A DNA stretch of 64,000 nt, taken from positions 186,001 to 250,000 of the forward strand of contig NW_027252026.1 of assembly GCF_044704955.1 (NCBI RefSeq), in the 5' to 3' direction. The notes under the pieces are model-generated. The model worked only from the letters and a program-made list of their open reading frames with translations. It was not told the DNA's origin and ran no database searches. Source of the stretch: Pristiophorus japonicus (taxonomy: Eukaryota). This document shows, one piece after another, positions 1 to 64,000 of this stretch; position 1 is the first letter of the stretch; each line of letters begins with the position of its first letter. The position numbers and the translations under genes were made by a program.

Positions 1-612
1 CCAGATCCCCCCGTACCACAGAATTCTGTAGTCTCTCTCCATTCAAATAATATTTTGCTTTTCTGTTCTTCCTATCAAATTGGATAACCTCGCATTTTCC
101 CACATTATACTCCATCTGCCAAATGTTTTCCCACTCAGTTAACCTATCTATATCCCTTTGCAGACTCTGAGTCCTCCTCACAACTTGATTTCCCACCTAT
201 CATTGTATTGTCGGCAAATTTGGCTGTAATACTCTGTCCCTTCACCCAAGTCACTCCTATTGATTAAAATAGATTGTAAATAGGTGAGGCTCCAGCACTG
301 ATCGCTGTGGCACCCCACTAGTTACAGTTTGCCAACCTGAAAATGGCCCATTTATCTCGACTCTCTGTTTTCTGTTAGTTAGCTAATCCTCTACATGCTT
401 ATATATTACCCCCCAACACCATGAGCTCTTATCTTGTGTAGTAACCTTTTATGACGCATCTTATCGAATGCCTTTTCGAAATCAAAGTACACAATATCTA
501 CTGGTTCTCCATTACGCACCCTGCTTGTTACATCCTCAAAGAACAATAATAAATTTGCCAAAAATGATTTCCCTTTCATAAAACCATGTTGAATCTGCTT
601 GATTGTATTATT
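1..612 (-). mobile_element. CR1 LINE ORF2 (RT region) fragment; host element that resumes at 9571
   Basis: Reverse complement encodes degenerate CR1 RT motifs (HGFMKGKS, VYxDFxKAFD, QGSxLxP, KFAD). The sequence before the Gypsy LTR continues directly at 9571. Confidence 0.85.
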
Positions 613-617
613 ACTTT

Positions 618-817
618 TGTATTAATTCTTTGGGGTCACTAGACACCAGAGGGCACCGTCGTCGGAGGTCATCAGGCTGTATGCATGTGGCATGTGTGCT
701 TGGTCACCTGTATATAAGCTGGGTGTCTTTGTCACGGTGACAGTCTTGGGCTGGAATAAAGATGGATCAAGTTGCACCTGAGTGAGTTTCCAGTAACCAG
801 ACTCTTGCGTCATTACA
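618..817 (+). repeat. 5' LTR of Gypsy element
   Basis: ~200-bp direct repeat of 9365-9570, with TATA (tatataa), AATAAA and a CA end, followed by PBS TGGCGACGAGG. The 5' boundary is approximate. Confidence 0.85.
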
Positions 818-819
818 AT

Positions 820-830
820 TGGCGACGAGG
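820..830 (+). promoter_or_regulatory. Primer-binding site (tRNA-Ser(GCT)-like)
   Basis: TGGCGACGAGG lies 2 nt after the LTR and is complementary to the CCTCGTCGCCA 3' end of vertebrate tRNA-Ser(GCT). Confidence 0.7.
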
Positions 831-1216
831 TAATTTAAGAACCTTCGCATGCACAATGAGCACTGTTTGAGAGATCTGTGGAGGGCGAGGATTGGGTGGA
901 TTTTGTCGACCGCCTGGATCAATATTTTGTGGCCAATGGCATGGAGGCAGAGGCCTACGCAGTTAAGTGCAGGGCAGTTCTCCTCACCGTTTGTGGTCTG
1001 AAAATTTACGGCTTCATGAAGAATCTTCTCTCGTCTGTACATCCGGTGGAAAAGGTACGCGGAATTGTGTACATTGGTGGGTAACCATCTGAAACCAAAA
1101 GAGGGGATCATCATATCACACTACCGTTTCTACACACATGTTCATGCTGAGAGCCAGGACGTGTTGGGATTTGTCGCTGACCTGCGACGTCTTGCTGAGC
1201 CGTGTAAGTTCAGGAA

Positions 1217-3700
1217 CAAACAGTAGTAACAAGGTTGGGGATGGCATCAAACAGAAAATTAGAGACACGTGCAATAAGGGTACAGCAGTTATCATGGGTG
1301 ACTTTAATCTGCATATTGATTGGGCGAACCAAACTGGTAGCAATACTGTGGAGGAGGATTTCCTGGAGTGTATAAGGGATGGTTTTCTAGACCAATATAT
1401 CGAGGAACCAACTAGAGAGCAGGCCATCCTAGACTGTGTAACGAGAGAGGATTAATTAGCAATCTAGTCGTGTGAGGCCCCTTGGGGAAGAGTGACCATA
1501 ATATGGTAGAATTTTTCATTAAGATGGAGAGTGACACAGTTAATTCAGAGACTAGGGTCCTGAACTTAAAGAAAGGAAACTTCGACGGTATGAGACGTGA
1601 ATTGGCTGGGATAGACTGGCGACTGATACTTAAAGGGTTGATGGTGGATAGGCAATGGCATACATTTAAAGATCACATGGATGAACTACAACAATTGTAC
1701 ATCCCTGTGTGGCATAATAATAAAAAAAGGGAAGGTGGCTCAACCGTGGCTAACAAGGGAAATTAGGGAAAATGTTAAATTCAAGGAAGAGCTATATAAA
1801 TTGGCCAGAAAAAGCAGCAAACCTGAGGACTGGGAGAAATTTAGAATTCAGCAGAGAAGGGCCAAGGGTTTAATTAGGAGGGGGAAACTAGAGTATGAGA
1901 GTAAGCTTGCAGGGAACATAAACCCTGCAAAAACTTCTACAGATATGTGAAGAGAAAAATATTAATGCAGACTAATGTAGCTCCCTTGCAGTCAGAATCA
2001 GGGGAATTCATAATGGGGAACAAGGAAATGGCAGACCAATTGAAAAAATACTTTGGTTCTGTCTTCACTGAGGAAGACACAAATAACCTCCCGAAAATAC
2101 TAGGGGACCGAGGGTCTAGCGAGAAGGGGAACTGAGGGAAATCCTTAATAGTCAGGAAATGGTGTTAGGGAAATTGAAGGGCCTGATAGTCTGCACCCCA
2201 GAGTACTTAAGGAAGTGGCCCTAGAAATAGTAGATGCATTGGTGGTCATTATCCAACATTCCTTGCACTCTGGTTCAGTTCCTATGGATTGGAGGGTAGC
2301 GAATGTAATGCCACTTTTTTAAAAAGGAGGGAGAGAGAAAACAGGGAATTATAGACCGGTTAGCCTGACATCGGTAGTGGGGAAAATGCTGGAATCAATT
2401 ATTAAAGATGAAATAGCAGCGCATTTGGAAAGAGGTGACAGGATCGGTCCAAGTCAGCATGGATTTATGAAAGGGAAATCAAGCTTGACAAATCTTTGAG
2501 AGTTTTTTGAGGATGTAACTTGTAGATTGGATAAGGGAACACCAGTGTATGTGGTGTATTTGGATTTTCAAAAGGCTTTTGACACGAAATTAGTGTGCAA
2601 AATTAAGGCACATGCTATCGGGGGTAATGTATTGACATAGATAGCGAACTGGTTGGCAGACAGGAAGCAAAGAGTGGGAATAAATGGGTCCTTTTCAGAA
2701 TGGTCGTTAGTGACTAGTGGGTGCCGCAGGGTTCAGTGCTATGGCCCCAGCTATTTTCAATATACATTAATGATTTAGACAAAGGAATTGAATGTAATAT
2801 CTCCAAGTTTGCAGATGACAGGAAGCTGGGTGGCAGTGCGAGCTGCGAGGAGGATGCTAAGACGCTGCAGGGGGACTTGGACAGGTTGGGTGAATGGGCA
2901 AATGCAGTATAATGTGGATATGTGTGAGGTTATCCACTTTAGTGGCAAAAACAGGAAGGTAGATTATTATCTGAATGGTGACAGATTAGTAAAAGGGGAG
3001 TTGCATCGAGACCTGGGTGTCGTGGTACATCAGTCATTGAAGGTAGGCATGCAGGTACAGCAGGCAGTAAAGAAATCAAATGGCATGCTGGCCTTCATAA
3101 TGAGGGTATTTGAGTATAGGAGCAGGGAAGTCTTACTTCAGACCACACCTTGAGTATTGTGTGCAGTTTTGGTCTCCTAATATGAGGAAGGGCACCCTTG
3201 CCACTGAGGGAATGCAGCGAAGGTTCACCAGACTGATTCCCGGAATGGCAGGACTGACATATGAAGAAAGACTGGATCAACTAGGCTTATATTCACTGGA
3301 ATTTAGAAGAATGAGTGGGGATCTCAGAGAAGCAGATAAAACTCTGATGGGATTGGACAGGTTAGATGCTGGAAGAATGTTCCCGATGTTGGGGAAGTCC
3401 AGAACCAGGGTCACAGTCTAAGGATGAGGGGTAAGCCATTTTGGACGAACATGAAGGAAACTTCTTCACTCAGAGAATTGTGAACCTGTGGAATTCTCTA
3501 CCGCAGTAGTTGAGGCCAGTTCGTCAGATATATTCAAATGGGAGTTAAATGTGGCCCTTACGACTAAAGGAATCAAGGAGTATGGAGAGAAAGCAGGAAT
3601 GGGGTACTGAAGTTGCATGATCAGCCATGATCATATTGAATGGGGGTGCAGGCTCGAAGGGCCGAATGGCCTACTCCTGCACCTACTTTCTATGTTTCTA
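1217..3700 (+). mobile_element. CR1 LINE, 5'-truncated, frameshifted ORF2
   Basis: Endonuclease (GDFN, SDH) and RT fragments in several short ORFs; ends in a ttctatgtttcta tail; splits the Gypsy gag. Confidence 0.9.
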
Positions 3701-5711
3701 AGACATGCGGCGTGATGTCTCAGTGATAGGCATCAGCCATGATGCGATGCTCAGGAAGCTGTTGCCTGCAGATACGCTGGATTTGAAAAAGGCCATCGCG
3801 ACTGCCCAGGTATGCATGACAACAGATGAGAATTTGAGGCAGATATCGACGAGTTGGAGTTCCATGGCAAGTACTGTACACAAGAGGGCGTTGTCTTCAG
3901 GCAGAATTGCTTCCCCGAAACCTGCCGCTGCTCAGAGTCCGCCAACTGGTTCGATCCAGATTTCACCCTGTTGGTGATGTGGGGACAATTATCGGCCTCA
4001 TCAGTGTCGGTTTATGCAATGGATGTTTAAAAGTGGGGCACCTTCACAGGATGTGTCCACAACGGAGCAAGCATGGTGCGGCTCACCACGTGGTGGATGA
4101 GGATCAGTTCAGTGATGGCCCGGATACACAACCCGAGGAGGAAGTGAATGGACTGTATTCGTTCCTGAGCAAGAGCCAGCCGAATAGTGGTTAATGTGAA
4201 GCTGCATGGCGTGCGTGTATCAATGGAGCTGGACACGGGTGTGAGCCAGTCGATAATGAGCCAAAGGACATTCGACAAGCTGTGGGACACTAAGGCTGCG
4301 AAACCAAAGCTGAGTCCAGTCAATGCCAGGTTGTGTACTTGCACTAAGGAACTCATACCTGTGCTCGGCAATGCAGCAATCGAGGTGTCATATGATGGTG
4401 TGGTTCACGAGCTACCATTATGGATCATCCCAGGTCATTATCCAACGCTGTTCGGCAGGAATTCACTCGAGAAAATCAAGCTGAATTGGAATGATGTCAA
4501 GATGTTGTCCTGGGTAGATGATACTTAGTGTGCTCAAGAATTGAAAAAGTTTCCTTCTTTGTTTGAACCGGGCATTGGTAATTTTACAGATTCACCTGGA
4601 CTCGAATGCAAGGCCTGCCTATCACAAAGCTCGGTCTGTTCCGTACATGATGAGGGAGAAGGTTGAAATCGAGCTTGACAGACTCCAGCATGAAGGGATC
4701 ATATCACCGGTCAAGTTTAACGAGTGGGCCAGTCCCATTGTTCCTGTGTTGAAGAGTGATGGCATTGTCAGGATTTGTGGAGACAACAAGGTTACGATTA
4801 ACCGATTTTCAAAACAGGATCAGTATCCATTACCGAGGGCTGATGACCTGTTCGCCATGCTAGCTGGTGGAAAGTCGTCCACGAAACTGGATCTGACATC
4901 GGCCTATATGACCCAGGAACTTGTCACCACTTCGAAGAAACTCACCTGCATCAACACCCATAAAGGACTGTTCGTCTACAACAGGTGTCCTTTTGGGATT
5001 TGTTCAGTTGCAGCCATATTTCAGAGGACTGTGGAGAGTTTACTGAAGTCCGTTCCTAGGAAAGATATTTCTTGTCGTAGTAGATGCATATTCTAAGTTG
5101 TTATTTCGTCTTCCAGCACGTCTACAGCTAACATTGAGAGCCTTCGTATCATGTTTGCTACTCATGGTTTGCCTGACATTGTTGTGAGCGACAATGGATC
5201 TTGCTTCTCAAGTCTTGAGTTCCAGGAGTTCATGAAACTCAATGACATCAGACATGTGAGATCAGCTCCTTCAAGCCTGCTTCTAATGGTCAAGCAGAGC
5301 GTGCCATTCAAATGATCAAGCAAAGTATGAAACATGTAACTCAGGGCTCACTGCAGAGATGGTTGCCATGTATATTGCTCAGTTACAGGTCAAGACTTCA
5401 TACACTTACTGGGGTTCCTCCTGCTGAACTACTGATGAAGAGAAATCTCAAGACCAGGCTTTTTCTTCATCCTGATTTGAATGATCATGTTGAAAACAGA
5501 CGTCAAAGTCAGCAATGGTGTCATGATCGTGTTGCCATGTCACGTGACATCTCGGTCAACGATCCGGTTTATGTACTGAACTATGGTCAAGGTCCAAAGT
5601 GGATCGCCAGCACTGTTACAGCCAAGGAGGATAACAGAGTGTTTATTGTCATGCTCAAGAATGGGCAAACATGCAGGAAACACCTTGACCAGGTTAAACT
5701 GCGGCACACGG

Positions 5712-8700
5712 ATGAGGTCCTACGAAACGAAGTTAAGGAGCTCGGAGCTAAATTAAAAAGTAGGACCTCAAAAGTAGTAATCTCGGGATTGCTACCAGTG
5801 CCACGTGATAGTCAGAGTAGGAATCGCAGGATAGCGCAGATGAATACGTGGCTTGAGCAGTGGTGCAGCAGGGAGGGATTCAAATTCCTGGGGCATTGGA
5901 ACCGGTTCTGGGGGAGGTGGGACCAGTACAAACCGGACGGTCTGCACCTGGGCAGGACCGGAACCAATGTCCTAGGGGGAGTGTTTGCTAGTGCTGTTGG
6001 GGAGGATTTAAACTAATATGGCAGGGGGATGGGAACCAATGCAGGGAGACAGAGGGAAACAAAAAGGAGGCAAAAGCAAAAGACAGAAAGGAAAAGTGGA
6101 GGGCAGAGAAACCCAAGGCAAAGAACAAAAAGGGCCACTGTACAGCAAAATTCTAAAAGGACAAAGGGTGTTAAAAAAAACAAGCCTGAAGGCTTTGTGT
6201 CTTAATGCAAGGAGTATCCGCAATAAGGTGGATGAATTAACTGTGCAAATAGATGTTAACAAATATGATGTGATTGGGATTACGGAGACGTGGCTCCAGG
6301 ATGATCAGGGCTGGGAACTCAACATCCAGGGGTATTCAACATTCAGGAAAGATAGAATAAAAGGAAAAGGAGGTGGGGTAGCATTGATGGTTAAGGAGCA
6401 AATTAAGGCAATAGTTCGGAAGGACATTAGCTTGGATGATGTGGAATCTATATGGGTAGAGCTGCAGAATACCAAAGGGCAAAAAACGTTAGTGGGAGTT
6501 GTGTACAGACCTCCAAACAGTAGTAGTGATGTTGGGGAGGGCATCAAACATGAAATTAGGGGTGCGTGCAATAAAGGTGCAGCAGTTATAATGGGTGACT
6601 GTAATATGCACATAGATTGGGCTAACCAAACTGGAAGCAATACGGTGGAGGAGGATTTCCTGGAGTGCATAAGGGATGGTTTTCTAGACCAATATGTCGA
6701 GGAACCAACTAGGGGGGAGGCCATCTTAGACTGGGTGTTGTGTAATGAGAGAGGATTAATTAGCAATCTCGTTGTGCGAGGCCCCTTGGGGAAGAGTGAC
6801 CATAATATGGTGGTATTCTGCATTAGGATGGCGAATGAAAGAGTTAATTCAGAGACCATGGTCCAGAACTTAAAGAAGGGTAACTTTGAAGGTATGAGGC
6901 GTGAGTTGGCTAGGATAGATTGGCGAATGATACTGAAGGGGTTGACTGTGGATGGGCAATGGCAGACATTTAGAGACCGCATGGATGAACTACAACAATT
7001 GTACATTCCTGTCTGGCGTAAAAATAAAAAAGGGAAGGTGGCTCAACCGTGGCTATCAAGGGAAATCAGGGATAGCATTAAAGCCAAGGAAGTGGCATAC
7101 AAATTGGCCAGAAATAGCACTGAACCCGGGGACTGGGAGAAATTTAGAACTCAGCAGAGGAGGACAAAGGGTTTGATTAGGGCAGGGAAAATGGAGTACG
7201 AGAAGAAGCTTGCAGGGAACATTAAGACGGATTGCAAAAGTTTCTATAGATATGCAAAGAGAAAAAGGTTAGTAAAGACAAACGTAGGTCCCCTGCAGTC
7301 AGAATCAGGGGAAGTCATAACGGGGAACAAAGAAATGGCGGACCAATTGAACAAGTACTTTGGTTCGGTATTCACTGAGGAGGACACAAACAACCTTCCG
7401 GATATAAAAGGGGTCGGAGGGTCTAGTAAGGAGGAAGAACTGATGGAAATCCTTATTAGTCGGGAAACTGTGTTGGGGATATTGATGGGATTGAAGGCCG
7501 ATAAATCCCCAGGGCCTGATGGACTGCATCCCAGAGTACTTAAGGAGGTGGCCTTGGAAATAGTGGATGCATTGACAGTCATTTTCCAACATTCCATTGA
7601 CTCTGGATCAGTTACTATGGAGTGGAGGGTAGCCAATGTCACCCCACTTTTTAAAAAAGGAGGGAGAGAGAAAACAGAGAATTATAGACCGGTCAGCCTG
7701 ACATCGGTAGTGGGTAAAATGATGGAATCAATTATTAAGGATGTCATAGCAGTGCATTTGGAAAGAGGTAATATGATAGGTCCAAGTCAGCATGGATTTG
7801 TGAAAGGGAAATCATGCTTGACAAATCTTCTGGAATTTTTTGAGGATGTTTCCAGTAGAGTGGACAAGGGAGAACCAGTTGATGTGGTATATTTGGACTT
7901 TCAGAAGGCGTTCGACAAGGTCCCACACAAGAGATTAATGTGCAAAGTTAAAGCACATGGGATTCGGGGTAGTGTGCTGACATGGATTGAGAACTGGTTG
8001 TCAGACAGGAAGCAAAGAGTAGGAGTAAATGGGGACTGTTCAGAATGGCAGGCAGTGACTAGTGAGGTACCACAAGGTTCTGTGCTTGGGCCCCAGCTGT
8101 TTACATTGTACATTAATGATTTAGACGAGGGGATTAAATGTAGTATCTCCAAATTTGCGGATGACACTAAGTTGGGTGGCAGTGTGAGCTGCGAGGAGGA
8201 TGCTATGAGGCTGCAGAGCGACTTGGATAGGTTAGGTGAGTGGGCAAATGCATGGCAGATGAAATATGATGTTGATAAATGTGAGGTTATCCACTTTGGT
8301 GGTAAAAACAGAGAGACAGACTATTATCTGAATGGTGACAGATTAGGAAAAGGGGAGGTGCAAAGAGACCTGGGTGTCATGGTACATCAGTCATTGAAGG
8401 TTGGCATGCAGGTACAGCAGGCTGTTAAGAAAGCAAATGGCATGTTGGCCTTCATAGCGAGGGGATTTGAGTACAGGGGCAGGGAGGTGTTGCTACAATT
8501 GTACAGGGCCTTGGTGAGGCCACACCTGGAGTATTGTGTACAGTTTTGGTCTCCTAACCTGAGGAAGAACATTCTTGCTATTGAGGGAGTGCAGCGAAGG
8601 TTCACCAGACTGATTCCCGGGATGGCGGGACTGACCTATCAAGAAAGACTGGATCAACTGGGCTTGTATTCACTGGAGTTCAGAAGAATGAGAGGGGACC

Positions 8701-9090
8701 TCATAGAAACGTTTAAAATTCTGACGGGGTTAGACAGGTTAGATGCAGGAAGAATGTTCCCAATGTTGGGGAAGTCCAGAACCAGGGGACACAGTCTAAG
8801 GATAAGGGGGAAGCCATTTAGGACCGAGACGAGGAGGAATTTCTTCTCCCAGAGAGTGGTGAACCTGTGGAATTCTCTACCACAGAAAGTTGTTGAGGCC
8901 AATTCACTAAATATATTCAAAAAGGAGTTAGATGAAGTCCTTACTACTAGGGGAATCAAGGGGTATGGTGAGAAAGCAGGAATGGGGTACTGAAGTTTCA
9001 TGTTCAGCCATGAACTCATTGAATGGCGGTGCAGGCTTGAAGGGCCGAATGGCCTACTCCTGCACTTATTTTCTATGTTTCTATGTTGCT
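5712..9090 (+). mobile_element. Young CR1 LINE (ORF1 esterase C-terminus + ORF2 + 3' tail)
   Basis: SGNH-esterase C-terminus (DGLHL), full ORF2 and a (tttctatg)n tail. The host Gypsy reads cacacggatga|actggaagcg across the insertion. Confidence 0.95.
6018..8993 (+). CDS. CR1 ORF2: APE endonuclease + reverse transcriptase, uninterrupted 991 aa
   Basis: LNARSI, ITETW, GGGV, YRPP, SDH, YRPVSLTS, QGSVLGP and FADD motifs; GDCN replaces the usual GDFN. Confidence 0.9.
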   Translation: MAGGWEPMQGDRGKQKGGKSKRQKGKVEGRETQGKEQKGPLYSKILKGQRVLKKTSLKALCLNARSIRNKVDELTVQIDVNKYDVIGITETWLQDDQGWELNIQGYSTFRKDRIKGKGGGVALMVKEQIKAIVRKDISLDDVESIWVELQNTKGQKTLVGVVYRPPNSSSDVGEGIKHEIRGACNKGAAVIMGDCNMHIDWANQTGSNTVEEDFLECIRDGFLDQYVEEPTRGEAILDWVLCNERGLISNLVVRGPLGKSDHNMVVFCIRMANERVNSETMVQNLKKGNFEGMRRELARIDWRMILKGLTVDGQWQTFRDRMDELQQLYIPVWRKNKKGKVAQPWLSREIRDSIKAKEVAYKLARNSTEPGDWEKFRTQQRRTKGLIRAGKMEYEKKLAGNIKTDCKSFYRYAKRKRLVKTNVGPLQSESGEVITGNKEMADQLNKYFGSVFTEEDTNNLPDIKGVGGSSKEEELMEILISRETVLGILMGLKADKSPGPDGLHPRVLKEVALEIVDALTVIFQHSIDSGSVTMEWRVANVTPLFKKGGREKTENYRPVSLTSVVGKMMESIIKDVIAVHLERGNMIGPSQHGFVKGKSCLTNLLEFFEDVSSRVDKGEPVDVVYLDFQKAFDKVPHKRLMCKVKAHGIRGSVLTWIENWLSDRKQRVGVNGDCSEWQAVTSEVPQGSVLGPQLFTLYINDLDEGIKCSISKFADDTKLGGSVSCEEDAMRLQSDLDRLGEWANAWQMKYDVDKCEVIHFGGKNRETDYYLNGDRLGKGEVQRDLGVMVHQSLKVGMQVQQAVKKANGMLAFIARGFEYRGREVLLQLYRALVRPHLEYCVQFWSPNLRKNILAIEGVQRRFTRLIPGMAGLTYQERLDQLGLYSLEFRRMRGDLIETFKILTGLDRLDAGRMFPMLGKSRTRGHSLRIRGKPFRTETRRNFFSQRVVNLWNSLPQKVVEANSLNIFKKELDEVLTTRGIKGYGEKAGMGY

Positions 9091-9364
9091 ATGAACTGGA
9101 AGCGAGTGAGGAAGATGCAGTCAGTGACCAACCAACCATTGTTCACTCATCAGAGGACTCTGCTGACATTACTGACTCTGAACCTTCAGTCTCTGATGTG
9201 GTCATGACCACTCCCATCAGCTCGGCTACTTAGCCCTCAGTCTCAACGGACTCAGAACACTCGCCCAGAGACAAAGTTGAACTGAGACGATCAACTCTTG
9301 AGAGGAAAGCCCCAGACCATCTTAATTTGTAAAAAAAAAACTTGTTAAGATTTTAAAAGGGAAA

Positions 9365-9570
9365 TGTTGTTATGTATTAATACTTGAGGGTCACCAGACA
9401 CCAGAGGGCGCCGCGGTCAGAGGTCATTGGGCTGTACACATGTGGCATGTGTGCTTGGTCACCTGTATATAAGCTGGGTGTCTTTGTCACGCTGGCACTC
9501 TTGGGCTGGAATAAAGAAGGATCAGGTTGCACCTGAGTGAGTTTACAGTAAACAGACTTGAGTCATTACA
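9365..9570 (+). repeat. 3' LTR of Gypsy element
   Basis: TG...CA ends, follows the purine tract aaaagggaaa, matches 618-817. Confidence 0.85.
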
Positions 9571-11660
9571 ATTTTCTAAATGTCCTGCTACTACTTCCTT
9601 AATAATAGATTCCAGCATTTTCTCAATGACAGATGTTAGGCTTACTGACCTATAATTTCCTGCTATCTGTCTCCCTCCTTTCTTGAAGAGGGGTGTTCCA
9701 TTTGCAGTTTTCCAATCCTTGGGACCTTTCCAGAATCTAGGGAATTTTGAAACATTACAACCAATGCATCCACTATCTCTGCAGCCACTTCTTTTAAGAC
9801 CCAAGGATGCAGGCTATCAGGTCCAGGGGACTTGTCAGTCTTTAGTCCCATTAGTTTGCCTATTACTTTTTCTGTAGTGATGATAATTGTTTTTATTTCC
9901 TCCCGACCCTTTGCCCTTGATTTTCTATTAGTAGGATGCTTTTCATGTCTTCTACCGTAAAGACAGATACAAATATTTGTTCAAAGTCTCTGCCATTTCC
10001 TTGTTTCCCATTATTATTTCCCCAGTATCACCCTCTAAGGGACCAATATTTACTTCAGCTACTCCCTTCCTTTTTATATACGTGGCGTGGTGACCCCGAC
10101 CAGCGAGGAAATACCAGCAGCAGGTCGGGGCCATAAAAGGCGAGCAGCGAGCGACCCTGGGAGCAGCGTGGTGACATGCCACTTCAGGGAGCAGTGCGAG
10201 CTGGTGCAAGAGGGCAACAGCAGTGCAGCGGGCAACTGGATTGGACATCACCAAGGTCCAGGTCGGTGATTGGAACGTGGGCAGGTACAGCAGCAGCGGC
10301 GAGTTTGGGACACAGGAGCGGTGAGTTATCGTGGAGCGATGTGATCGAGGCCCAGGAGAGGCATGAGTTCGGGGCCCAGCAGAGGCGAGGGCCCTGGGGC
10401 AGCAACTTCTTCACTCAGAGAATTGTTAACCTGTGGAATCCTCGACCGCAGAAAGCTGTTGAGGCCAGTTCATTAGATATATTCAAAAGGGAGTTAGATA
10501 TGGCCCTTACGGCCGAAATGGCTTTCCCCTTCTTCTTAGAGAGTGACTGGTTCTGGAACTCCCCAGCAATGGGAACATTCTTTCTGCCTCTAACCTGTCC
10601 AATCCCGTCAGAATTTTATATGTTTCTATGAGATCCCCTCTCATTCTTCTAAACTCCAGTGGATACAAGCCCAGTTGATCCAGTCTCTCCTCATAGGTCA
10701 ATAAGGGGTATGGAGAGAAAGCAGGAAAGGGGTACTGAGGTTGAATGATCAGCCATGATCTTGTTGAATGTCGGTGCAGGCTCGAAGGGCCGAATGGCCT
10801 GCTCCTGCACCTAATTTCTATGTTTCTATGTTTCTACGTTTAACATGTAGTTCGGGACCAGGAATATCAGGTCTTTCATTGAAACACCTGTGAACTCATC
10901 CTTTTTTAGTGTGGAAGTGGGTCATCCTCGATACGAGGGACCGCCTAAGAGAGATATACTTGTAGAAGCTCTTACCGTCTGTTTTTATATTATTTGCTAG
11001 TTTACTCTCATAATCTATTTTCTCCTTCTTTATTCATTTTTTAGTTATCCTTTGGTGGTTTCTAACATTTTGCCAATCTTCTAGCCTACCACTAATCTTT
11101 GCAACATATTTGCCTTTTCTTTCAAATTGAAACCATCCTTAACTTCCTTAGTTAGCCACGGATGGTTCATCCTTCTCATTGAGTCTTTCTCAATGGAATA
11201 TATCTTTGTCGAGAATTATGAAATATCTCCTTAAATGTGTGCCACTGCTTATCTACTGTCATACCTTTTAATCTAATTTCCCACTCCACATTAACCAATT
11301 CTGACTTCATACCTTTGTAATTGCCTTTATTTAGGCTTAAGATATAGTTTCAGATCCAAGTTTCAAACTGAATGTGAAATTTTATCATGTTATGCTCACT
11401 CTTCCCGAGAGGATCCTTTACTGTGAGGCAATCAATTAATCCTGTCTCATTGCACCTTACCAGATCTAAAATAGCTTGTTCCCTGGTTGGTTCTACAATG
11501 TATGGTTCTAAGAAACTGTCACGAATACACCCTATGAACTAGTTGTCACAGCTACCTTTGCCAATTTGATTTGTTGAATCTATATGAAGATTAAAATTGC
11601 CCACGATTATTGCAGTACCTCTCTTAAAAGCCCCATTATTTCTTAATTTATACTCTGTCC
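9571..11660 (-). mobile_element. Continuation of old CR1 ORF2 (interrupted at 10082-10953)
   Basis: Minus-strand ORFs MGLKTDKSPGPD, NIGPLEGDTGEIIMGNKEMAE and endonuclease remnants. Confidence 0.8.
10082..10953 (+). mobile_element. Composite insertion: GC-rich head + scrambled CR1 3' pieces + RTE-tailed SINE fragment
   Basis: Bounded by the direct repeat ATATAC (10076-10081 and 10954-10959). The last ~110 nt match the SINE at 53239-53500. Confidence 0.55.
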
Positions 11661-12400
11661 TGCACTCCAAGGTCCCTCTGTTCCTCTACACTTCTCATTG
11701 TCCTACCATTTATTGTATATTCCCTTGCCTTGTTAGCCCTTCCCAAATGCATTACCTCACACTTCTCCGGATTGAATTCCATTTGCCACTGTTCTGCCCA
11801 CGCGACCAGTACATTGATATCTTTCCTACAGTCTACAGCTTTCTTCTTCATTATCAACCTTACAAAAAATGGTAGTATCATCTACAAACTTCTTAATCAT
11901 ACCCTCTATATTCAAGTCTAAATCATTGATATATACCACAAAAAGCAAGGGAACTTGTACTGAGCCCTGTGGAACCCCACTGGAAATAGCCTTGCAGACA
12001 CAAAAGCACCCATCGACCATTACCCTTTGCTTCCTTCCTCCAAGCCAATTTTGGATCCAACTTGTCACTTTGCCCTGTATCTCATGGGCTTTACCCTTCA
12101 TGACCAGTCTACCATGTGGGACCTTATCAAAAGCCTTGGTAAAACCCATATATACTACATCGTACGCACTACCCTCATCAAACCTCCTTGTTACCTCCAC
12201 ATAAATTCAGTCAAGTTAGTCAGACACTATCTTCCCTCAAAAAATCCATGTTGACTGTCCTTGATTAATCTGTGAATTTCGAAATGAAGATTTATCCTAG
12301 CCCTCAGAATGTTTTCCCATAATTCTCCCACCACCGACTTTAGGCTGATAGGCCTGCAATTCTCGGTCTATCCCTTTCTCATTTTTTAAACAACAGTATA
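11660..12400 (-). mobile_element. CR1 RT fragment (different subfamily)
   Basis: ORFs 11826-12200 and 11648-11881 with KAFDKVPH, QGSV, KFVDDT and WQMEFNPEKC. Confidence 0.85.
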
Positions 12401-12401
12401 A

Positions 12402-13210
12402 TGGGCAGGGGGAGAGAGAGAGAGAGAGAGAGACAGTGAACAGGCGGGGAGAAAGAGAGAGGCCACGATTGGGCAGGTGAGAGAGAAAGGCCATGATCGG
12501 GCAGGGAGAGAGAGAGGCCATGATTGGGTGGAAGAGAGAGAGAGACCACGATCGGGTGGGGGGGAGAGAGAGAAAGGCCATGATTGGGCGGGAGAGAGAT
12601 AGAGACCATGAACAGGTGGGGAGAGAGAGAGGGCTCGATTGGGTGGGGAGAGAGAGAGAGAGGCCATGATCGGGCGAGGGGGAGAGAGAGAGAGGCCACG
12701 ATTGGGCAGGGGAGAGAGAGAGGCCACGATCGGGCGAGGGGGAGAGAGAGAGAGGCCACGATTGGGCAGGGGAGAGAGAGAGGCCACGATCGGGCAGGGA
12801 GAGAGAGAGGCTACAATCGGGCAGGGAGAGAGAGAGAGGCCTCGATTGGGCAGGGAGAGAGAGAGGCTACGATCGGGCAGGGAGAGAGAGAGGCTACAAT
12901 CGGGCAGGGGAGAGAGAGAGGCCACGATTGGGCAGGGAGAGAGAGAGGCTACGATCGGGCAGGGAGAGAGAGAGGCTACAATCGGGCAGGGGAGAGAGAG
13001 AGGCTACGATCGGGCAGGGAGAGAGAGAGGCCACGATCGGGTGGGGGAGAGAGAGAGGCTACGATCGGGCAGGGAGAGAAAGAGGCCATGATTGGGCGAG
13101 GGAGAGGGGGGAGAGAGAGAGAGAGAGACCATGATCGGGTGGGGGGAGGTGCGGGAGGGGAGGGAGAGAGAGGGCATGATTGGGGGAGGGGGAAGGGAAA
13201 GGAGAGAGTG
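12402..13210 (+). repeat. GA-rich minisatellite, ~27-33-bp unit (GA)nGGC(C/T)ACGATCGGGCAGG
   Basis: About 25 variable tandem copies are visible. The overlapping ORFs are low-complexity artefacts. Confidence 0.9.
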
Positions 13211-13404
13211 CGCTATCTGGAGGACTTGGGCATGTTGGGGACAATTTTCCCATAATTAACACTAACACCCACCCCTCCGATGCTCTCCCGCACAGCGTGG
13301 GGGGGGCAGAGGGTGGCAGGGGGTTAATATCAGGGTCGATTTCATGGTTTAGAGCTCTCTAAATTATTCCTATTACTGCACTTTTCCCTCAACATGTATT
13401 TTAC

Positions 13405-13458
13405 CGTTGAATCCTGTGTGTGAGATTTTGTCCCACCATGTGCTCACAATTATTTGTT
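13405..13458 (-). CDS. Candidate 54-nt phase-1 linker exon downstream of the VJ exon (QIIVSTWWDKISHTGFN)
   Basis: tttgtttttaacAG acceptor, G|GTAAAA donor, length divisible by 3, open in phase 1, in non-repeat DNA. Confidence 0.35.
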
Positions 13459-13616
13459 CTGTTAAAAACAAATTGAGTTTGGCCCAGATTTCACCCTCCA
13501 TTCTGTAGTTAAAACTCAGTGTTACTGTAAAAGGAACAGCTTGTATAACATTTAAACAAGATGCTTGTACATAACATTATTAGGTATAAAACCAATATAA
13601 CATAGAAGGTACTTAC

Positions 13617-13965
13617 TGGTTACTTTCAGCCGGGTTCCATTTCCATAGATTGTTCCCCAAAATACCACAGATATAGACAGCGCTGTCTCTGCGCTGCATA
13701 CCTCTGATGGTCAGAATGTAGCTGTTACTGGCATCATCTCTGGAGAGCTGGAACCGCTCAGAGAAACCGTGTGATTGGTCAACCCTGCCATCTGCACAAT
13801 GAGTAAATATTTTGTGTTTCCTATCCTGTGAGAGGTACCAGTGTACAGTATATTTATCCACATTCACATTGCTGCTCTCCAGGGTACACCGAAACTTCAC
13901 CATCCCACCCTCGGGCACCGTCACAACTTCTGGGGACTGGATAAGAACCGGACTTGTCTTTAGAC
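13617..13965 (-). pseudogene. Germline-joined V-J immunoglobulin-superfamily exon (non-rearranging antigen-receptor-like or light-chain-like) with a 1-nt frameshift
   Basis: Acceptor ttcacAG at 13967-13966 and donor GTAAGT at 13616, both phase 1. V-set hallmarks are B-strand Cys (FRC), HWY, RF, LTI and DSAVYIC. A J motif YGNGTRLKVT follows in a frame shifted by one base. The exon is 349 nt (348+1). Confidence 0.85.
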
Positions 13966-14099
13966 CTGTGAATAGTAAATAACTGATGATCAGAACAGAT
14001 GAGGAACAACAAAAAGTAATAACTTGAAATGGAAGTGGCGATGAGGTCACGACGCGTGTGTGTAACCCCGCTCTACCCTTCACTTAAGGTGAGAGTATT

Positions 14100-14545
14100 C
14101 AGCATTCAGAAACATCGGTCCACTGGGCCACCAGGGAGGGGCCAGGCCACTGACCCTGTTGCCGGCCCGGCTGAACCCGGGGCAATAATTGGCCGGCCGA
14201 TCGGGAAGTCGGCCGGCAAAAATAAAAACATGGTGGCCGCGGCAGTGGGCCCTCCCCTTGAAGGGCCGCCACGCTGTCGTGCTGCACACAGGCAGAACAA
14301 GGTGCACCAACAGAAAAAGCTGTCGGGGGCACCATGCAGCGGCTCGTGGATTTTTTAAAGTAACTTTGGGGCAGATTGCAATGGAGGTGCGGGATAGCTG
14401 CGGTGCGTGCTTTGATGACGCGCTTGTGGCTGAATTTGGGTCGGGGTGGCCAATGGACTGCAACATGGCGGCCACTCGATTTCACCACGTGGCCGTCGCA
14501 AAACGGCGGTAACTGGCCTTATACGGACCCTGAATTTCAGCTCGT
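14100..14545. mobile_element. GC-rich non-autonomous DNA-transposon (Harbinger-like MITE) remnant
   Basis: CpG-rich island within an AT-rich intron, ending gaatttcagctc, which resembles a Harbinger-type terminus. Confidence 0.35.
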
Positions 14546-15016
14546 TGTTTTAAACATAACCTGAGCTTAGCTCTTTAACATCACACTGTACTGGCCAACA
14601 GTGTCAGCCTAGCTTCTTGTGCTCAAGTCTCTGGAGAGGGACTTGACCTGAGCCATGGCTGACACACAGCAGGGAGGGGTCGAGGGGGTGGAACATTGGG
14701 TTGGAGGCAGGCCTGAAGGGCAAAAGGTGTGCTGGTGTTGGGTGGGTATCAACAGGGCTCCACGTGAGCGACAGGGCGAGCTCGGCCAGGAGCAGTGCAG
14801 CTTCCTCCAGTTAGAGGCCGACCACAAAGCCCCAGGCAGAAAATCATCACAGAGCAGTTTAGTCAGGGGGTGGGCCATTTTATTGGGAGGTTAAAATATT
14901 CCTGCATTTTTCTATCAGTTACGTTTTAACTTGTGTTGTTTACCTGTGTGTAACCAGAGGGCTCAGGGGAACATGTTTTGCAAAAGTATTTTGAGTGGTT
15001 TGATTGGTTCACCTAC

Positions 15017-15082
15017 CGTTCTTTTCTGTTGCTGGATCTAGTGTCCTGTGTGCTGTAGTTATGAAGTTCTGATTGGTTGTAT
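15017..15082 (-). CDS. Candidate 66-nt phase-1 Thr-rich stalk/linker exon upstream of the VJ exon (TTNQNFITTAHRTLDPATEKN)
   Basis: atcctttcAG acceptor, G|GTAGGT donor, symmetric phase 1, open frame, hinge-like composition. Confidence 0.45.
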
Positions 15083-15192
15083 CTGAAAGGATTTTTAAAA
15101 AGAGTTGTGATTTGATTGCTTCAGATTGTGTCATGTCCTGAATCACCGACCCCGATATTAACGCAGAGACGGGAACAGAGCGCGTGGGGCGG

Positions 15193-17407
15193 GAACATAA
15201 GAACATAAGAACATAAGAATTAGGAATAGCAGTAGGCCATCTAGCCCCTTGAGCCTGCTCCGCCATTCAATAAGATCATGGCTGATCTGGCCGTGGACTC
15301 AGCTCCACTTACCCGCCCGCTCCCCGTAACCCTTAATTCCCTTATTGGTTAAAAATCTATCTATCTGTGACTTGAATACATTCAGTGAGCTAGCCTCAAC
15401 TGCTTCCTTGGGCAGAGAATTCCACAGATTCACAACCCTCTGGGAGAAGAAATTCCTTCTCAACTCAGTTTTAAATTGGCTCCCCCGTATTTTGAGGCTG
15501 TGCCCCCTAGTTCTAGTCTCCCCCACCAGTGGAAACAACCGCTCTGCCTCTATCTTGTCTATCCCTTTCATTATTTTAAATGTTTCGATAAGATCACCCA
15601 TCATCCTTCTGAACTCCAAGGAGTAAAGACCCAGTCTACTCAATCTATCATCATAAGGTAACTCTCTCATCTCCGGAATCAGCCAAGTGAATCATCTCTG
15701 TACCCCCTCCAAAGCCAGTGCCCAAAACTGCACGCAGTACTCCAGGTGTGGCCTTACCAATACCCTATACAGTTGCAGCAGGACCTCCCTGATTTTGTAC
15801 TCCATCCCTCTCGCAATGAAGGCCAACATTCCATTCACCTTCCTGATTACCTGCTGCACCTGCAAACTAACTTTTTGGGATTCATGCACAAGGACCCCCA
15901 GGTCCCTCTGCACCTCAGCATGTTGTAATTTCTCCCCATTCAAATAATACTCCCTTTTACTGTTTTTTTTTCCCAAGGTGGATGACCTCACACTTTCCGA
16001 CATTGTATTCCATCTGCCAAACCTTAGCCCATTCGCTTAACCTATCCAAATCTCTTTGCAGCCTCTCTGTGTCCTCCACCCAACCCACTTTCCCACTAAT
16101 CTTTGTGTCATCTGCAAATTTTGTTACACTACACTCTGTCCCCTCTTCCAGGTCATCTATGTATATTGTAAACAGTTGTGGTCCCAGCACCGATCCCTGT
16201 GGCACACCACTAACCACCGATTTCCAACCCCAAAAGACCCATTTATCCCGACTCTCTGCTTTGTGTTAGCCAGCCAATTCTATATCCATGCTCATACATT
16301 TCCTCTGACTCCGCGTCCCTCTATCTTCTGCAGTAACCTTTTGTGTGGCACCTTATCGAATGCCTTTTGGAAATCTAAATACACCACATCCATCGGTACA
16401 CCTCTATCCAACATGCTCGTTATATCCTCAAAGAATTCCAGTAAATTAGTTAAACATGATTTCCCCTTCATGAATCCATGTTGTGTCTGCTTGATTGCAC
16501 TATTCCTATCTAGATGTCCCGCTATTTCTTCCTTAATGATAGTTTCAAGCATTTTCCCCACTACAGATGTTAAACTAACCGGCCTATAGTTACCTGGCTT
16601 TTGTCTGCCCCCTTTTTTAAACAGAGGCGTTACATTAGCTGCTTTCCAATTCGCTGGTACCTCCCCAGAGTCCAGAGAATTTTGGTAGATTATAACGAAT
16701 GTATCTGCTATAATTCCGCCATCTCTTTTAATACCCTGGGATGCATTTCATCAGGACCAGGGGACTTGTCTACCTTGAGTCCCATTAGCCTGTCCAGCAC
16801 TAACCCCCTAGTGATCATGATTGTCTCAAGGTCCTCCCTTCCCACATTCCCGTGACCAGCAATTTTTGGCATTGTTTTTGTGTCTTCCACTGTGAAGACC
16901 GAAGCAAAATAATTGTTTAAGGTCTCAGCCATTTCCACATTTCCCATTATTAAATCCCCCTTCTCATCTTCTAAGGGACCAACATTTACTTTAGTCACTC
17001 TTTTCCGTTTTATATATCTGTAAAAGCTTTTACTGTCTGTTTTTATGTTTTGCACAAGTTTACCTTCATAATCTATCTTTACTTTCTTTATTGTTTTTTA
17101 GTCATGCTTTGCTGTTGTTAAAAATTTTCCCAATCTTCTAGTTTCCCACTAACCTTGGCCACCTTATACGCATTGGTCTTTGATTTGATACTCTCCTTTA
17201 TTTCTTCGGTTATCCATGGCTTGTTATCCCTTCTCTTACCGCCCTTCTTTTTCACTGGAATATATTTTTGTTGAGCACTATGAAAGAGCTCCTTAAAAGT
17301 CCTCCACTGTTCCTCAATTGTGCCACCGTTTAGTCTGTGTTTCCAGTCTACTTTAGCCAACTCTGCCCTCATCCCACTGTAGTCCCCTTTGTTGAAGCAT
17401 AGTACGC
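15193..17407 (-). mobile_element. CR1 LINE, 5'-truncated, (ttcttatg)n tail
   Basis: Series of minus-strand ORF2 fragments (FADD, QGSVLGP) and a gaacataa tail repeat at 15193-15220. Confidence 0.92.
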
Positions 17408-18648
17408 TTGTATCTGGGATATAACGAGCGACTGTCCCGCAGCATCGCCAGACCAGGAAATCTGGCTGATTTTAACTGCCGGGCCTCATTTGAATATAGC
17501 TCCCGGGTTCATCATCTTCTCTGTGCATCGGTGGAAGTGACACAGACCCGCGTGATGCAATTTCCCGGCGCCAATTCCAAGGTTCAGCTCAGCACGGAAA
17601 TGGAGGAAGAGGTTCGCGCTTTCTACACAGAGGACTGAAGAAGAGGAACTGTGAGAGGCTGCGGAAAGTGGGAAGGTTGCCGCTATGCCCCCATTTCACA
17701 GAAGCTTCCCCTGATGTTCTGCTGGGCGCTGTCAGAGCCAGGAGGGACGGGCTAGTTCCCACCAGCAGGAAAAGGAAAGCTGCTGTCACAGCTCAAGGTG
17801 TGAGTGGAGGCAGCAGAAGTCAGGAGCAGGAGTGTGACCAGGAGGTTGTGGATTCAGTGCTGTTAACGGTTCAATGACTTGACTAGGTCAGGGAAGGTCA
17901 GTCGATGGCTATCTGCACCCGAATCCTCCAATGCACCCTCGCACACCTCCTCTCATCCTCACTCCCTTCACAAGTTCATCACCCTCTTCCTCACTCCACC
18001 ACTGTCAGTAACCGCAATTCTCATCTCATCTGACCTAAATCACCTCCACCCACTCTCATTACACATCCTGAGGTGGCACCGTGACCATGTTCCTCAAAGG
18101 CATGCCATTCCCACTCCTTATGCATCTGCGTGATTCTCACCTTCACCATATGCAGTGCATCCATCGGATGCCACTCACAGGGCTGCAGGATGAAGAGAGC
18201 GCAGAATGCCAGGGAAAGGGCCAGGACCAGAGGAGGGCTGCAGGAAATTGTTAAGAGGAGGCGCTGGTGATCCGTGGCATCTCAAGCACTGTGAGCATTG
18301 GAGATGGAGAGGTTGGCGGAGCAGGGCGACTGCTTTAATCTTTCATACCTGCACCTCCCACAAAGCAACATCACCCACAGTGGGCTTCACAACATCATCA
18401 CCTGATCAAGTGCTTCATGGGCATATCAACAATTACAAAGTACCATCTCCAAATATTATCTCTTCCTTCTCGCCCCAGTGCCATCACATGAAGAACCCGA
18501 GCCACTGCCCAGGGAGGATGAAGATTCCTCGAGGACTTTATACCTGCGGAGGATGTACCATCACAGGTTACATGCATTGCAGGCACCAGTGCAGATACCA
18601 GCACCTCGGTGATTCTCACTGCACAAATCAACATGAGCAGAGTGGTGG
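17408..18648 (+). mobile_element. PIF/Harbinger fragment encoding a degenerate Myb/SANT-like protein
   Basis: PHFTEASPDVLLGAVRARRD followed by RRLWIQCC*RFNDL remnants, typical of Harbinger Myb/SANT ORFs; cut off by the ERV LTR. Confidence 0.65.
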
Positions 18649-19227
18649 TGAGAATGCATACTGAACATGGATATTAAATGTATACAGACATTTAAGTCGA
18701 GAAGTTGAGAACGTGGGAATTATATATGGACAGTATAAGCTAACAAAGAATTCATGGAGGAATAGCCATGACATCTCAGACTCGAGACTGCGAAATGTTA
18801 CAACACTAACACATATTGAAACAAAACACACAGCTTGCAGAAAAACCTCAAGGTCTTATTAAATCATGTTATTAACCTGAAACATTAACAGAAGGTCTTT
18901 GTTTAAAATCAGACCATACTTAGGTCGGCTTATGAGTGGACAAAGGGAAAGAGGGATCAAAAGGGATAGGCTGAACTAGGATGTCACTCTAGCCCTATCT
19001 TGTTATCTTTTACCGAAAATGTATAACCGTTGTCCCTTTACAATGTCACGTCACTTTGTCCGTAGGAAGTGAGTGCGTTCTATCAGAGTTGCATTCCTTC
19101 TGTCTGATAAGGTCCCTGATCGGGATTTGCTTTTTAAATAAAAGCTTGCTTTGTTTAAAGCACAATCGGTATTCGACTCAGTGATTTCATTGAACCAGAT
19201 TGAGGGAAAATAATCCAAAAATCAACA
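18649..19227 (+). repeat. 5' LTR of endogenous retrovirus
   Basis: Near-identical to 26693-27255 (about a dozen substitutions plus a 7-bp indel by eye), with AATAAA and a CA end. The first ~45 nt align poorly, so the start is approximate. Confidence 0.9.
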
Positions 19228-19229
19228 TT

Positions 19230-19247
19230 TGGTGTCAGAAGTGGGAT
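19230..19247 (+). promoter_or_regulatory. PBS complementary to tRNA-Leu
   Basis: TGGTGTCAGAAGTGGGAT is the 18-nt complement of the vertebrate tRNA-Leu(CAA) 3' end. Confidence 0.88.
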
Positions 19248-21295
19248 CTCAATGGACGACTGCTGAAAACTTGCGAATTAAGAGCCAGACTAGCCTTGGA
19301 CGAGACGAGGGGAAAGTGGCCACTGGAGTAAGTATACTTTCAATACTGCTCCAGTTTCCCCCGGTTTCAAAAGTCTGAGGAAAGTTTAGCCACTCGCTGG
19401 TTCTCAGGTAGTGTCTGAACGAGATCCAGGACAATCTGGTGAATACCTTTCAAACTTAGAATAGGGATAGAGATAGGGAAATTGCGCGGTGACGCAAACC
19501 AAGCGGCGACTCGGAAAGATAGGTTAGAAGAGGTAAGTCTGCCTGGGTTCAAGGCCCAGAGCCTGCCTGGGTTCGAGGCCCAGTGTCTGTGTGGGTTCGA
19601 GGCCCAAGTAAAACCGCGCGGCAACGCGGAGAGAGAGAGAGAATCGCGCGAACCGCGTAGGGAAACGCGGAGGTTAGGGAATTACGTAAAATTAAGCCGC
19701 GGGACTGCGCGGGACTGTGTAAATTTTAAATTGTATTTACGCCAGGTACGGCGTCAATCTTGTACATCACTTGGTCCACCTAGACTCTGGGTAAGATAAC
19801 TGAAACCACCACGGGGCGACGTGGAGACAATCAGGACTAATTAGGACCCTGATCCAACGTGCGGTGACCAGGATGGGTAATTTAGATAAAACTACGAATT
19901 CCCTGAAAGGTCATGGATCCAAAAATAGAGCCGGCCAAAACAATTAATAGGAAAGAAGAAAGACTCTTGTGAACGTCTGTTTTAAATGAGAAATGCTTGT
20001 GTGATTTTTACTGTGGAAAAGAAAGCCGGGGAGTTGTGGTTTGTTTTAGCTCCACCCACTTTTTCAAACAGAATGAAAGTTTTTTTAACCCTTCGTAGTG
20101 TTGTCCTGTATGTGGGAAGTTTAAGAGTGTGAGCCTTATTGAATTACGTATATTCGGATGATAAGTTATGAAGCCAGGAAATGCACAAAGGATAGGTTTG
20201 TTGAGTAAAAAAAGAAAAAATACATGGTCCCGGTGGTTAAAAAAGGATTTGACATGCTCACTTACTTGTCGAAAGAAAACATGCAATGATTGATTACATT
20301 ACAAAGTTTGAATCGGGATTTTGAGATATTCAGAGAAGGCACAGCAAAACAACTGAGATGGATTCAAAAGGATTCAAAAAAAATATATGATATTAAATCT
20401 GCAGTTTAGAAGAAATAGTATAACACGACCTTGAGGCTGGAACAATTGAGATAACGAAAAGCAGTCCACAGCCTACGTGCCAGACTTCCCTCTAGTTATG
20501 GAAAAGATGAAAAAAAAGACGTAATGTACTAAATAGGTGCTGAAAAAAAAATGTTCTGAGATTTTAAATTATGAGAAAAGTTCCATTGCAGTCTAAAAAA
20601 AAATGCATCACTCCTGTCGAGTTGGCAGAAAAACTCCATTAAATTAGGGCTTTCATTGACAGAAGGAGGACATATTAAAAACTGTCGACGTCTTAAAGAA
20701 AGAGTGCACGCACAAGAAATGCACTCAGAATTCCACTGGGACCTCTGAGAAAGGTATCGATAGACTACGTAGTTAAAATGGTTGGCTTTGCATTCACTGA
20801 GGCTGATGACGAAATTGAATTTCAGTAAACAAATAGTTATTAAAAATGTGTGGTCTCGTTTTAAATCAATTAAAAAAATATCTTTGGTGAGTACTTGAAT
20901 AAGAAGTTAAAAAATATTGGAGTTTAATCAAATGCTGCCTTTCCTGATGAAAAGATTTTTTTTTCAGATGGTTACGCGAAGTCACGTAATGACATCAGGT
21001 CTTCTTACAAACCTGTAAAGGAGTTAACCCTTTCCATTGACAGCTGTTTCATACTGAACATTATCAATTTGGATTTCTTAATAGAAAAAAGACTCACCTA
21101 ACAGAGGAATGGTGCGATAGTCAGAATAAAAATAAAAACAGAACTAGCTTATGTAATAATACTTGCCTGATACAATAAAGAAATAGATACTCAAACAAAA
21201 CAAATTGAAGAGTTAAAAGGCTAAGATAAATAAGCTGAAAGGGATCCACAAACCCAACTTAACCCTGACCTCCGATTTCACGGAGTGACCTCGAC

Positions 21296-22170
21296 ATGCA
21301 TGGATATAATGCAGAATCAAGGGACCTGTGGGCCCTGGTAAAGCAAACCCTGAGCCCAACTGAGCAAGCCCGATTTCTAACTCACCTAGGATGTGCTACT
21401 CATGATGCATTGTTGGTTGCTCACCCTAACGATGTCCAGGATCGCCTAAACACTAATGCTCTCACCACGACCCTTCAGAAGCCCATCAGTATGGCCGCAG
21501 TATTAGAAACTAAACCCAAACGAGAAGAAACTGCCGATGAATTCATGGAAAGTTTTATTGAAATATACGGAAGTCAATCAGGAGATAATGCCTTCAGGGC
21601 AGGAGAGGATTCTCCTCAATTCTGCGCTATCCTACTTCAGTGCCTGCCCTATTCGGTTGCTCACGCTCTCCGGACAAATAATATGAATTGGGCAGATAAC
21701 AGTAAAGACCAGATGGAGAGGGCGGTTAAATATTATTGGCAGGAAAAGAAAGGAGAGGGGGGAGGTGCGCCCCCAACCCGGGTCAAGACTGAATACGTGA
21801 CGAGAAAGGAAGAGCCGCCTCGGGTGGAAGGACCAAAACCCGACCCAAGGGGATACCAGATGGAACCGCAGTGTTGTGTGCAGGGTTGGTGGATAAACAG
21901 GGATACGGTTATATCAAACACCCAAATGGCCCGAGCCCTGCTAATTACGGACTGCCCTACGGGGCCTGGTATGGAAAGAGGTTGGGGCTGGGAGATGGAT
22001 GCTTTATTTGTGGGCAAGAAGGACATTGGAATAGAAATTGTCCCTCCCGTCAGCACGAAAAAGGAAGAGGAGGAAGAGGAGGGGGGCAAGGGGGGAGAGG
22101 ACGGGGATCTTGCACTAACTTCTCCCAGAACAACCCCTTTGGCCAACCGTCCCCCGATTATTCGTATTGA
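21296..22170 (+). pseudogene. gag: ERV gag (capsid C-terminus and nucleocapsid), frameshifted
   Basis: MHR-like KPKREETADEFMESF, one CCHC knuckle and an RGG-rich tail; split over two frames. Confidence 0.85.
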
Positions 22171-24987
22171 CTATGTAGCTTGGTTGTGCAGGGACCCTCC
22201 CCGGATGATGAACCGATGATATTGTTAAAAATTCAGAATGAGTGGCAACCCTTCTTGATAGATACGGGAGCCTTCATTTCTTCTGTACAATCAAAGCTGA
22301 AACTCCCCGCCTTCACTGAAACACAGGGACTGTCAGGATTCCTGGGACAAGTCTCTCCATTCCCGATGTCAGAACCGGTTAAAATGGGTTACCAGGAAGA
22401 ATCGGTGGAACATCGATTTGTTATCACAACCAATCTGGACTGTAACTTGATGGCTAGAGACCTCCTCTGCAAATTCCAGTTGCATTTGGAGTGTGGAGAT
22501 GATGGGATTATTGTAAAACAAGGAACCCTTAAGCGGCAGTATTATACCACTAGAACCCCTCAGTGGTGGTCTCTGGACCTGCCGCAGGCACCCTATCACG
22601 TGACCCTAGCACACGATCCCAGTGGAAAGAATCAGGACCTGCAGAACTTTTATCAGGATCACGAAGGGGAAGTGAAGGAAATTCTATTAAGGGCTAGAGT
22701 GACTGGACCGGAAGGGAAGGCAGATTTTGTGGAAATGGACAGCCCCCAACGGTGGCACCACATATTACTCGTGAAGTATTACCTCCCCACCACGCTAAAG
22801 ATTTGGGAGTTATGGTGCGCTAGGCTATAGACGAGGCTGACCCTACCAGCCGGGATGTGCAAATTGTAAAACATGGCCGAACAGTCCAATTCCACGGGGA
22901 CCCCGAGATGGTCTTAACGACTCTGCAGCATCATACTGGCTCTGACATACCTGACTATGTGGATCCTCATTGTGGGAAGAGGACCCCTCCCAAGTGGGTT
23001 ATACTCCCATTGATCCGATTGAGATCCCAGTGCAGGGCAATGTGGACTGGCCCTCTATCCGACAGTACCCACTGAAAACACAGGCAATACCGAGTATTCA
23101 CCGAGCTCTGGAGGCTAGCCGAGTTGAACCAATTTGCCAGTTTCCAGTCCCTAGCATGGCTAAACAAATGCGCCAGTGGTTGGGGATGATCAATTACTGC
23201 AGATCCTGGATCCCTAATGTTGCCCTGATGACTAAGCACCTCACCCCGTATACAAATAAGGAAGGCAGCTTTGAAATAGAAACCGCAGACGTCCAAGCCT
23301 TTAAGGAACTAAAGACAGCCCTGCTGCAAGCTCCAGCTTTGGTCCGGCCCCTCTATGACCTTTCAACTGTATTGTACAATCCTGAAAGACTGTGCTACCG
23401 TTGTCTTAACACCTCTCACTCCGTAGCTGCCCTCCTGGGCCAGCTGCAGACTCAACACCTTACCATGGCCAGGCAAAGCAGATATGAGATCTACCTACTA
23501 AACAATCCTTAGCTGACCTTTCGGCACTGTACTGCAATTAATCCGGCCTGTTTTCTTACTGAGCCGCCCCAAGATGAGGAAGAACCCAGTCATGACTGTT
23601 TATCTTTAATTCAAGAGGCCACATCAGTCAGGGGAGATTTAGTTGATGTACCAATGGAAGATCCAGACTGTATTATGTATGTTGACGGAAGTTCTTCTAT
23701 TAATCCAGAAGGTACACGAATCTCAGGATACGCCATAGTAAACCAGGAGAATCAGGTCTTGAAATCTGCCGCCTTTGAAACCGCCTATTCTGCCCAACAA
23801 GCTGAACTATTCACCCTCACCCGAGCCTGTCTCTTGGCCAAAGACCTCAAAGTCAATATCTATACCGACTCTAGGTATGCCTTTGGGGTGGCCCATGATT
23901 TCGGACAATTATGGAAAAATAGGGGATTCCTAACCTCACAGGGGAATGAGATATTCCATAAGCAACTAGTATCTGATTTGTTGCAAGCCCTCATGCTCCC
24001 CAAGCACATTGCCGTTGTTAAATGTACCGCCCACACCACCGGAAAATCCCCGGTTGATATCGGGAACCACTGTGCTGACAAAGAAGCTAAACAGGCCTCT
24101 CGTGACCAACAGATGGTAGTGTCCAAAATGATGAGTCAGACTAAAAAATCCTGCGAAGGATAAGTTAGCCTCGGAAAAACCAATGCCAACCATCCAAGAT
24201 GTTATTAAAGCACAGGAGGACGCTCCTGAAAAAGAAAAACTGTTGTGGAAAAATTATGGATGTACTTATGACAATGTTTCTAAACTCTGGACCACTCCCG
24301 CGGAACAGACTTGCATGTCTGATGAGTTGGCTCTATGGGTTATTGAATGTATGCATTTTTGCTACTCATTGTGGAGCAAGGACCACGAGTGACACACTTT
24401 TGGCTACTTGGTGGCATCCTAGACTCCAGGCGCTCGCCCAGAACATCAGTAGTCGTTGCCTGGTTTGCCAGCAACATAATCCAGGGAAGGAAGTCCCCTG
24501 TGATTGGGGTAAAATGCCCCTACCCGAAGGTCCCTTTGAGACATTTCAGTTGGACTACATTGAGTTGCAAAAAGTTCAGTGTTACAAATATGTGTTAGTA
24601 ATAGTAGATGTGTTTAGCAGGTGGATTGAAGCCTACCCTACCCTGGACAATAAGGCTCAAACTGTTGTTAAGGTGTTAATGAGGGAAATTGTTCCTAGAT
24701 ATGGTATCTCAGCTCGACTGATGACCACCTATGTTCTTTCTCTGACTCAGGCTCTGCGACTAGCTCACAACCAGGTTCGAGAGGCTCACCTCGATCTCCC
24801 AGTTTTACCCAAATCGTCCCTCATGGTACCTGGGAAGTATGTCCTGATTAAGAGGTGGATTCGGAAGGGATTGGAGCCACAATGGGAGGGTCCTTTTCAG
24901 GTGTTATTCACTACCCCCACTGCAGCCAAGGTTGAGGGGAGAAGTGCCTGGGTTCACCTGCACCACTGCAAGCTCACCACCCCCTAA
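22171..24987 (+). pseudogene. pol: ERV pro-pol (protease, 2H phosphoesterase, deleted RT, RNase H, partial integrase)
   Basis: DTGA; HVT (22597) and HIT (22761); RT jumps from IRQYPL to the thumb region (WLGMINYCRSWIPN) with no YxDD; the integrase core is cut at ~24718. Confidence 0.9.
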
Positions 24988-25357
24988 CAAACCTATTTTA
25001 CTGGTTATTCTAACTCCTGTTTCTGTTCCAGACTTCCTCTTCTCCATAGCTGAACAAGGCCGTTGACATCCTAATTGTAACGTGGACCAGTTTGAACTTT
25101 TACCCGTAGTGATAGACAGCCAGCTACACCGACGGTGACCTAAGAAGAGAGACGGGAGAACCGAACTCTTTTAATCAGCAAAATAATTGGACTATTTATC
25201 TGAATCCTGAGCCATAAGATGAAACTGTGTCTGTATGCCACAGTCTGTATAATATGACAGTTTCGGCGCATGGGAGGGGAGACAGAGAAGAGAGCTCCAT
25301 GTAAACACCTTTTTGTACATGTCTTATGTTTATGCGCAATATGGGAACTTTTCTTGA

Positions 25358-26656
25358 TGCTGGGTGTGCTCACATATCCCTATACATTCCAAAGGGGGTA
25401 TTCCTTTACGCCCCGTTCCACTGACCCTAACTGAGACTGTCAAGTGGCTTCTGAGCCAGACTAGCATGAGCGGAGGGGGGCCAATGCAAATACGAGAGAG
25501 GAAAGGCGGGTCAAAAGAGGGGTCACAGAGATCAGGAGGCGTATTATACCGTTACCACATGAATGACCACGGGGAGGTCACCAAGTGGGAGAGTGCTGGA
25601 GACCCCATTAGTCAGATGTCCCAGGGATGGTACCAACCAATCTACGACTGTGGAAAGGAACCCCCATTCTTAGCTCTGACCAATACCTCGGGGATTGGGA
25701 GGCCAACCGGGGACATATGTCGAACCCGAAATGACACCAGTAACAAGGGACATATCATAGGGTACAGCAAATGCCCACACAATCTCAACATCACCACAGG
25801 TGCACGAGTCACCATCCTCTCTCACCTTCCGAGTAAAACAGGTGGAGGTTTGTGGGCCCAGTCCTGGGACCCGGAAGCAATATATCAGAAAGCAGCTTTT
25901 AACGGCACGTATTTCGTGTACGGTCATAAGGCATATCCTTGGTTGCCCAGGCGATGGACAGGGTCCTGTTATCTGGGATATGTGGTGCCATTTGTGCGGC
26001 AAGTACGTACCCTGGCGGAAGCACATGCCTCCAGCCGATACAAGCGAGCCATCACCCCCGTCGACAAGTTCTTTGGGGTCATGATGTTCCCAATCAGGAT
26101 AAGACGTCTCACGGATGAAGTACAGAACCTAGAGACGATATTGGAACAGATAGCTAACAATACTGCTGAAGCTCTGGAGGGCATCATAGCTGAAATGGTA
26201 GCAATAAGGACCGTAGCATTACAAAACCGAATGGCCCTCGATTACCTGTTAGCTGAGAAAGGGGGAACGTGTGCCCTGATAGGATCTGAATGTTGCACTT
26301 ACATTCCCGATAGTTCAGAAAACATAACCAATCTCGCTGGTCACATAAGAAGGGAGGTGAAGAAGTTATCCACACCAGCAGAAGGATCTAACTGGTTTGA
26401 TGGGCTATCAGATGGATCTTGGAGATCCTATCTAATGCATGGGGCAATTATTCTCATCGTAGTAATAATTGCCTGTTGTTTGATTGTTGGTTGCCTTAAC
26501 CTTTGTTGTAAAGTAATGATGGCAAGGTTAGCAAATCCTCTTGTGGTCAAGGGCTCCCGAGTTATGATCCAACGAACTAAAGAACTAATCGACACTAACA
26601 ACAATATGATTCAGGAAATAGAGTGTGAACGGATGAATGCAATACTCCTAGAATGA
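25358..26656 (+). CDS. env: ERV env (SU-TM), open from CWVC to the C-terminus; signal-peptide region broken by stops
   Basis: CWVC, furin site RYKR, immunosuppressive domain LQNRMALDYLLAEKGG, CX6CC and a hydrophobic TM helix. Confidence 0.9.
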   Translation, partial: CWVCSHIPIHSKGGIPLRPVPLTLTETVKWLLSQTSMSGGGPMQIRERKGGSKEGSQRSGGVLYRYHMNDHGEVTKWESAGDPISQMSQGWYQPIYDCGKEPPFLALTNTSGIGRPTGDICRTRNDTSNKGHIIGYSKCPHNLNITTGARVTILSHLPSKTGGGLWAQSWDPEAIYQKAAFNGTYFVYGHKAYPWLPRRWTGSCYLGYVVPFVRQVRTLAEAHASSRYKRAITPVDKFFGVMMFPIRIRRLTDEVQNLETILEQIANNTAEALEGIIAEMVAIRTVALQNRMALDYLLAEKGGTCALIGSECCTYIPDSSENITNLAGHIRREVKKLSTPAEGSNWFDGLSDGSWRSYLMHGAIILIVVIIACCLIVGCLNLCCKVMMARLANPLVVKGSRVMIQRTKELIDTNNNMIQEIECERMNAILLE

Positions 26657-26692
26657 TCCTAAGTGTTAGCATGGAATGATAAAAGGGGGAAA

Positions 26693-27255
26693 TGTGAATG
26701 TTTAAAAATGTATAAAGTCGAGAAGTTGAGAAAGTGGGAATTATATATGGACAGTATAAGCTAACAAAGAATTCATGGAGGAATAGCCATGACATCTCAG
26801 ACTCGAGACTGCGAAATGTTACAACACTAACACATATTGAAACAAAACCCACAGCTTGCAGAAAAACCTCAAGGTCTTATTAAATCATGTTATTAACCTG
26901 AAACCTGAAACATTAACAGAAGGTCTTTGTTTAAAATCAGACCATACTTAGGTCGGCTTATGAGTGGACAAAGGGAAAGAGGGATCAAAAGGGATAGGCT
27001 GAACTAGGATGTCACTCTAGCCCTATCTTGTTATCTTTTGCCGAAAATGTATAACCGTCGTCCCTTTACAATGTAACGTCACTTTGTCCGTAGGAAGTGA
27101 GTGCGTTCTATCAGAGTTGCATTCCTTCTGTCTGATAAGGTCCCCGATCGGGATTTGCTTTTTAAATAAAAGCTTGCTCTGTTTAAAGCACAATCGGTAT
27201 TTGACTCAGTGATTTCACTGAACCAGATTGAGGGAAAAGAATCCAGAAATCAACA
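26693..27255 (+). repeat. 3' LTR of endogenous retrovirus
   Basis: Starts with TG after the polypurine tract, ends in CAACA, matches the 5' LTR. Confidence 0.92.
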
Positions 27256-29067
27256 CACGTATCATACTCGAGGGCACACAGGTGGACAGGCTGTGCCTGT
27301 CCTAGTCACGGTTTTGGTTGGGAGGGGGCAGATGGGATTTCGGTACCAATGGCGGTGGCTCCTTTCCAGGGCCATCTAACATGGCTCGGAGCGCAGTTAA
27401 AAAGGTCTCAAACGAGTGGGGAGGGACTGGCTTATCTGTCCCGGTCTTTTGGGCAGGGGCTGGAGAATTCTTTCCTGCGCTATTCTTCCAAGGATTTCTT
27501 CAATCCTTTCTCCAGTGCCCACTCTTTCCACACCCAAAGCAGGTACGTTTTGTATCGGAGGGGTTGCCCCCTTGTGGTGCCATTCCCTCTTGTCTTGGTT
27601 AGGTCAGATTTCGTGAACCTTTCCCTTTTGTGGGGGCTCTTCTGTCCCTCTGCCGTTTCTGTAAGCTAGGGTCAGCTGCCTAAGCACTCTCTATTCTGTG
27701 GCTTGGGGGTCTCTGGGGTCGAACCAGGCCTCAGCCTTGGTTCTTATTCTGGGTAAACTGTTAGATACTAGGCTTCGGAGCCAGTGGGCTAACTTGTCCG
27801 GGTTGAGGTCTCCTCCACAGGCCACAGTCGGTCTGCGAAAGCCTGTGGGGTTTCCCCTGTGAGCTGCACCGTTTACTCTGGAGAAGGGACTCACTTCATG
27901 CAGCCCAGAGCTTCTAAAATGTCTTTCTGGATGGCAGCAAGTGTTTTCTGTCCTCTTTTGCTCTCAGTAGAGAGGGACTGGTACAGTTTGCTGTCGAGAG
28001 ATAGGAGAAGCATCTTTGCCATCTCGGCCTCATTGCACCCATTAATATCCCCTGCCTGTTCCACCTCCACAAAGTGAACTGAGGGGTCTCCCTTTGGAGT
28101 GAGCTTTCCCAGGTGGCTTATCATAGCCCTAAGCTGGTGGGCTGTGTGGGGGACCACAAACTGACTTTCCACGGTCCTGGACCCCCGGCAAGGGTGGGCG
28201 GGCCAAACCTCTGTTGCCGGACCGGGCACATTGGCCCTGGTTCTGGCTCTTCCTGTTCTGGCTCGCCTCCCTCTCCTCCCTGCTGCCAGACCGAGCTGAA
28301 ACTCGGTGCCACAGGTGCTGGTGGTTCACTATCCCTGTTCACCCTGCAACTCGTTCGCCCCTCCTGCTGCTTCACCGGTGTAGTCACCGGTGCTACAGGT
28401 AGTGGCCAGGTCGTTTCTTCCTTCTCTTCCAGGTTTACCTGGGGCGTACCCGGGCTTATTAAACATACCATGCCTTTTGCTTTGGACAGAGCAAGGGTTA
28501 AACTCTTGATTTGCTGCTGGCAGGGACCGTGGTCTCCCGATTCAAACCCATTAGTGCTAGCTACTTTATACGCTGCTTGCACATCTTTTAAATTTTCCTG
28601 GAGCTCTTTTACTTGTAGGGTGAGGCGAGTGCTTTCCTCCCTCAGTGACTTTTCATTACTTTTGGCCTCGGTAACCTGAAATTGAAAATAGTCCTGACTG
28701 TTCTTCAACCTTTCCATTAGCTGGGTCTTTTCCTGTTTTAGCTTACGGAGTTCTTCTGCAATAGCCCTTTCCTGATAGTTCTCTGCACATTCCCATAACT
28801 CTGCCTGTAGTGTCTCATTGGTTTTATCCAGGAGTTGGACCTGTCGCTGCAGACAGACCAATCAGATTGCCTTCTCTACTGATTCTTTGTGATCCTTGCT
28901 TGCTGTCCACTGGGCTGCAGCGTCGGCTGGACGCTCAGCGCACAACAGACCAAGCACCCATTCCTTAGTGACATTCACTTTCTTGTACACATAGGAGGAA
29001 ATCCTCTCTTCCATCTTGGTTCTTTCCCCCAAACCAGCACGCTCCGCATCACAGCCCTTGTACCAGA

Positions 29068-29085
29068 GTCCTGCCGCGGTCGCCA
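29068..29085 (-). promoter_or_regulatory. PBS complementary to tRNA-Arg(TCG)
   Basis: TGGCGACCGCGGCAGGAC(TC) is complementary to the GAGTCCTGCCGCGGTCGCCA end of vertebrate tRNA-Arg(TCG). Confidence 0.85.
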
Positions 29086-29308
29086 TTTTGTAAGGGGTGG
29101 TCCCGGGCTTCAGGTTCACCTCTGACCGACTTGAGTGGTTCGAATGGCTCCCACTCCCTTGGGTTCTACACTCTGGGTTTATTTGGGGAATGTGACAAAA
29201 TGCAAAGTACAACTGGTTTGGTGCAAAGAACTTTGACTTTATTACAGACAAGAAAGTACAAGGTCAGCCTTATAATCACTGTAATAAAGAACAATATATT
29301 ACACATTC

Positions 29309-32300
29309 ATAGAAACATAGAAACATAGAAAATAGGTGCAGGGGCAGGCCATTCAGCCCTTCTAGCCTGCACCGCCATTCAATGAGTTCATAGAAACATA
29401 GAAACACAGAAACATTGAAAATAGGTGCAGGAGTAGGCCATTCGGCCCTTCTAGCCTGCACCGCCATTCAATGAGTTCATGGCTGAACATTCAACTTCAG
29501 TACCCCATTCCTGCTTTCTCGCCATACCCCTTGATCCCCCTAGCAGTAAGGACCTCATCGAACTCCTTTTTGAATATATTTAGTGAATTGGCCTCAACAA
29601 CTTTCTGTGGTAGAGAATTCCACAGGTTCACCACTCTCTGGGTGAAGAAGTTCCTCCGCATCTCGGTCCTAAATGGCTTACCCCTTATCCTTAGACTGTG
29701 ACCCCTGGTTCTGGACTTCCCCAACATTGGGAACATTCTTCCTGCATCTAACCTGTCTAACCCCGTCAGAATTTTATATGTTTCTATGAGGTCCCCTCTC
29801 ATTCTTCTGAACTCCAGTGAATACAAGCCCAGTTGATCCAGTCTTTCTTGATAGGTCAGTCCCGCCATCCCGGGAATCAGTCTGGTGAACCTTCGCTGCA
29901 CTCCCTCAATAGCAAGAATGTCCTTCCTCAGGTTAGGAGACCAAAACTGTACACAATACTCCAGGTGTGGCCTCACCAATGCCCTGTACAACTGTAGCAA
30001 CACCTCCCTGCCCCTGTACTCAAATCCCCTTGCTATGAAGGCCAACATGCCATTTGCTTTCTTAACCGCCTGCTGCACCTGCATGCCAACCTTCAATGAC
30101 TGATGTACCATGACACCCAGGTCTCTTTGCACCTCCCCTTTTCCTAATCTGTCACCATTCAGATAATAGTCTGTCTCTCTGTTTTTACCACCAAAGTGGA
30201 TAACCTCACATTTATCCACATTATACTTCATCTGCCATGCATTTGCCCACTCACCTAACCTATCCAAGTCGCTCTGCAGCCTCACAGCATCCTCCTCGCA
30301 GCTCACACTGCCACCCAACTTAGTGTCATCCGCAAATTTGGAGATACTACATTTAATCCCCTCATCTAAATCATTAATGTACAGTGTAAACAGCTGGGGC
30401 CCCAGCACAGAACCTTGCGGTACCCCACTAGTCACTGCCTGCCATTCTGAAAAGTACCCATTTACTCCTACTCTTTGCTTCCTGTCTGACAACCAGTTCT
30501 CAATCCATGTCAGTACACTACCCCCAATCCCATGTGCTCTAACTTTGCACATCAATCTCTTGTGTGGGACCTTGTCGAACGCCTTCTGAAAGTCCAAATA
30601 TACCACATCAACTGGTTCTCCCTTATCCACTCTACTGGAAACATCCTCAAAAAATTCCAGAAGATTTGTCAAGCATGATTTCCCTTTCACAAATCCATGC
30701 TGACTTGGACCTATCATGTCACCTCTTTCCAAATGCACTGCTATGACATCCTTAATAATTGATTCCATCATTTTACCCACTACCGATGTCAGGCTGACCG
30801 GTCTATAATTCCCTGTTTTCTCTCTCCCTCCTTTTTTAAAAAGTGGGGTTACATTGGCTACCCTCCACTCCATAGGAACTGATCCAGAGTCAATGGAATG
30901 TTGGAAAATGACTGTCAACGCATCCACTATTTCCAAGGCCACCTCCTTAAGTACTCTGGGATGCAGTCCATCAGGCCCTGGGGATTTATCGGCCTTCAAT
31001 CCCATCAATTTCCCCAACACAATTTCCCGGCTAATAAGGATTTCCCTCAGTTCCTCCTCCTTACTAGACCCCCCGACCCCTTTTATAACCGGAAGGTTGT
31101 TCGTGTCCTCCTTCGTGAATACCGAACCAAAGTACTTGTTCAATTGGTCCGCCATTTCTTTGTTCCCCGTTATGACTTCCCCTGATTCTGACTGCAGGGG
31201 ACCTACATTTGTCTTTACTAACCTTTTTCTCTTTACATATCTATAGAAACTTTTGCAATCCGTCTTAATGTTCCCTGCAAGCTTCTTCTCATATTCCATT
31301 TTCCCTGCCCTAATCAAACCCTTTGTCCTCCTCTGCTGAGTTCTAAATTTCTCCCAGTCCCCAGGTTCGCTGCTATTTCTGGCCAATTTGTATGCCACTT
31401 CCTTGGCTTTAATACTATCCCTGATTTCCCTTGATAGCCACGGTTGAGCCACCTTCCCTTTTTTATTTCTATGCCAGACAGGAATGTACAATTGTTGTAG
31501 TTCATCCATGCGGTCTCTAAATGTCTGCCATTGCCCATCCACAGTCAACCCCTTAAGTATCATTCGCCAATCCATCTCAGCCAATTCACGCCTCATACCT
31601 TCAAAGTTAGCCTTCTTTAAGTTCTGGACCATGGTCTCTGAATTAACTGTTTCATTCTCCATCCTAATGCAGAATTCCACCATATTATGGTCACTCTTCC
31701 CCAAGGGGCCTCGCACAACGAGATTGCTAATTAATCCTTTCTCATTACATAACACCCAGTCTAAGATGGCCTCCCCCCTAGTTGGTTCCTCGACATATTG
31801 GTCTAAAAAACCATCCCTTATGCACTCCAGGAAATCCTCCTCCACCGTATTGCTTCCAGTTTGGCTCGCCCAATCTATGTGCATATTAAAGTCAACTATT
31901 ATAACTGCTACACCTTTATTGCACGCACCCCTAATTTCCTGTTTGATGCCCTCCCCAACATCACTACTACTGTTTGGAGGTCTGTACACAACTCCCACTA
32001 ACGTTTTTTGCCCTTTGGTGTTCTGCAGCTCTACCCATAAAGATTCCACATCATCCAAGCTAATGTCTTTCCTAACTATTGCATTAATCTCCTCTTTAAC
32101 CAGCAATGCTACCCCACCTCCTTTTCCTTTTATTCTATCCTTCCTGAATGTTGAATACCCCTGGATGTTGAGTTCCCAGCCCTGATCATCCTGGAGCCAC
32201 GTCTCCGTAATCCCAATCACATCATATTTGTGAACGTCTATTTGCACAGTTAATTCATCCAATTTATTGCGGATACTCCTTGCATTAAGACACAAAGCCT

Positions 32301-32858
32301 TCAGGCTTGTTTTTTTAACACCCTTTGTCCTTTTAGAATTTTGCTGTACAGTGGCCCTTTTTGTTCTTTGCCTTGGGTTTCTCTGCCCTCCACTTTTCCT
32401 CATCTCCTTTCTGTCTTTTGCTTTTGCCTCCTTTTTGTCTCCCTCTGTCTCTCTGCATTGGTTCCCATCCCCCTGCCATATTAGTTTAACTCCTCTCCAA
32501 CAGCACTAGCAAACACTCCCCCTAGGACATTGGTTCCGGTCCTGCCCAGGTGCAGACCATCCGGTTTGTACTGGTCCCACCTCCCCCAGAACCGGTTCTA
32601 ATGCCCCAGGAATTTGAATCCCTCCCTGCTGCACCACTGCTCAAGCCACGTATTCATCTGCGCTATCCTGCGATTCCTACTCTGACTAGCACGTGGCACT
32701 GGTAGCAATCCCGAGATTACTACTTTTGAGGTCCTACTTTTTAATTTAGCTCCTAGCTCCTTAAATTCGTTTCGTAGGACCTCATCCCTTTTTTTACCTA
32801 TGTCGTTGGTACCAATGTGCACCACGACAACTGGCTGTTCTCCCTCCCATTTCAGAAT
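29309..32858 (-). mobile_element. Young CR1 LINE (ORF1 SGNH esterase part + ORF2 + duplicated 3' end)
   Basis: VVVHIGTNDIG esterase motif, 968-aa ORF2 and a (tttctatg)n tail; CATTCA on both flanks. Confidence 0.95.
29497..32403 (-). CDS. CR1 ORF2 endonuclease-RT, uninterrupted 968 aa
   Basis: All APE and RT motifs are present; nearly identical to 6018-8993. Confidence 0.92.
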   Translation of the reverse strand: MRKSGGQRNPRQRTKRATVQQNSKRTKGVKKTSLKALCLNARSIRNKLDELTVQIDVHKYDVIGITETWLQDDQGWELNIQGYSTFRKDRIKGKGGGVALLVKEEINAIVRKDISLDDVESLWVELQNTKGQKTLVGVVYRPPNSSSDVGEGIKQEIRGACNKGVAVIIVDFNMHIDWASQTGSNTVEEDFLECIRDGFLDQYVEEPTRGEAILDWVLCNEKGLISNLVVRGPLGKSDHNMVEFCIRMENETVNSETMVQNLKKANFEGMRRELAEMDWRMILKGLTVDGQWQTFRDRMDELQQLYIPVWHRNKKGKVAQPWLSREIRDSIKAKEVAYKLARNSSEPGDWEKFRTQQRRTKGLIRAGKMEYEKKLAGNIKTDCKSFYRYVKRKRLVKTNVGPLQSESGEVITGNKEMADQLNKYFGSVFTKEDTNNLPVIKGVGGSSKEEELREILISREIVLGKLMGLKADKSPGPDGLHPRVLKEVALEIVDALTVIFQHSIDSGSVPMEWRVANVTPLFKKGGREKTGNYRPVSLTSVVGKMMESIIKDVIAVHLERGDMIGPSQHGFVKGKSCLTNLLEFFEDVSSRVDKGEPVDVVYLDFQKAFDKVPHKRLMCKVRAHGIGGSVLTWIENWLSDRKQRVGVNGYFSEWQAVTSGVPQGSVLGPQLFTLYINDLDEGIKCSISKFADDTKLGGSVSCEEDAVRLQSDLDRLGEWANAWQMKYNVDKCEVIHFGGKNRETDYYLNGDRLGKGEVQRDLGVMVHQSLKVGMQVQQAVKKANGMLAFIARGFEYRGREVLLQLYRALVRPHLEYCVQFWSPNLRKDILAIEGVQRRFTRLIPGMAGLTYQERLDQLGLYSLEFRRMRGDLIETYKILTGLDRLDAGRMFPMLGKSRTRGHSLRIRGKPFRTEMRRNFFTQRVVNLWNSLPQKVVEANSLNIFKKEFDEVLTARGIKGYGEKAGMGY

Positions 32859-34124
32859 CTCCATTCAAAGATGGTTACAGTAAAAATTACACCTCCCACC
32901 TCCTAGTACCTAAGCCTAGCTAGGTTAGACTCCAGGGCAGGCAGGGACTATGCTTACCAATCCTTTCTGGTCAGTTAGCGGTAGTTCACGATTTTGGTGT
33001 TCGTTGAGTTCTGTAGGTTCTGCTTGTCATACCCCGAACATCGGAGAGGACTTCTTACTGCACAATCTTCAGTTGGGCTGAGTCCGCTGATGTGGAAAGG
33101 CACGTTTTGGATTTGTGGGGTAAGTACCCATTTTCTATCATTAGAAGTAGGTTTTTACAGTACTTTAGGTAATGTTTTATCCATTGGTAGCTCAGGAACA
33201 GCTTGTAGAGTGGAAACTTTCGATTCTTCGGTTTCTTTCCGTTGGAGTTTTGTTTCGAGTTTGTTCGATCTCGGTGGCTTTTATTGGTACCACGTTGGCT
33301 GTGGTCAGTTGCTGCCACGATGGTGATCTTCTTCCTTCCCTTTTGGACTTCAGGACTTCGAGGCTGGAGAAGTTAGTTTTCAACTGTTGCGTTGCTTTCT
33401 CTCCCTTCTTGATGGCACAGTCGTAGTATGGTATACACGCATAGCATACTCAGTGTCTCCTGAGGTAGTAGCAACCTAGCCTCTGTTAAAACAGGGGCCA
33501 GTTATATGGTTTGAGCTGTCCTAATCTGCATGCCAAATAAGTCCAGAATGCTTTGTTTGAATTTGGCAGGCTTGACATTACTTTGTAATATTTTGGCGGG
33601 CTCGTTAAAAGTTTGCATGTCTTGGGTGGGTTGCTCTTCGAAATCTGTTTCCTGATGGAAAATATTGGCTTGGTAATCGAAATGTCCTTTTGTGCTTGGT
33701 TTTTGCATACAGGCTGTAGTGGGCCCTTTTGTTTTTATGCGTGCCGAAGATGGCTTTTCTCAATGCGGTTGGATTGCTGGCCATCTCTGAGTTAGTGTTG
33801 TAATATTAATGTCTCTTCTGGAGAAGGGTTTTCGAATATCTATTTCTCCAGACACTTTACGTTAGCCCCAACACCCAGACAGTTCCAATAATCAAGTTGG
33901 CTCCTTCAGTTCTTTGAGGCCTGCCCACAGACTTGAATTTGTCTTGTAAAAGTCCAAAATTCGATTAAAGTTCGTGGTTTCTTCCATAAGCACTTTAGGA
34001 TTTCAACTTTCTGGTAGATAGTCCCAAATTAAATTTCCTTTCCAGTGAGCCCAAACACTGGCCGGGGGAGGGGGGGTGGTGGGGCGGGGGAGGGGGGGGC
34101 GGTTTCCAGTGAATTTTGACCTTT

Positions 34125-34303
34125 CACCCCACTGGTCACTGCCTGCCATTCTAAAAAGGACCCGTTTATCCCGACTCTCTGCTTCCTGTCTGCCAACCAG
34201 TTCTCTATCCACGTCAATACATTACCCCCAATACCACGTGCTTTAATTTTGTACACCAATCTCTTGTGTGGGACCTTGTCAAAAGCCTTTTGCAAGTCCA
34301 AAT
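34125..34303 (-). mobile_element. Short CR1 RT fragment
   Basis: YLDLQKAFDKVPHKRL...WQAVTSG. Confidence 0.8.
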
Positions 34304-34704
34304 ATTTTCTCTGAACGTAGATGTTATAACCATGCATCCATTGTGGATACAAACCGTATTAGCATGTAACATTAGAATTTATTGTCTTTCCGTAATAGTA
34401 CCTAGTCAATTAGTTTATGCCATGCAGAGGAAGATATCCACGAATCAGGCGGACCAGAGGCACACCGGAGGAGGCCCTGCTGATATACAGACCCTGACTG
34501 ACTTGGCAGAATGTGCTGCAGCACTAGTGGGCAGTCACAGTCGCTCTGCCACCCGCGGTGGTGCAGGTCCCGTTGTTGTGCAGCGTGACTAATGTGTAAA
34601 GCAGTGGTAAACCAGAGTCATTTAAAGTCATTTAATGGCATTTCATTATAATATAATAATAATGCCATGTTGTGCATGCAGCTTCTGTAGTACTCTCAGT
34701 TAAA

Positions 34705-34920
34705 GAACATAAGAACATAAGAAATAGGAGCAGGAGTGGGCCATACGGCCCCTCGAGCCTGCTCTGCCATTCAATACGATCATGGCTGATCTGATCATGG
34801 ACTCAGCTCCACTTCCCTTCTCGCTCCCCATAAACCTTTACTCCCTTATCGCTCAAAAGTCTGTCTATCTCTGCCTTAAATATATTCAATGACCCAGCCT
34901 CCACAGCTCTCTGGGGCATA
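34705..34920 (-). mobile_element. CR1 3'-end fragment
   Basis: gaacataa tail followed by CR1 3' UTR. Confidence 0.8.
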
Positions 34921-36266
34921 GATGTACAACCATAATGATGTAATCATATGTAACGTCTCTTGTTCACATTTATTGCAGTAATGTTGCTCCTCGTACATAT
35001 GCCAGCACAGCGCAAGCATTCTCCTGTCTACCCTTCTGTTCCAATAACCTCAATGATGATTTGCAGGTCCCGAGACTCTCGAGGTGCGAAGGGAGGCCCC
35101 TCCACGGACGCCTGTGCCATTGCAGGTGGTCATCACCACGGGTCCAGAGGAGACTACTGAGGAGGAGGAAGATGACCAATTGTCATCTGTTGTACCTGCG
35201 GCCACGTCTTCATGGGCGGATGAAGTAGCGGGGCCAAGCGGCTTGCAGCAGGCCACTCCAAGGTGCACAGTGCCCACGCTGACCCCACGGAGGTTGATTC
35301 GGCGAGATAGGCATGCACTGCGACAGGCAGATCCTACTGAGGACCTGGTGGCACTGTCCAGGGACAGTGTCCATATCGGTCGACAGCTGCTCCAGGCGAT
35401 TGGTGGGTTGACCGGAAACACTGCCGCAATGTCCACATGAATATCGGAGGGCATGGAGCGGATAGTTTTGGTGGTCCCATCTGCAATTGTTGTCCTCTCC
35501 TGATAGCTAGGTTCTACAACATGCAGCACACCACAATAAGCTCCGCGACCTGCTCAGGGTGGTATTGCAGGTTACCTCCTGAGTGGTCCAGGCATCTGAA
35601 GCGCTGTTTAAGCACTCCAATTGACTTTCTAACGACATTGCATGTCGCTATATGGCTTTCATTGTAGCACTTCTCGGCTTCCATCTGGGCCTTACGCAGG
35701 GGGGTCATGAGCCAGCTGGCAAGGTCATATCCTTTATCCCCCAGCATCCAACCGTGACCTTGTGGCTGACTCTTAAACAGGTCAGAGACAGTGATCCCAT
35801 GCAAGATGTGTGCATCATGGATGCTGCCTGGATAATTGCATTTATTGCCAGGATTATTTGCTTGTGGTTGACAACGAGCTGCACGTTCAGGGAGTGGAAT
35901 CCTTTTCGCTTCCAAAGTATCTCTACATCCTGAAAAGGTGCTCACAGGGCGATGTGCGTACAGTCTATTGCTCCCTGCACCTTGAGGAAGTTTGCTATTT
36001 GCGAGAAACCCAAAGCCCTCTCAATCTGTGCCTTCCTGGTCATAGGGAAGTTTATAAAGTCCATCCTGAGTGCGTAAAGGGCTTCAGTCACCTGTCGAAT
36101 GGAGCAGTGTGTGTCGGGCGTGCTGATAGCTTCCGCAAATGTCGCCAGCTGAGGTTTGAAAGGAGCCCGATGCGTAGAAGGAAAGTGCCGCAGTAACCTT
36201 AACCTCAACAGGCAGTGCAGTCCTGATGGTGCTGGTAGACTGCAGATCTCCCTTGATGAGCTGGCA

Positions 36267-37200
36267 TAAGTTGGGTGGCAGTGTGAGCTGCGAGGAGGAT
36301 GCTGTGAGGCTGCAGAGCGACTTGGATAGGTTAGGTGAGTGGGCAAATGCATGGCAGATGAAGTATAATGTGGATAAATGTGAGGTTATCCACTTTGGTG
36401 GTAAAAACAGAGAGACAGACTATTATCTGAATGGTGACAGATTAGGAAAAGGGGAGGTGCAAAGAGACCTGGGTGTCATGGTACATCAGTCATTGAAGGT
36501 TGGCATGCAGGTGCAGCAGGCGGTTAAGAAAGCAAATGGCATGTTGGCCTTCATAGCAAGGGGATTTGAGTACAGGGGCAGGGAGGTGTTGCTACAGTTG
36601 TACAGGGCATTGGTGAGGCCACACCTGGAGTATTGTGTACAGTTTTGGTCTCCTAACCTGAGGAAGGACATTCTTGCTATTGAGGGAGTGCAGCGGAGGT
36701 TCACCAGACTGATTCCCGGGATGGCGGGACTGACCTATCAAGAAAGACTGGATCAACTGGGCTTGTATTCACTGGAGTTCAGAAGAATGAGAGGGGACCT
36801 CATAGAAACATTTAAAATTCTGACGGGGTTAGACAGGTTAGATGCAGGAAGAATGTTCCCAATGTTGGGGAAGTCCAGAACCAGAGGTCACAGTCTAAGG
36901 ATAAGGGGTAAGCCATTTAGGACCGAGATGCGGAGGAACTTCTTCACCCAGAGAGTGGTGAACCTGTGGAATTCTCTACCACAGAAAGTAGTTGAGGCCA
37001 ATTCACTAAATATATTCAAAAAGGAGTTAGATGAAGTCCTTACTACTAGGGGAATCAAGGGGTATGGCGAGAAAGCAGGAATGGGGTACTGAAGTTGAAT
37101 GTTCAGCCATAAACTCATTGAATGGCGGTGCAGGCTAGAAGGGCCGAATGGCCTACTCCTGCACCTATTTTCTATGTTTCTATGTTTCTATATGTTTCTA
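36267..37200 (+). mobile_element. Young 5'-truncated CR1 inserted into the Harbinger transposase
   Basis: Near-identical to the 3' end of the copies at 5712 and 29309. Removing it restores ISEICQ in the transposase frame. Confidence 0.93.
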
Positions 37201-37604
37201 TCTCACTGATGTCCTCCTTTCGGAAGCGCAGCCTCCTAACGCACATGTTATCGGACAAGTTCAGCTATGATCACTTTTCCCTGTAAATGCGTTGGGTGTA
37301 AGGTCTCCTCCTCTGCACCATTCTGCCAACTATTTGATTGGACACATAATGCTCTTCAATATACCTTCTCCCATCGTCAGTCTGCAGCATGTGATTAGTG
37401 ACCAATACTGGCTGAGAAATTACAGGCCCATCACTATCAATCACTAGAAATGCCCTTCATTTGTCCTCAACAGATACAAATGTGATTAGATGATTGGCAA
37501 GGGTCAAAAAGGCCCTTAAACTCACTCAGAGATTGATTCTCCTCACAAACACTTGAAGCAGCTTTTCAGTACAGATCCTCCGACTGTCGAAAAGGCGTCG
37601 GTAG

Positions 37605-39633
37605 TGCCGAGTATTGCCGAGTATTGCCGAGTGCTGCCGAGTATTGCCGAGTGCTGCCGAGTATTGCCGAGTGCTGCCGAGTATTGCAGAGTACTGCCGA
37701 GTATTACCGAGTACTGCCGAGTATTGCCGAGTATTGCAGAGTACTGCCGAGTATTGCCGAGTATTGCCGAGTATTGCAGAGTTCTGCCGAGTATTGCCGA
37801 GTGCTGCCGAGTATTGCAGAGTACTGCCGAGTATTACCGAGTACTGCCGAGTATTGCCGAGTATTGCAGAGTACTGCCGAGTATTACCGAGTACTGCCGA
37901 GTACTGCCGAGTATTGCCGAGTATTGCAGAGTATTGCAGAGTACTGCCGAGTACTGCCGAGTACTGCCGACTACTGCTGAGTCCTGCCGAGTCCTGCCGA
38001 GTACTGCCAAGTACTGCCAAGTACTGCCGAGTATTGCCGAGTACTGCCGACTACTGCCGAGTACTGCCGAGTATTGCCGAGTACTGCCGAGTACTGCCGA
38101 GTATTTCCGAGTACTGCCGAGTATTGCCGAGTACTGCCGAGTACTGCCGAGTATTGCCGAGTACTGCCGAGTACTGCCGAGTATTGCCGAGTACTGCCGA
38201 GTACTGCCGAGTATTTCCGAGTACTGCCGAGTATTGTCGAGTACTGCCGAGTACTGCCAAGTATTGCCGAGTACTGCCGACTACTGCCGAGTATTGCCGA
38301 GTATTTCCGAGTACTGCCGAGTATTGCCGAGTACTGCCGAGTACTGCCGAGTATTGCCGAGTACTGCCGAGTATTGCCGAGTACTGCCGAGTACTGCCGA
38401 GTATTGCCGAGTACTGCCGAGTACTGCCGAGTATTTCCGAGTATTTCCGAGTATTGCCGAGTACTGCCGAGTATTGCCGAGTATTGCCGAGTACTGCCGA
38501 GTACTGCCGAGTATTGCCGAGTATTGCTGAGTCCTGCCGAGTATTGCCGAGTATTTCCGAGTACTGCCGAGTATTTCCGAGTACTGCCGAGTATTTCCGA
38601 GTACTGCCGAGTACTGCCGAGTATTTCCGAGTACTGCCGAGTACTGCCGAGTACTGCCGAGTATTGCCGAGTATTGCCGAGTACTGCTGAGTATTGCCGA
38701 GTACTGCCGAGTATTGCTGAGTACTGCCGAGTATTGCCGAGTATTGCCGAGTACTGCCGAGTATTGCAGAGTACTGCCGAGTATTGCAGAGTACTGCCGA
38801 GTATTGCCGAGTACTGCCGAGTATTGCAGAGTATTGCCGAGTATTGCCGAGTACTGCCGAGTATTGCCGAGTACTGCCGAGTATTGCAGAGTACTGCCGA
38901 GTATTGCCGAGTACTGCCGAGTATTGCCAAGTACTGCCGATGACTGCCGAGTATTGCCGAGTACTGCCGACTACTGCCGAGTATTGCCGAGTATTTCCGA
39001 GTACTGCCGAGTATTGCCGAGTACTGCCGAGTATTGCCGAGTACTGCCGAGTATTGCCGAGTACTGCCGAGTACTGCCGAGTATTTCCGAGTACTGCCGA
39101 GTATTGCCGAGTACTGCCGAGTATTGCCGAGTACTGCCGACTACTGCCGAGTACTGCCGAGTACTGCCGAGTATTGCCGAGTATTTCCGAGTACTGCCGA
39201 GTACTGCCGAGTATTGCCGAGTACTGCCGAGTACTGCCGAGTATTTCCGAGTACTGCCGAGTCTTGCCGAGTACTGCCGAGTATTTCCGAGTACTGCCGA
39301 GTATTGCCGAGTACTGCCGAGTATTGCCGAGTACTGCCGAGTACTGCCGAGTATTGCCGAGTACTGCCGAGTATTGCCGAGTATTGCCGAGTACTGCCGA
39401 GTATTGCCGAGTACTGCCGAGTATTGCCGAGTATTGCCGAGTACTGCCGAGTATTGCCGAGTACTGCCGAGTACTGCCGAGTATTTCCGAGTACTGCCGA
39501 GTATTGGCGAGTACTGCCGAGTATTGCCGAGTACTGCCGAGTATTGCCGAGTACTGCCGAGTACTGCCGAGTATTGCCGAGTACTGCCGAGTACTGGCGA
39601 GTACTGCCGAGTACTGCCGAGTACTGCCGAGTA
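37605..39633. repeat. 10-bp tandem satellite (GAGTA(C/T)TGCC)n, ~200 copies
   Basis: Strict 10-nt periodicity over about 2 kb, with recurrent variants (gtatttccga, gtattgcaga, ctactgccga). Confidence 0.98.
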
Positions 39634-40121
39634 GCACCGACTTAAGGTCAGGTGAGTGCAGCTTTTTTTCAGCGACTTTTTCGACCAGCGACCATTTCGG
39701 CGAAGTGTGGGCAAAATGCCGGAAGTTGCGGTGGCGATAAATGGGCGATAATCGGGCACAAGTTTCCAGTTTCAGCACTATTCTCGGCCTGGCACGCAGA
39801 TGACGTCATATATTTTTTAAACTTAAGCCGGGCGATGCAGCACATTGATGTGTGCCAAAAGTTTGGCCGGGTGCTAGTTTCCACTTTCTGGCAAAAATGG
39901 GCAATAGCCTGTATCTCAGCATTAAATGGGCGATAAATGGGTGATAAATGGGCGATAAATGGGTGATAAATGGGCGATAAGTGGGCGATAAATGGGCAAT
40001 AAATGGGTGATAAATGGGCGATAAATGGGTGATAAATGGGCGATCAATAGGCGTAAATGGGCTATAAGTGGGCGATAAATGGGGGATAAATTGAGCGATG
40101 ATGTGCCGAAAGTCTAGTCCC

Positions 40122-41897
40122 ATAGATTCTAGAATGGTTCCCTTGGACTGGAATGTTGCTAATGTTACGCCACTATTTACGAAAGGAGGGAGAGAGAAAA
40201 CGGGGAACTACAGACCAGTTTGCCTGACATCAGTAATAGGGAAAATGCTCGAATCTATTATTAAGGGCACTGAGAAAATAATAATAGGATTGGGCAGAGT
40301 CAACATCGATTTATGAAAGGGAAAACGTGTTTGACAAATCTGTTTTGAGTTTTTTGAGGTGGTAACTAGAAGAATAGATCGGGGGAATCAGTGAATGTGG
40401 TCTAGTTTGGATATTCAGAAGGCATTCGATAAGGTGCCACACCAGAGATTATTAAACAAAGGAGGGTTGATGGGATTAGGGGTAATATACTAGCATGGAT
40501 TGAGGATTGGTTAAAGGGTTGGGAAAATGTTGTTAAAGAATCAGTAGCAGGACATTTGGAAAAACATAATGCAGTCAGGCAGAGTCAGCATGGATTTATG
40601 AAGGGGAAGTCATGTTTGACAAACTTGCTGGAATTCTTTGAGGATCTAATGAACAGGGTGGATAAAGGGGAACCTGTGGATGTGGTGTATTTGGATTTCC
40701 AGAAGACATTTGACAAGGTGCCACATAAAAGGTTACTGCACAAGATAAAAGTTAACGGGGTTGGGGGTGATATATTAGCATGGATAGAGGATTGGCTAAC
40801 TAACAGAAAACAGAGAGTCGGAATAAATGGTTCATTCTCTGGTTGGCAATCAGTAACTAGTGGGGTGCTGCAGGGATCAGTGCTGGGACCCCACCTATTT
40901 ACAATCTATATTAATGATTGGAAGAAGAGACCGAGTGTAACGGAGCCAAGTTTGCGAGCGAAACAAAGATGGGAGGAAAAGCAATGAGTGAGGAGGACAA
41001 AAAAAATCTGCAAAAGGACATAGACAGGCTAAGTGAGTGGGCAAACATTTGGCAGATGGAGTATAATGTTGGAAAGTGTGAGGTCATGCACTTTGGCAGA
41101 AAAAAAATCAAAGAGCAAGTTATTATTTAAATGGAGAAAGATTGCAAAGTGCCGCAGTACAGTGAGATCTGGGGGTCCTGGTGCATGAAATACAAAAGGA
41201 TAGTATGCAGGTACAGCAAGTGATCAGGAAGGTCAATGGAATCTTGGCCTTTATTGCAAAGGGGATGGAGTATAAAAGCAGGGAAGTCTTGCTACAGTTA
41301 TACAGGGTATTGGTGAGGCCACACCTGGAATACTGCGTGCAGTTTTGCTTTCCATATTTACGAAAGGATGTACTTGCTTTGGAGGCAGTTCAGAGAAGGA
41401 TCACTAGGTTGATTCCGGAGATGAGGGGGCTGACTTATGAGGAAAGGCTGAGGAGGTTAGGCCTCTATTCATTGGAATTCAGAAGAATGAGAGGGGATCT
41501 TATCGAAGCGTTTAAGATTATGAGGGGGCTTGACAAGGTGGATGCAGAGAGGATGTTTCTGCTGATGGGGGAGACTAGAACTAGGGGGCATGATCTTAGA
41601 ATAAGGGGCCGCCCATTTAAAAATGAGATGAGGAGGAATTTCTTCTCTCAGAGGGTTGTAAATCTTTGGAATTCACTGCCTCAGTCTGCTTTTGGATGCT
41701 GGATCATTTAATGGATTTGACAGAAAGAGACAGTTTTTAACTGATAAGGGGTTAAGGGGTTATGGGGAGTGGGCAGGGAAGTGGATCTGAGTCCATGATC
41801 CGAACAGCCATGATCGTATTAAATAGCGGAGCAACTCGAGGGGCCTTATGGCCTACTCCTGCTCCTATTTCTTATGTTCTTATGTTCTTATGTTCTT
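40122..41897 (+). mobile_element. Two adjoining CR1 ORF2 fragments with 3' tail
   Basis: The RT segment occurs twice (40122-40515 and 40516-41897), ending in a (ttcttatg)n tail. Confidence 0.88.
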
Positions 41898-44800
41898 ATG
41901 ACTGCTGCACCACCGTTGCTCTGAGCGTCCAGCACTCCAAACCCAAGAAACACAAAAGCTGTCTCAGAAGGACATTGGAGTGCTAGAGTCATCCTCCACC
42001 CAGAAATGTGGGCATGGAGAAGGCAAACAAGTTTATCATTGTCCATCGCCCGAGCAGTACATTTGGATGCGGTCAGCAATTCCATACAATACATTTGGAT
42101 GCTGGGTTATAACCAAGTGTAAAGCTGTTATTGTATTCTAGTGCATCTAGTCATTTTAATCTCAAGCCCAGGGGTTTTTGACCAACACAGTTACATCAAG
42201 GTAACTCGACGGGTCAAACCGTGACATCACAGGGCAAGCCTGACCCTACCCTGTGCATCACAGTGAGATCAAGCATCACAATAGGTTTGTAACCTGGGGC
42301 TACCTGAGACACAAGCAGCTTCAGTGAAGGAAAGCACAGACTGAGACTAACTGGCTGATATCTCTAGCAGTGAATGTGGCCGGATACAATATCTCACCAT
42401 TTTTGCTTTTTGAAGAGAACACTATGAAAACATCATCAACCAGCAGATTAGAGAGAAGGTTGTGAGCTTTGAAAGGTTGGGATTAACCTATTGATCTTGT
42501 ATCATTTGTGAAAGTCAGAATGAGCAACATAACGAGTTTAATAGATACAGTAATACTGGTGCACAGTAGCTTGTTAGAACAGTACATTTTGTTGTTATTC
42601 GATCTTCTTTGGGGTTGTTAATAGTTAGTCTGGAGCCTGTTGCCTGCTCACAGATGGTTACTGAGTCCCACTCTCAGCTCCCTCACTAACCAGACTCTCC
42701 CAGCCCTTGCGTTTGGTGCTCACTCCATGTTCTGTAAATGTAGACAACTACTTATCATTGATAGATCTCCTGGGGCATTGCTCGGGACAGTCTGCAGGGT
42801 GAGCAACAGTCACACATGTAACTGGGCCTCACTGAGAGAAGGGGGCACGGAGAAGGCAAACAATCCCATCACTGCCCATTGCCCGCACACCCGACTCTCT
42901 GGGTCATAACCAAGTGCAAAGCGGTTATTGTATTCCAGCACATCCAACCTAAGGCCCAAGGCTTTTTGGCCAAACACCGTTGTATCAAAGTGAGGCCCTT
43001 TCACTGGACGGGTCAAACTGTGACATCACAGGGCAAGCCTGACCCTACCCTGTGCATCACGTGATCACTGACATCACGATAGGTTTGTAAACAGGGGCAA
43101 CATGAGGCAGAAGAGGTTGCACTAGCAGTTTCAGTGAAGGAAAGGGAGCTGTTTTGACTGACTAACTGGCTGATTTCTCTAGGAGTGAATGTGGCCGGCT
43201 AGAAGATCTGGTGAAGGGAGCGTGAACAATGGAATCATCACTAACCAGCTGACAGTCGGAAGGGTGTTGCTATGGAAGGTTTGTTTATTCCAGCTCGAAC
43301 TAGGAGGCATAATCTTAGAATAAGGGGCCGCCCATTTAAAACTGAGATGAGGAGGAATTACTTCTCTCAGAGGGTTGTAAACCTGTAGAATTCACAGACT
43401 CAGAGTGCTTTGGATGCTGGGCCATTGAATGGATTTAAGACAGAGATCGACTGTTTCTTAAATGATAAGGGGTTAAGGGGTTATGGGGAGCGGGCAGGGA
43501 AATGGACCTGAGTCCATGATCGTATTAAATGGTGGAGCAGGCTCGAGGGGCCGAATGGCCTGCTCCTGCTCCTATTTCTTATGTTCTTATGTTCTTATGA
43601 CTGCTGCACCACCATTGATCTGAGCGTCCAGCACTCCAAACCCAAGAAACACAAACGCTGTTTCAGAAGGACATTGGAGTGCTAGAGTCATCCTCCACCC
43701 AGAGATGTGGGCACGGAGAAGGCAAACAAGTTTATCATTGTCCATCGCCCGAGCACCCACATCTCTGGGTCATAACCAAGTGTAAAGCTATTATCGCATT
43801 CTAGTGCATCTAGACCTTGTAATCTAAAGCCCAGGGTTTTTTAGCCAAACGCAGTTACATCAAGGTGAAGACCTTTCACTGGACGGGTCAAACTGTGACA
43901 TCACAGGGCAAGCCTGACCCTACCCTGTGCATCACGTGATCACTGACATCACAATAGGTTTGTAAACAGGGGCAACATGAGGCAGAGAGGCTGCACAAGC
44001 AGTTTCAGTGAAGGAAAGGGAGCTGTACTGAATGTGACTAACTGGCTGATCTCTCTAGGAGTGAATGTGGCCGGCTAGAAGACCTGGTGAAGGGAGTGTG
44101 AATAATGGAATCATCGCTAACCAGCTGACAATCGGAAGGGTGTTGCTGTGGAAGGTTTGTTTCTTCCAGCTAGAACTAGGAGGCATAATCTTAGATTAAG
44201 GGCCGCCCATTTAAAACTGAGATGAGGAGGAATTTCTTCTTTCAGAGGGTTGTAAACCTGTGGAATTCACAGACTCAGAGTGCTTTGGATGCTGGGTCAT
44301 TGGATGGATTTAAGGCAGAGATAGAGAGTTTCTTAACTGATAAGGGAATAAGGGGTTATGGGGAGCGGGCAGGGAAGTGGACCTGATCGGATCAGCCATG
44401 ATCGTATTAAATAGCGGAGCAGGCTCGAGGTGCCGAATGGCCTACTCCTGCTCCTATTTCTTATGTTCTTATGTTCTTATGACTGCTGCACCACCATTGA
44501 TCTGAGTGTCCAGCACTCCAAGAAACACAAACGCTGTTTCAGAAGGACATAGGAGTGCGAGAATCATCCTCCACCCAGAGATGTGGGCACGGAGAAGGCA
44601 AACTAGTTTATCATTGCCCATCGCCCGAGCACCCTCTTCTTGAGGTAATTTTTTTAATATTTCAAAATAGAAACATAGAAATATAGACACATGAAAATAG
44701 GTGCAGGAGTAGGCCATTCGGCCCTTCTAGCCTACACCGCCATTCAATGAGTTCATGGCTGAACATGCAACTTCAGTGCCCCATTCCTGCTTTCTTGCCA

Positions 44801-45909
44801 TACCCCTTGATCCCCCGAGTAGTAAGGACTACATCTAACTCCTTTTTGAAAATATTTAGTGAATTGGCCTCAACAACTTTCTGTGATAGAGAATTCCACA
44901 GGTTCACCACTCTCTGAGTGAAGAAGTTTCTCCTCATCTCGGTCCTAAATGGCTTACCACTTATCCTTAGACTGTGACACCTGGTTCTGGACTTCCCCAA
45001 CATTGGGAACATTCTTCCTGCATCTAACCTGTCTAAATCCGTCAGAATTTTAAACGTTTCGATGAGAACCCCTCTCATTCTTCTGAACTCCAGTGAATAC
45101 AAGCCCAGTTGATCCAGTCTTTCTTGAAATGTCAGTCCCGCCAACACGGGAATCAGTCTGGTGAACTTTCGCTGCACTCCCTCAATAGCAGGAATGTCCT
45201 TCCGCAAGTTAGGGACCAAAACTATACACAATACTCCAGATGTGGCCTCACCAAGGCCCTGTACAACTGTAGTAACACCTCGTTGTCCCTGTACTTTGAG
45301 GATATAACGTGCATGGTGGATAGAGGTATACCGATGGATGTGGTGTATTTAGATTTCCAAATGGCATTCGATAAGGTGCCACACAAAAGGTTACTGCAGA
45401 AGATAAAGGTACGCGGAGTCACAGGAAATGTATTAGCATGGATAGAGATTTGGCTGGCTAACAGAAAGCAGAGAGTCGGGATAAATGGGTCCTTTTCGGG
45501 TTGGAAATCGGTGGTTAGTGGTGTGCCACAGGGATCGGTGCTGGGACCACAACTGTTTACAATATACATAGATGACCTAGAAGAGGGGACAGAGTGTAGT
45601 GTAACAAAATTTGCAGATGACACAAAGACTAGTGGGAAAGCGGGTTGTGTAGAGGACACAGAGAGGCTGCAAAGAGATTTAGATAGGTTAAGCGAATGGG
45701 CTAAGGTTTGGCAGATGGAATACAATGTCGGAATATGTGAGGTCATCCACCTTGGAATAAAAAACAGTAAAAGGGAATATTATTTGAATGGGGAGAAATT
45801 ACAACATGCTGCGGTGCAGAGGGACCCTGAGGGTCCTTGTGCATGAAACTCTCTTTGGGTAAACAATTAGTTCAAGTGCCCCCTGAATACAGGGGTGGGA
45901 TAGAGCCTC

Positions 45910-46002
45910 CAGTCTTCCATCCAAGTACTAACAAGGCCTGACTTTGCTTAGCTTTCAAGATCAGATGAGAGCAGGCATTTTCAGACTAGTGTGGTCGTAG
46001 GC
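45910..46002 (-). pseudogene. 5S rRNA-derived sequence (about nt 1-93), 3'-truncated
   Basis: GCCTACGACCACACTAGTCTGAA...TGATCTTGAAAGCTAAGCAAAGTCAGGCCTTGTTAGTACTTGGATGGAAGACTG retains the box A, IE and box C regions of 5S. Confidence 0.9.
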
Positions 46003-46009
46003 CTAAATC

Positions 46010-46100
46010 TGCCTTTGGTGGCACTCGAACTCTCAACTTTTGAATGCTTTACAAACATCCTGATTCGAAGTCCAATGCGCTATCCATTGCGCCACGAGAG
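46010..46100 (-). tRNA. Degenerate intron-containing tRNA-Arg (pseudo-tRNA/SINE head); anticodon reads TCG
   Basis: GTGGCGCAATGGATAGCGCATTGGACTTCGA[19-nt intron 46046-46064]ATTCAAAAGTTGAGAGTTCGAGTGCCACCA matches the body of vertebrate tRNA-Arg(TCT). The T and acceptor stems are mispaired. Confidence 0.85.
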
Positions 46101-49100
46101 GGATGGAGTACAAAAGCAGGGAGGTCCTTCTGCAACTGTACAGGGTATTGGTGAGGCCGCACCTGGAGTACTGCGTGCAGTTTTGGTCACCTTACTTAAG
46201 GAAGGATATACTAGCTTTGGAGGGGGTACAGAGATGATTCACTAGGCTGATTCCGGAGATGAGGGGGTTACCTGATGATGATAGATTGAGTCAACTGGGT
46301 CTTTACTCATTGGAGTTCAGAAGGATGAGGGGTGATCTTATGGAAACATTTAAAATAATGAAAGGGATAGACAAGATAGAGGCAGAGAGGTTGTTTCCAC
46401 TGGTCGGGGAGACTAGAACTAGGGGGCACAGCCTCAAAATACAGGGGAGCCAATTTAAAACCGAGTTGAGAAGGAATTTCTTCTCCCAGAGGGTTGTGAA
46501 TCTGTGGAATTCTCTGCCCAAGGAAGCAATTGAGGCTAGCTCATTGAATGTATTCAAATCACAGATAGATAGATTTTTAGCCAATAAGGGAATTAAGGGT
46601 TACGGGGAGCGGGCGGGTAAGTGGAGCTGAGTCCACGGCCAGATCAGCCATGATCTTGTTTAACGGCGGAGCAGGCTCGAGGGGCTAGATGGCCTACTCC
46701 TGTTCCTAATTCTTATGTTCTTATGTACTCAAATCCCCTCGCTATGAAGGCCAACATGCCATTTGCTTTCTCAACCGCCTGCTGTACCTGCATGCCAATC
46801 TTCAATGACTGATGTACCATGACACCCAGGTCTCGTTGCACCTCCCCTTTTCCGAATCTGTCACCATTCAGATAATAGTCTGTCTCTCTGTTTTTACCAC
46901 CAAAGTGGATAACCTCATATTTCTATACTTTATTCATATAACAATTTGCACGGTACATTGGAAGGCATTTCTGTACATTTGGATGCAGTCAGCAATTCCA
47001 TACAATACATTTGGATGCTGACGACAGTTCCGTCAATACATTTGCTTGCTGGGTCATAATCAGGTGTAAAGCTGTTGTTGAATTCTAGTGCATCCAGTCA
47101 TTTTAATCTCAAGCCCAGGGGTTTTTGACCAACACAGTTACATCAAGGTAACTGGACGGGTCAAACTGTGACATCACAGGGCAAGCCTGACCCTACCCTA
47201 TGCATCACAGTGAGATCAGGCATCACAATAGGTTTGTAACCTGGGGCTACCTGAGACACAAGCAGTTTCAGTGAAGGAAAGCACTGACTGAGACTAACTG
47301 GCTGATCTCTCTAGCAGTGAATGTGGCCGGATACAATATCTCACCATTTTAATTTTATGAAGAGAACACGATGAAAACATCATCAACCAGCAGATTAGAG
47401 AGAAGGTTGTGAGCTTTGAAAGGTTGGGATTAACCTATTGATCTTGTATTATCATTTGTGAAAGTCAGAATGAGCAACATAACGAGTTTAATAGATACAG
47501 TAATACTGGTGCACAGTAGCTTGTTGGAACAGTTCATTTTGTTGTTATTTGATCTTCTTTGGGGTTGTTAATAGTTAGTCTGGAGCCTGTTGCCTGCTCA
47601 CAGATGGTTACTGAGTCCCACTCTCAGCTCCCTCACTAACCAGACTCTCCCAGCCCTTGCGTTTGGTGCTCACTCCATGTTCTGTAAATGTAGACAACTA
47701 CTTATCATTGATAGACCTCCCGACGCATTGCTCAGGACAGTCTGCAGGGTGAGCAACAGTCACACATGTAACTGGGCCCCACTGAGAGAAGGGGGCACGG
47801 AGAAGGCAAACAATCCCATCATTGCCCATTGCCCGCACACCCGACTCTCTGGGTCATAACCAAGTGCAAAGCGGTTATTGTATTCCAGCACATCCAACCT
47901 AAGGCTCAAGGCTTTTTGGCCAAACACCGTTGCATCAAAGTGAGGCCCTTTCACTGGACGGGTCAAACTGTGACATCACAGGGCAAGCTTGACCCTACCC
48001 TGTGCATCACGTGATCACTGACATCATGATAGGTTTGTAAACAGGGGCAACATGCGGCAGAAGAGGCTGCACAAGCAGTTTCAGTGAAGGAAAGGGAGCT
48101 GTACTGACTGTGACTAACTGGATGATCTCTCTAGGAGTGAATGTGGCCGGCTAGAAGACCTGGTGAAGGGAGCGTGAACAATGGAATCATCACTAACCAG
48201 CTGACAGTCGGAAGGGTGTTGCTGTGGAAGGTTTGTTTATTCCAGCTAGAACTGGGAGGCATAATCTTAGAATAAGGGCCGCCCATTTAAAACTGAGATG
48301 AGGAGGAATTTCTTCTCTCAGAGGGTTGTAAATCTGTGGAATTCACTGCCTCAGATTGCTTTGGATGCTGGGTCATTGAATGGATTTAAGGCAGAGATAG
48401 AGAATTTCTTAACTGATAAGGGATTAAGGGGTTATGGGGAGCGGGCAGGGAAATGGACCTGAGTCCATGATCGGATCAGCCATGATCATATTAAATAGTG
48501 GAGCAGGCTCGAGGGGCCGAATGGCCTACTCCTGCTCCTATTTCTTATGTTCTTATGTTCTTATGTTCTTATGACTGCTGCACCACCATTGATCTGAGCG
48601 TCCAGCACTCCAAACCCAAGAAACACAAACGCTGTTTCAGAAGGACATTGGAGTGCGAGAGTCATCCTCCACCCAGAGATGTGGGCACGGAGAAGGCAAA
48701 CAAGTTTATCATTGTCCATCGCCCGAGCACCCTTATCTCTGGGACATAACCAAGTGTAAAGCTGTTATTGCATTCTAGCGCATCTTGTCCTTGTAATCTG
48801 AAGCCCAGGGGATTCTGGCCAAACACAGTTACATCAAGGTGAGGCCCTTTCACTGGACGGGTCAAACTGTGACATCACAGGGCAAGCCTGACCCTACCCT
48901 GTGCATCACGTGATCACTGACATCACGATAGGTTTGTAAACTGGGGCAACATGAGGCAGAAGAGGCTGCACAAGCAGTTTCAGTGAAGGAAAGGGAGCTG
49001 TACTGACTGTGACTAACTGGCTGATTTCTCTAGGAGTGAATGTGGCCGGCTAGAAGACCTGGTGAAGGGAGTGTGAACAATGGAATCATCACTAACCAGC

Positions 49101-50598
49101 TGACAGTCGGAAGGGTGTTGCTGTGGAAGGTTTGTTTATTCCAGCTAGAACTGGGAGGCATAATCTTAGAATAAGGGCCGCCCACTTAAAACTGAGATGA
49201 GAAGGAATTTCTTCTCTCAGAGGGTTGTAAATCTGTGGAATTCACAGACTCAGAGTGCTTTGGATGCTGGGACATTGAATGGATTTAAGACAGAGATAGA
49301 CTGTTTCTTAACTGATAAGGGATTAAGGGGTTATGGGGAGCGGGCAGGGAAATGGACCTGAGTCCATGATCATATTAAATAGTGGAGCAGGCTCGAGGGG
49401 CCGAATGGCCTACTCCTGCTCCTATTTCTTATGTTCTTATGACTGCTGCACCACCATTGATCTGAGCGTCCAGCACTCCAAACCCAAGATACACAAACGC
49501 TGTTTCAGAAGGACATTGGAGTGCTAGAGTCATCCTCCACCCAGAGATGTGGGCACGGAGAAGGCAAACAAGTTTATCATTGTCCATCGCCCGAGCACCC
49601 TCTTCTCTGGGACATAACCAAGTGTAAAGCTGTTATTGCATTCTAGCGCATCTTGTCCTTGTAATCTAAAGCCCAGGGGATTCTGGCCAAACACAGTTAC
49701 ATCAAGGTGAGGCCCTTTCACTGGACGGGTCAAACTGTGACATCACAGGGCAAGCCTGACTCTACCCGATGCATCACGTGATCACTGACATCACGATAGG
49801 TTTGTAAACAGGGGCAACATGAGGCAGAAGAGGCTGCACAAGCAGTTTCAGTGAAGGAAAGGGAGCTGTACTGACTGTGACTAACTGGCTGATCTCTCTA
49901 GGAGTGAATGTGGCCGGCTAGAAGACCTGGTGAAGGGAGCGTGAACAATGGAATCATCACTAACCAGCTGACAGTCAGAAGGGTGTTGCTGTAGAAGGTT
50001 TGTTTAATCCAGCTTGTATAATTCCCTGTGAAAGTCAGAGTGTGTAACAATATAACCCACTGCAGTGACCATGCAGACATCAATGTTCAAACCCTGGGAA
50101 CTGAAACCAGATCAGTACTCGCTCGTTGTTCTGATCAACTGGGATAATCTGTGGGACAAGGAGTCGATGGGAAACTCTTGTCCCAGCTGTTACTGGTGCC
50201 CTCTGACCTTGTCAATCCCTGGGTCCTTGTCAAGGACTTGCTCCCAGGTCAGCTGGCTCAGGTACTGCCACCAATAGCCCTCCGATTGTCAGAGAAATTC
50301 CTTGTCCCAATGATCCTGGTTCACCTGATGGCATTGCCGCCATTCTGGACCATCTCTCGGATTCTGAAGAAGGTGTAAATTCCCCAACTCCACAACCTTT
50401 AATACTCAGGTGGCAGCAGAATCTGTGGCCAGTGACATTACATGGAAAGAAACACGTTGATAGTTTTGCCCCCAGAATCTGCATTAAACATTTACAGCTT
50501 CAATGGTTTACTGTACAATGCTCGTTCTAAAGTACCTGTCGTTGTCTTGTTGTGATCCAGTGATTTAAAAACAAATCTGTCATTTGTTCTTCTGCTAG

Positions 50599-50670
50599 AG
50601 GTACACGGTTGGCGTCAGGATGAGAGAGAGAAAATGGGCGGTTTCATCAAAGTACCTCCAGACTAAAGTT
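50599..50670 (+). other. Candidate short exon downstream of the repeat array
   Basis: Polypyrimidine acceptor ttgttcttctgctAG, donor GTGAGT at 50671, ATGs at 50620 and 50634. Confidence 0.3.
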
Positions 50671-50899
50671 GTGAGTAACAAAACCACAAAGACAAGTGGA
50701 TCAGACACACAAGAGAGAGCACATCGTGACAGAAATCAAATCAATGCCAGCAGAGAAACCACAGGAGCGGGCGGTGTAACTGAAATTATCCCGATGCCCT
50801 CCCTCTGTGTCCCATCCATTTCTCAGTACCAACTCCACACCTTTCAATTTGTGTTTCATTTAACGGCCAGTATCCCCCCTTCCCCAGAGACCCATCTAG

Positions 50900-51990
50900 T
50901 CCTCATGTCCCTGCACCGGCAACAAGCACCAACCCTGCTCCAACTCCAGGCTCAGTTTGGCAATGCTTGGGGTGAACTGCACTGGCACTGGGTAAAGCCC
51001 AGTCTGTGCCATCATCTCCAACCAGTGCCATCCAGGGGTCCACCTCGGGACTTAACAGGAAAGTCTCAAGCATGGACGCTCTGGTTGTTGCCCCGAGACT
51101 TCCCAGAATTCAGAGGGAGCCCTCCCCTGGCACCAGCTGGCTCGGAGGAGTCCGTGACTGCTGGTACCAGGATCTCTCCCAATTCCTATGGGGCATCGAG
51201 GTTCCAAGGGCTCTCACTCCAAGGGAGGATATGTGTGCCTCAGTGGTACCTCCCCCACGAGGCGGGGGCTCATGTCTGCAGGGTCTAACTCAATCGGCCT
51301 TTGTATTCATGAGCCTGTAACTAATCGCTTCCGAAGGCAGGAAGCCTCCAGGTAGCTTTCTCGGGCTGAACCGGCAGGAAGGCTGATCGTGAGGCCCTCA
51401 TCTCTGTTCCCAGAGCCTCACTATCAACCTTCCCTGTCTCTTCAGCCCGAGGCAGCTTCCCAGAGCCATCCCACCTTCGGATGCCAAGCTGGGAGCCTGA
51501 GTCGGACCAGCACCTCCAGTCTTTTGGGCTTTTTCATATATTTAACACAAGGGTGACGAATCTGAAACTGTGGGTTCCAGAAGTCCCTTCACTTGGGGGT
51601 TTGTGTCTTTACTTGGGGTTTACTCAGGCTGTTTCTGTATTCATCCGACCAATTTCCAGGGCACTTCGGGTGGACTGCTGTAGCAGAACCTTCATCGTTC
51701 CCAGAATTGATGGCATGAATCGCAGAATTGATGGAACGAATCCCAAAACCGCTCACCCTCAAGCAGCAGGTTTTAAAAATGCCAATGCGCAGACCCCACA
51801 CCCATTCACGGAGCGGAGCGAGCTCTGCCCACACCAGGTGGTGCTCCGAGCATGGCTCCAGCTGTATGGAAGCCGCCAGAATGTGGGTGACGTAAGCCCG
51901 GGAAATGTAAAGATACTTGTTTCTAAACCTTCCTCCTCTCGATGTTGTAGCCCACCCCATCTATAGGCCCCTTCCACTCACCATCACCAA
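50900..51990 (-). mobile_element. Tx1/L1-clade LINE relic
   Basis: Endonuclease end (YISRAYV...PCSEHHLVWAEL) followed by degenerate linker and SPGLDG-type sequence. A further remnant may lie at ~50100-50400. Confidence 0.6.
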
Positions 51991-51999
51991 TCCTTTCTT

Positions 52000-53650
52000 A
52001 TATTTAAGGAGGGAGATGAAACATGTCCAGGGAACTATAGATCAGTCAGCTTAACATTAGTCGTAGGAAAAATAATGCAATCCCTACTAAAGGAGAAAAT
52101 AGAAGCACATCTAGAAACCAAAAATATAATAATGGATAGCAGCCTGGATTTCAAAAGGAAATGTCTTGCTTGACCAGCCTCATTGAAAAGGTAACAGAGA
52201 GAGTAGATAAGGGCAATGCAGTAGATGTCATTTATCTAGATTTTCAAAAAGCCTTCAATAAGGTACCACAAAATAGACTAAAATATAAGGTCAGAGAAGG
52301 TGGAGTCAGGAGACAAGTAACAGAATGGATAGCTAGCTGGCCTCAAGACAGAAAGCAGAGAGGAGGGGTAAAGGGTAGCTATTGACAGTGGCAGAATGTG
52401 GGGAGTGGTGTTCTACAAGGATCAGTGCTGGGACCAATGTTGTTCACAATTTATATTAACGATTTAGACTTTGGAATCAAAGACACAATTTCTAAATTTG
52501 CCGATGACACTAAATTGGAGGGTAGTCAATACTGAGGAGGACCGCAACAAATTATAAAGGAGGACATTAATAAACTTGCAGAATGGGCATCTACTTGGCA
52601 AATTAATTTCAAACAGAAAAATGTGAGGTGTTACATTTTGGTGGGAAGAATAAGGAGGTCACTTATTGTTTGGATCGTGCGAGTCTGGGTGGGGTCGAGG
52701 AACAAAGGGATCTCGGAGTACAAATACACCAATTGATGAAAGTTGTGACACAGACTAACAAGGCCATAAAATAAGCAAACCAGGCACTGGGGTTTATTTC
52801 TAGAGGGACAGAATTGAAAAGTAGCGAAGCTATGCTAAACTTGTATCAAACCTTGGTTAGACCACACTTGGAGCACTGCGTACAATTCTGGTCACCATAT
52901 TACAGATAGGATATAGAGGCACTGGAGCGGGTGCAGAGAAGACTTACAAGGATGATATTGAAATGCGAGGGTAAACCTATCAGAAAGTGATGAACAGGCT
53001 GGGTCTCTTTTTGCTTGATAAAAGAAGGCTGAGGGGTAACCAATAGAGATCTTTAAAATGATGAAAGGTTTTGATCGAGTAGTTACAGAGAGAATGTTTT
53101 CACTCGAGGACATCAATATAAGATAGTCACCCACAAATCAATTAGGAATTCAGAAGAAACTTCTTTACCCAGAGAATAGTGAGATGTGGAGTAGTTGAGG
53201 CAAATAGTATCGATGTATTTAAGGGGAGGCTAGATGAGATATGTGTACACACTAGGTCCGTGCAGCAGAGCTGGTTTCTAATCGTCTTGGTCAACCCTTG
53301 CCATTGGACCAAGACCTCGCTCTGTCAAGCCCATGTGGTGGCTGGTGTGCAACGGCCACCAGATTTTAAAAACATCCAAGCACAGGCATCTTCCAACCTT
53401 GAGGATGTAGTTCGGGGTCTTCATTGAAACACCTGTGAACTCATCCTTTTTTGGCGTGGAAGCAAGTCATCCTCATTTCGAGGGACTGCCTATGATGATT
53501 GATTGAGAAGTATAGAAGGGAGAAGTGAATCGAGGGTTATCCTGATAGTTAGATGAGTGGAGACAGGGGGAGGCTCGAGTGGAGTATAAACGCCAGCATG
53601 GACTGGTTTAGCCGAATGGCCTGTTTCTGTGCTGTATTCCTATGTAATCA
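52000..53650 (+). mobile_element. Old CR1 ORF2 3' half
   Basis: DVIYLDFQKAF, QGSVLGP and KFADDTK remnants; 3' UTR lies after the SINE. Confidence 0.85.
53239..53500 (+). mobile_element. Short non-autonomous retroposon with RTE-type 3' tail
   Basis: Its end, GTGGAAGCAAGTCATCCTC...GAGGGACTGCCTATGATGA, is shared with the RTE 3' ends at ~56050-56095; a related copy lies at 10840-10953. Confidence 0.7.
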
Positions 53651-56600
53651 TTCACCTCCATTAGCCTTTACAAGGCTTTATCCGGACCGCAATGTCCTTT
53701 GCACCATGATCGCCTATCATTCCAGATTAGGACCTGGAATGCAGGGAGGTAACCTTCGATACCCGTTCCAGCTCCACCTCCCCAAGCAGTGATCAGCAGC
53801 CTCGGGTGTGAATGGTACAATAGGACATTGTAGACTTTCAGACTCGGTGAGGGGCAAGTCAGCATGTCTACACTCAGACTGTATGACAGTAGTCCGGTAT
53901 TTCTACAGTCTGGGACCCACTCCTGGGTCCCTCTGTCAAGTTGACGTGTTGCTTCCCATTGGTGCTTGAATGACGGGGTGACACTCTTGCTGCCACATTT
54001 GTCCTGGGTGGAGGTCATCATCATAGGCAGTCCCTCGGAATAGAGGAAGACTTGCTTCCACTCCTCAAGTGAGTTATTTGGTGGCTGAATAGTCCAATAC
54101 GAGAGCCACAGACTCTGTCACAGGTGGGACAGATAGTCGTTGAGGGTAAGGGAGTGTGGGACTGGTTTGCCGCATGCTCTTTCCGCCGTCTGTGCTTGAT
54201 TTCCGCACGCTCTCGGCGTTGAGACTCGAAGTGTTCAACACCCTCCCGATGCACTTTCTCCACTTAGGACGGACTTTGGCCAGGGACTCCGAGGTGTCAG
54301 TGATGATGTCGCACTTTATCAGTGAGGCTATGAGGGTGTCCTTGCAATGGTTCCGCTGCCCACCTTTGGCTCATTTGCCGTGAAGGAGCTCAGCATCGAT
54401 CACTTGCCTTGGGAGTCTCGTGTCTGACATGCGAACTTTGTGGCCTGCCCAGCCAAGCTGACCGAGTGTGGTCAGTGCTTCAATGCTGGGGGGATGTTAG
54501 CCTGGATGAGGACGCTAATGTTGGTGTGCCTGTCCTCCGAGGGGATTTGTAGGATCTTGCGGAGACATCGTTGGTGATATATCTCCAGCGAATTGAGGTG
54601 TCTTCTGTACATCGTCCATGCCCCTAAGCCATACAGGAGGTTGGGTATTACTACAGCCCTGTAGACCTTGAGCTTGGTGCTAGATTTGAGGGCCTGGTCT
54701 TTGAACAGTTTTTTTCTCAGGCAGCCGAGGGTTGCACTGGCTCACTGGAGGGAGTGTTGTATCTCTGCATCACTGTCTGCTTTTGTTGACAAGAGGCTCT
54801 CGAGGTATGGGAAATGATGCACGTTGTTGAGGGCCGTGGATCTTGATGACTGGGGGCAGTGCTGTGCGGTGAGGACAGGCTGGTGGAGGAACTTTATCTT
54901 ACGGATGTTTAGCGTAAGGCCCATGCTTTCGTATGCCTCAGTAAATACGTCGACTCTATTCTGGAGTTCAGCCTCAGAATGTGCGCAGACACAGGAGGCC
55001 AGGCTCCACCTCACAGTCAACAAGCTCCCCGCTGGAGTGGAACTAAACTACAGAACCAGTGGGAAGCTGTTTAACCCACGCTGCCTCCAGGCCAGGACCA
55101 AGATCACCCCAACCTCTGTCGCTGAGCTACAGTACGCGGATGCCGCCTGCATCTGCACACATTCTGAGGCTGAACTTCAGGTTACAGTCGACGTATTTAC
55201 TGAGGCATACGAAAGCATGGGCCCTACGCTAAATATCCATAAGACAAAGGTCCTCCACCAGCCTGTCCTTGCCACAAAGCACTGCCCCGAGTCATCAAGA
55301 TCCACGGCGCGGCCCTCAACAACGTGGACCATGTCCCTTACCTCAGGAACCTCTTATCAACAAAAGCAGACAGTGATGCGGAGATTCAACACCGCCTCCA
55401 GTGCGCCAGTGCAGCCTTCGGCCACCTGAGGAAAAGAGTGTTTGAAGACCAGGCCCTCAAATCTACCACTAAGCTCATGGTCTACAGGGCTGTAGTAATA
55501 CCCGCCCTCCTGTATGGCTTAGGGGCATCGACGATGTACAGAAGAGACCTCAATTCGCTGGAGATATATCATCAATGATGTCTCCGCAAGATCCTTCATA
55601 TCCCGTGGGAGGACAGACGCACCAACATCAGTGTCCTTGCCTAGGTTAACATCCCCAGCTTGGGCAGGTCACTTAGTTCGCATGCCAGACAGGATGCTCC
55701 CAAAGCAAGCGCTCTATGTGGCGCACCTTCATGGCAACGAGCCAAAGGTGGGCAGTGGAAACGTTACAAGGACACCCTCAAAGCCTCCCTGGTGAAGTGT
55801 GACATCACCACCGACACCTGGGAGACCCTGGCCGAAGACCGTCCTAGGTGGAGAAAGTGCATTCGGGAGGGTGTTGAGTTCTTCGAATCTCAACGCTGCG
55901 AGTGTGAAGAGGTCAGGTGCAGGCAGCGGAAGGGGCGTGTGGTAAATCAGTGCCACCCCACCCTTTCCACGACGAATGTCTGTCCCACCTGTGACAGGGT
56001 CTGTGGTTCTCGTGTTGGACTGTTCAGCCACTAAAGAACTCACTTTAGTAGTGGAAGCAAGTCTTCCTCGATTCCGAGAGACTGCCTCTGATGATTGATT
56101 GAGATAAGCATTTCAGGGAGAAGTGACCAGAGAGTTATCCTGATAGTTAAATGAGGGGAGACAGGGGGGAGGCTCGAGTGGACCATAAACGCTAGCATGG
56201 ACTGGTTGAGCCGAATGGCCTGTTTCTGTGCTGTAATCGATGTAATCATTCACCTCCATTAGACTTTACAATGCTTTATCCAGACCGTAATGTCCTTTGT
56301 ACCATCTAGTCCATCATTCCCGATTAGGACCTGGAATGCAGGGCAGTAACCTTCGAAACCCGTTCCAGCTCCACGTCCCCAAACAGTGATCAGCAGCCTC
56401 AGGATGTGAATGGTCCAATAGGACAGTGTACACTTTCAGTCTCAGTGCCGGGCAAGTCAGCATGTCTACAGACAGACTGTATGACAGTAGTCTGGTATTT
56501 CTACAGTGTGGGACCCCCTCCTGGGTCCCTCTGTCAAGTTGACGTGTTACTTCCCATTGGTGCTTGAACGACGGGGTGACACTCTTGCTACCACATTTGG

Positions 56601-59600
56601 CCGGGGTGGACATCATCATCATAGGCAGTCCCTCGGAATAGAGGAAGACTTGCTTCCACTCCTGAAATGAGTACTTTTGTGGCTGAGTAGTCCAATAAGA
56701 GAGCCACTGCCTCTGTCACAGGTGGGACAGATAGTCGTTGAGGGGAAGGCTGGGTGGGACTGGTTTGCCACATGCTCTTTCCGCTGTCTGCGCTTGATTT
56801 CCGCACGCTCTTGGCGTTGAGACTCGAGGTGCTCATCACCCTCCCGATGCACTTTCTTCACTTAGGGCGGTCTTTGGCCAGGGACTCTCGGTGTCAGTGA
56901 TGGTGTCGCACTCTATCAGGGAGGCTTTGAGGGTGTCATTGCACCATTTCCGCTGCTCACCTTTGGCTCATTTGCCGTGAAGGAGCTGTGCATAGTTCAC
57001 TTGCTGAAGGAATCTCGTGTCTGACATGCGAACTATGTGGCCTGCCCAGCGAAGCTGACCGAGTGTGGTCGGTGCTTCAGTGCTGGAAATGATAGCCTGG
57101 GCGTGGTCGCAAATGTTGGTGCGTCTGTCCTCCGAGGGGATTTGTAGGATCTTGCGAAGACATCGTTGGTGCTATATCTCCAGCGAATTGAGGTGTCTTC
57201 TGTACATCGTCCATGCCCCTGAGCCATACAGGAGGGTATTACTACAGCCCTATAGAGCATGAGCTTGGTGGTAGATAAAGGTCCTCCACCAGCCTGTCCT
57301 TGCCGCAAAGCACTGTCCCCCAGTCATCAAGTTCCATGGCGTGGCCCCCGACAACCTGGACCATTTCCCTTACCTCAGGAGCCTCTTATCAACAAAAGCA
57401 GATGTTGATGCGGAGATTCAACACCGCCTCCAGTGCGCCAGTGCAGCCTTTGGCCACCTGAGGAAAAGAGTGTTCGAAGTCCAGGCTCTGAAATCTACCA
57501 CTAAGCTCATGGTCCACAGGGCTGTAGTGATACCCGTCCTCCTGTATGGGTCAGGGGCATGGACGATGTAGAGAAGACACCTCAAGTCGCTGGAGATATA
57601 TCATCAATGATGTCTCCGCAAGATTCTTCATATCCCGTGGGAGGACAGACGCACCAACATTAGTGTCCTTGCCTAGGCTAACATCCCCAGCTTGGGCAGG
57701 TCACTTAGTTCGCATGCCAGACACGATGCTCCCAAAGCAAGCGCTCTATGCGGCGCACCTTCATGGCAAACGAGCCAAAGGTGGGCAGTGGAGACGTTAC
57801 AAGGACACCCTCAAAGCCTCCCTGGTGAAGTGAGACATCATCACCGACACCTGGGAGACCCTGTCCGAAGACCGTCCTAGGTGGAGAAAGTGCATTCGGG
57901 AGGGTGTTGAGTTCTTCGAATCTCAACGCTGCGAGTGTGAAGAGGTCAGGTGCAGGCAGCGGAAGGGGCGTGTGGTAAATCAGTGCCACCCCACCCTTTC
58001 CACGACGAATGTCTGTCCCACCTGTGACAGGGTCTGTGGTTCTCGTGTTGGACTGTTCAGCCACTAAAGAACTCACTTTAGTAGTGGAAGCAAGTCTTCC
58101 TCGATTCCGAGAGACTGCCTCTGATGATTGATTGAGATAAGCATTTCAGGGAGAAGTAAATAGAGGATTATCCTGATAGTTAGATGAGGGGAGACAGTGG
58201 GGAGGCTCGAGTGGAGCATAAACGCTAGCATGGACTGGTTGAGCCGAATGGCCTGTTTCTGTGCTGTAATCGATGTAATCATTCACCTCCATAAGACTTT
58301 ACAATGCTTTATCCAGACCGTAATGTCCTTTGTACCATCTAATCCATCATTCCCGATTAGGACCTGGAATGCAGGGCAGTAACCTTCGAAACCCGTTCCA
58401 GCTCCACGTCCCCAAACAGTGATCAGCAGCCTCGGGATGTGAATGGTCCAATAGGACAGTGTACACTTTCAGTCTCAGTGCCGGGCAAGTCAGCATGTCT
58501 GCAGACAGACAGTATGACAGTGGTCCGGTATTTCTACAGTCTGGGACCCCCTCCTGGGTCCCTCTGTCAAGTTGACGTGTTACTTCCCATTGGTGCTTGA
58601 ACGACGGGGTGACACTCTTGCTGCCACATTTGGCCAGGGTGGACATCATCATCATAGGCAGTCCCTCGGAATAGAGGAAGACTTGCTTCCACTCCTGAAG
58701 TGAGTACTTTGGTGGCTGAGTAGTCCAATAAGAGAGCCTTTGACTCTGTCACAGGTGGGACAGATAGTCGTTGAGGAGAAGGCTGGGTGGGACTGGTTTG
58801 CCACATGCTCTTTCCGCTGTCTGCGCTTGATTTCCGCACGCTCTTGGCGTTGAGACTCGAGGTGCTCATCACCCTCCCGATGCACTTTCCTCACTTAGGG
58901 TGGTCTTTGGCCAGGGACTCTCGGTGTCAGTGATGATGTCGCACTCTATCAGGGAGGCTTTGAGGGTGTCATTGCACCGTTTCCGCTGCTCACCTTTGGC
59001 TCATTTGCAGTGAAGGAGCTCCGCATAGTTCACTTGCTGAAGGAATCTCGTGTCTGACATGCGAACTATGTGGCCTGCCCAGCGAAGCTGACCGAGTGTG
59101 GTCAGTGCTTCAGTGCTGGAAATGATAGCCTGGACGTGGTCGCTAATGTTGGTGCGTCTGTCCTCCGAGGGGATTTGTAGGATCTTACAAAGACATCGTT
59201 GGTGCTATATCTCAAGCGAATTGAGGTGTCTTCTGTCCATCGTCCATGCCCCTGAGCCATACAGGAGGGTATTACTACAGCCCTATAGAGCATGAGCTTG
59301 GTGGTAGATAAAGGTCCTCCACCAGCCTGTCCTTGCCGCAAAGCACTGTCCCCCAGTCATCAAGTTCCATGGCGTGGCCCCCGACAACCTGGACCATTTC
59401 CCTTACCTCAGGAGCCTCTTATCAACAAAAGCAGATGTTGATGCGGAGATTCAACACCGCCTCCAGTGCGCCAGTGCAGCCTTCGGCCACCTGAGGAAAA
59501 GAGTGTTCGAAGTCCAGGCCCTGAAATTTACCACTAAGCTCATGGTCTACATGGCTGTAGTAATACCCGCCCTCCTGTATGGCTCAGGGGCATGGACGAT

Positions 59601-62600
59601 GTACAGAAAATACCTCAAGTCACTGGAGATATATCATTAATGATGTCTCTGCAAGATCCTTCATATCCCGTGGGAGGACAGACGCACCAACATCAGTGTC
59701 CTTGCCTAGGCTAACATCCCCAGCTTGAGCAGGTCACTTAGTTCGCATGCCAGACACGATGCTCCCAAAGCAAGCGCTCTATGCGGCGCACCTTCATGGC
59801 AACGAGCCAAAGGTGGGCAGTGGAGACGTTACAAGGCCACCCTCAAAGCCTCCCTGGTGAAGTGTGACATCATCACCGACACCTGGGAGACCCTGGCTGA
59901 AGACCGCCTTAGGTGGAGAAAGTGCATTCGGGAGGGTGTTGAGTTCTTCGAATCTCAACACTGCGAGTGTGAAGAGGTCAGGTGCAGGCAGCGGAAGGGG
60001 CGTGTGGTAAATCAGTGCCACCCCACCCTTTCCACGACGAATGTCTGTCCCACCTGTGACAGGGTCTGTGGTTCTCGTATTGGACTGTTCAGCCACTAAA
60101 GAACTCACTTTAGTAGTGGAAGCAAGTCTTCCTCGATTCCGAGAGACTGCCTCTGATGATTGATTGAGATAAGCATTTCAGGGAGAAGTGACCAGAGAGT
60201 TATCCTGATAGTTAGATGAGGGGAGACAGGGGGGAGGCTCGAGTGGACCATAAACGCTAGCATGGACTGGTTGAGCCGAATGGCCTGTTTCTGTGCTGTA
60301 ATCGATGTAATCATTCACCTCCATAAGACTTTACAATGCTTTATCCAGACCGTAATGTCCTTTGTACCATCTAATCCATCATTCCCGATTAGGACCTGGA
60401 ATGCAGGGCAGTAACCTTCGAAACCCGTTCCAGCTCCACGTCCCCAAACAGTGATCAGCAGCCTCAGGATGTGAATGGTCCAATAGGACAGTGTACACTT
60501 TCAGTCTCAGTGCCGGGCAAGTCAGCATGTCTGCAGACAGACAGTATAACAGTGGTCCGGTATTTCTACAGTCTGGGAACCCCTCCTGGGTCCCTCTGTC
60601 AAGTTGACGTGTTACTTCCCATTGGTGCTTGAACGACGGGGTGACACTCTTGCTACCACATTTGGCCGGGGTGGACATCATCATCATAGGCAGTCCCTCG
60701 GAATAGAGGAAGACTTGCTTCCACTCCTGAAATGAGTACTTTTGTGGCTGAGTAGTCCAATAAGAGAGCCACTGCCTCTGTCACAGGTGGGACAGATAGT
60801 CGTTGAGGGGAAGGCTGGGTGGGACTGGTTTGCCACATGCTCTTTCCGCTGTCTGCGCTTGATTTCCGCACGCTCTTGGCGTTGAGACTCGAGGTGCTCA
60901 TCACCCTCCCGATGCACTTTCTTCACTTAGGGCGGTCTTTGGCCAGGGACTCTCGGTGTCAGTGATGATGTCGCACTCTATCAGGGAGGCTTTGAGGGTG
61001 TCATTGCACCATTTCCGCTGCTCACCTTTGGCTCATTTGCCGTGAAGGAGCTGTGCATAGTTCACTTGCTGAAGGAATCTCGTGTCTGACATGCGAACTA
61101 TGTGGCCTGCCCAGCGAAGCTGACCGAGTGTGGTCAGTGCTTCAGTGCTGGAAATGATAGCCTGGACGTGGACGCTAATGTTGGTGCGTCTGTCCTCCGA
61201 GGGGATTTGTAGGATCTTACAAAGACATCGTTGGTGCTATATCTCAAGCGAATTGAGGTGTCTTCTGTCCATCGTCCATGCCCCTGAGCCATACAGGAGG
61301 GTATTACTACAGCCCTATAGAGCATGAGCTTGGTGGTAGATAAAGGTCCTCCACCAGCCTGTCCTTGCCGCAAAGCACTGTCCCCCAGTCATCAAGTTCC
61401 ATGGCGTGGCCCCCGACAACCTGGACCATTTCCCTTACCTCAGGAGCCTCTTATCAACAAAAGCAGATGTTGATCCGGAGATTCAACACCGCCTCCAGTG
61501 CGCCAGTGCAGCCTTCGGCCACCTGAGGAAAAGAGTGTTCGAAGTCCAGGCCCTGAAATCTACCACTGAGCTCATGGTCTACAGGGCTGTAGTAATACCC
61601 GCCCTCCTGTATGGCTCAGGGGCATGGACGATGTACAGAAGACACCTCAAGTCACTGGAGATATATCATCAATGATGTCTCCGCAAGATCCTTCATATCC
61701 CGTGGAAGGACAGATGCACCAACATCAGTGTCCTTGCCCAGGCCAACATCCCCAGCTTGGGCAGGTCACTTAGTTCGCATGCCAGACACGATGCTCCCAA
61801 AGCAAGCGCTCTATGTGGCGCACCTTCATGGCAAACGAGCCAAAGGTGGGCAGTGGAGACGTTACAAGGACACCCTCAAAGCCTCCCTGGTGAAGTGTGA
61901 CATCACCACCGACACCTGGGAGACCCTGGCTGAAGACCGTCCTAGGTGGAGAAAGTGCATTCGGGAGGGTGTTGAGTTATTCGAATCTCAACGCTGCGAG
62001 TGTGAAGAGGTCAGGTGCAGGCAGCGGAAGGGGCGTGTGGTAAATCAGTGCCACCCCACCCTTTCCACGACGAATGTCTGTCCCACCTGTGACAGGGTCT
62101 GTGGTTCTCGTGTTGGACTGTTCAGCCACTAAAGAACTCACTTTAGTAGTGGAAGCAAGTCTTCCTCGATTCCGAGAGACTGCCTATGATGATTGATTGG
62201 TCACTTTTCCCTGAAATGCTTATCTCAGAGAGTTATCCTGATAGTTAAATGAGGGGAGACAGGGGGGAGGCTCGACTGGACCATAAACGCTAGCATGGAC
62301 TGGTTGAGCCGAATGGCCTGTTTCTGTGCTGTAATCGATGTAATCATTCACCTCCATAAGACTTTACAATGCTTTATCCAGACCGTAATGTCCTTTGTAC
62401 CATCTAGTCCATCATTCCCGATTAGGACCTGGAATGCAGGGCAGTAACCTTCGAAACCCGTTCCAGCTCCACGTCCCCAAACAGTGATCAGCAGCCTCGG
62501 GATGTGAATGGTCCAATAGGACAGTGTACACTTTCAGTCTCAGTGCCGGGCAAGTCAGCATGTCTACATACAGACTGTATGACAGTGGTCTGGTATTTCT

Positions 62601-64000
62601 ACAGTCTGGGACCCCCTCCTGGGTCCCTCTGTCAAGTTGACGTGTTGCTTCCCATTGGTGCTTGAATGACGGGATGACACTCTTGCTGCCACATTTGTCC
62701 TAGGTGGAGGTCATCATCATAGGCAGTCCCTCGGAATAGAGGAAGACTTGCTTCCACTCCTCAAGTGAGTTATTTGGTGGCTGAATAGTCCAATACGAGA
62801 GCCACAGACTCTGTCACAGGTGGGACAGATAGTCGTTGAGGGTAAGGGAGGGTGGGACTGGTTTGCCACATGCTCTTTCCGCTGCCTGTGCTTGATTTCC
62901 GCACGCTCTTGGCGTTGAGACTCGAGGTGCTCATCACCCTCCCGATGCACTTTCTTCACTTAGGCGGTCTTTGGCCAGGGACTCTCGGTGTCAGTGATGG
63001 TGTCGCTCTCTATCAGGGAGGCTTTGAGGGTGTCATTGCACCATTTCCGCTGCTCACCTTTGGCTCATTTGCCGTGAAGGAGCTCCGCATAGTTCACTTG
63101 CTTCAGGAATCTCGTGTCTGACATGCGAACTATGTGGCCTGCCCAGCGAAGCTGACCGAGTGTGGTCAGTGCTTCAGTGCTGGGAATGATAGCCTGGACG
63201 TGGTCGCTTATGTTGGTGCGCCTGTCCTCCGAGGGGATTAGTAGGATCTTGCGAAGACATCGTTGGTGCTATATTTCCAGCGAATTGAAGTGCCTTCTGT
63301 ACATCGTCCATGCCCCTGAGCCATACAGGAGGGTATTACTACAGCCCTATAGAGCATGAGCTTGGTGGTAGATAAAGGTCCTCCACCAGCCTGTCCTTGC
63401 CACAAAGCACTGTCCCCCAGTAATCAAGTTCCATGGCGTGGCCCCCGACAACCTGGACCATTTCCCTTACCTCAGGAGCCTCTTATCAACAAAAGCAGAT
63501 GTTGATGCGGAGATTCAACACCGCCTCCAGTGCGCCAGTGCAGCCTTCGGCCACCTGAGGAAAAGAGTGTTCGAAGTCCAGGCCCTGAAATCTACCACTA
63601 AGCTCATGGTCTACATGGCTGTAGTAATACCTGCCCTCCTGTATGGGTCAGGGGCATGGACGATGTACAGAAGACACCTCAAGTCGCTGGAGATATATCA
63701 CCAACAATGTCACCGCAAGATCATTCATATCCCGTGGGAGGACAGACGCACCAACATCAGTGTCCTTGCCCAGGCCAACATCCCCAGCATTGAAGCACTG
63801 ACCACACTCGATCAGCTTCGCTGGGCAGGCCACTTAGTTTGCATGGCAGACACGAGACTCCCAAAGCAAGCGCTCTATGCGGCGCTACTTCATGGTAAAC
63901 GAGCCAAAGGTGGGCAGCGGAAATGTACAAAGACACCCTCAAAGCCGCCCTGGTGAAGTGTGACATCACCACTGACACCTGGGAGATCCTGGCTGAAGGC
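53500..64000. repeat. ~2.03-kb tandem array: CR1 3' end - unique ~370 bp - RTE(-) - RTE(+); about 5 units, running off the window
   Basis: Equivalent ORFs recur at ~2033-nt spacing (56619, 58652, 60684, 62717; 57341, 59374, 61406, 63438). Confidence 0.95.
54017..56095. mobile_element. Head-to-head RTE (BovB-like) LINE 3' fragments: 54017-55000 (-) and 55000-56095 (+)
   Basis: ELQYADA, FPYL.S.LS, ASAAFGHLRKRVF, WAGHLVRM, C-terminal CPTC..H and (TGA)n tails on both strands. Confidence 0.9.

What the first reader, a model, noticed from the sequence alone, without database searches (positions are those of the whole stretch)
13617..13965. Germline-joined V-J Ig exon without RSS: non-rearranging antigen-receptor-like gene, one base from intact
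Seen: a complete V-set domain and a J-type G-x-G-T-x-L-x-V strand in one exon, with perfect phase-1 splice sites and no heptamer/nonamer between them. Deleting one base from the 4-nt homopolymer at 13659-13662 gives …DSAVYICGIWGTIYGNGTRLKVT and a 348-nt exon. Known: cartilaginous fish have germline-joined Ig light chains and non-rearranging VJ-type IgSF genes (NKp30 family, MHC-linked antigen-receptor-like genes). Inference: the very short CDR3, YGNG instead of FGxG, extra Cys in THC and lambda/VpreB-like GFSERF.SRD.SN framework suggest a divergent non-rearranging receptor family. It is either a recent pseudogene or an intact gene with a homopolymer assembly error.
Basis: partly seen in the sequence, partly recalled or inferred. 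Interest (0 to 1): 0.78.

Follow-up and report, generated by a model that had tools for sequence, protein, structure and literature searches.

The report
Shark light-chain-like paired receptor pseudogene
This is a broken, many-times-duplicated piece of a gene from a large, apparently unnamed family of shark, ray and chimaera membrane proteins built from ready-joined, antibody-light-chain-like domains, whose intact members carry tails predicted to switch immune cells on or off.

Summary
The joined V-J exon, its splice sites, the missing RSS and the +1 base are real. It is not an assembly error or one base from intact: 18 of 49 close paralogues, on 12 contigs, carry the same extra base, and this clade has also lost its leader, transmembrane and first ITAM exons. 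The exon is domain 1 of a dead activating member of a clustered family of receptors with 1-9 tandem single-exon VJ domains and no C1 domain. Intact members end in ITIM/ITSM or ITAM tails. The family is seen in 22 elasmobranchs and a chimaera, bears only automatic names, and sits on another chromosome than the MHC class I, IgL and IgH matches. Its V domains group with Ig sigma-2 light chains (98/80 and 86/92 support) rather than lambda, with a junction fixed at 6 residues (205 of 206 domains). Origin from a germline-joined sigma-2 VJ is likely but its direction is not proven. Ten literature searches found no description; subscription journals are not held. Expression could not be checked. The scan's notes held no look-alike of this protein.

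The parts
13617..13965 (-). Domain-1 VJ exon (349 nt) of a truncated, ITAM-type multi-VJ receptor pseudogene
   Evidence: best match to domain 1 of family proteins, 83% identity
13659..13662 (-). T4 run (T3 in in-frame paralogues): +1 frameshift shared by 18 copies
13618..13659 (-). J-like G strand, out of frame with the V in this copy; 6-residue junction typical of the family
13611..13616 (-). Splice donor GTAAGT; the next exon (domain 2) lies outside the window at C1414:182786-183127 and has its own small deletions; the remnant second ITAM exon is at C1414:164163-164207
13966..14037 (-). Splice acceptor and the last ~72 bp of intron still homologous to intact genes; homology ends here (5' truncation, leader exon absent)

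Best explanation
The exon is domain 1 of a truncated, frameshifted copy of what was likely an activating (ITAM-tailed) member of a cartilaginous-fish family of clustered membrane proteins made of tandem single-exon VJ domains, which are predicted to work as paired activating and inhibitory immune receptors and whose V domain likely descends from the Ig sigma-2 light-chain lineage. Shown: gene anatomy of intact paralogues (leader, 2-3 VJ exons, TM, tail exons), two tail types, loss of leader/TM/first ITAM exon and the shared +1 base in this clade, spread of the broken unit in >100-kb duplicated blocks about 97-98% identical. Inferred: intact receptors bind a ligand through the variable C-C'' face of domain 1 and signal through SHP-type phosphatases (ITIM/ITSM) or Syk-type kinases (ITAM); the broken copy makes no receptor; its exon still exchanges sequence with intact domain-1 exons by gene conversion; the extra base arose once by slippage after truncation or near it.
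For: Intact gene on the same contig: leader 403640, D1 375303, D2 346983, D3 339614, TM 337569, tail exons to 300305. 18 ITIM-type TM exons and 4 ITAM-type TM exons in this genome. Of 63 family proteins with a TM, 11 have an ITAM pattern (8 named shark and ray species), 41 ITIM/ITSM only, 11 neither (14 of the 41 are cluster mates from one species). Remnant exon plus ~500 bp flank is 94% identical to the second ITAM exon of the 4 intact ITAM genes, and sits behind D2 with no TM exon found in all 9 clade copies examined. 0 of 19 clade copies have a leader within 179 kb, against 15 of 30 other copies within 35 kb. Horn shark Ig sigma-2 finds family D2 exons first in this genome (48%); trees join family + sigma-2 + single-exon VJ-C1 genes at 98/80 (102 rows) and 86/92 (46 rows); an all-IgL clade without the family is rejected, p-AU 0.024. 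Exon diversity in the broken clade 0.0315 against 0.010-0.012 in flanks (Fisher p 3e-5), 20 of 44 polymorphisms shared with in-frame copies, 102 of 351 site pairs fail the four-gamete test. pN/pS about 1.0 in the broken clade, 1.5 in 28 open copies, 2.1 in their C-C'' region.
Against: No read or expression data were obtained. Trees rest on 100 columns; the bootstrap of the large tree had not settled, family monophyly is 87/92 in one tree and unresolved in the other; outgroups were picked by likeness to the family. A tree joining the family with NITR/SIRP-like rows is not rejected (p-AU 0.255) and family+lambda is borderline (0.053). 7 of the 20 shared polymorphisms could be repeated CpG changes. 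pN/pS values use non-independent pairs. One clade copy (C3248:219706) is in frame. Many contigs are unplaced and may be redundant haplotypes (17 distinct exons among 19). For 12 of 19 clade copies no upstream leader is on the contig at all, some near contig ends. Signalling is inferred from motifs only.
Confidence: 0.8

Rival explanations
1. Intact gene with a homopolymer assembly error.
For: The break is in a 4-nt run; one clade copy has T3; splice sites are perfect.
Against: 18 copies on 12 contigs share the base; leader, TM and first ITAM exons are missing and domain 2 has its own deletions.
Confidence: 0.02
2. An orphan germline-joined Ig light chain VJ, out of frame because RAG joined it imprecisely in germ cells.
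For: The shift lies at the V-J junction; out-of-frame joined light-chain genes exist in sharks (four of six in frame, PMC2193156 section 23); V is sigma-2-like.
Against: No C1 exon in the window or on family contigs among 150 scored of 970 C1 candidates; next exon is another VJ; junction is 6 residues in 205 of 206 family domains against 8-12 in 8 sigma-2/VJ-C1 chains; the shifted clade nests among in-frame paralogues.
Confidence: 0.03
3. The family is a relic of the unsplit VJ gene that predates RAG (like UrIg/NKp30), and sigma-2 is its split descendant or sister, rather than its source.
For: Single-exon VJ in all members from chimaera to rays; clade also holds single-exon VJ-C1 genes; forced grouping with non-rearranging outgroups not rejected (p-AU 0.255); order inside the family+sigma-2 clade is unresolved.
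Against: Confined to cartilaginous fish in two searches while sigma-2 also occurs in gar, coelacanth and turtles (PMC5985310); not with the MHC or IgH matches; V sits among Ig V families, not basal to them.
Confidence: 0.3
4. The truncated copies are functional, as gene-conversion donors that diversify domain 1 of intact receptors or as soluble decoys.
For: V frame stays open up to the shift in 15 of 18 shifted copies; exon-limited sequence sharing with intact genes.
Against: No leader or start; pN/pS about 1.0; copies are young (about 1% flank divergence), so open frames need no selection; direction of conversion unknown; the shifted tail is in none of the stored proteins.
Confidence: 0.12

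Closest known systems
Ig sigma-2 (sigma-cart, NS5, type I) light chains, often germline-joined (PMC5985310, PMC4279169)
   Same: Nearest named V domain (48% to domain 2; shared clade in both trees); VJ in one exon as in gar, coelacanth and turtle sigma-2 genes; split leader.
   Different: No C1; 1-9 tandem VJ domains; TM and tyrosine-motif tail; fixed 6-residue junction; N-glycan sequons in the G strand; no octamer within 1 kb of the one intact leader checked; separate chromosome.
UrIg and UrIg2 (PMC12227049, PMC10751288)
   Same: Elasmobranch, non-rearranging single-exon VJ, split leader.
   Different: UrIg/UrIg2 are single genes with one VJ plus 3-11 C1 domains in the MHC or the IgH/TCR complex; this family has only VJ domains, dozens of copies and ITAM/ITIM tails.
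NKp30/NCR3 and PRARP (named in PMC10751288; details recalled)
   Same: Non-rearranging VJ membrane receptors.
   Different: Recalled as single-V and, for NKp30, MHC-linked and adaptor-coupled; this family is multi-V, away from the MHC class I cluster, with its own ITAM. No named sequence of either was compared.
Teleost NITR and skate MDIR paired receptor families (PMC3031540, passages)
   Same: Multigene activating/inhibitory IgSF families of fish.
   Different: MDIRs are CD300/TREM/pIgR-like and no hit bore that name; NITRs are V plus C2-type; rows I labelled NITR-like fall outside the family's clade.
Mammalian paired receptors with converting ectodomains and dead activating copies (KIR, Siglec-5/14; recalled)
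   Same: Shared ectodomain, opposite tails, exon-limited exchange, loss of activating copies.
   Different: Not homologous; here the ITAM is in the receptor's own tail and the domain is antibody-like.

Membership tests
Rearranging Ig/TCR V segment | RSS after V and separate J | tested here: not met
   best pair has 5 mismatches; V and J in one exon
Ig light chain (incl. germline-joined sigma-2) | V domain of the sigma-2 lineage | tested here: met
   moderate support
Ig light chain (incl. germline-joined sigma-2) | One C1 exon after VJ | tested here: not met
   next exons are VJ, TM, tail
Ig light chain (incl. germline-joined sigma-2) | Octamer promoter | tested here: inconclusive
   none within 1 kb of one intact leader; present in 3 of 3 lambda-type stretches but also absent near the single-exon VJ-C1 gene on C23
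UrIg/UrIg2 | One VJ plus three or more C1 domains | tested here: not met
UrIg/UrIg2 | Location in MHC or IgH/TCR complex | tested here: not met
   family anchored on C9; MHC-I cluster C19, IgH-type C1 on C23/C27
NKp30/NCR3 | MHC linkage | tested here: not met
   C19 as the MHC is inferred from 22 class I matches and PMC10751288
NKp30/NCR3 | Sequence orthology to NKp30 | not tested
   no named NKp30 sequence was retrieved; one row was labelled NKp30-like from recall only
PRARP | Orthology and synteny with chicken PRARP | not testable with these tools
   paper not held; no named sequence found
MDIR | CD300/TREM-like domains; identity to skate MDIR1-4 | tested here: inconclusive
   0 of 38 and 0 of 119 hits named MDIR though skate proteins were query and hits; no direct alignment
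Paired activating/inhibitory IgSF receptors (functional class) | Like ectodomains with ITIM/ITSM and ITAM tails in one cluster | tested here: met
Paired activating/inhibitory IgSF receptors (functional class) | Leukocyte expression and opposite signalling | not testable with these tools
   no read data obtained; motifs only
Intact gene | Leader, open frame, TM and tail exons | tested here: not met

The most novel reading that the evidence does not exclude
An undescribed, >400-million-year-old cluster of paired ITAM/ITIM immune receptors of cartilaginous fish, built by multiplying a germline-joined Ig sigma-2 light-chain VJ exon: a direct case of a RAG-joined antibody gene turned into an innate-type receptor, as Lee et al. 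2000 proposed without an example, and a candidate shark NK/myeloid receptor complex.
Probability: 0.4. Interest if true: 0.85.

Novelty: new variant of a known kind. Interest (0 to 1): 0.62.

Why it matters
The copy in the window is a pseudogene, but it marks a family that bears on two open questions. First, whether single-exon VJ genes are relics from before RAG or products of RAG acting in germ cells: Lee et al. 2000 wrote that their idea of a rejoined Ig gene becoming a new receptor had no direct example, and this family is a testable candidate, with a sigma-2-like V, no C domain and its own signalling tails. Second, which paired receptors shark leukocytes use: a single expanding cluster with 18 inhibitory-type and 4 activating-type TM exons, a variable domain 1 and mass pseudogenisation of an activating form fits a receptor family under pathogen or self-ligand pressure. 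It also warns that single-exon VJ status alone does not make a gene a pre-RAG relic.

Tried and rejected
Raw-read and expression check: no runs were obtained, so the base call and expression rest on paralogues only. MHC class II Pfam search found nothing (uninformative). PDB sequence searches and a fold search of the AlphaFold model of a naturally in-frame paralogue (pLDDT 87) gave generic antibody V domains only, no UrIg2 or NKp30 among the rows shown. Search at near length found 1 protein. A true sigma-2 gene did not appear among 150 scored of 1522 candidates in this genome; absence is not shown. Rejected: IgL cluster (no C1), assembly error, RAG out-of-frame joint, special role of the extra Cys. 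Tests that did not reject rivals: family+lambda p-AU 0.053, family+NITR/SIRP-like 0.255. Literature: 10 searches found no paper naming the family; Ohta 2019, Flajnik 2023 (UrIg), Fu 2019 (PRARP) and Ohta and Flajnik 2015 were not held; the elephant shark genome paper's held supplement had no match for sigma, ITIM or ITAM and may not include its immune notes. No complex prediction was run. Synteny of C9 with human paralogons was not examined.

Full report
Observation. The minus strand holds a 349-nt exon at 13617-13965 with canonical phase-1 splice sites. It encodes a V-set domain whose J-like G strand is one base out of frame because of a 4-nt run at 13659-13662. No RSS is near it. The window has no other Ig exon and no C1 motif; the rest is repeats.

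Not an assembly error. The own genome (5.9 Gb, window on contig C1414) holds at least 54 matches of 66% or more to this domain, plus one split copy. I examined 51 (all 49 at 77% or more, 2 of the 5 at 66-69%). Eighteen, on 12 contigs, share the extra base; with one in-frame copy they form a clade of 19; of the 30 other close copies 28 are open and 2 have a stop. The clade has 17 distinct exon sequences; unplaced contigs may include redundant haplotypes, so counts are upper bounds for one haploid set.

What the exon belongs to. Relatives are membrane proteins with a leader, 1-9 tandem VJ domains, a TM segment and a tyrosine-motif tail. A profile search gave 119 hits, 115 of them family proteins from 22 shark and ray species, all under automatic names; within a species they mostly share one longest-contig length, which suggests one cluster. 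Chimaera members were found and named. The nearest named proteins are from a sawshark. An intact gene lies on the window's contig: leader, three VJ exons, TM and three tail exons over 103 kb. Of 75 family proteins scanned, 63 have a TM; 11 of these carry an ITAM pattern, 41 ITIM/ITSM only, 11 neither (motif consensus recalled; 14 of the 41 are cluster mates from one species). This genome has 18 ITIM-type and 4 ITAM-type TM exons, plus weaker matches to further TM types.

State of this copy. Homology to intact genes ends about 72 bp upstream of the exon; no leader lies between it and the end of the next gene 100 kb upstream. No clade copy has a leader within 179 kb, while 15 of 30 other copies have one within 35 kb and 11 have none on their contig. 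Domain 2 follows 16.5 kb downstream, outside the window, with its own small deletions; splicing to it from the shifted exon would meet a stop after 33 codons (read). Beyond it there is no TM exon, only a 43-nt exon that with its flank is 94% identical to the second ITAM exon of the four intact ITAM genes; the same layout holds in all 9 clade copies examined. The unit was spread in blocks of over 100 kb at about 97-98% identity. So this is a truncated, frameshifted former activating receptor (type inferred from the remnant exon).

Ongoing exchange. In the clade the exon is three times as diverse as its flanks (0.0315 against 0.010 and 0.012; 44 of 350 against 44 of 839 sites, p 3e-5); 20 of 44 variants also occur in in-frame copies, 7 of them possibly CpG changes, and 102 of 351 site pairs are incompatible. 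Gene conversion is the simplest reading; direction is unknown. pN/pS is about 1.0 in 17 clade copies and 1.5 in 28 open copies, 2.1 in their C-C'' region (pairs not independent).

Origin of the domain. The best non-family single domains are Ig sigma-2 light chains (95-120 bits; one is named Igsigma-2 by its source, the others were grouped by likeness), then single-exon or unassigned VJ-C1 chains (83-88 bits), then lambda (67 or less). Horn shark sigma-2 finds family domain-2 exons first in this genome (48%). Framework trees join family, sigma-2 and VJ-C1 rows at 98/80 (102 rows; bootstrap not settled) and 86/92 (46 of the 102 rows, family itself 87/92). An all-light-chain clade without the family is rejected (p-AU 0.024), but family plus NITR/SIRP-like rows is not (0.255) and family plus lambda is borderline (0.053). 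Outgroup labels other than sigma-2 are mine, from recalled motifs. The junction between Cys104 and the J anchor is 6 residues in 205 of 206 matched family domains, against 8-12 in eight sigma-2/VJ-C1 chains: one ancient join or an unsplit ancestor, not repeated RAG joins.

Location. Anchored copies lie at C9:0.65-6.24 Mb. MHC class I matches: 22 of 41 on C19, none on C9 or family contigs; elasmobranch class Ib genes map only to the MHC (PMC10751288, passages). Light-chain-type C1 matches are on C8 and heavy-chain-type on C23/C27; none of 150 scored of 970 candidates is on a family contig.

Comparison with the literature. UrIg and UrIg2 are VJ-C1n genes (PMC12227049: abstract and parts 1-3 of 8 read). 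Sigma-2 is germline-joined in gar, coelacanth and turtles (PMC5985310, passages) and mixed in sharks (PMC4279169, passages). MDIR and NITR are described as CD300-like and V-C2 paired families (PMC3031540, passages). The elephant shark genome paper gave nothing relevant in passages or the one held supplement. Ten searches found no account of this family, but several key papers and most subscription journals are not held, so a prior name remains possible.

Verdict. The copy is an ordinary young pseudogene; the family it exposes is a new variant of a known kind (paired IgSF receptors; non-rearranging VJ genes) with an antibody-light-chain-like domain. Confidence 0.8 in the anatomy and receptor reading, about 0.4 that it is both undescribed and derived from a RAG-joined sigma-2 gene. 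Interest 0.62.

Noticed in passing
G000:C9:4433058-4442226 (-), loci L093/L094: A domain-2-type VJ exon runs in frame into about 2,925 residues of 11-residue repeats resembling the J strand, with 203 N-glycan sequons, no stop in this frame (231 and 59 in the other two) and a canonical phase-1 donor at the end. A bamboo shark protein (P0071) shows the same V plus Asn-rich repeat layout. Possibly a family member on a very long glycan stalk.
   Followed up: partly
G000:C23:8901838-8902188 (-), L098: Single-copy, single-exon VJ followed by a light-chain-like C1 exon (apparently frameshifted) on the IgH-bearing chromosome; its closest relatives in the genome are family domain-2 exons; orthologue in Heptranchias (P0173). 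Possibly a sigma-2-like or PRARP-like gene.
   Followed up: partly
whole genome search: No close sigma-2 light-chain gene appeared among 150 scored of 1522 candidates when searched with horn shark sigma-2; loss or assembly gap.
   Followed up: no
G000:C3:316.6-319.3 Mb: Nine near-identical MHC class I alpha1-alpha2 matches without the usual intron, inside open frames of 419-777 aa, away from the C19 cluster.
   Followed up: no
G000:C23:3513990-3514316 (+), L175/L176: Split V with an RSS-like end and a light-chain-like C1 about 12 kb downstream; did not group with any light-chain type in the trees.
   Followed up: partly
window 21269-26656 (+): Endogenous retrovirus-like stretch: protease, RNase H, integrase and env matches in separate frames; broken in several places.
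   Followed up: partly
window 6012-8993 (+) and 29497-32505 (-): Two LINE elements with unbroken endonuclease/reverse-transcriptase frames of 993 and 1002 aa; the first lies in this gene's intron and is absent from two paralogous blocks.
   Followed up: partly
window 35514-36385 (-): DDE_Tnp_4 (Harbinger-type, label recalled) transposase fragment interrupted by a LINE piece.
   Followed up: no
window 37500-39700, 12300-13150 and 54700-64000: A 10-bp satellite, a GA-rich minisatellite and an array of about 2-kb units of retroelement-like sequence.
   Followed up: no
G000:C3248:219706-220050 (-), L007/L011: The one in-frame copy inside the broken clade; still lacks leader and TM. Reversion, short conversion tract or base-call error.
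   Followed up: partly

Follow-up and report, generated by a model that had tools for sequence, protein, structure and literature searches.

A CNPase-like 2H domain predicted between protease and reverse transcriptase of a Pristiophorus japonicus endogenous retrovirus family, and its broken copy in a non-autonomous subfamily

2H phosphoesterases encoded by viruses include MHV ns2, the C-terminal domain of rotavirus VP3, Acb1 and the avian poxvirus cGAMP PDE, and fish retroviruses carry such domains as well. [quoted passage not shown] The presence of 2H/CNPase domains in retroviruses of fish is already published, and what is new here is this member. In the literature searched, which consisted mostly of papers outside subscription, we found no functional test of a retroviral 2H domain, and the string ‘retrovir’ is absent from the main text, as far as it is available, of two papers on viral anti-immune 2H enzymes (PMC10835031, PMC11410667). 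On the cellular side, the catalytic chemistry of His230 and His309 of mouse CNPase is set out in the available part of PMC4643303, and mammalian CNPase can stand in for yeast tRNA ligase's CPDase domain, according to the accessible text of PMC5434554. The provirus described here differs from those of walleye and other teleosts in coming from Pristiophorus japonicus, and its copy of the domain is broken.

The window, a stretch of 64,000 nucleotides of P. japonicus contig NW_027252026.1, holds a provirus that spans ~18694–27255 and whose features are collected in Table 1. The provirus is young, with 11 mismatches over 534 aligned bases and one gap between its LTRs. The initial ~20 bases of the 5′ LTR (18660-18694) are without a counterpart in the 3′ LTR, and the provirus shows no evident target-site duplication; one end may therefore have been altered after insertion. 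At the gag-pro-pol junction, TGA-CTA is present in 18 of 21 loci among those fitting the junction pattern, and the gag stop is probably read through, as in gamma- and epsilonretroviruses (available text of PMC3185560). The integrase core is truncated, with Pfam rve aligned over positions 3-62 of 102 only.

Table 1. Features of the provirus (positions in the window)
Feature	Position	Strand	Evidence or remark
5′ LTR (portion alignable to 3′ LTR)	18694..19227	+	LTR-LTR alignment
Primer-binding site, match to 3′ end of a host tRNA-Leu	19230..19247	+	Genome pattern search and ARAGORN
gag remnant, frameshifted, one CCHC knuckle, terminal TGA in frame with pro-pol	21269..22170	+	
Aspartic protease	22207..22488	+	Pfam RVP, E 1.2e-6
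Predicted 2H domain, part 1, first HxT (His 22597), up to inherited frame break near 22745	22537..22745	+	
Predicted 2H domain, second HxT (His 22761), onset of CNPase-type helix, premature stop 22821-22823	22746..22823	+	
Predicted 2H domain, end of final helix and strands	22824..22943	+	Beyond the extent first annotated
Reverse transcriptase (RT) remnant, with loss of the catalytic core near 23100 and a further deletion near 23410	22955..23512	+	blastn against longer natural copy
RNase H	23666..24100	+	Pfam, E 3.8e-24
Integrase remnant: zinc-binding part, truncated core, MLV-type C-terminal domain	24169..24987	+	
Gamma-type env remnant, open over 432 aa, start missing	25358..26656	+	TLV_coat E 3.1e-11
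3′ LTR, polypurine tract just before	26693..27255	+	

An MLV-type RT, an in-frame gag stop, a single CCHC knuckle and a gamma-type env place the provirus among class I (gamma/epsilon-like) ERVs; in a longer natural copy of the element, the top PDB matches of the RT are MLV-type p80 RTs (E 2e-64). The nearest named proteins, from a skate and a shark, have 45-48% identity. The tRNA-His primer that the walleye viruses of the genus Epsilonretrovirus use (available text of PMC3185748) is not what the primer-binding site fits here, as it corresponds to tRNA-Leu; ARAGORN called tRNA-Leu in one of three fetched host matches to the primer-binding-site pattern. We use the label ‘epsilon-like’ on the basis of the common 2H domain and of PMC4422223; the available text of that paper reports epsilon-like ERVs in elephant shark, and the word ‘phosphodiesterase’ does not occur in it. 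The tRNA 3′-end pattern has 498 matches genome-wide, and from 174.39 Mb of G000:C8 (L105) runs a long array of tandem units of ~1.76 kb each, which contains tRNA-Leu genes.

The first-pass annotation of this DNA had proposed a 2H domain at 22552..22823, embedded in Pol between protease and RT, with a frameshift near 22745 separating two motifs whose histidines lie at 22597 and 22761. The position within Pol is upheld, and both histidines are where they were placed: His-Val-Thr (HVTL) follows the RVP match within one ORF and shares the frame of the protease, and His-Ile-Thr (HITR) lies in another frame. The domain itself is present, but its proposed end is a premature stop codon, in whose frame the domain continues to ~22943; likewise the frameshift is real, but it is shared by inheritance with related copies and is not a private lesion. 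As its reading frames stand, the frameshift and the stop prevent the window copy from encoding the enzyme, and on the same two grounds we rejected domestication of this copy by the host. Because His-hydrophobic-Thr/Ser occurs 27 times over the six frames of the provirus internal region, the motif pair alone proves little, and conservation, selection and fold have to carry the proof.

A DNA search of the 5.9-Gb genome gave 1633 candidates, of which 40 were scored and the closest 30 fetched, the window’s own locus among them. Both motifs in one ORF were found in none of these 30; the second motif lies in the other frame in 29, and in the remaining one it was not caught by the pattern. When compared with longer natural copies, the break is a short out-of-frame deletion. 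In those longer copies both histidines, 60 residues apart, share a single stop-free frame in 19 of 20 fetched, and the same is true of 25 of 30 loci found with the skate protein, a group that has two loci in common with the first and contains three pairs without differences across the domain. The RT core, searched by blastn against a longer natural copy, is absent from all 30 of the closest loci; among the 20 longer-type loci it is complete in 17, partly covered in two and absent from one. The same two anchor patterns occur at 344 sites with the window-type spacing versus 40 with the longer spacing. These counts, together with the uniform loss of the RT core, show that the window belongs to a non-autonomous subfamily, which multiplied to hundreds of copies after losing both the 2H domain and the RT core. 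The first-pass annotation had overlooked that the locus belongs to this amplified subfamily, whose members probably obtained the function of the domain, and RT, from helper copies. Two loci are of mixed type: L036 (G000:C1:148825881-148829072) has the window-type 2H break yet keeps the RT core, and L048 (G000:C6:118106202-118109266) has the longer 2H form yet has lost it, which points to deletions acquired step by step or to recombination between subfamilies. Both motifs are also kept in another, more distant ERV family of the same genome (L064, L066, L067, L070), which has 46-48% identity over the domain.

To follow the domain beyond this genome, the 2H domain of a natural open copy (L049) was searched against 1.84 billion representative proteins, giving 23 representative matches at E<=0.001; two of them (P0019 and P0023) are repeat proteins and were discarded as chance. 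Of the 10 matches looked up, six are named: three of these proteins come from two cichlid species, and the others from a catfish, a catshark and a devil ray. Relatives recognizable by sequence are found in teleosts as well as in sharks and rays. In an alignment of 26 sequences, made up of 10 related copies from this genome and 16 proteins (P0002, P0003, P0011, P0012, P0014 and P0024 were excluded as too long), His21, Thr23 and Tyr26 are present in 23 of 23 sequences, His81 in 24 of 26, Thr/Ser83 in 23 of 26 and Gly96 in 25 of 25; the catalytic residues of both motifs are kept in intact members of the family, as the proposal of the first-pass annotation required. In P0014 the first motif was not clearly seen. 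The teleost Pol proteins P0011, P0012 and P0024 have the same two motifs, likewise between protease and RT, but with a longer stretch ahead of the first motif than in the shark-genome copies. P0012 and P0024, both of them cichlid Pol proteins with the 2H domain, are entered at NCBI under wrong names, neuronal calcium sensor 1 and RAD9B.

The open copies also allow selection to be estimated, by pairwise Nei-Gojobori comparison of 16 of 50 loci in groups set by eye. Between subfamilies, dN/dS of the 2H domain is 0.04-0.15 where dS could be computed, with dS near saturation in some pairs, and four bootstrapped between-subfamily pairs give 0.04, 0.09, 0.11 and 0.02 (upper bounds 0.10-0.22). The corresponding values are 0.06-0.12 for the protease and 0.10-0.33 for RT, some of the latter raised by frameshifts. 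These codon comparisons indicate that the 2H domain is under purifying selection as strong as that on protease and RT.

The fold was examined in a natural open copy, for which AlphaFold2 gives a confident model (pLDDT 93.3, pTM 0.85). The 2H phosphoesterase fold that had been proposed is indeed the one predicted, and in the family this predicted two-lobed fold and two His-x-Thr/Ser motifs come together in one polypeptide. Foldseek against the PDB returned 50 matches at E<=0.001 (best E 8.8e-6), and the matches listed consist of CNPase/RICH chains plus a single entry for a fungal RNA kinase (PDB 6u05, E 6.7e-4). In a full structural alignment against 48,161 chains, mouse CNPase ranks first (Z 13.9, rmsd 3.9, 139 aligned), followed by bacterial CPDase (7.5), rotavirus VP3 (6.5), Usb1 (6.3) and Acb1 (6.0), and lower down by MHV ns2 (5.5), penguinpox cGAMP PDE (5.0) and AKAP7/AKAP18 (4.7-4.9); ranks 1-13 of this search are all phosphoesterase or 2H-type entries. 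The closest structure to the model is CNPase; in a member of the AKAP7-derived viral 2′,5′-PDEs (ns2, NS4b, VP3) the closest cellular structure would be AKAP7. Two details of the model and alignment point the same way. A helix is predicted at residues 92-105, after the second motif, where the available text of PMC4643303 describes a helix specific to vertebrate CNPases; and the residue at His+15 is Gly in 24 of 26 aligned sequences and in the host CNPase exon, in agreement with the mouse CNPase numbering H309/G324 in PDB titles.

Among viral structure models the best matches are Q9WHI8 (walleye epidermal hyperplasia virus 1, WEHV-1; E 1.2e-7, TM 0.78), then Q2VF30, probably the polyprotein of a salmon retrovirus, and A4GTG3 (WDSV; E 1.6e-6). 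Acb1 entries of this library appear at E 0.06 or worse. Although Q9WHI8 and A4GTG3 are labelled ‘Envelope polyprotein’, their length suggests that they are Pro-Pol. The likeness of the shark domain to the walleye viruses bears out the tie to fish retroviral polyproteins drawn in the first reading of the sequence.

Sequence-only searches reach less far. Pfam gave no match for the 2H domain or for any of the 26 members (neither PF05881 nor PF08302 was reached), a PDB sequence search returned nothing relevant for the domain, a word-indexed protein search with the first half of the window’s domain returned nothing at E<=0.001, and a profile of the domain against the host CNPase exon was not significant (E 0.45), although it aligned the second motif correctly. 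Language-model neighbours belong to the tRNA-ligase cyclic phosphodiesterase family PF08302 (0.95); when a cichlid homolog served as query of a second Atlas search, the score was only 0.77, at most a lead. As PF05881 and PF08302 have no sequence match here, we call the domain CNPase-like and do not file it as CNPase. With vertebrate CNPase (PDB 2xmi and 1woj; goldfish RICH 2i3e; PF05881) the viral domain has in common the predicted fold, the two HxT motifs, the helix that follows the second of them and the Gly at His+15; it differs in its low identity (12-16%), in its length (~130 versus 210 residues, ~70 shorter), in being embedded in a polyprotein and in being without the N-terminal P-loop domain. 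The fungal tRNA ligase CPDase (PF08302) supplies the top named language-model neighbours as well as the PDB 6u05 match, but the provirus has neither a kinase nor a ligase partner.

Taken with its conservation between protease and RT, the predicted structure suggests that the domain is a Pol-borne 2′,3′-cyclic-phosphate 3′-phosphodiesterase with CNPase-like chemistry, a reading to which we give a probability of roughly 60%. Of the roles put forward in the first-pass annotation, an attack on OAS-RNase L or cGAS-STING signalling is the weaker analogy and processing of RNA or tRNA ends fits better, since the model aligns with CNPase at Z 13.9 and with ns2, VP3, Acb1 and the other anti-immune or AKAP7-type enzymes at 4.7-6.5. 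With the gag stop read through, the domain would be produced within Gag-Pol and would enter the particle, and the protease would probably release it. By analogy with CNPase, one histidine would activate a water molecule and the other would protonate the leaving 3′-oxygen, so that 2′,3′-cyclic ends would be converted to 2′-phosphate and 3′-OH ends. The likeliest substrates would be either the cyclic-phosphate ends that metal-independent RNases of the host leave on primer tRNA or viral RNA, or else free 2′,3′-cyclic nucleotides, in or close to the particle. We know of no case in which a 2′-phosphate end aids priming. A common fold leaves the choice of substrate undecided, and changes of substrate come readily to 2H enzymes (available text of PMC11410667).

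Other targets were weighed as well. The domain could degrade 2′3′-cGAMP or related cyclic dinucleotides and so blunt cGAS-STING signalling, like Acb1 and the avian poxvirus enzymes: it belongs to the same superfamily, members of which have repeatedly been adapted to such a job (available text of PMC11410667), an enzyme borne by the virion would reach the site of the reverse transcripts, and the patchy occurrence of OAS in fish does not weaken the idea. The structural scores of Acb1 and penguinpox cGAMP PDE nevertheless lie far under that of CNPase, the Acb1 entries of the viral library are no better placed, and there would probably be few copies of the enzyme per particle, so that we regard this role as unlikely, if conceivable. 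We hold in equal doubt a more specific scenario, in which an ancient fish retrovirus took the CNPase catalytic domain from its host, whose CNPase is described as an antiviral interferon-stimulated protein, retained it in Pol through sharks, rays and teleosts, and repurposed it as a virion-borne nuclease of cGAMP or another nucleotide alarm; if true, this would be a retroviral second-messenger nuclease with an origin separate from those of ns2, VP3 and Acb1. Destruction of 2-5A by a 2′,5′-phosphodiesterase, which would block OAS-RNase L as ns2 and VP3 do, is improbable. The superfamily is again the same and the host has a possible target, as OAS gave 16 exon matches, 15 of them on one contig and forming at least five exon sets; but Z is 5.5 for ns2, 6.5 for VP3 and 4.7-4.9 for AKAP7, ns2 and VP3 derive from AKAP7-like genes (available text of PMC10835031), an exon-by-exon search of the host for the KEN domain of RNase L found only two KEN loci, both matching IRE1 (weak evidence of a missing RNase L), and the domain persists in teleost elements while some teleosts are without OAS (available text of PMC2852836). 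The OAS-like cluster lies at G000:C8:218.42-218.60 Mb (L093-L096), and a search of the host for AKAP7 gave two single-exon matches.

A role independent of catalysis, in which the domain would bind RNA or Gag or serve as a decoy against host CNP, is slightly less probable still. Host CNPase associates with Gag and keeps primate lentiviruses from assembling (available text of PMC5434554), and P. japonicus has a CNPase gene, but from sharks to teleosts no residues are better kept than the catalytic His and Thr, which points to catalysis. Next to no weight is left for the motifs being a chance pair in a spacer or for the break being a programmed frameshift: the motif type is frequent in the internal region and the break is common to hundreds of copies, but a single frame holds both motifs in nearly all longer copies, the signs of fold and of selection are clear, and the broken type is without bases that longer copies have and without the RT core too. 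On these grounds a programmed ribosomal frameshift was rejected, and we treat the whole alternative as already refuted.

Fish retroviruses keep what is predicted to be an extra enzyme in Pol, under selection on a par with that on protease and RT, and the predicted structure narrows the question to cyclic-phosphate substrates ahead of cGAMP and 2-5A. At 130 residues the domain is compact, well predicted and easy to express. The locus in the window is unremarkable, being a dead member of a subfamily that is non-autonomous.

Several other repeats are present in the window. On the minus strand at 27790-29260, Gag-like open stretches, for which Pfam matches coiled-coil only, belong to an apparent second LTR element that adjoins the 3′ LTR in the opposite orientation. 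Two LINEs, at 29497-32505 (-) and 5246-8993 (+), have an ORF2 with endonuclease and RT that is open over 1002 and 993 aa, respectively; in the latter a GDSL-esterase ORF lies upstream of ORF2, presumably a CR1-type arrangement. At 37450-39800 there is a tandem array of ~200 units with a period of 10 bases and with long open frames on both strands.
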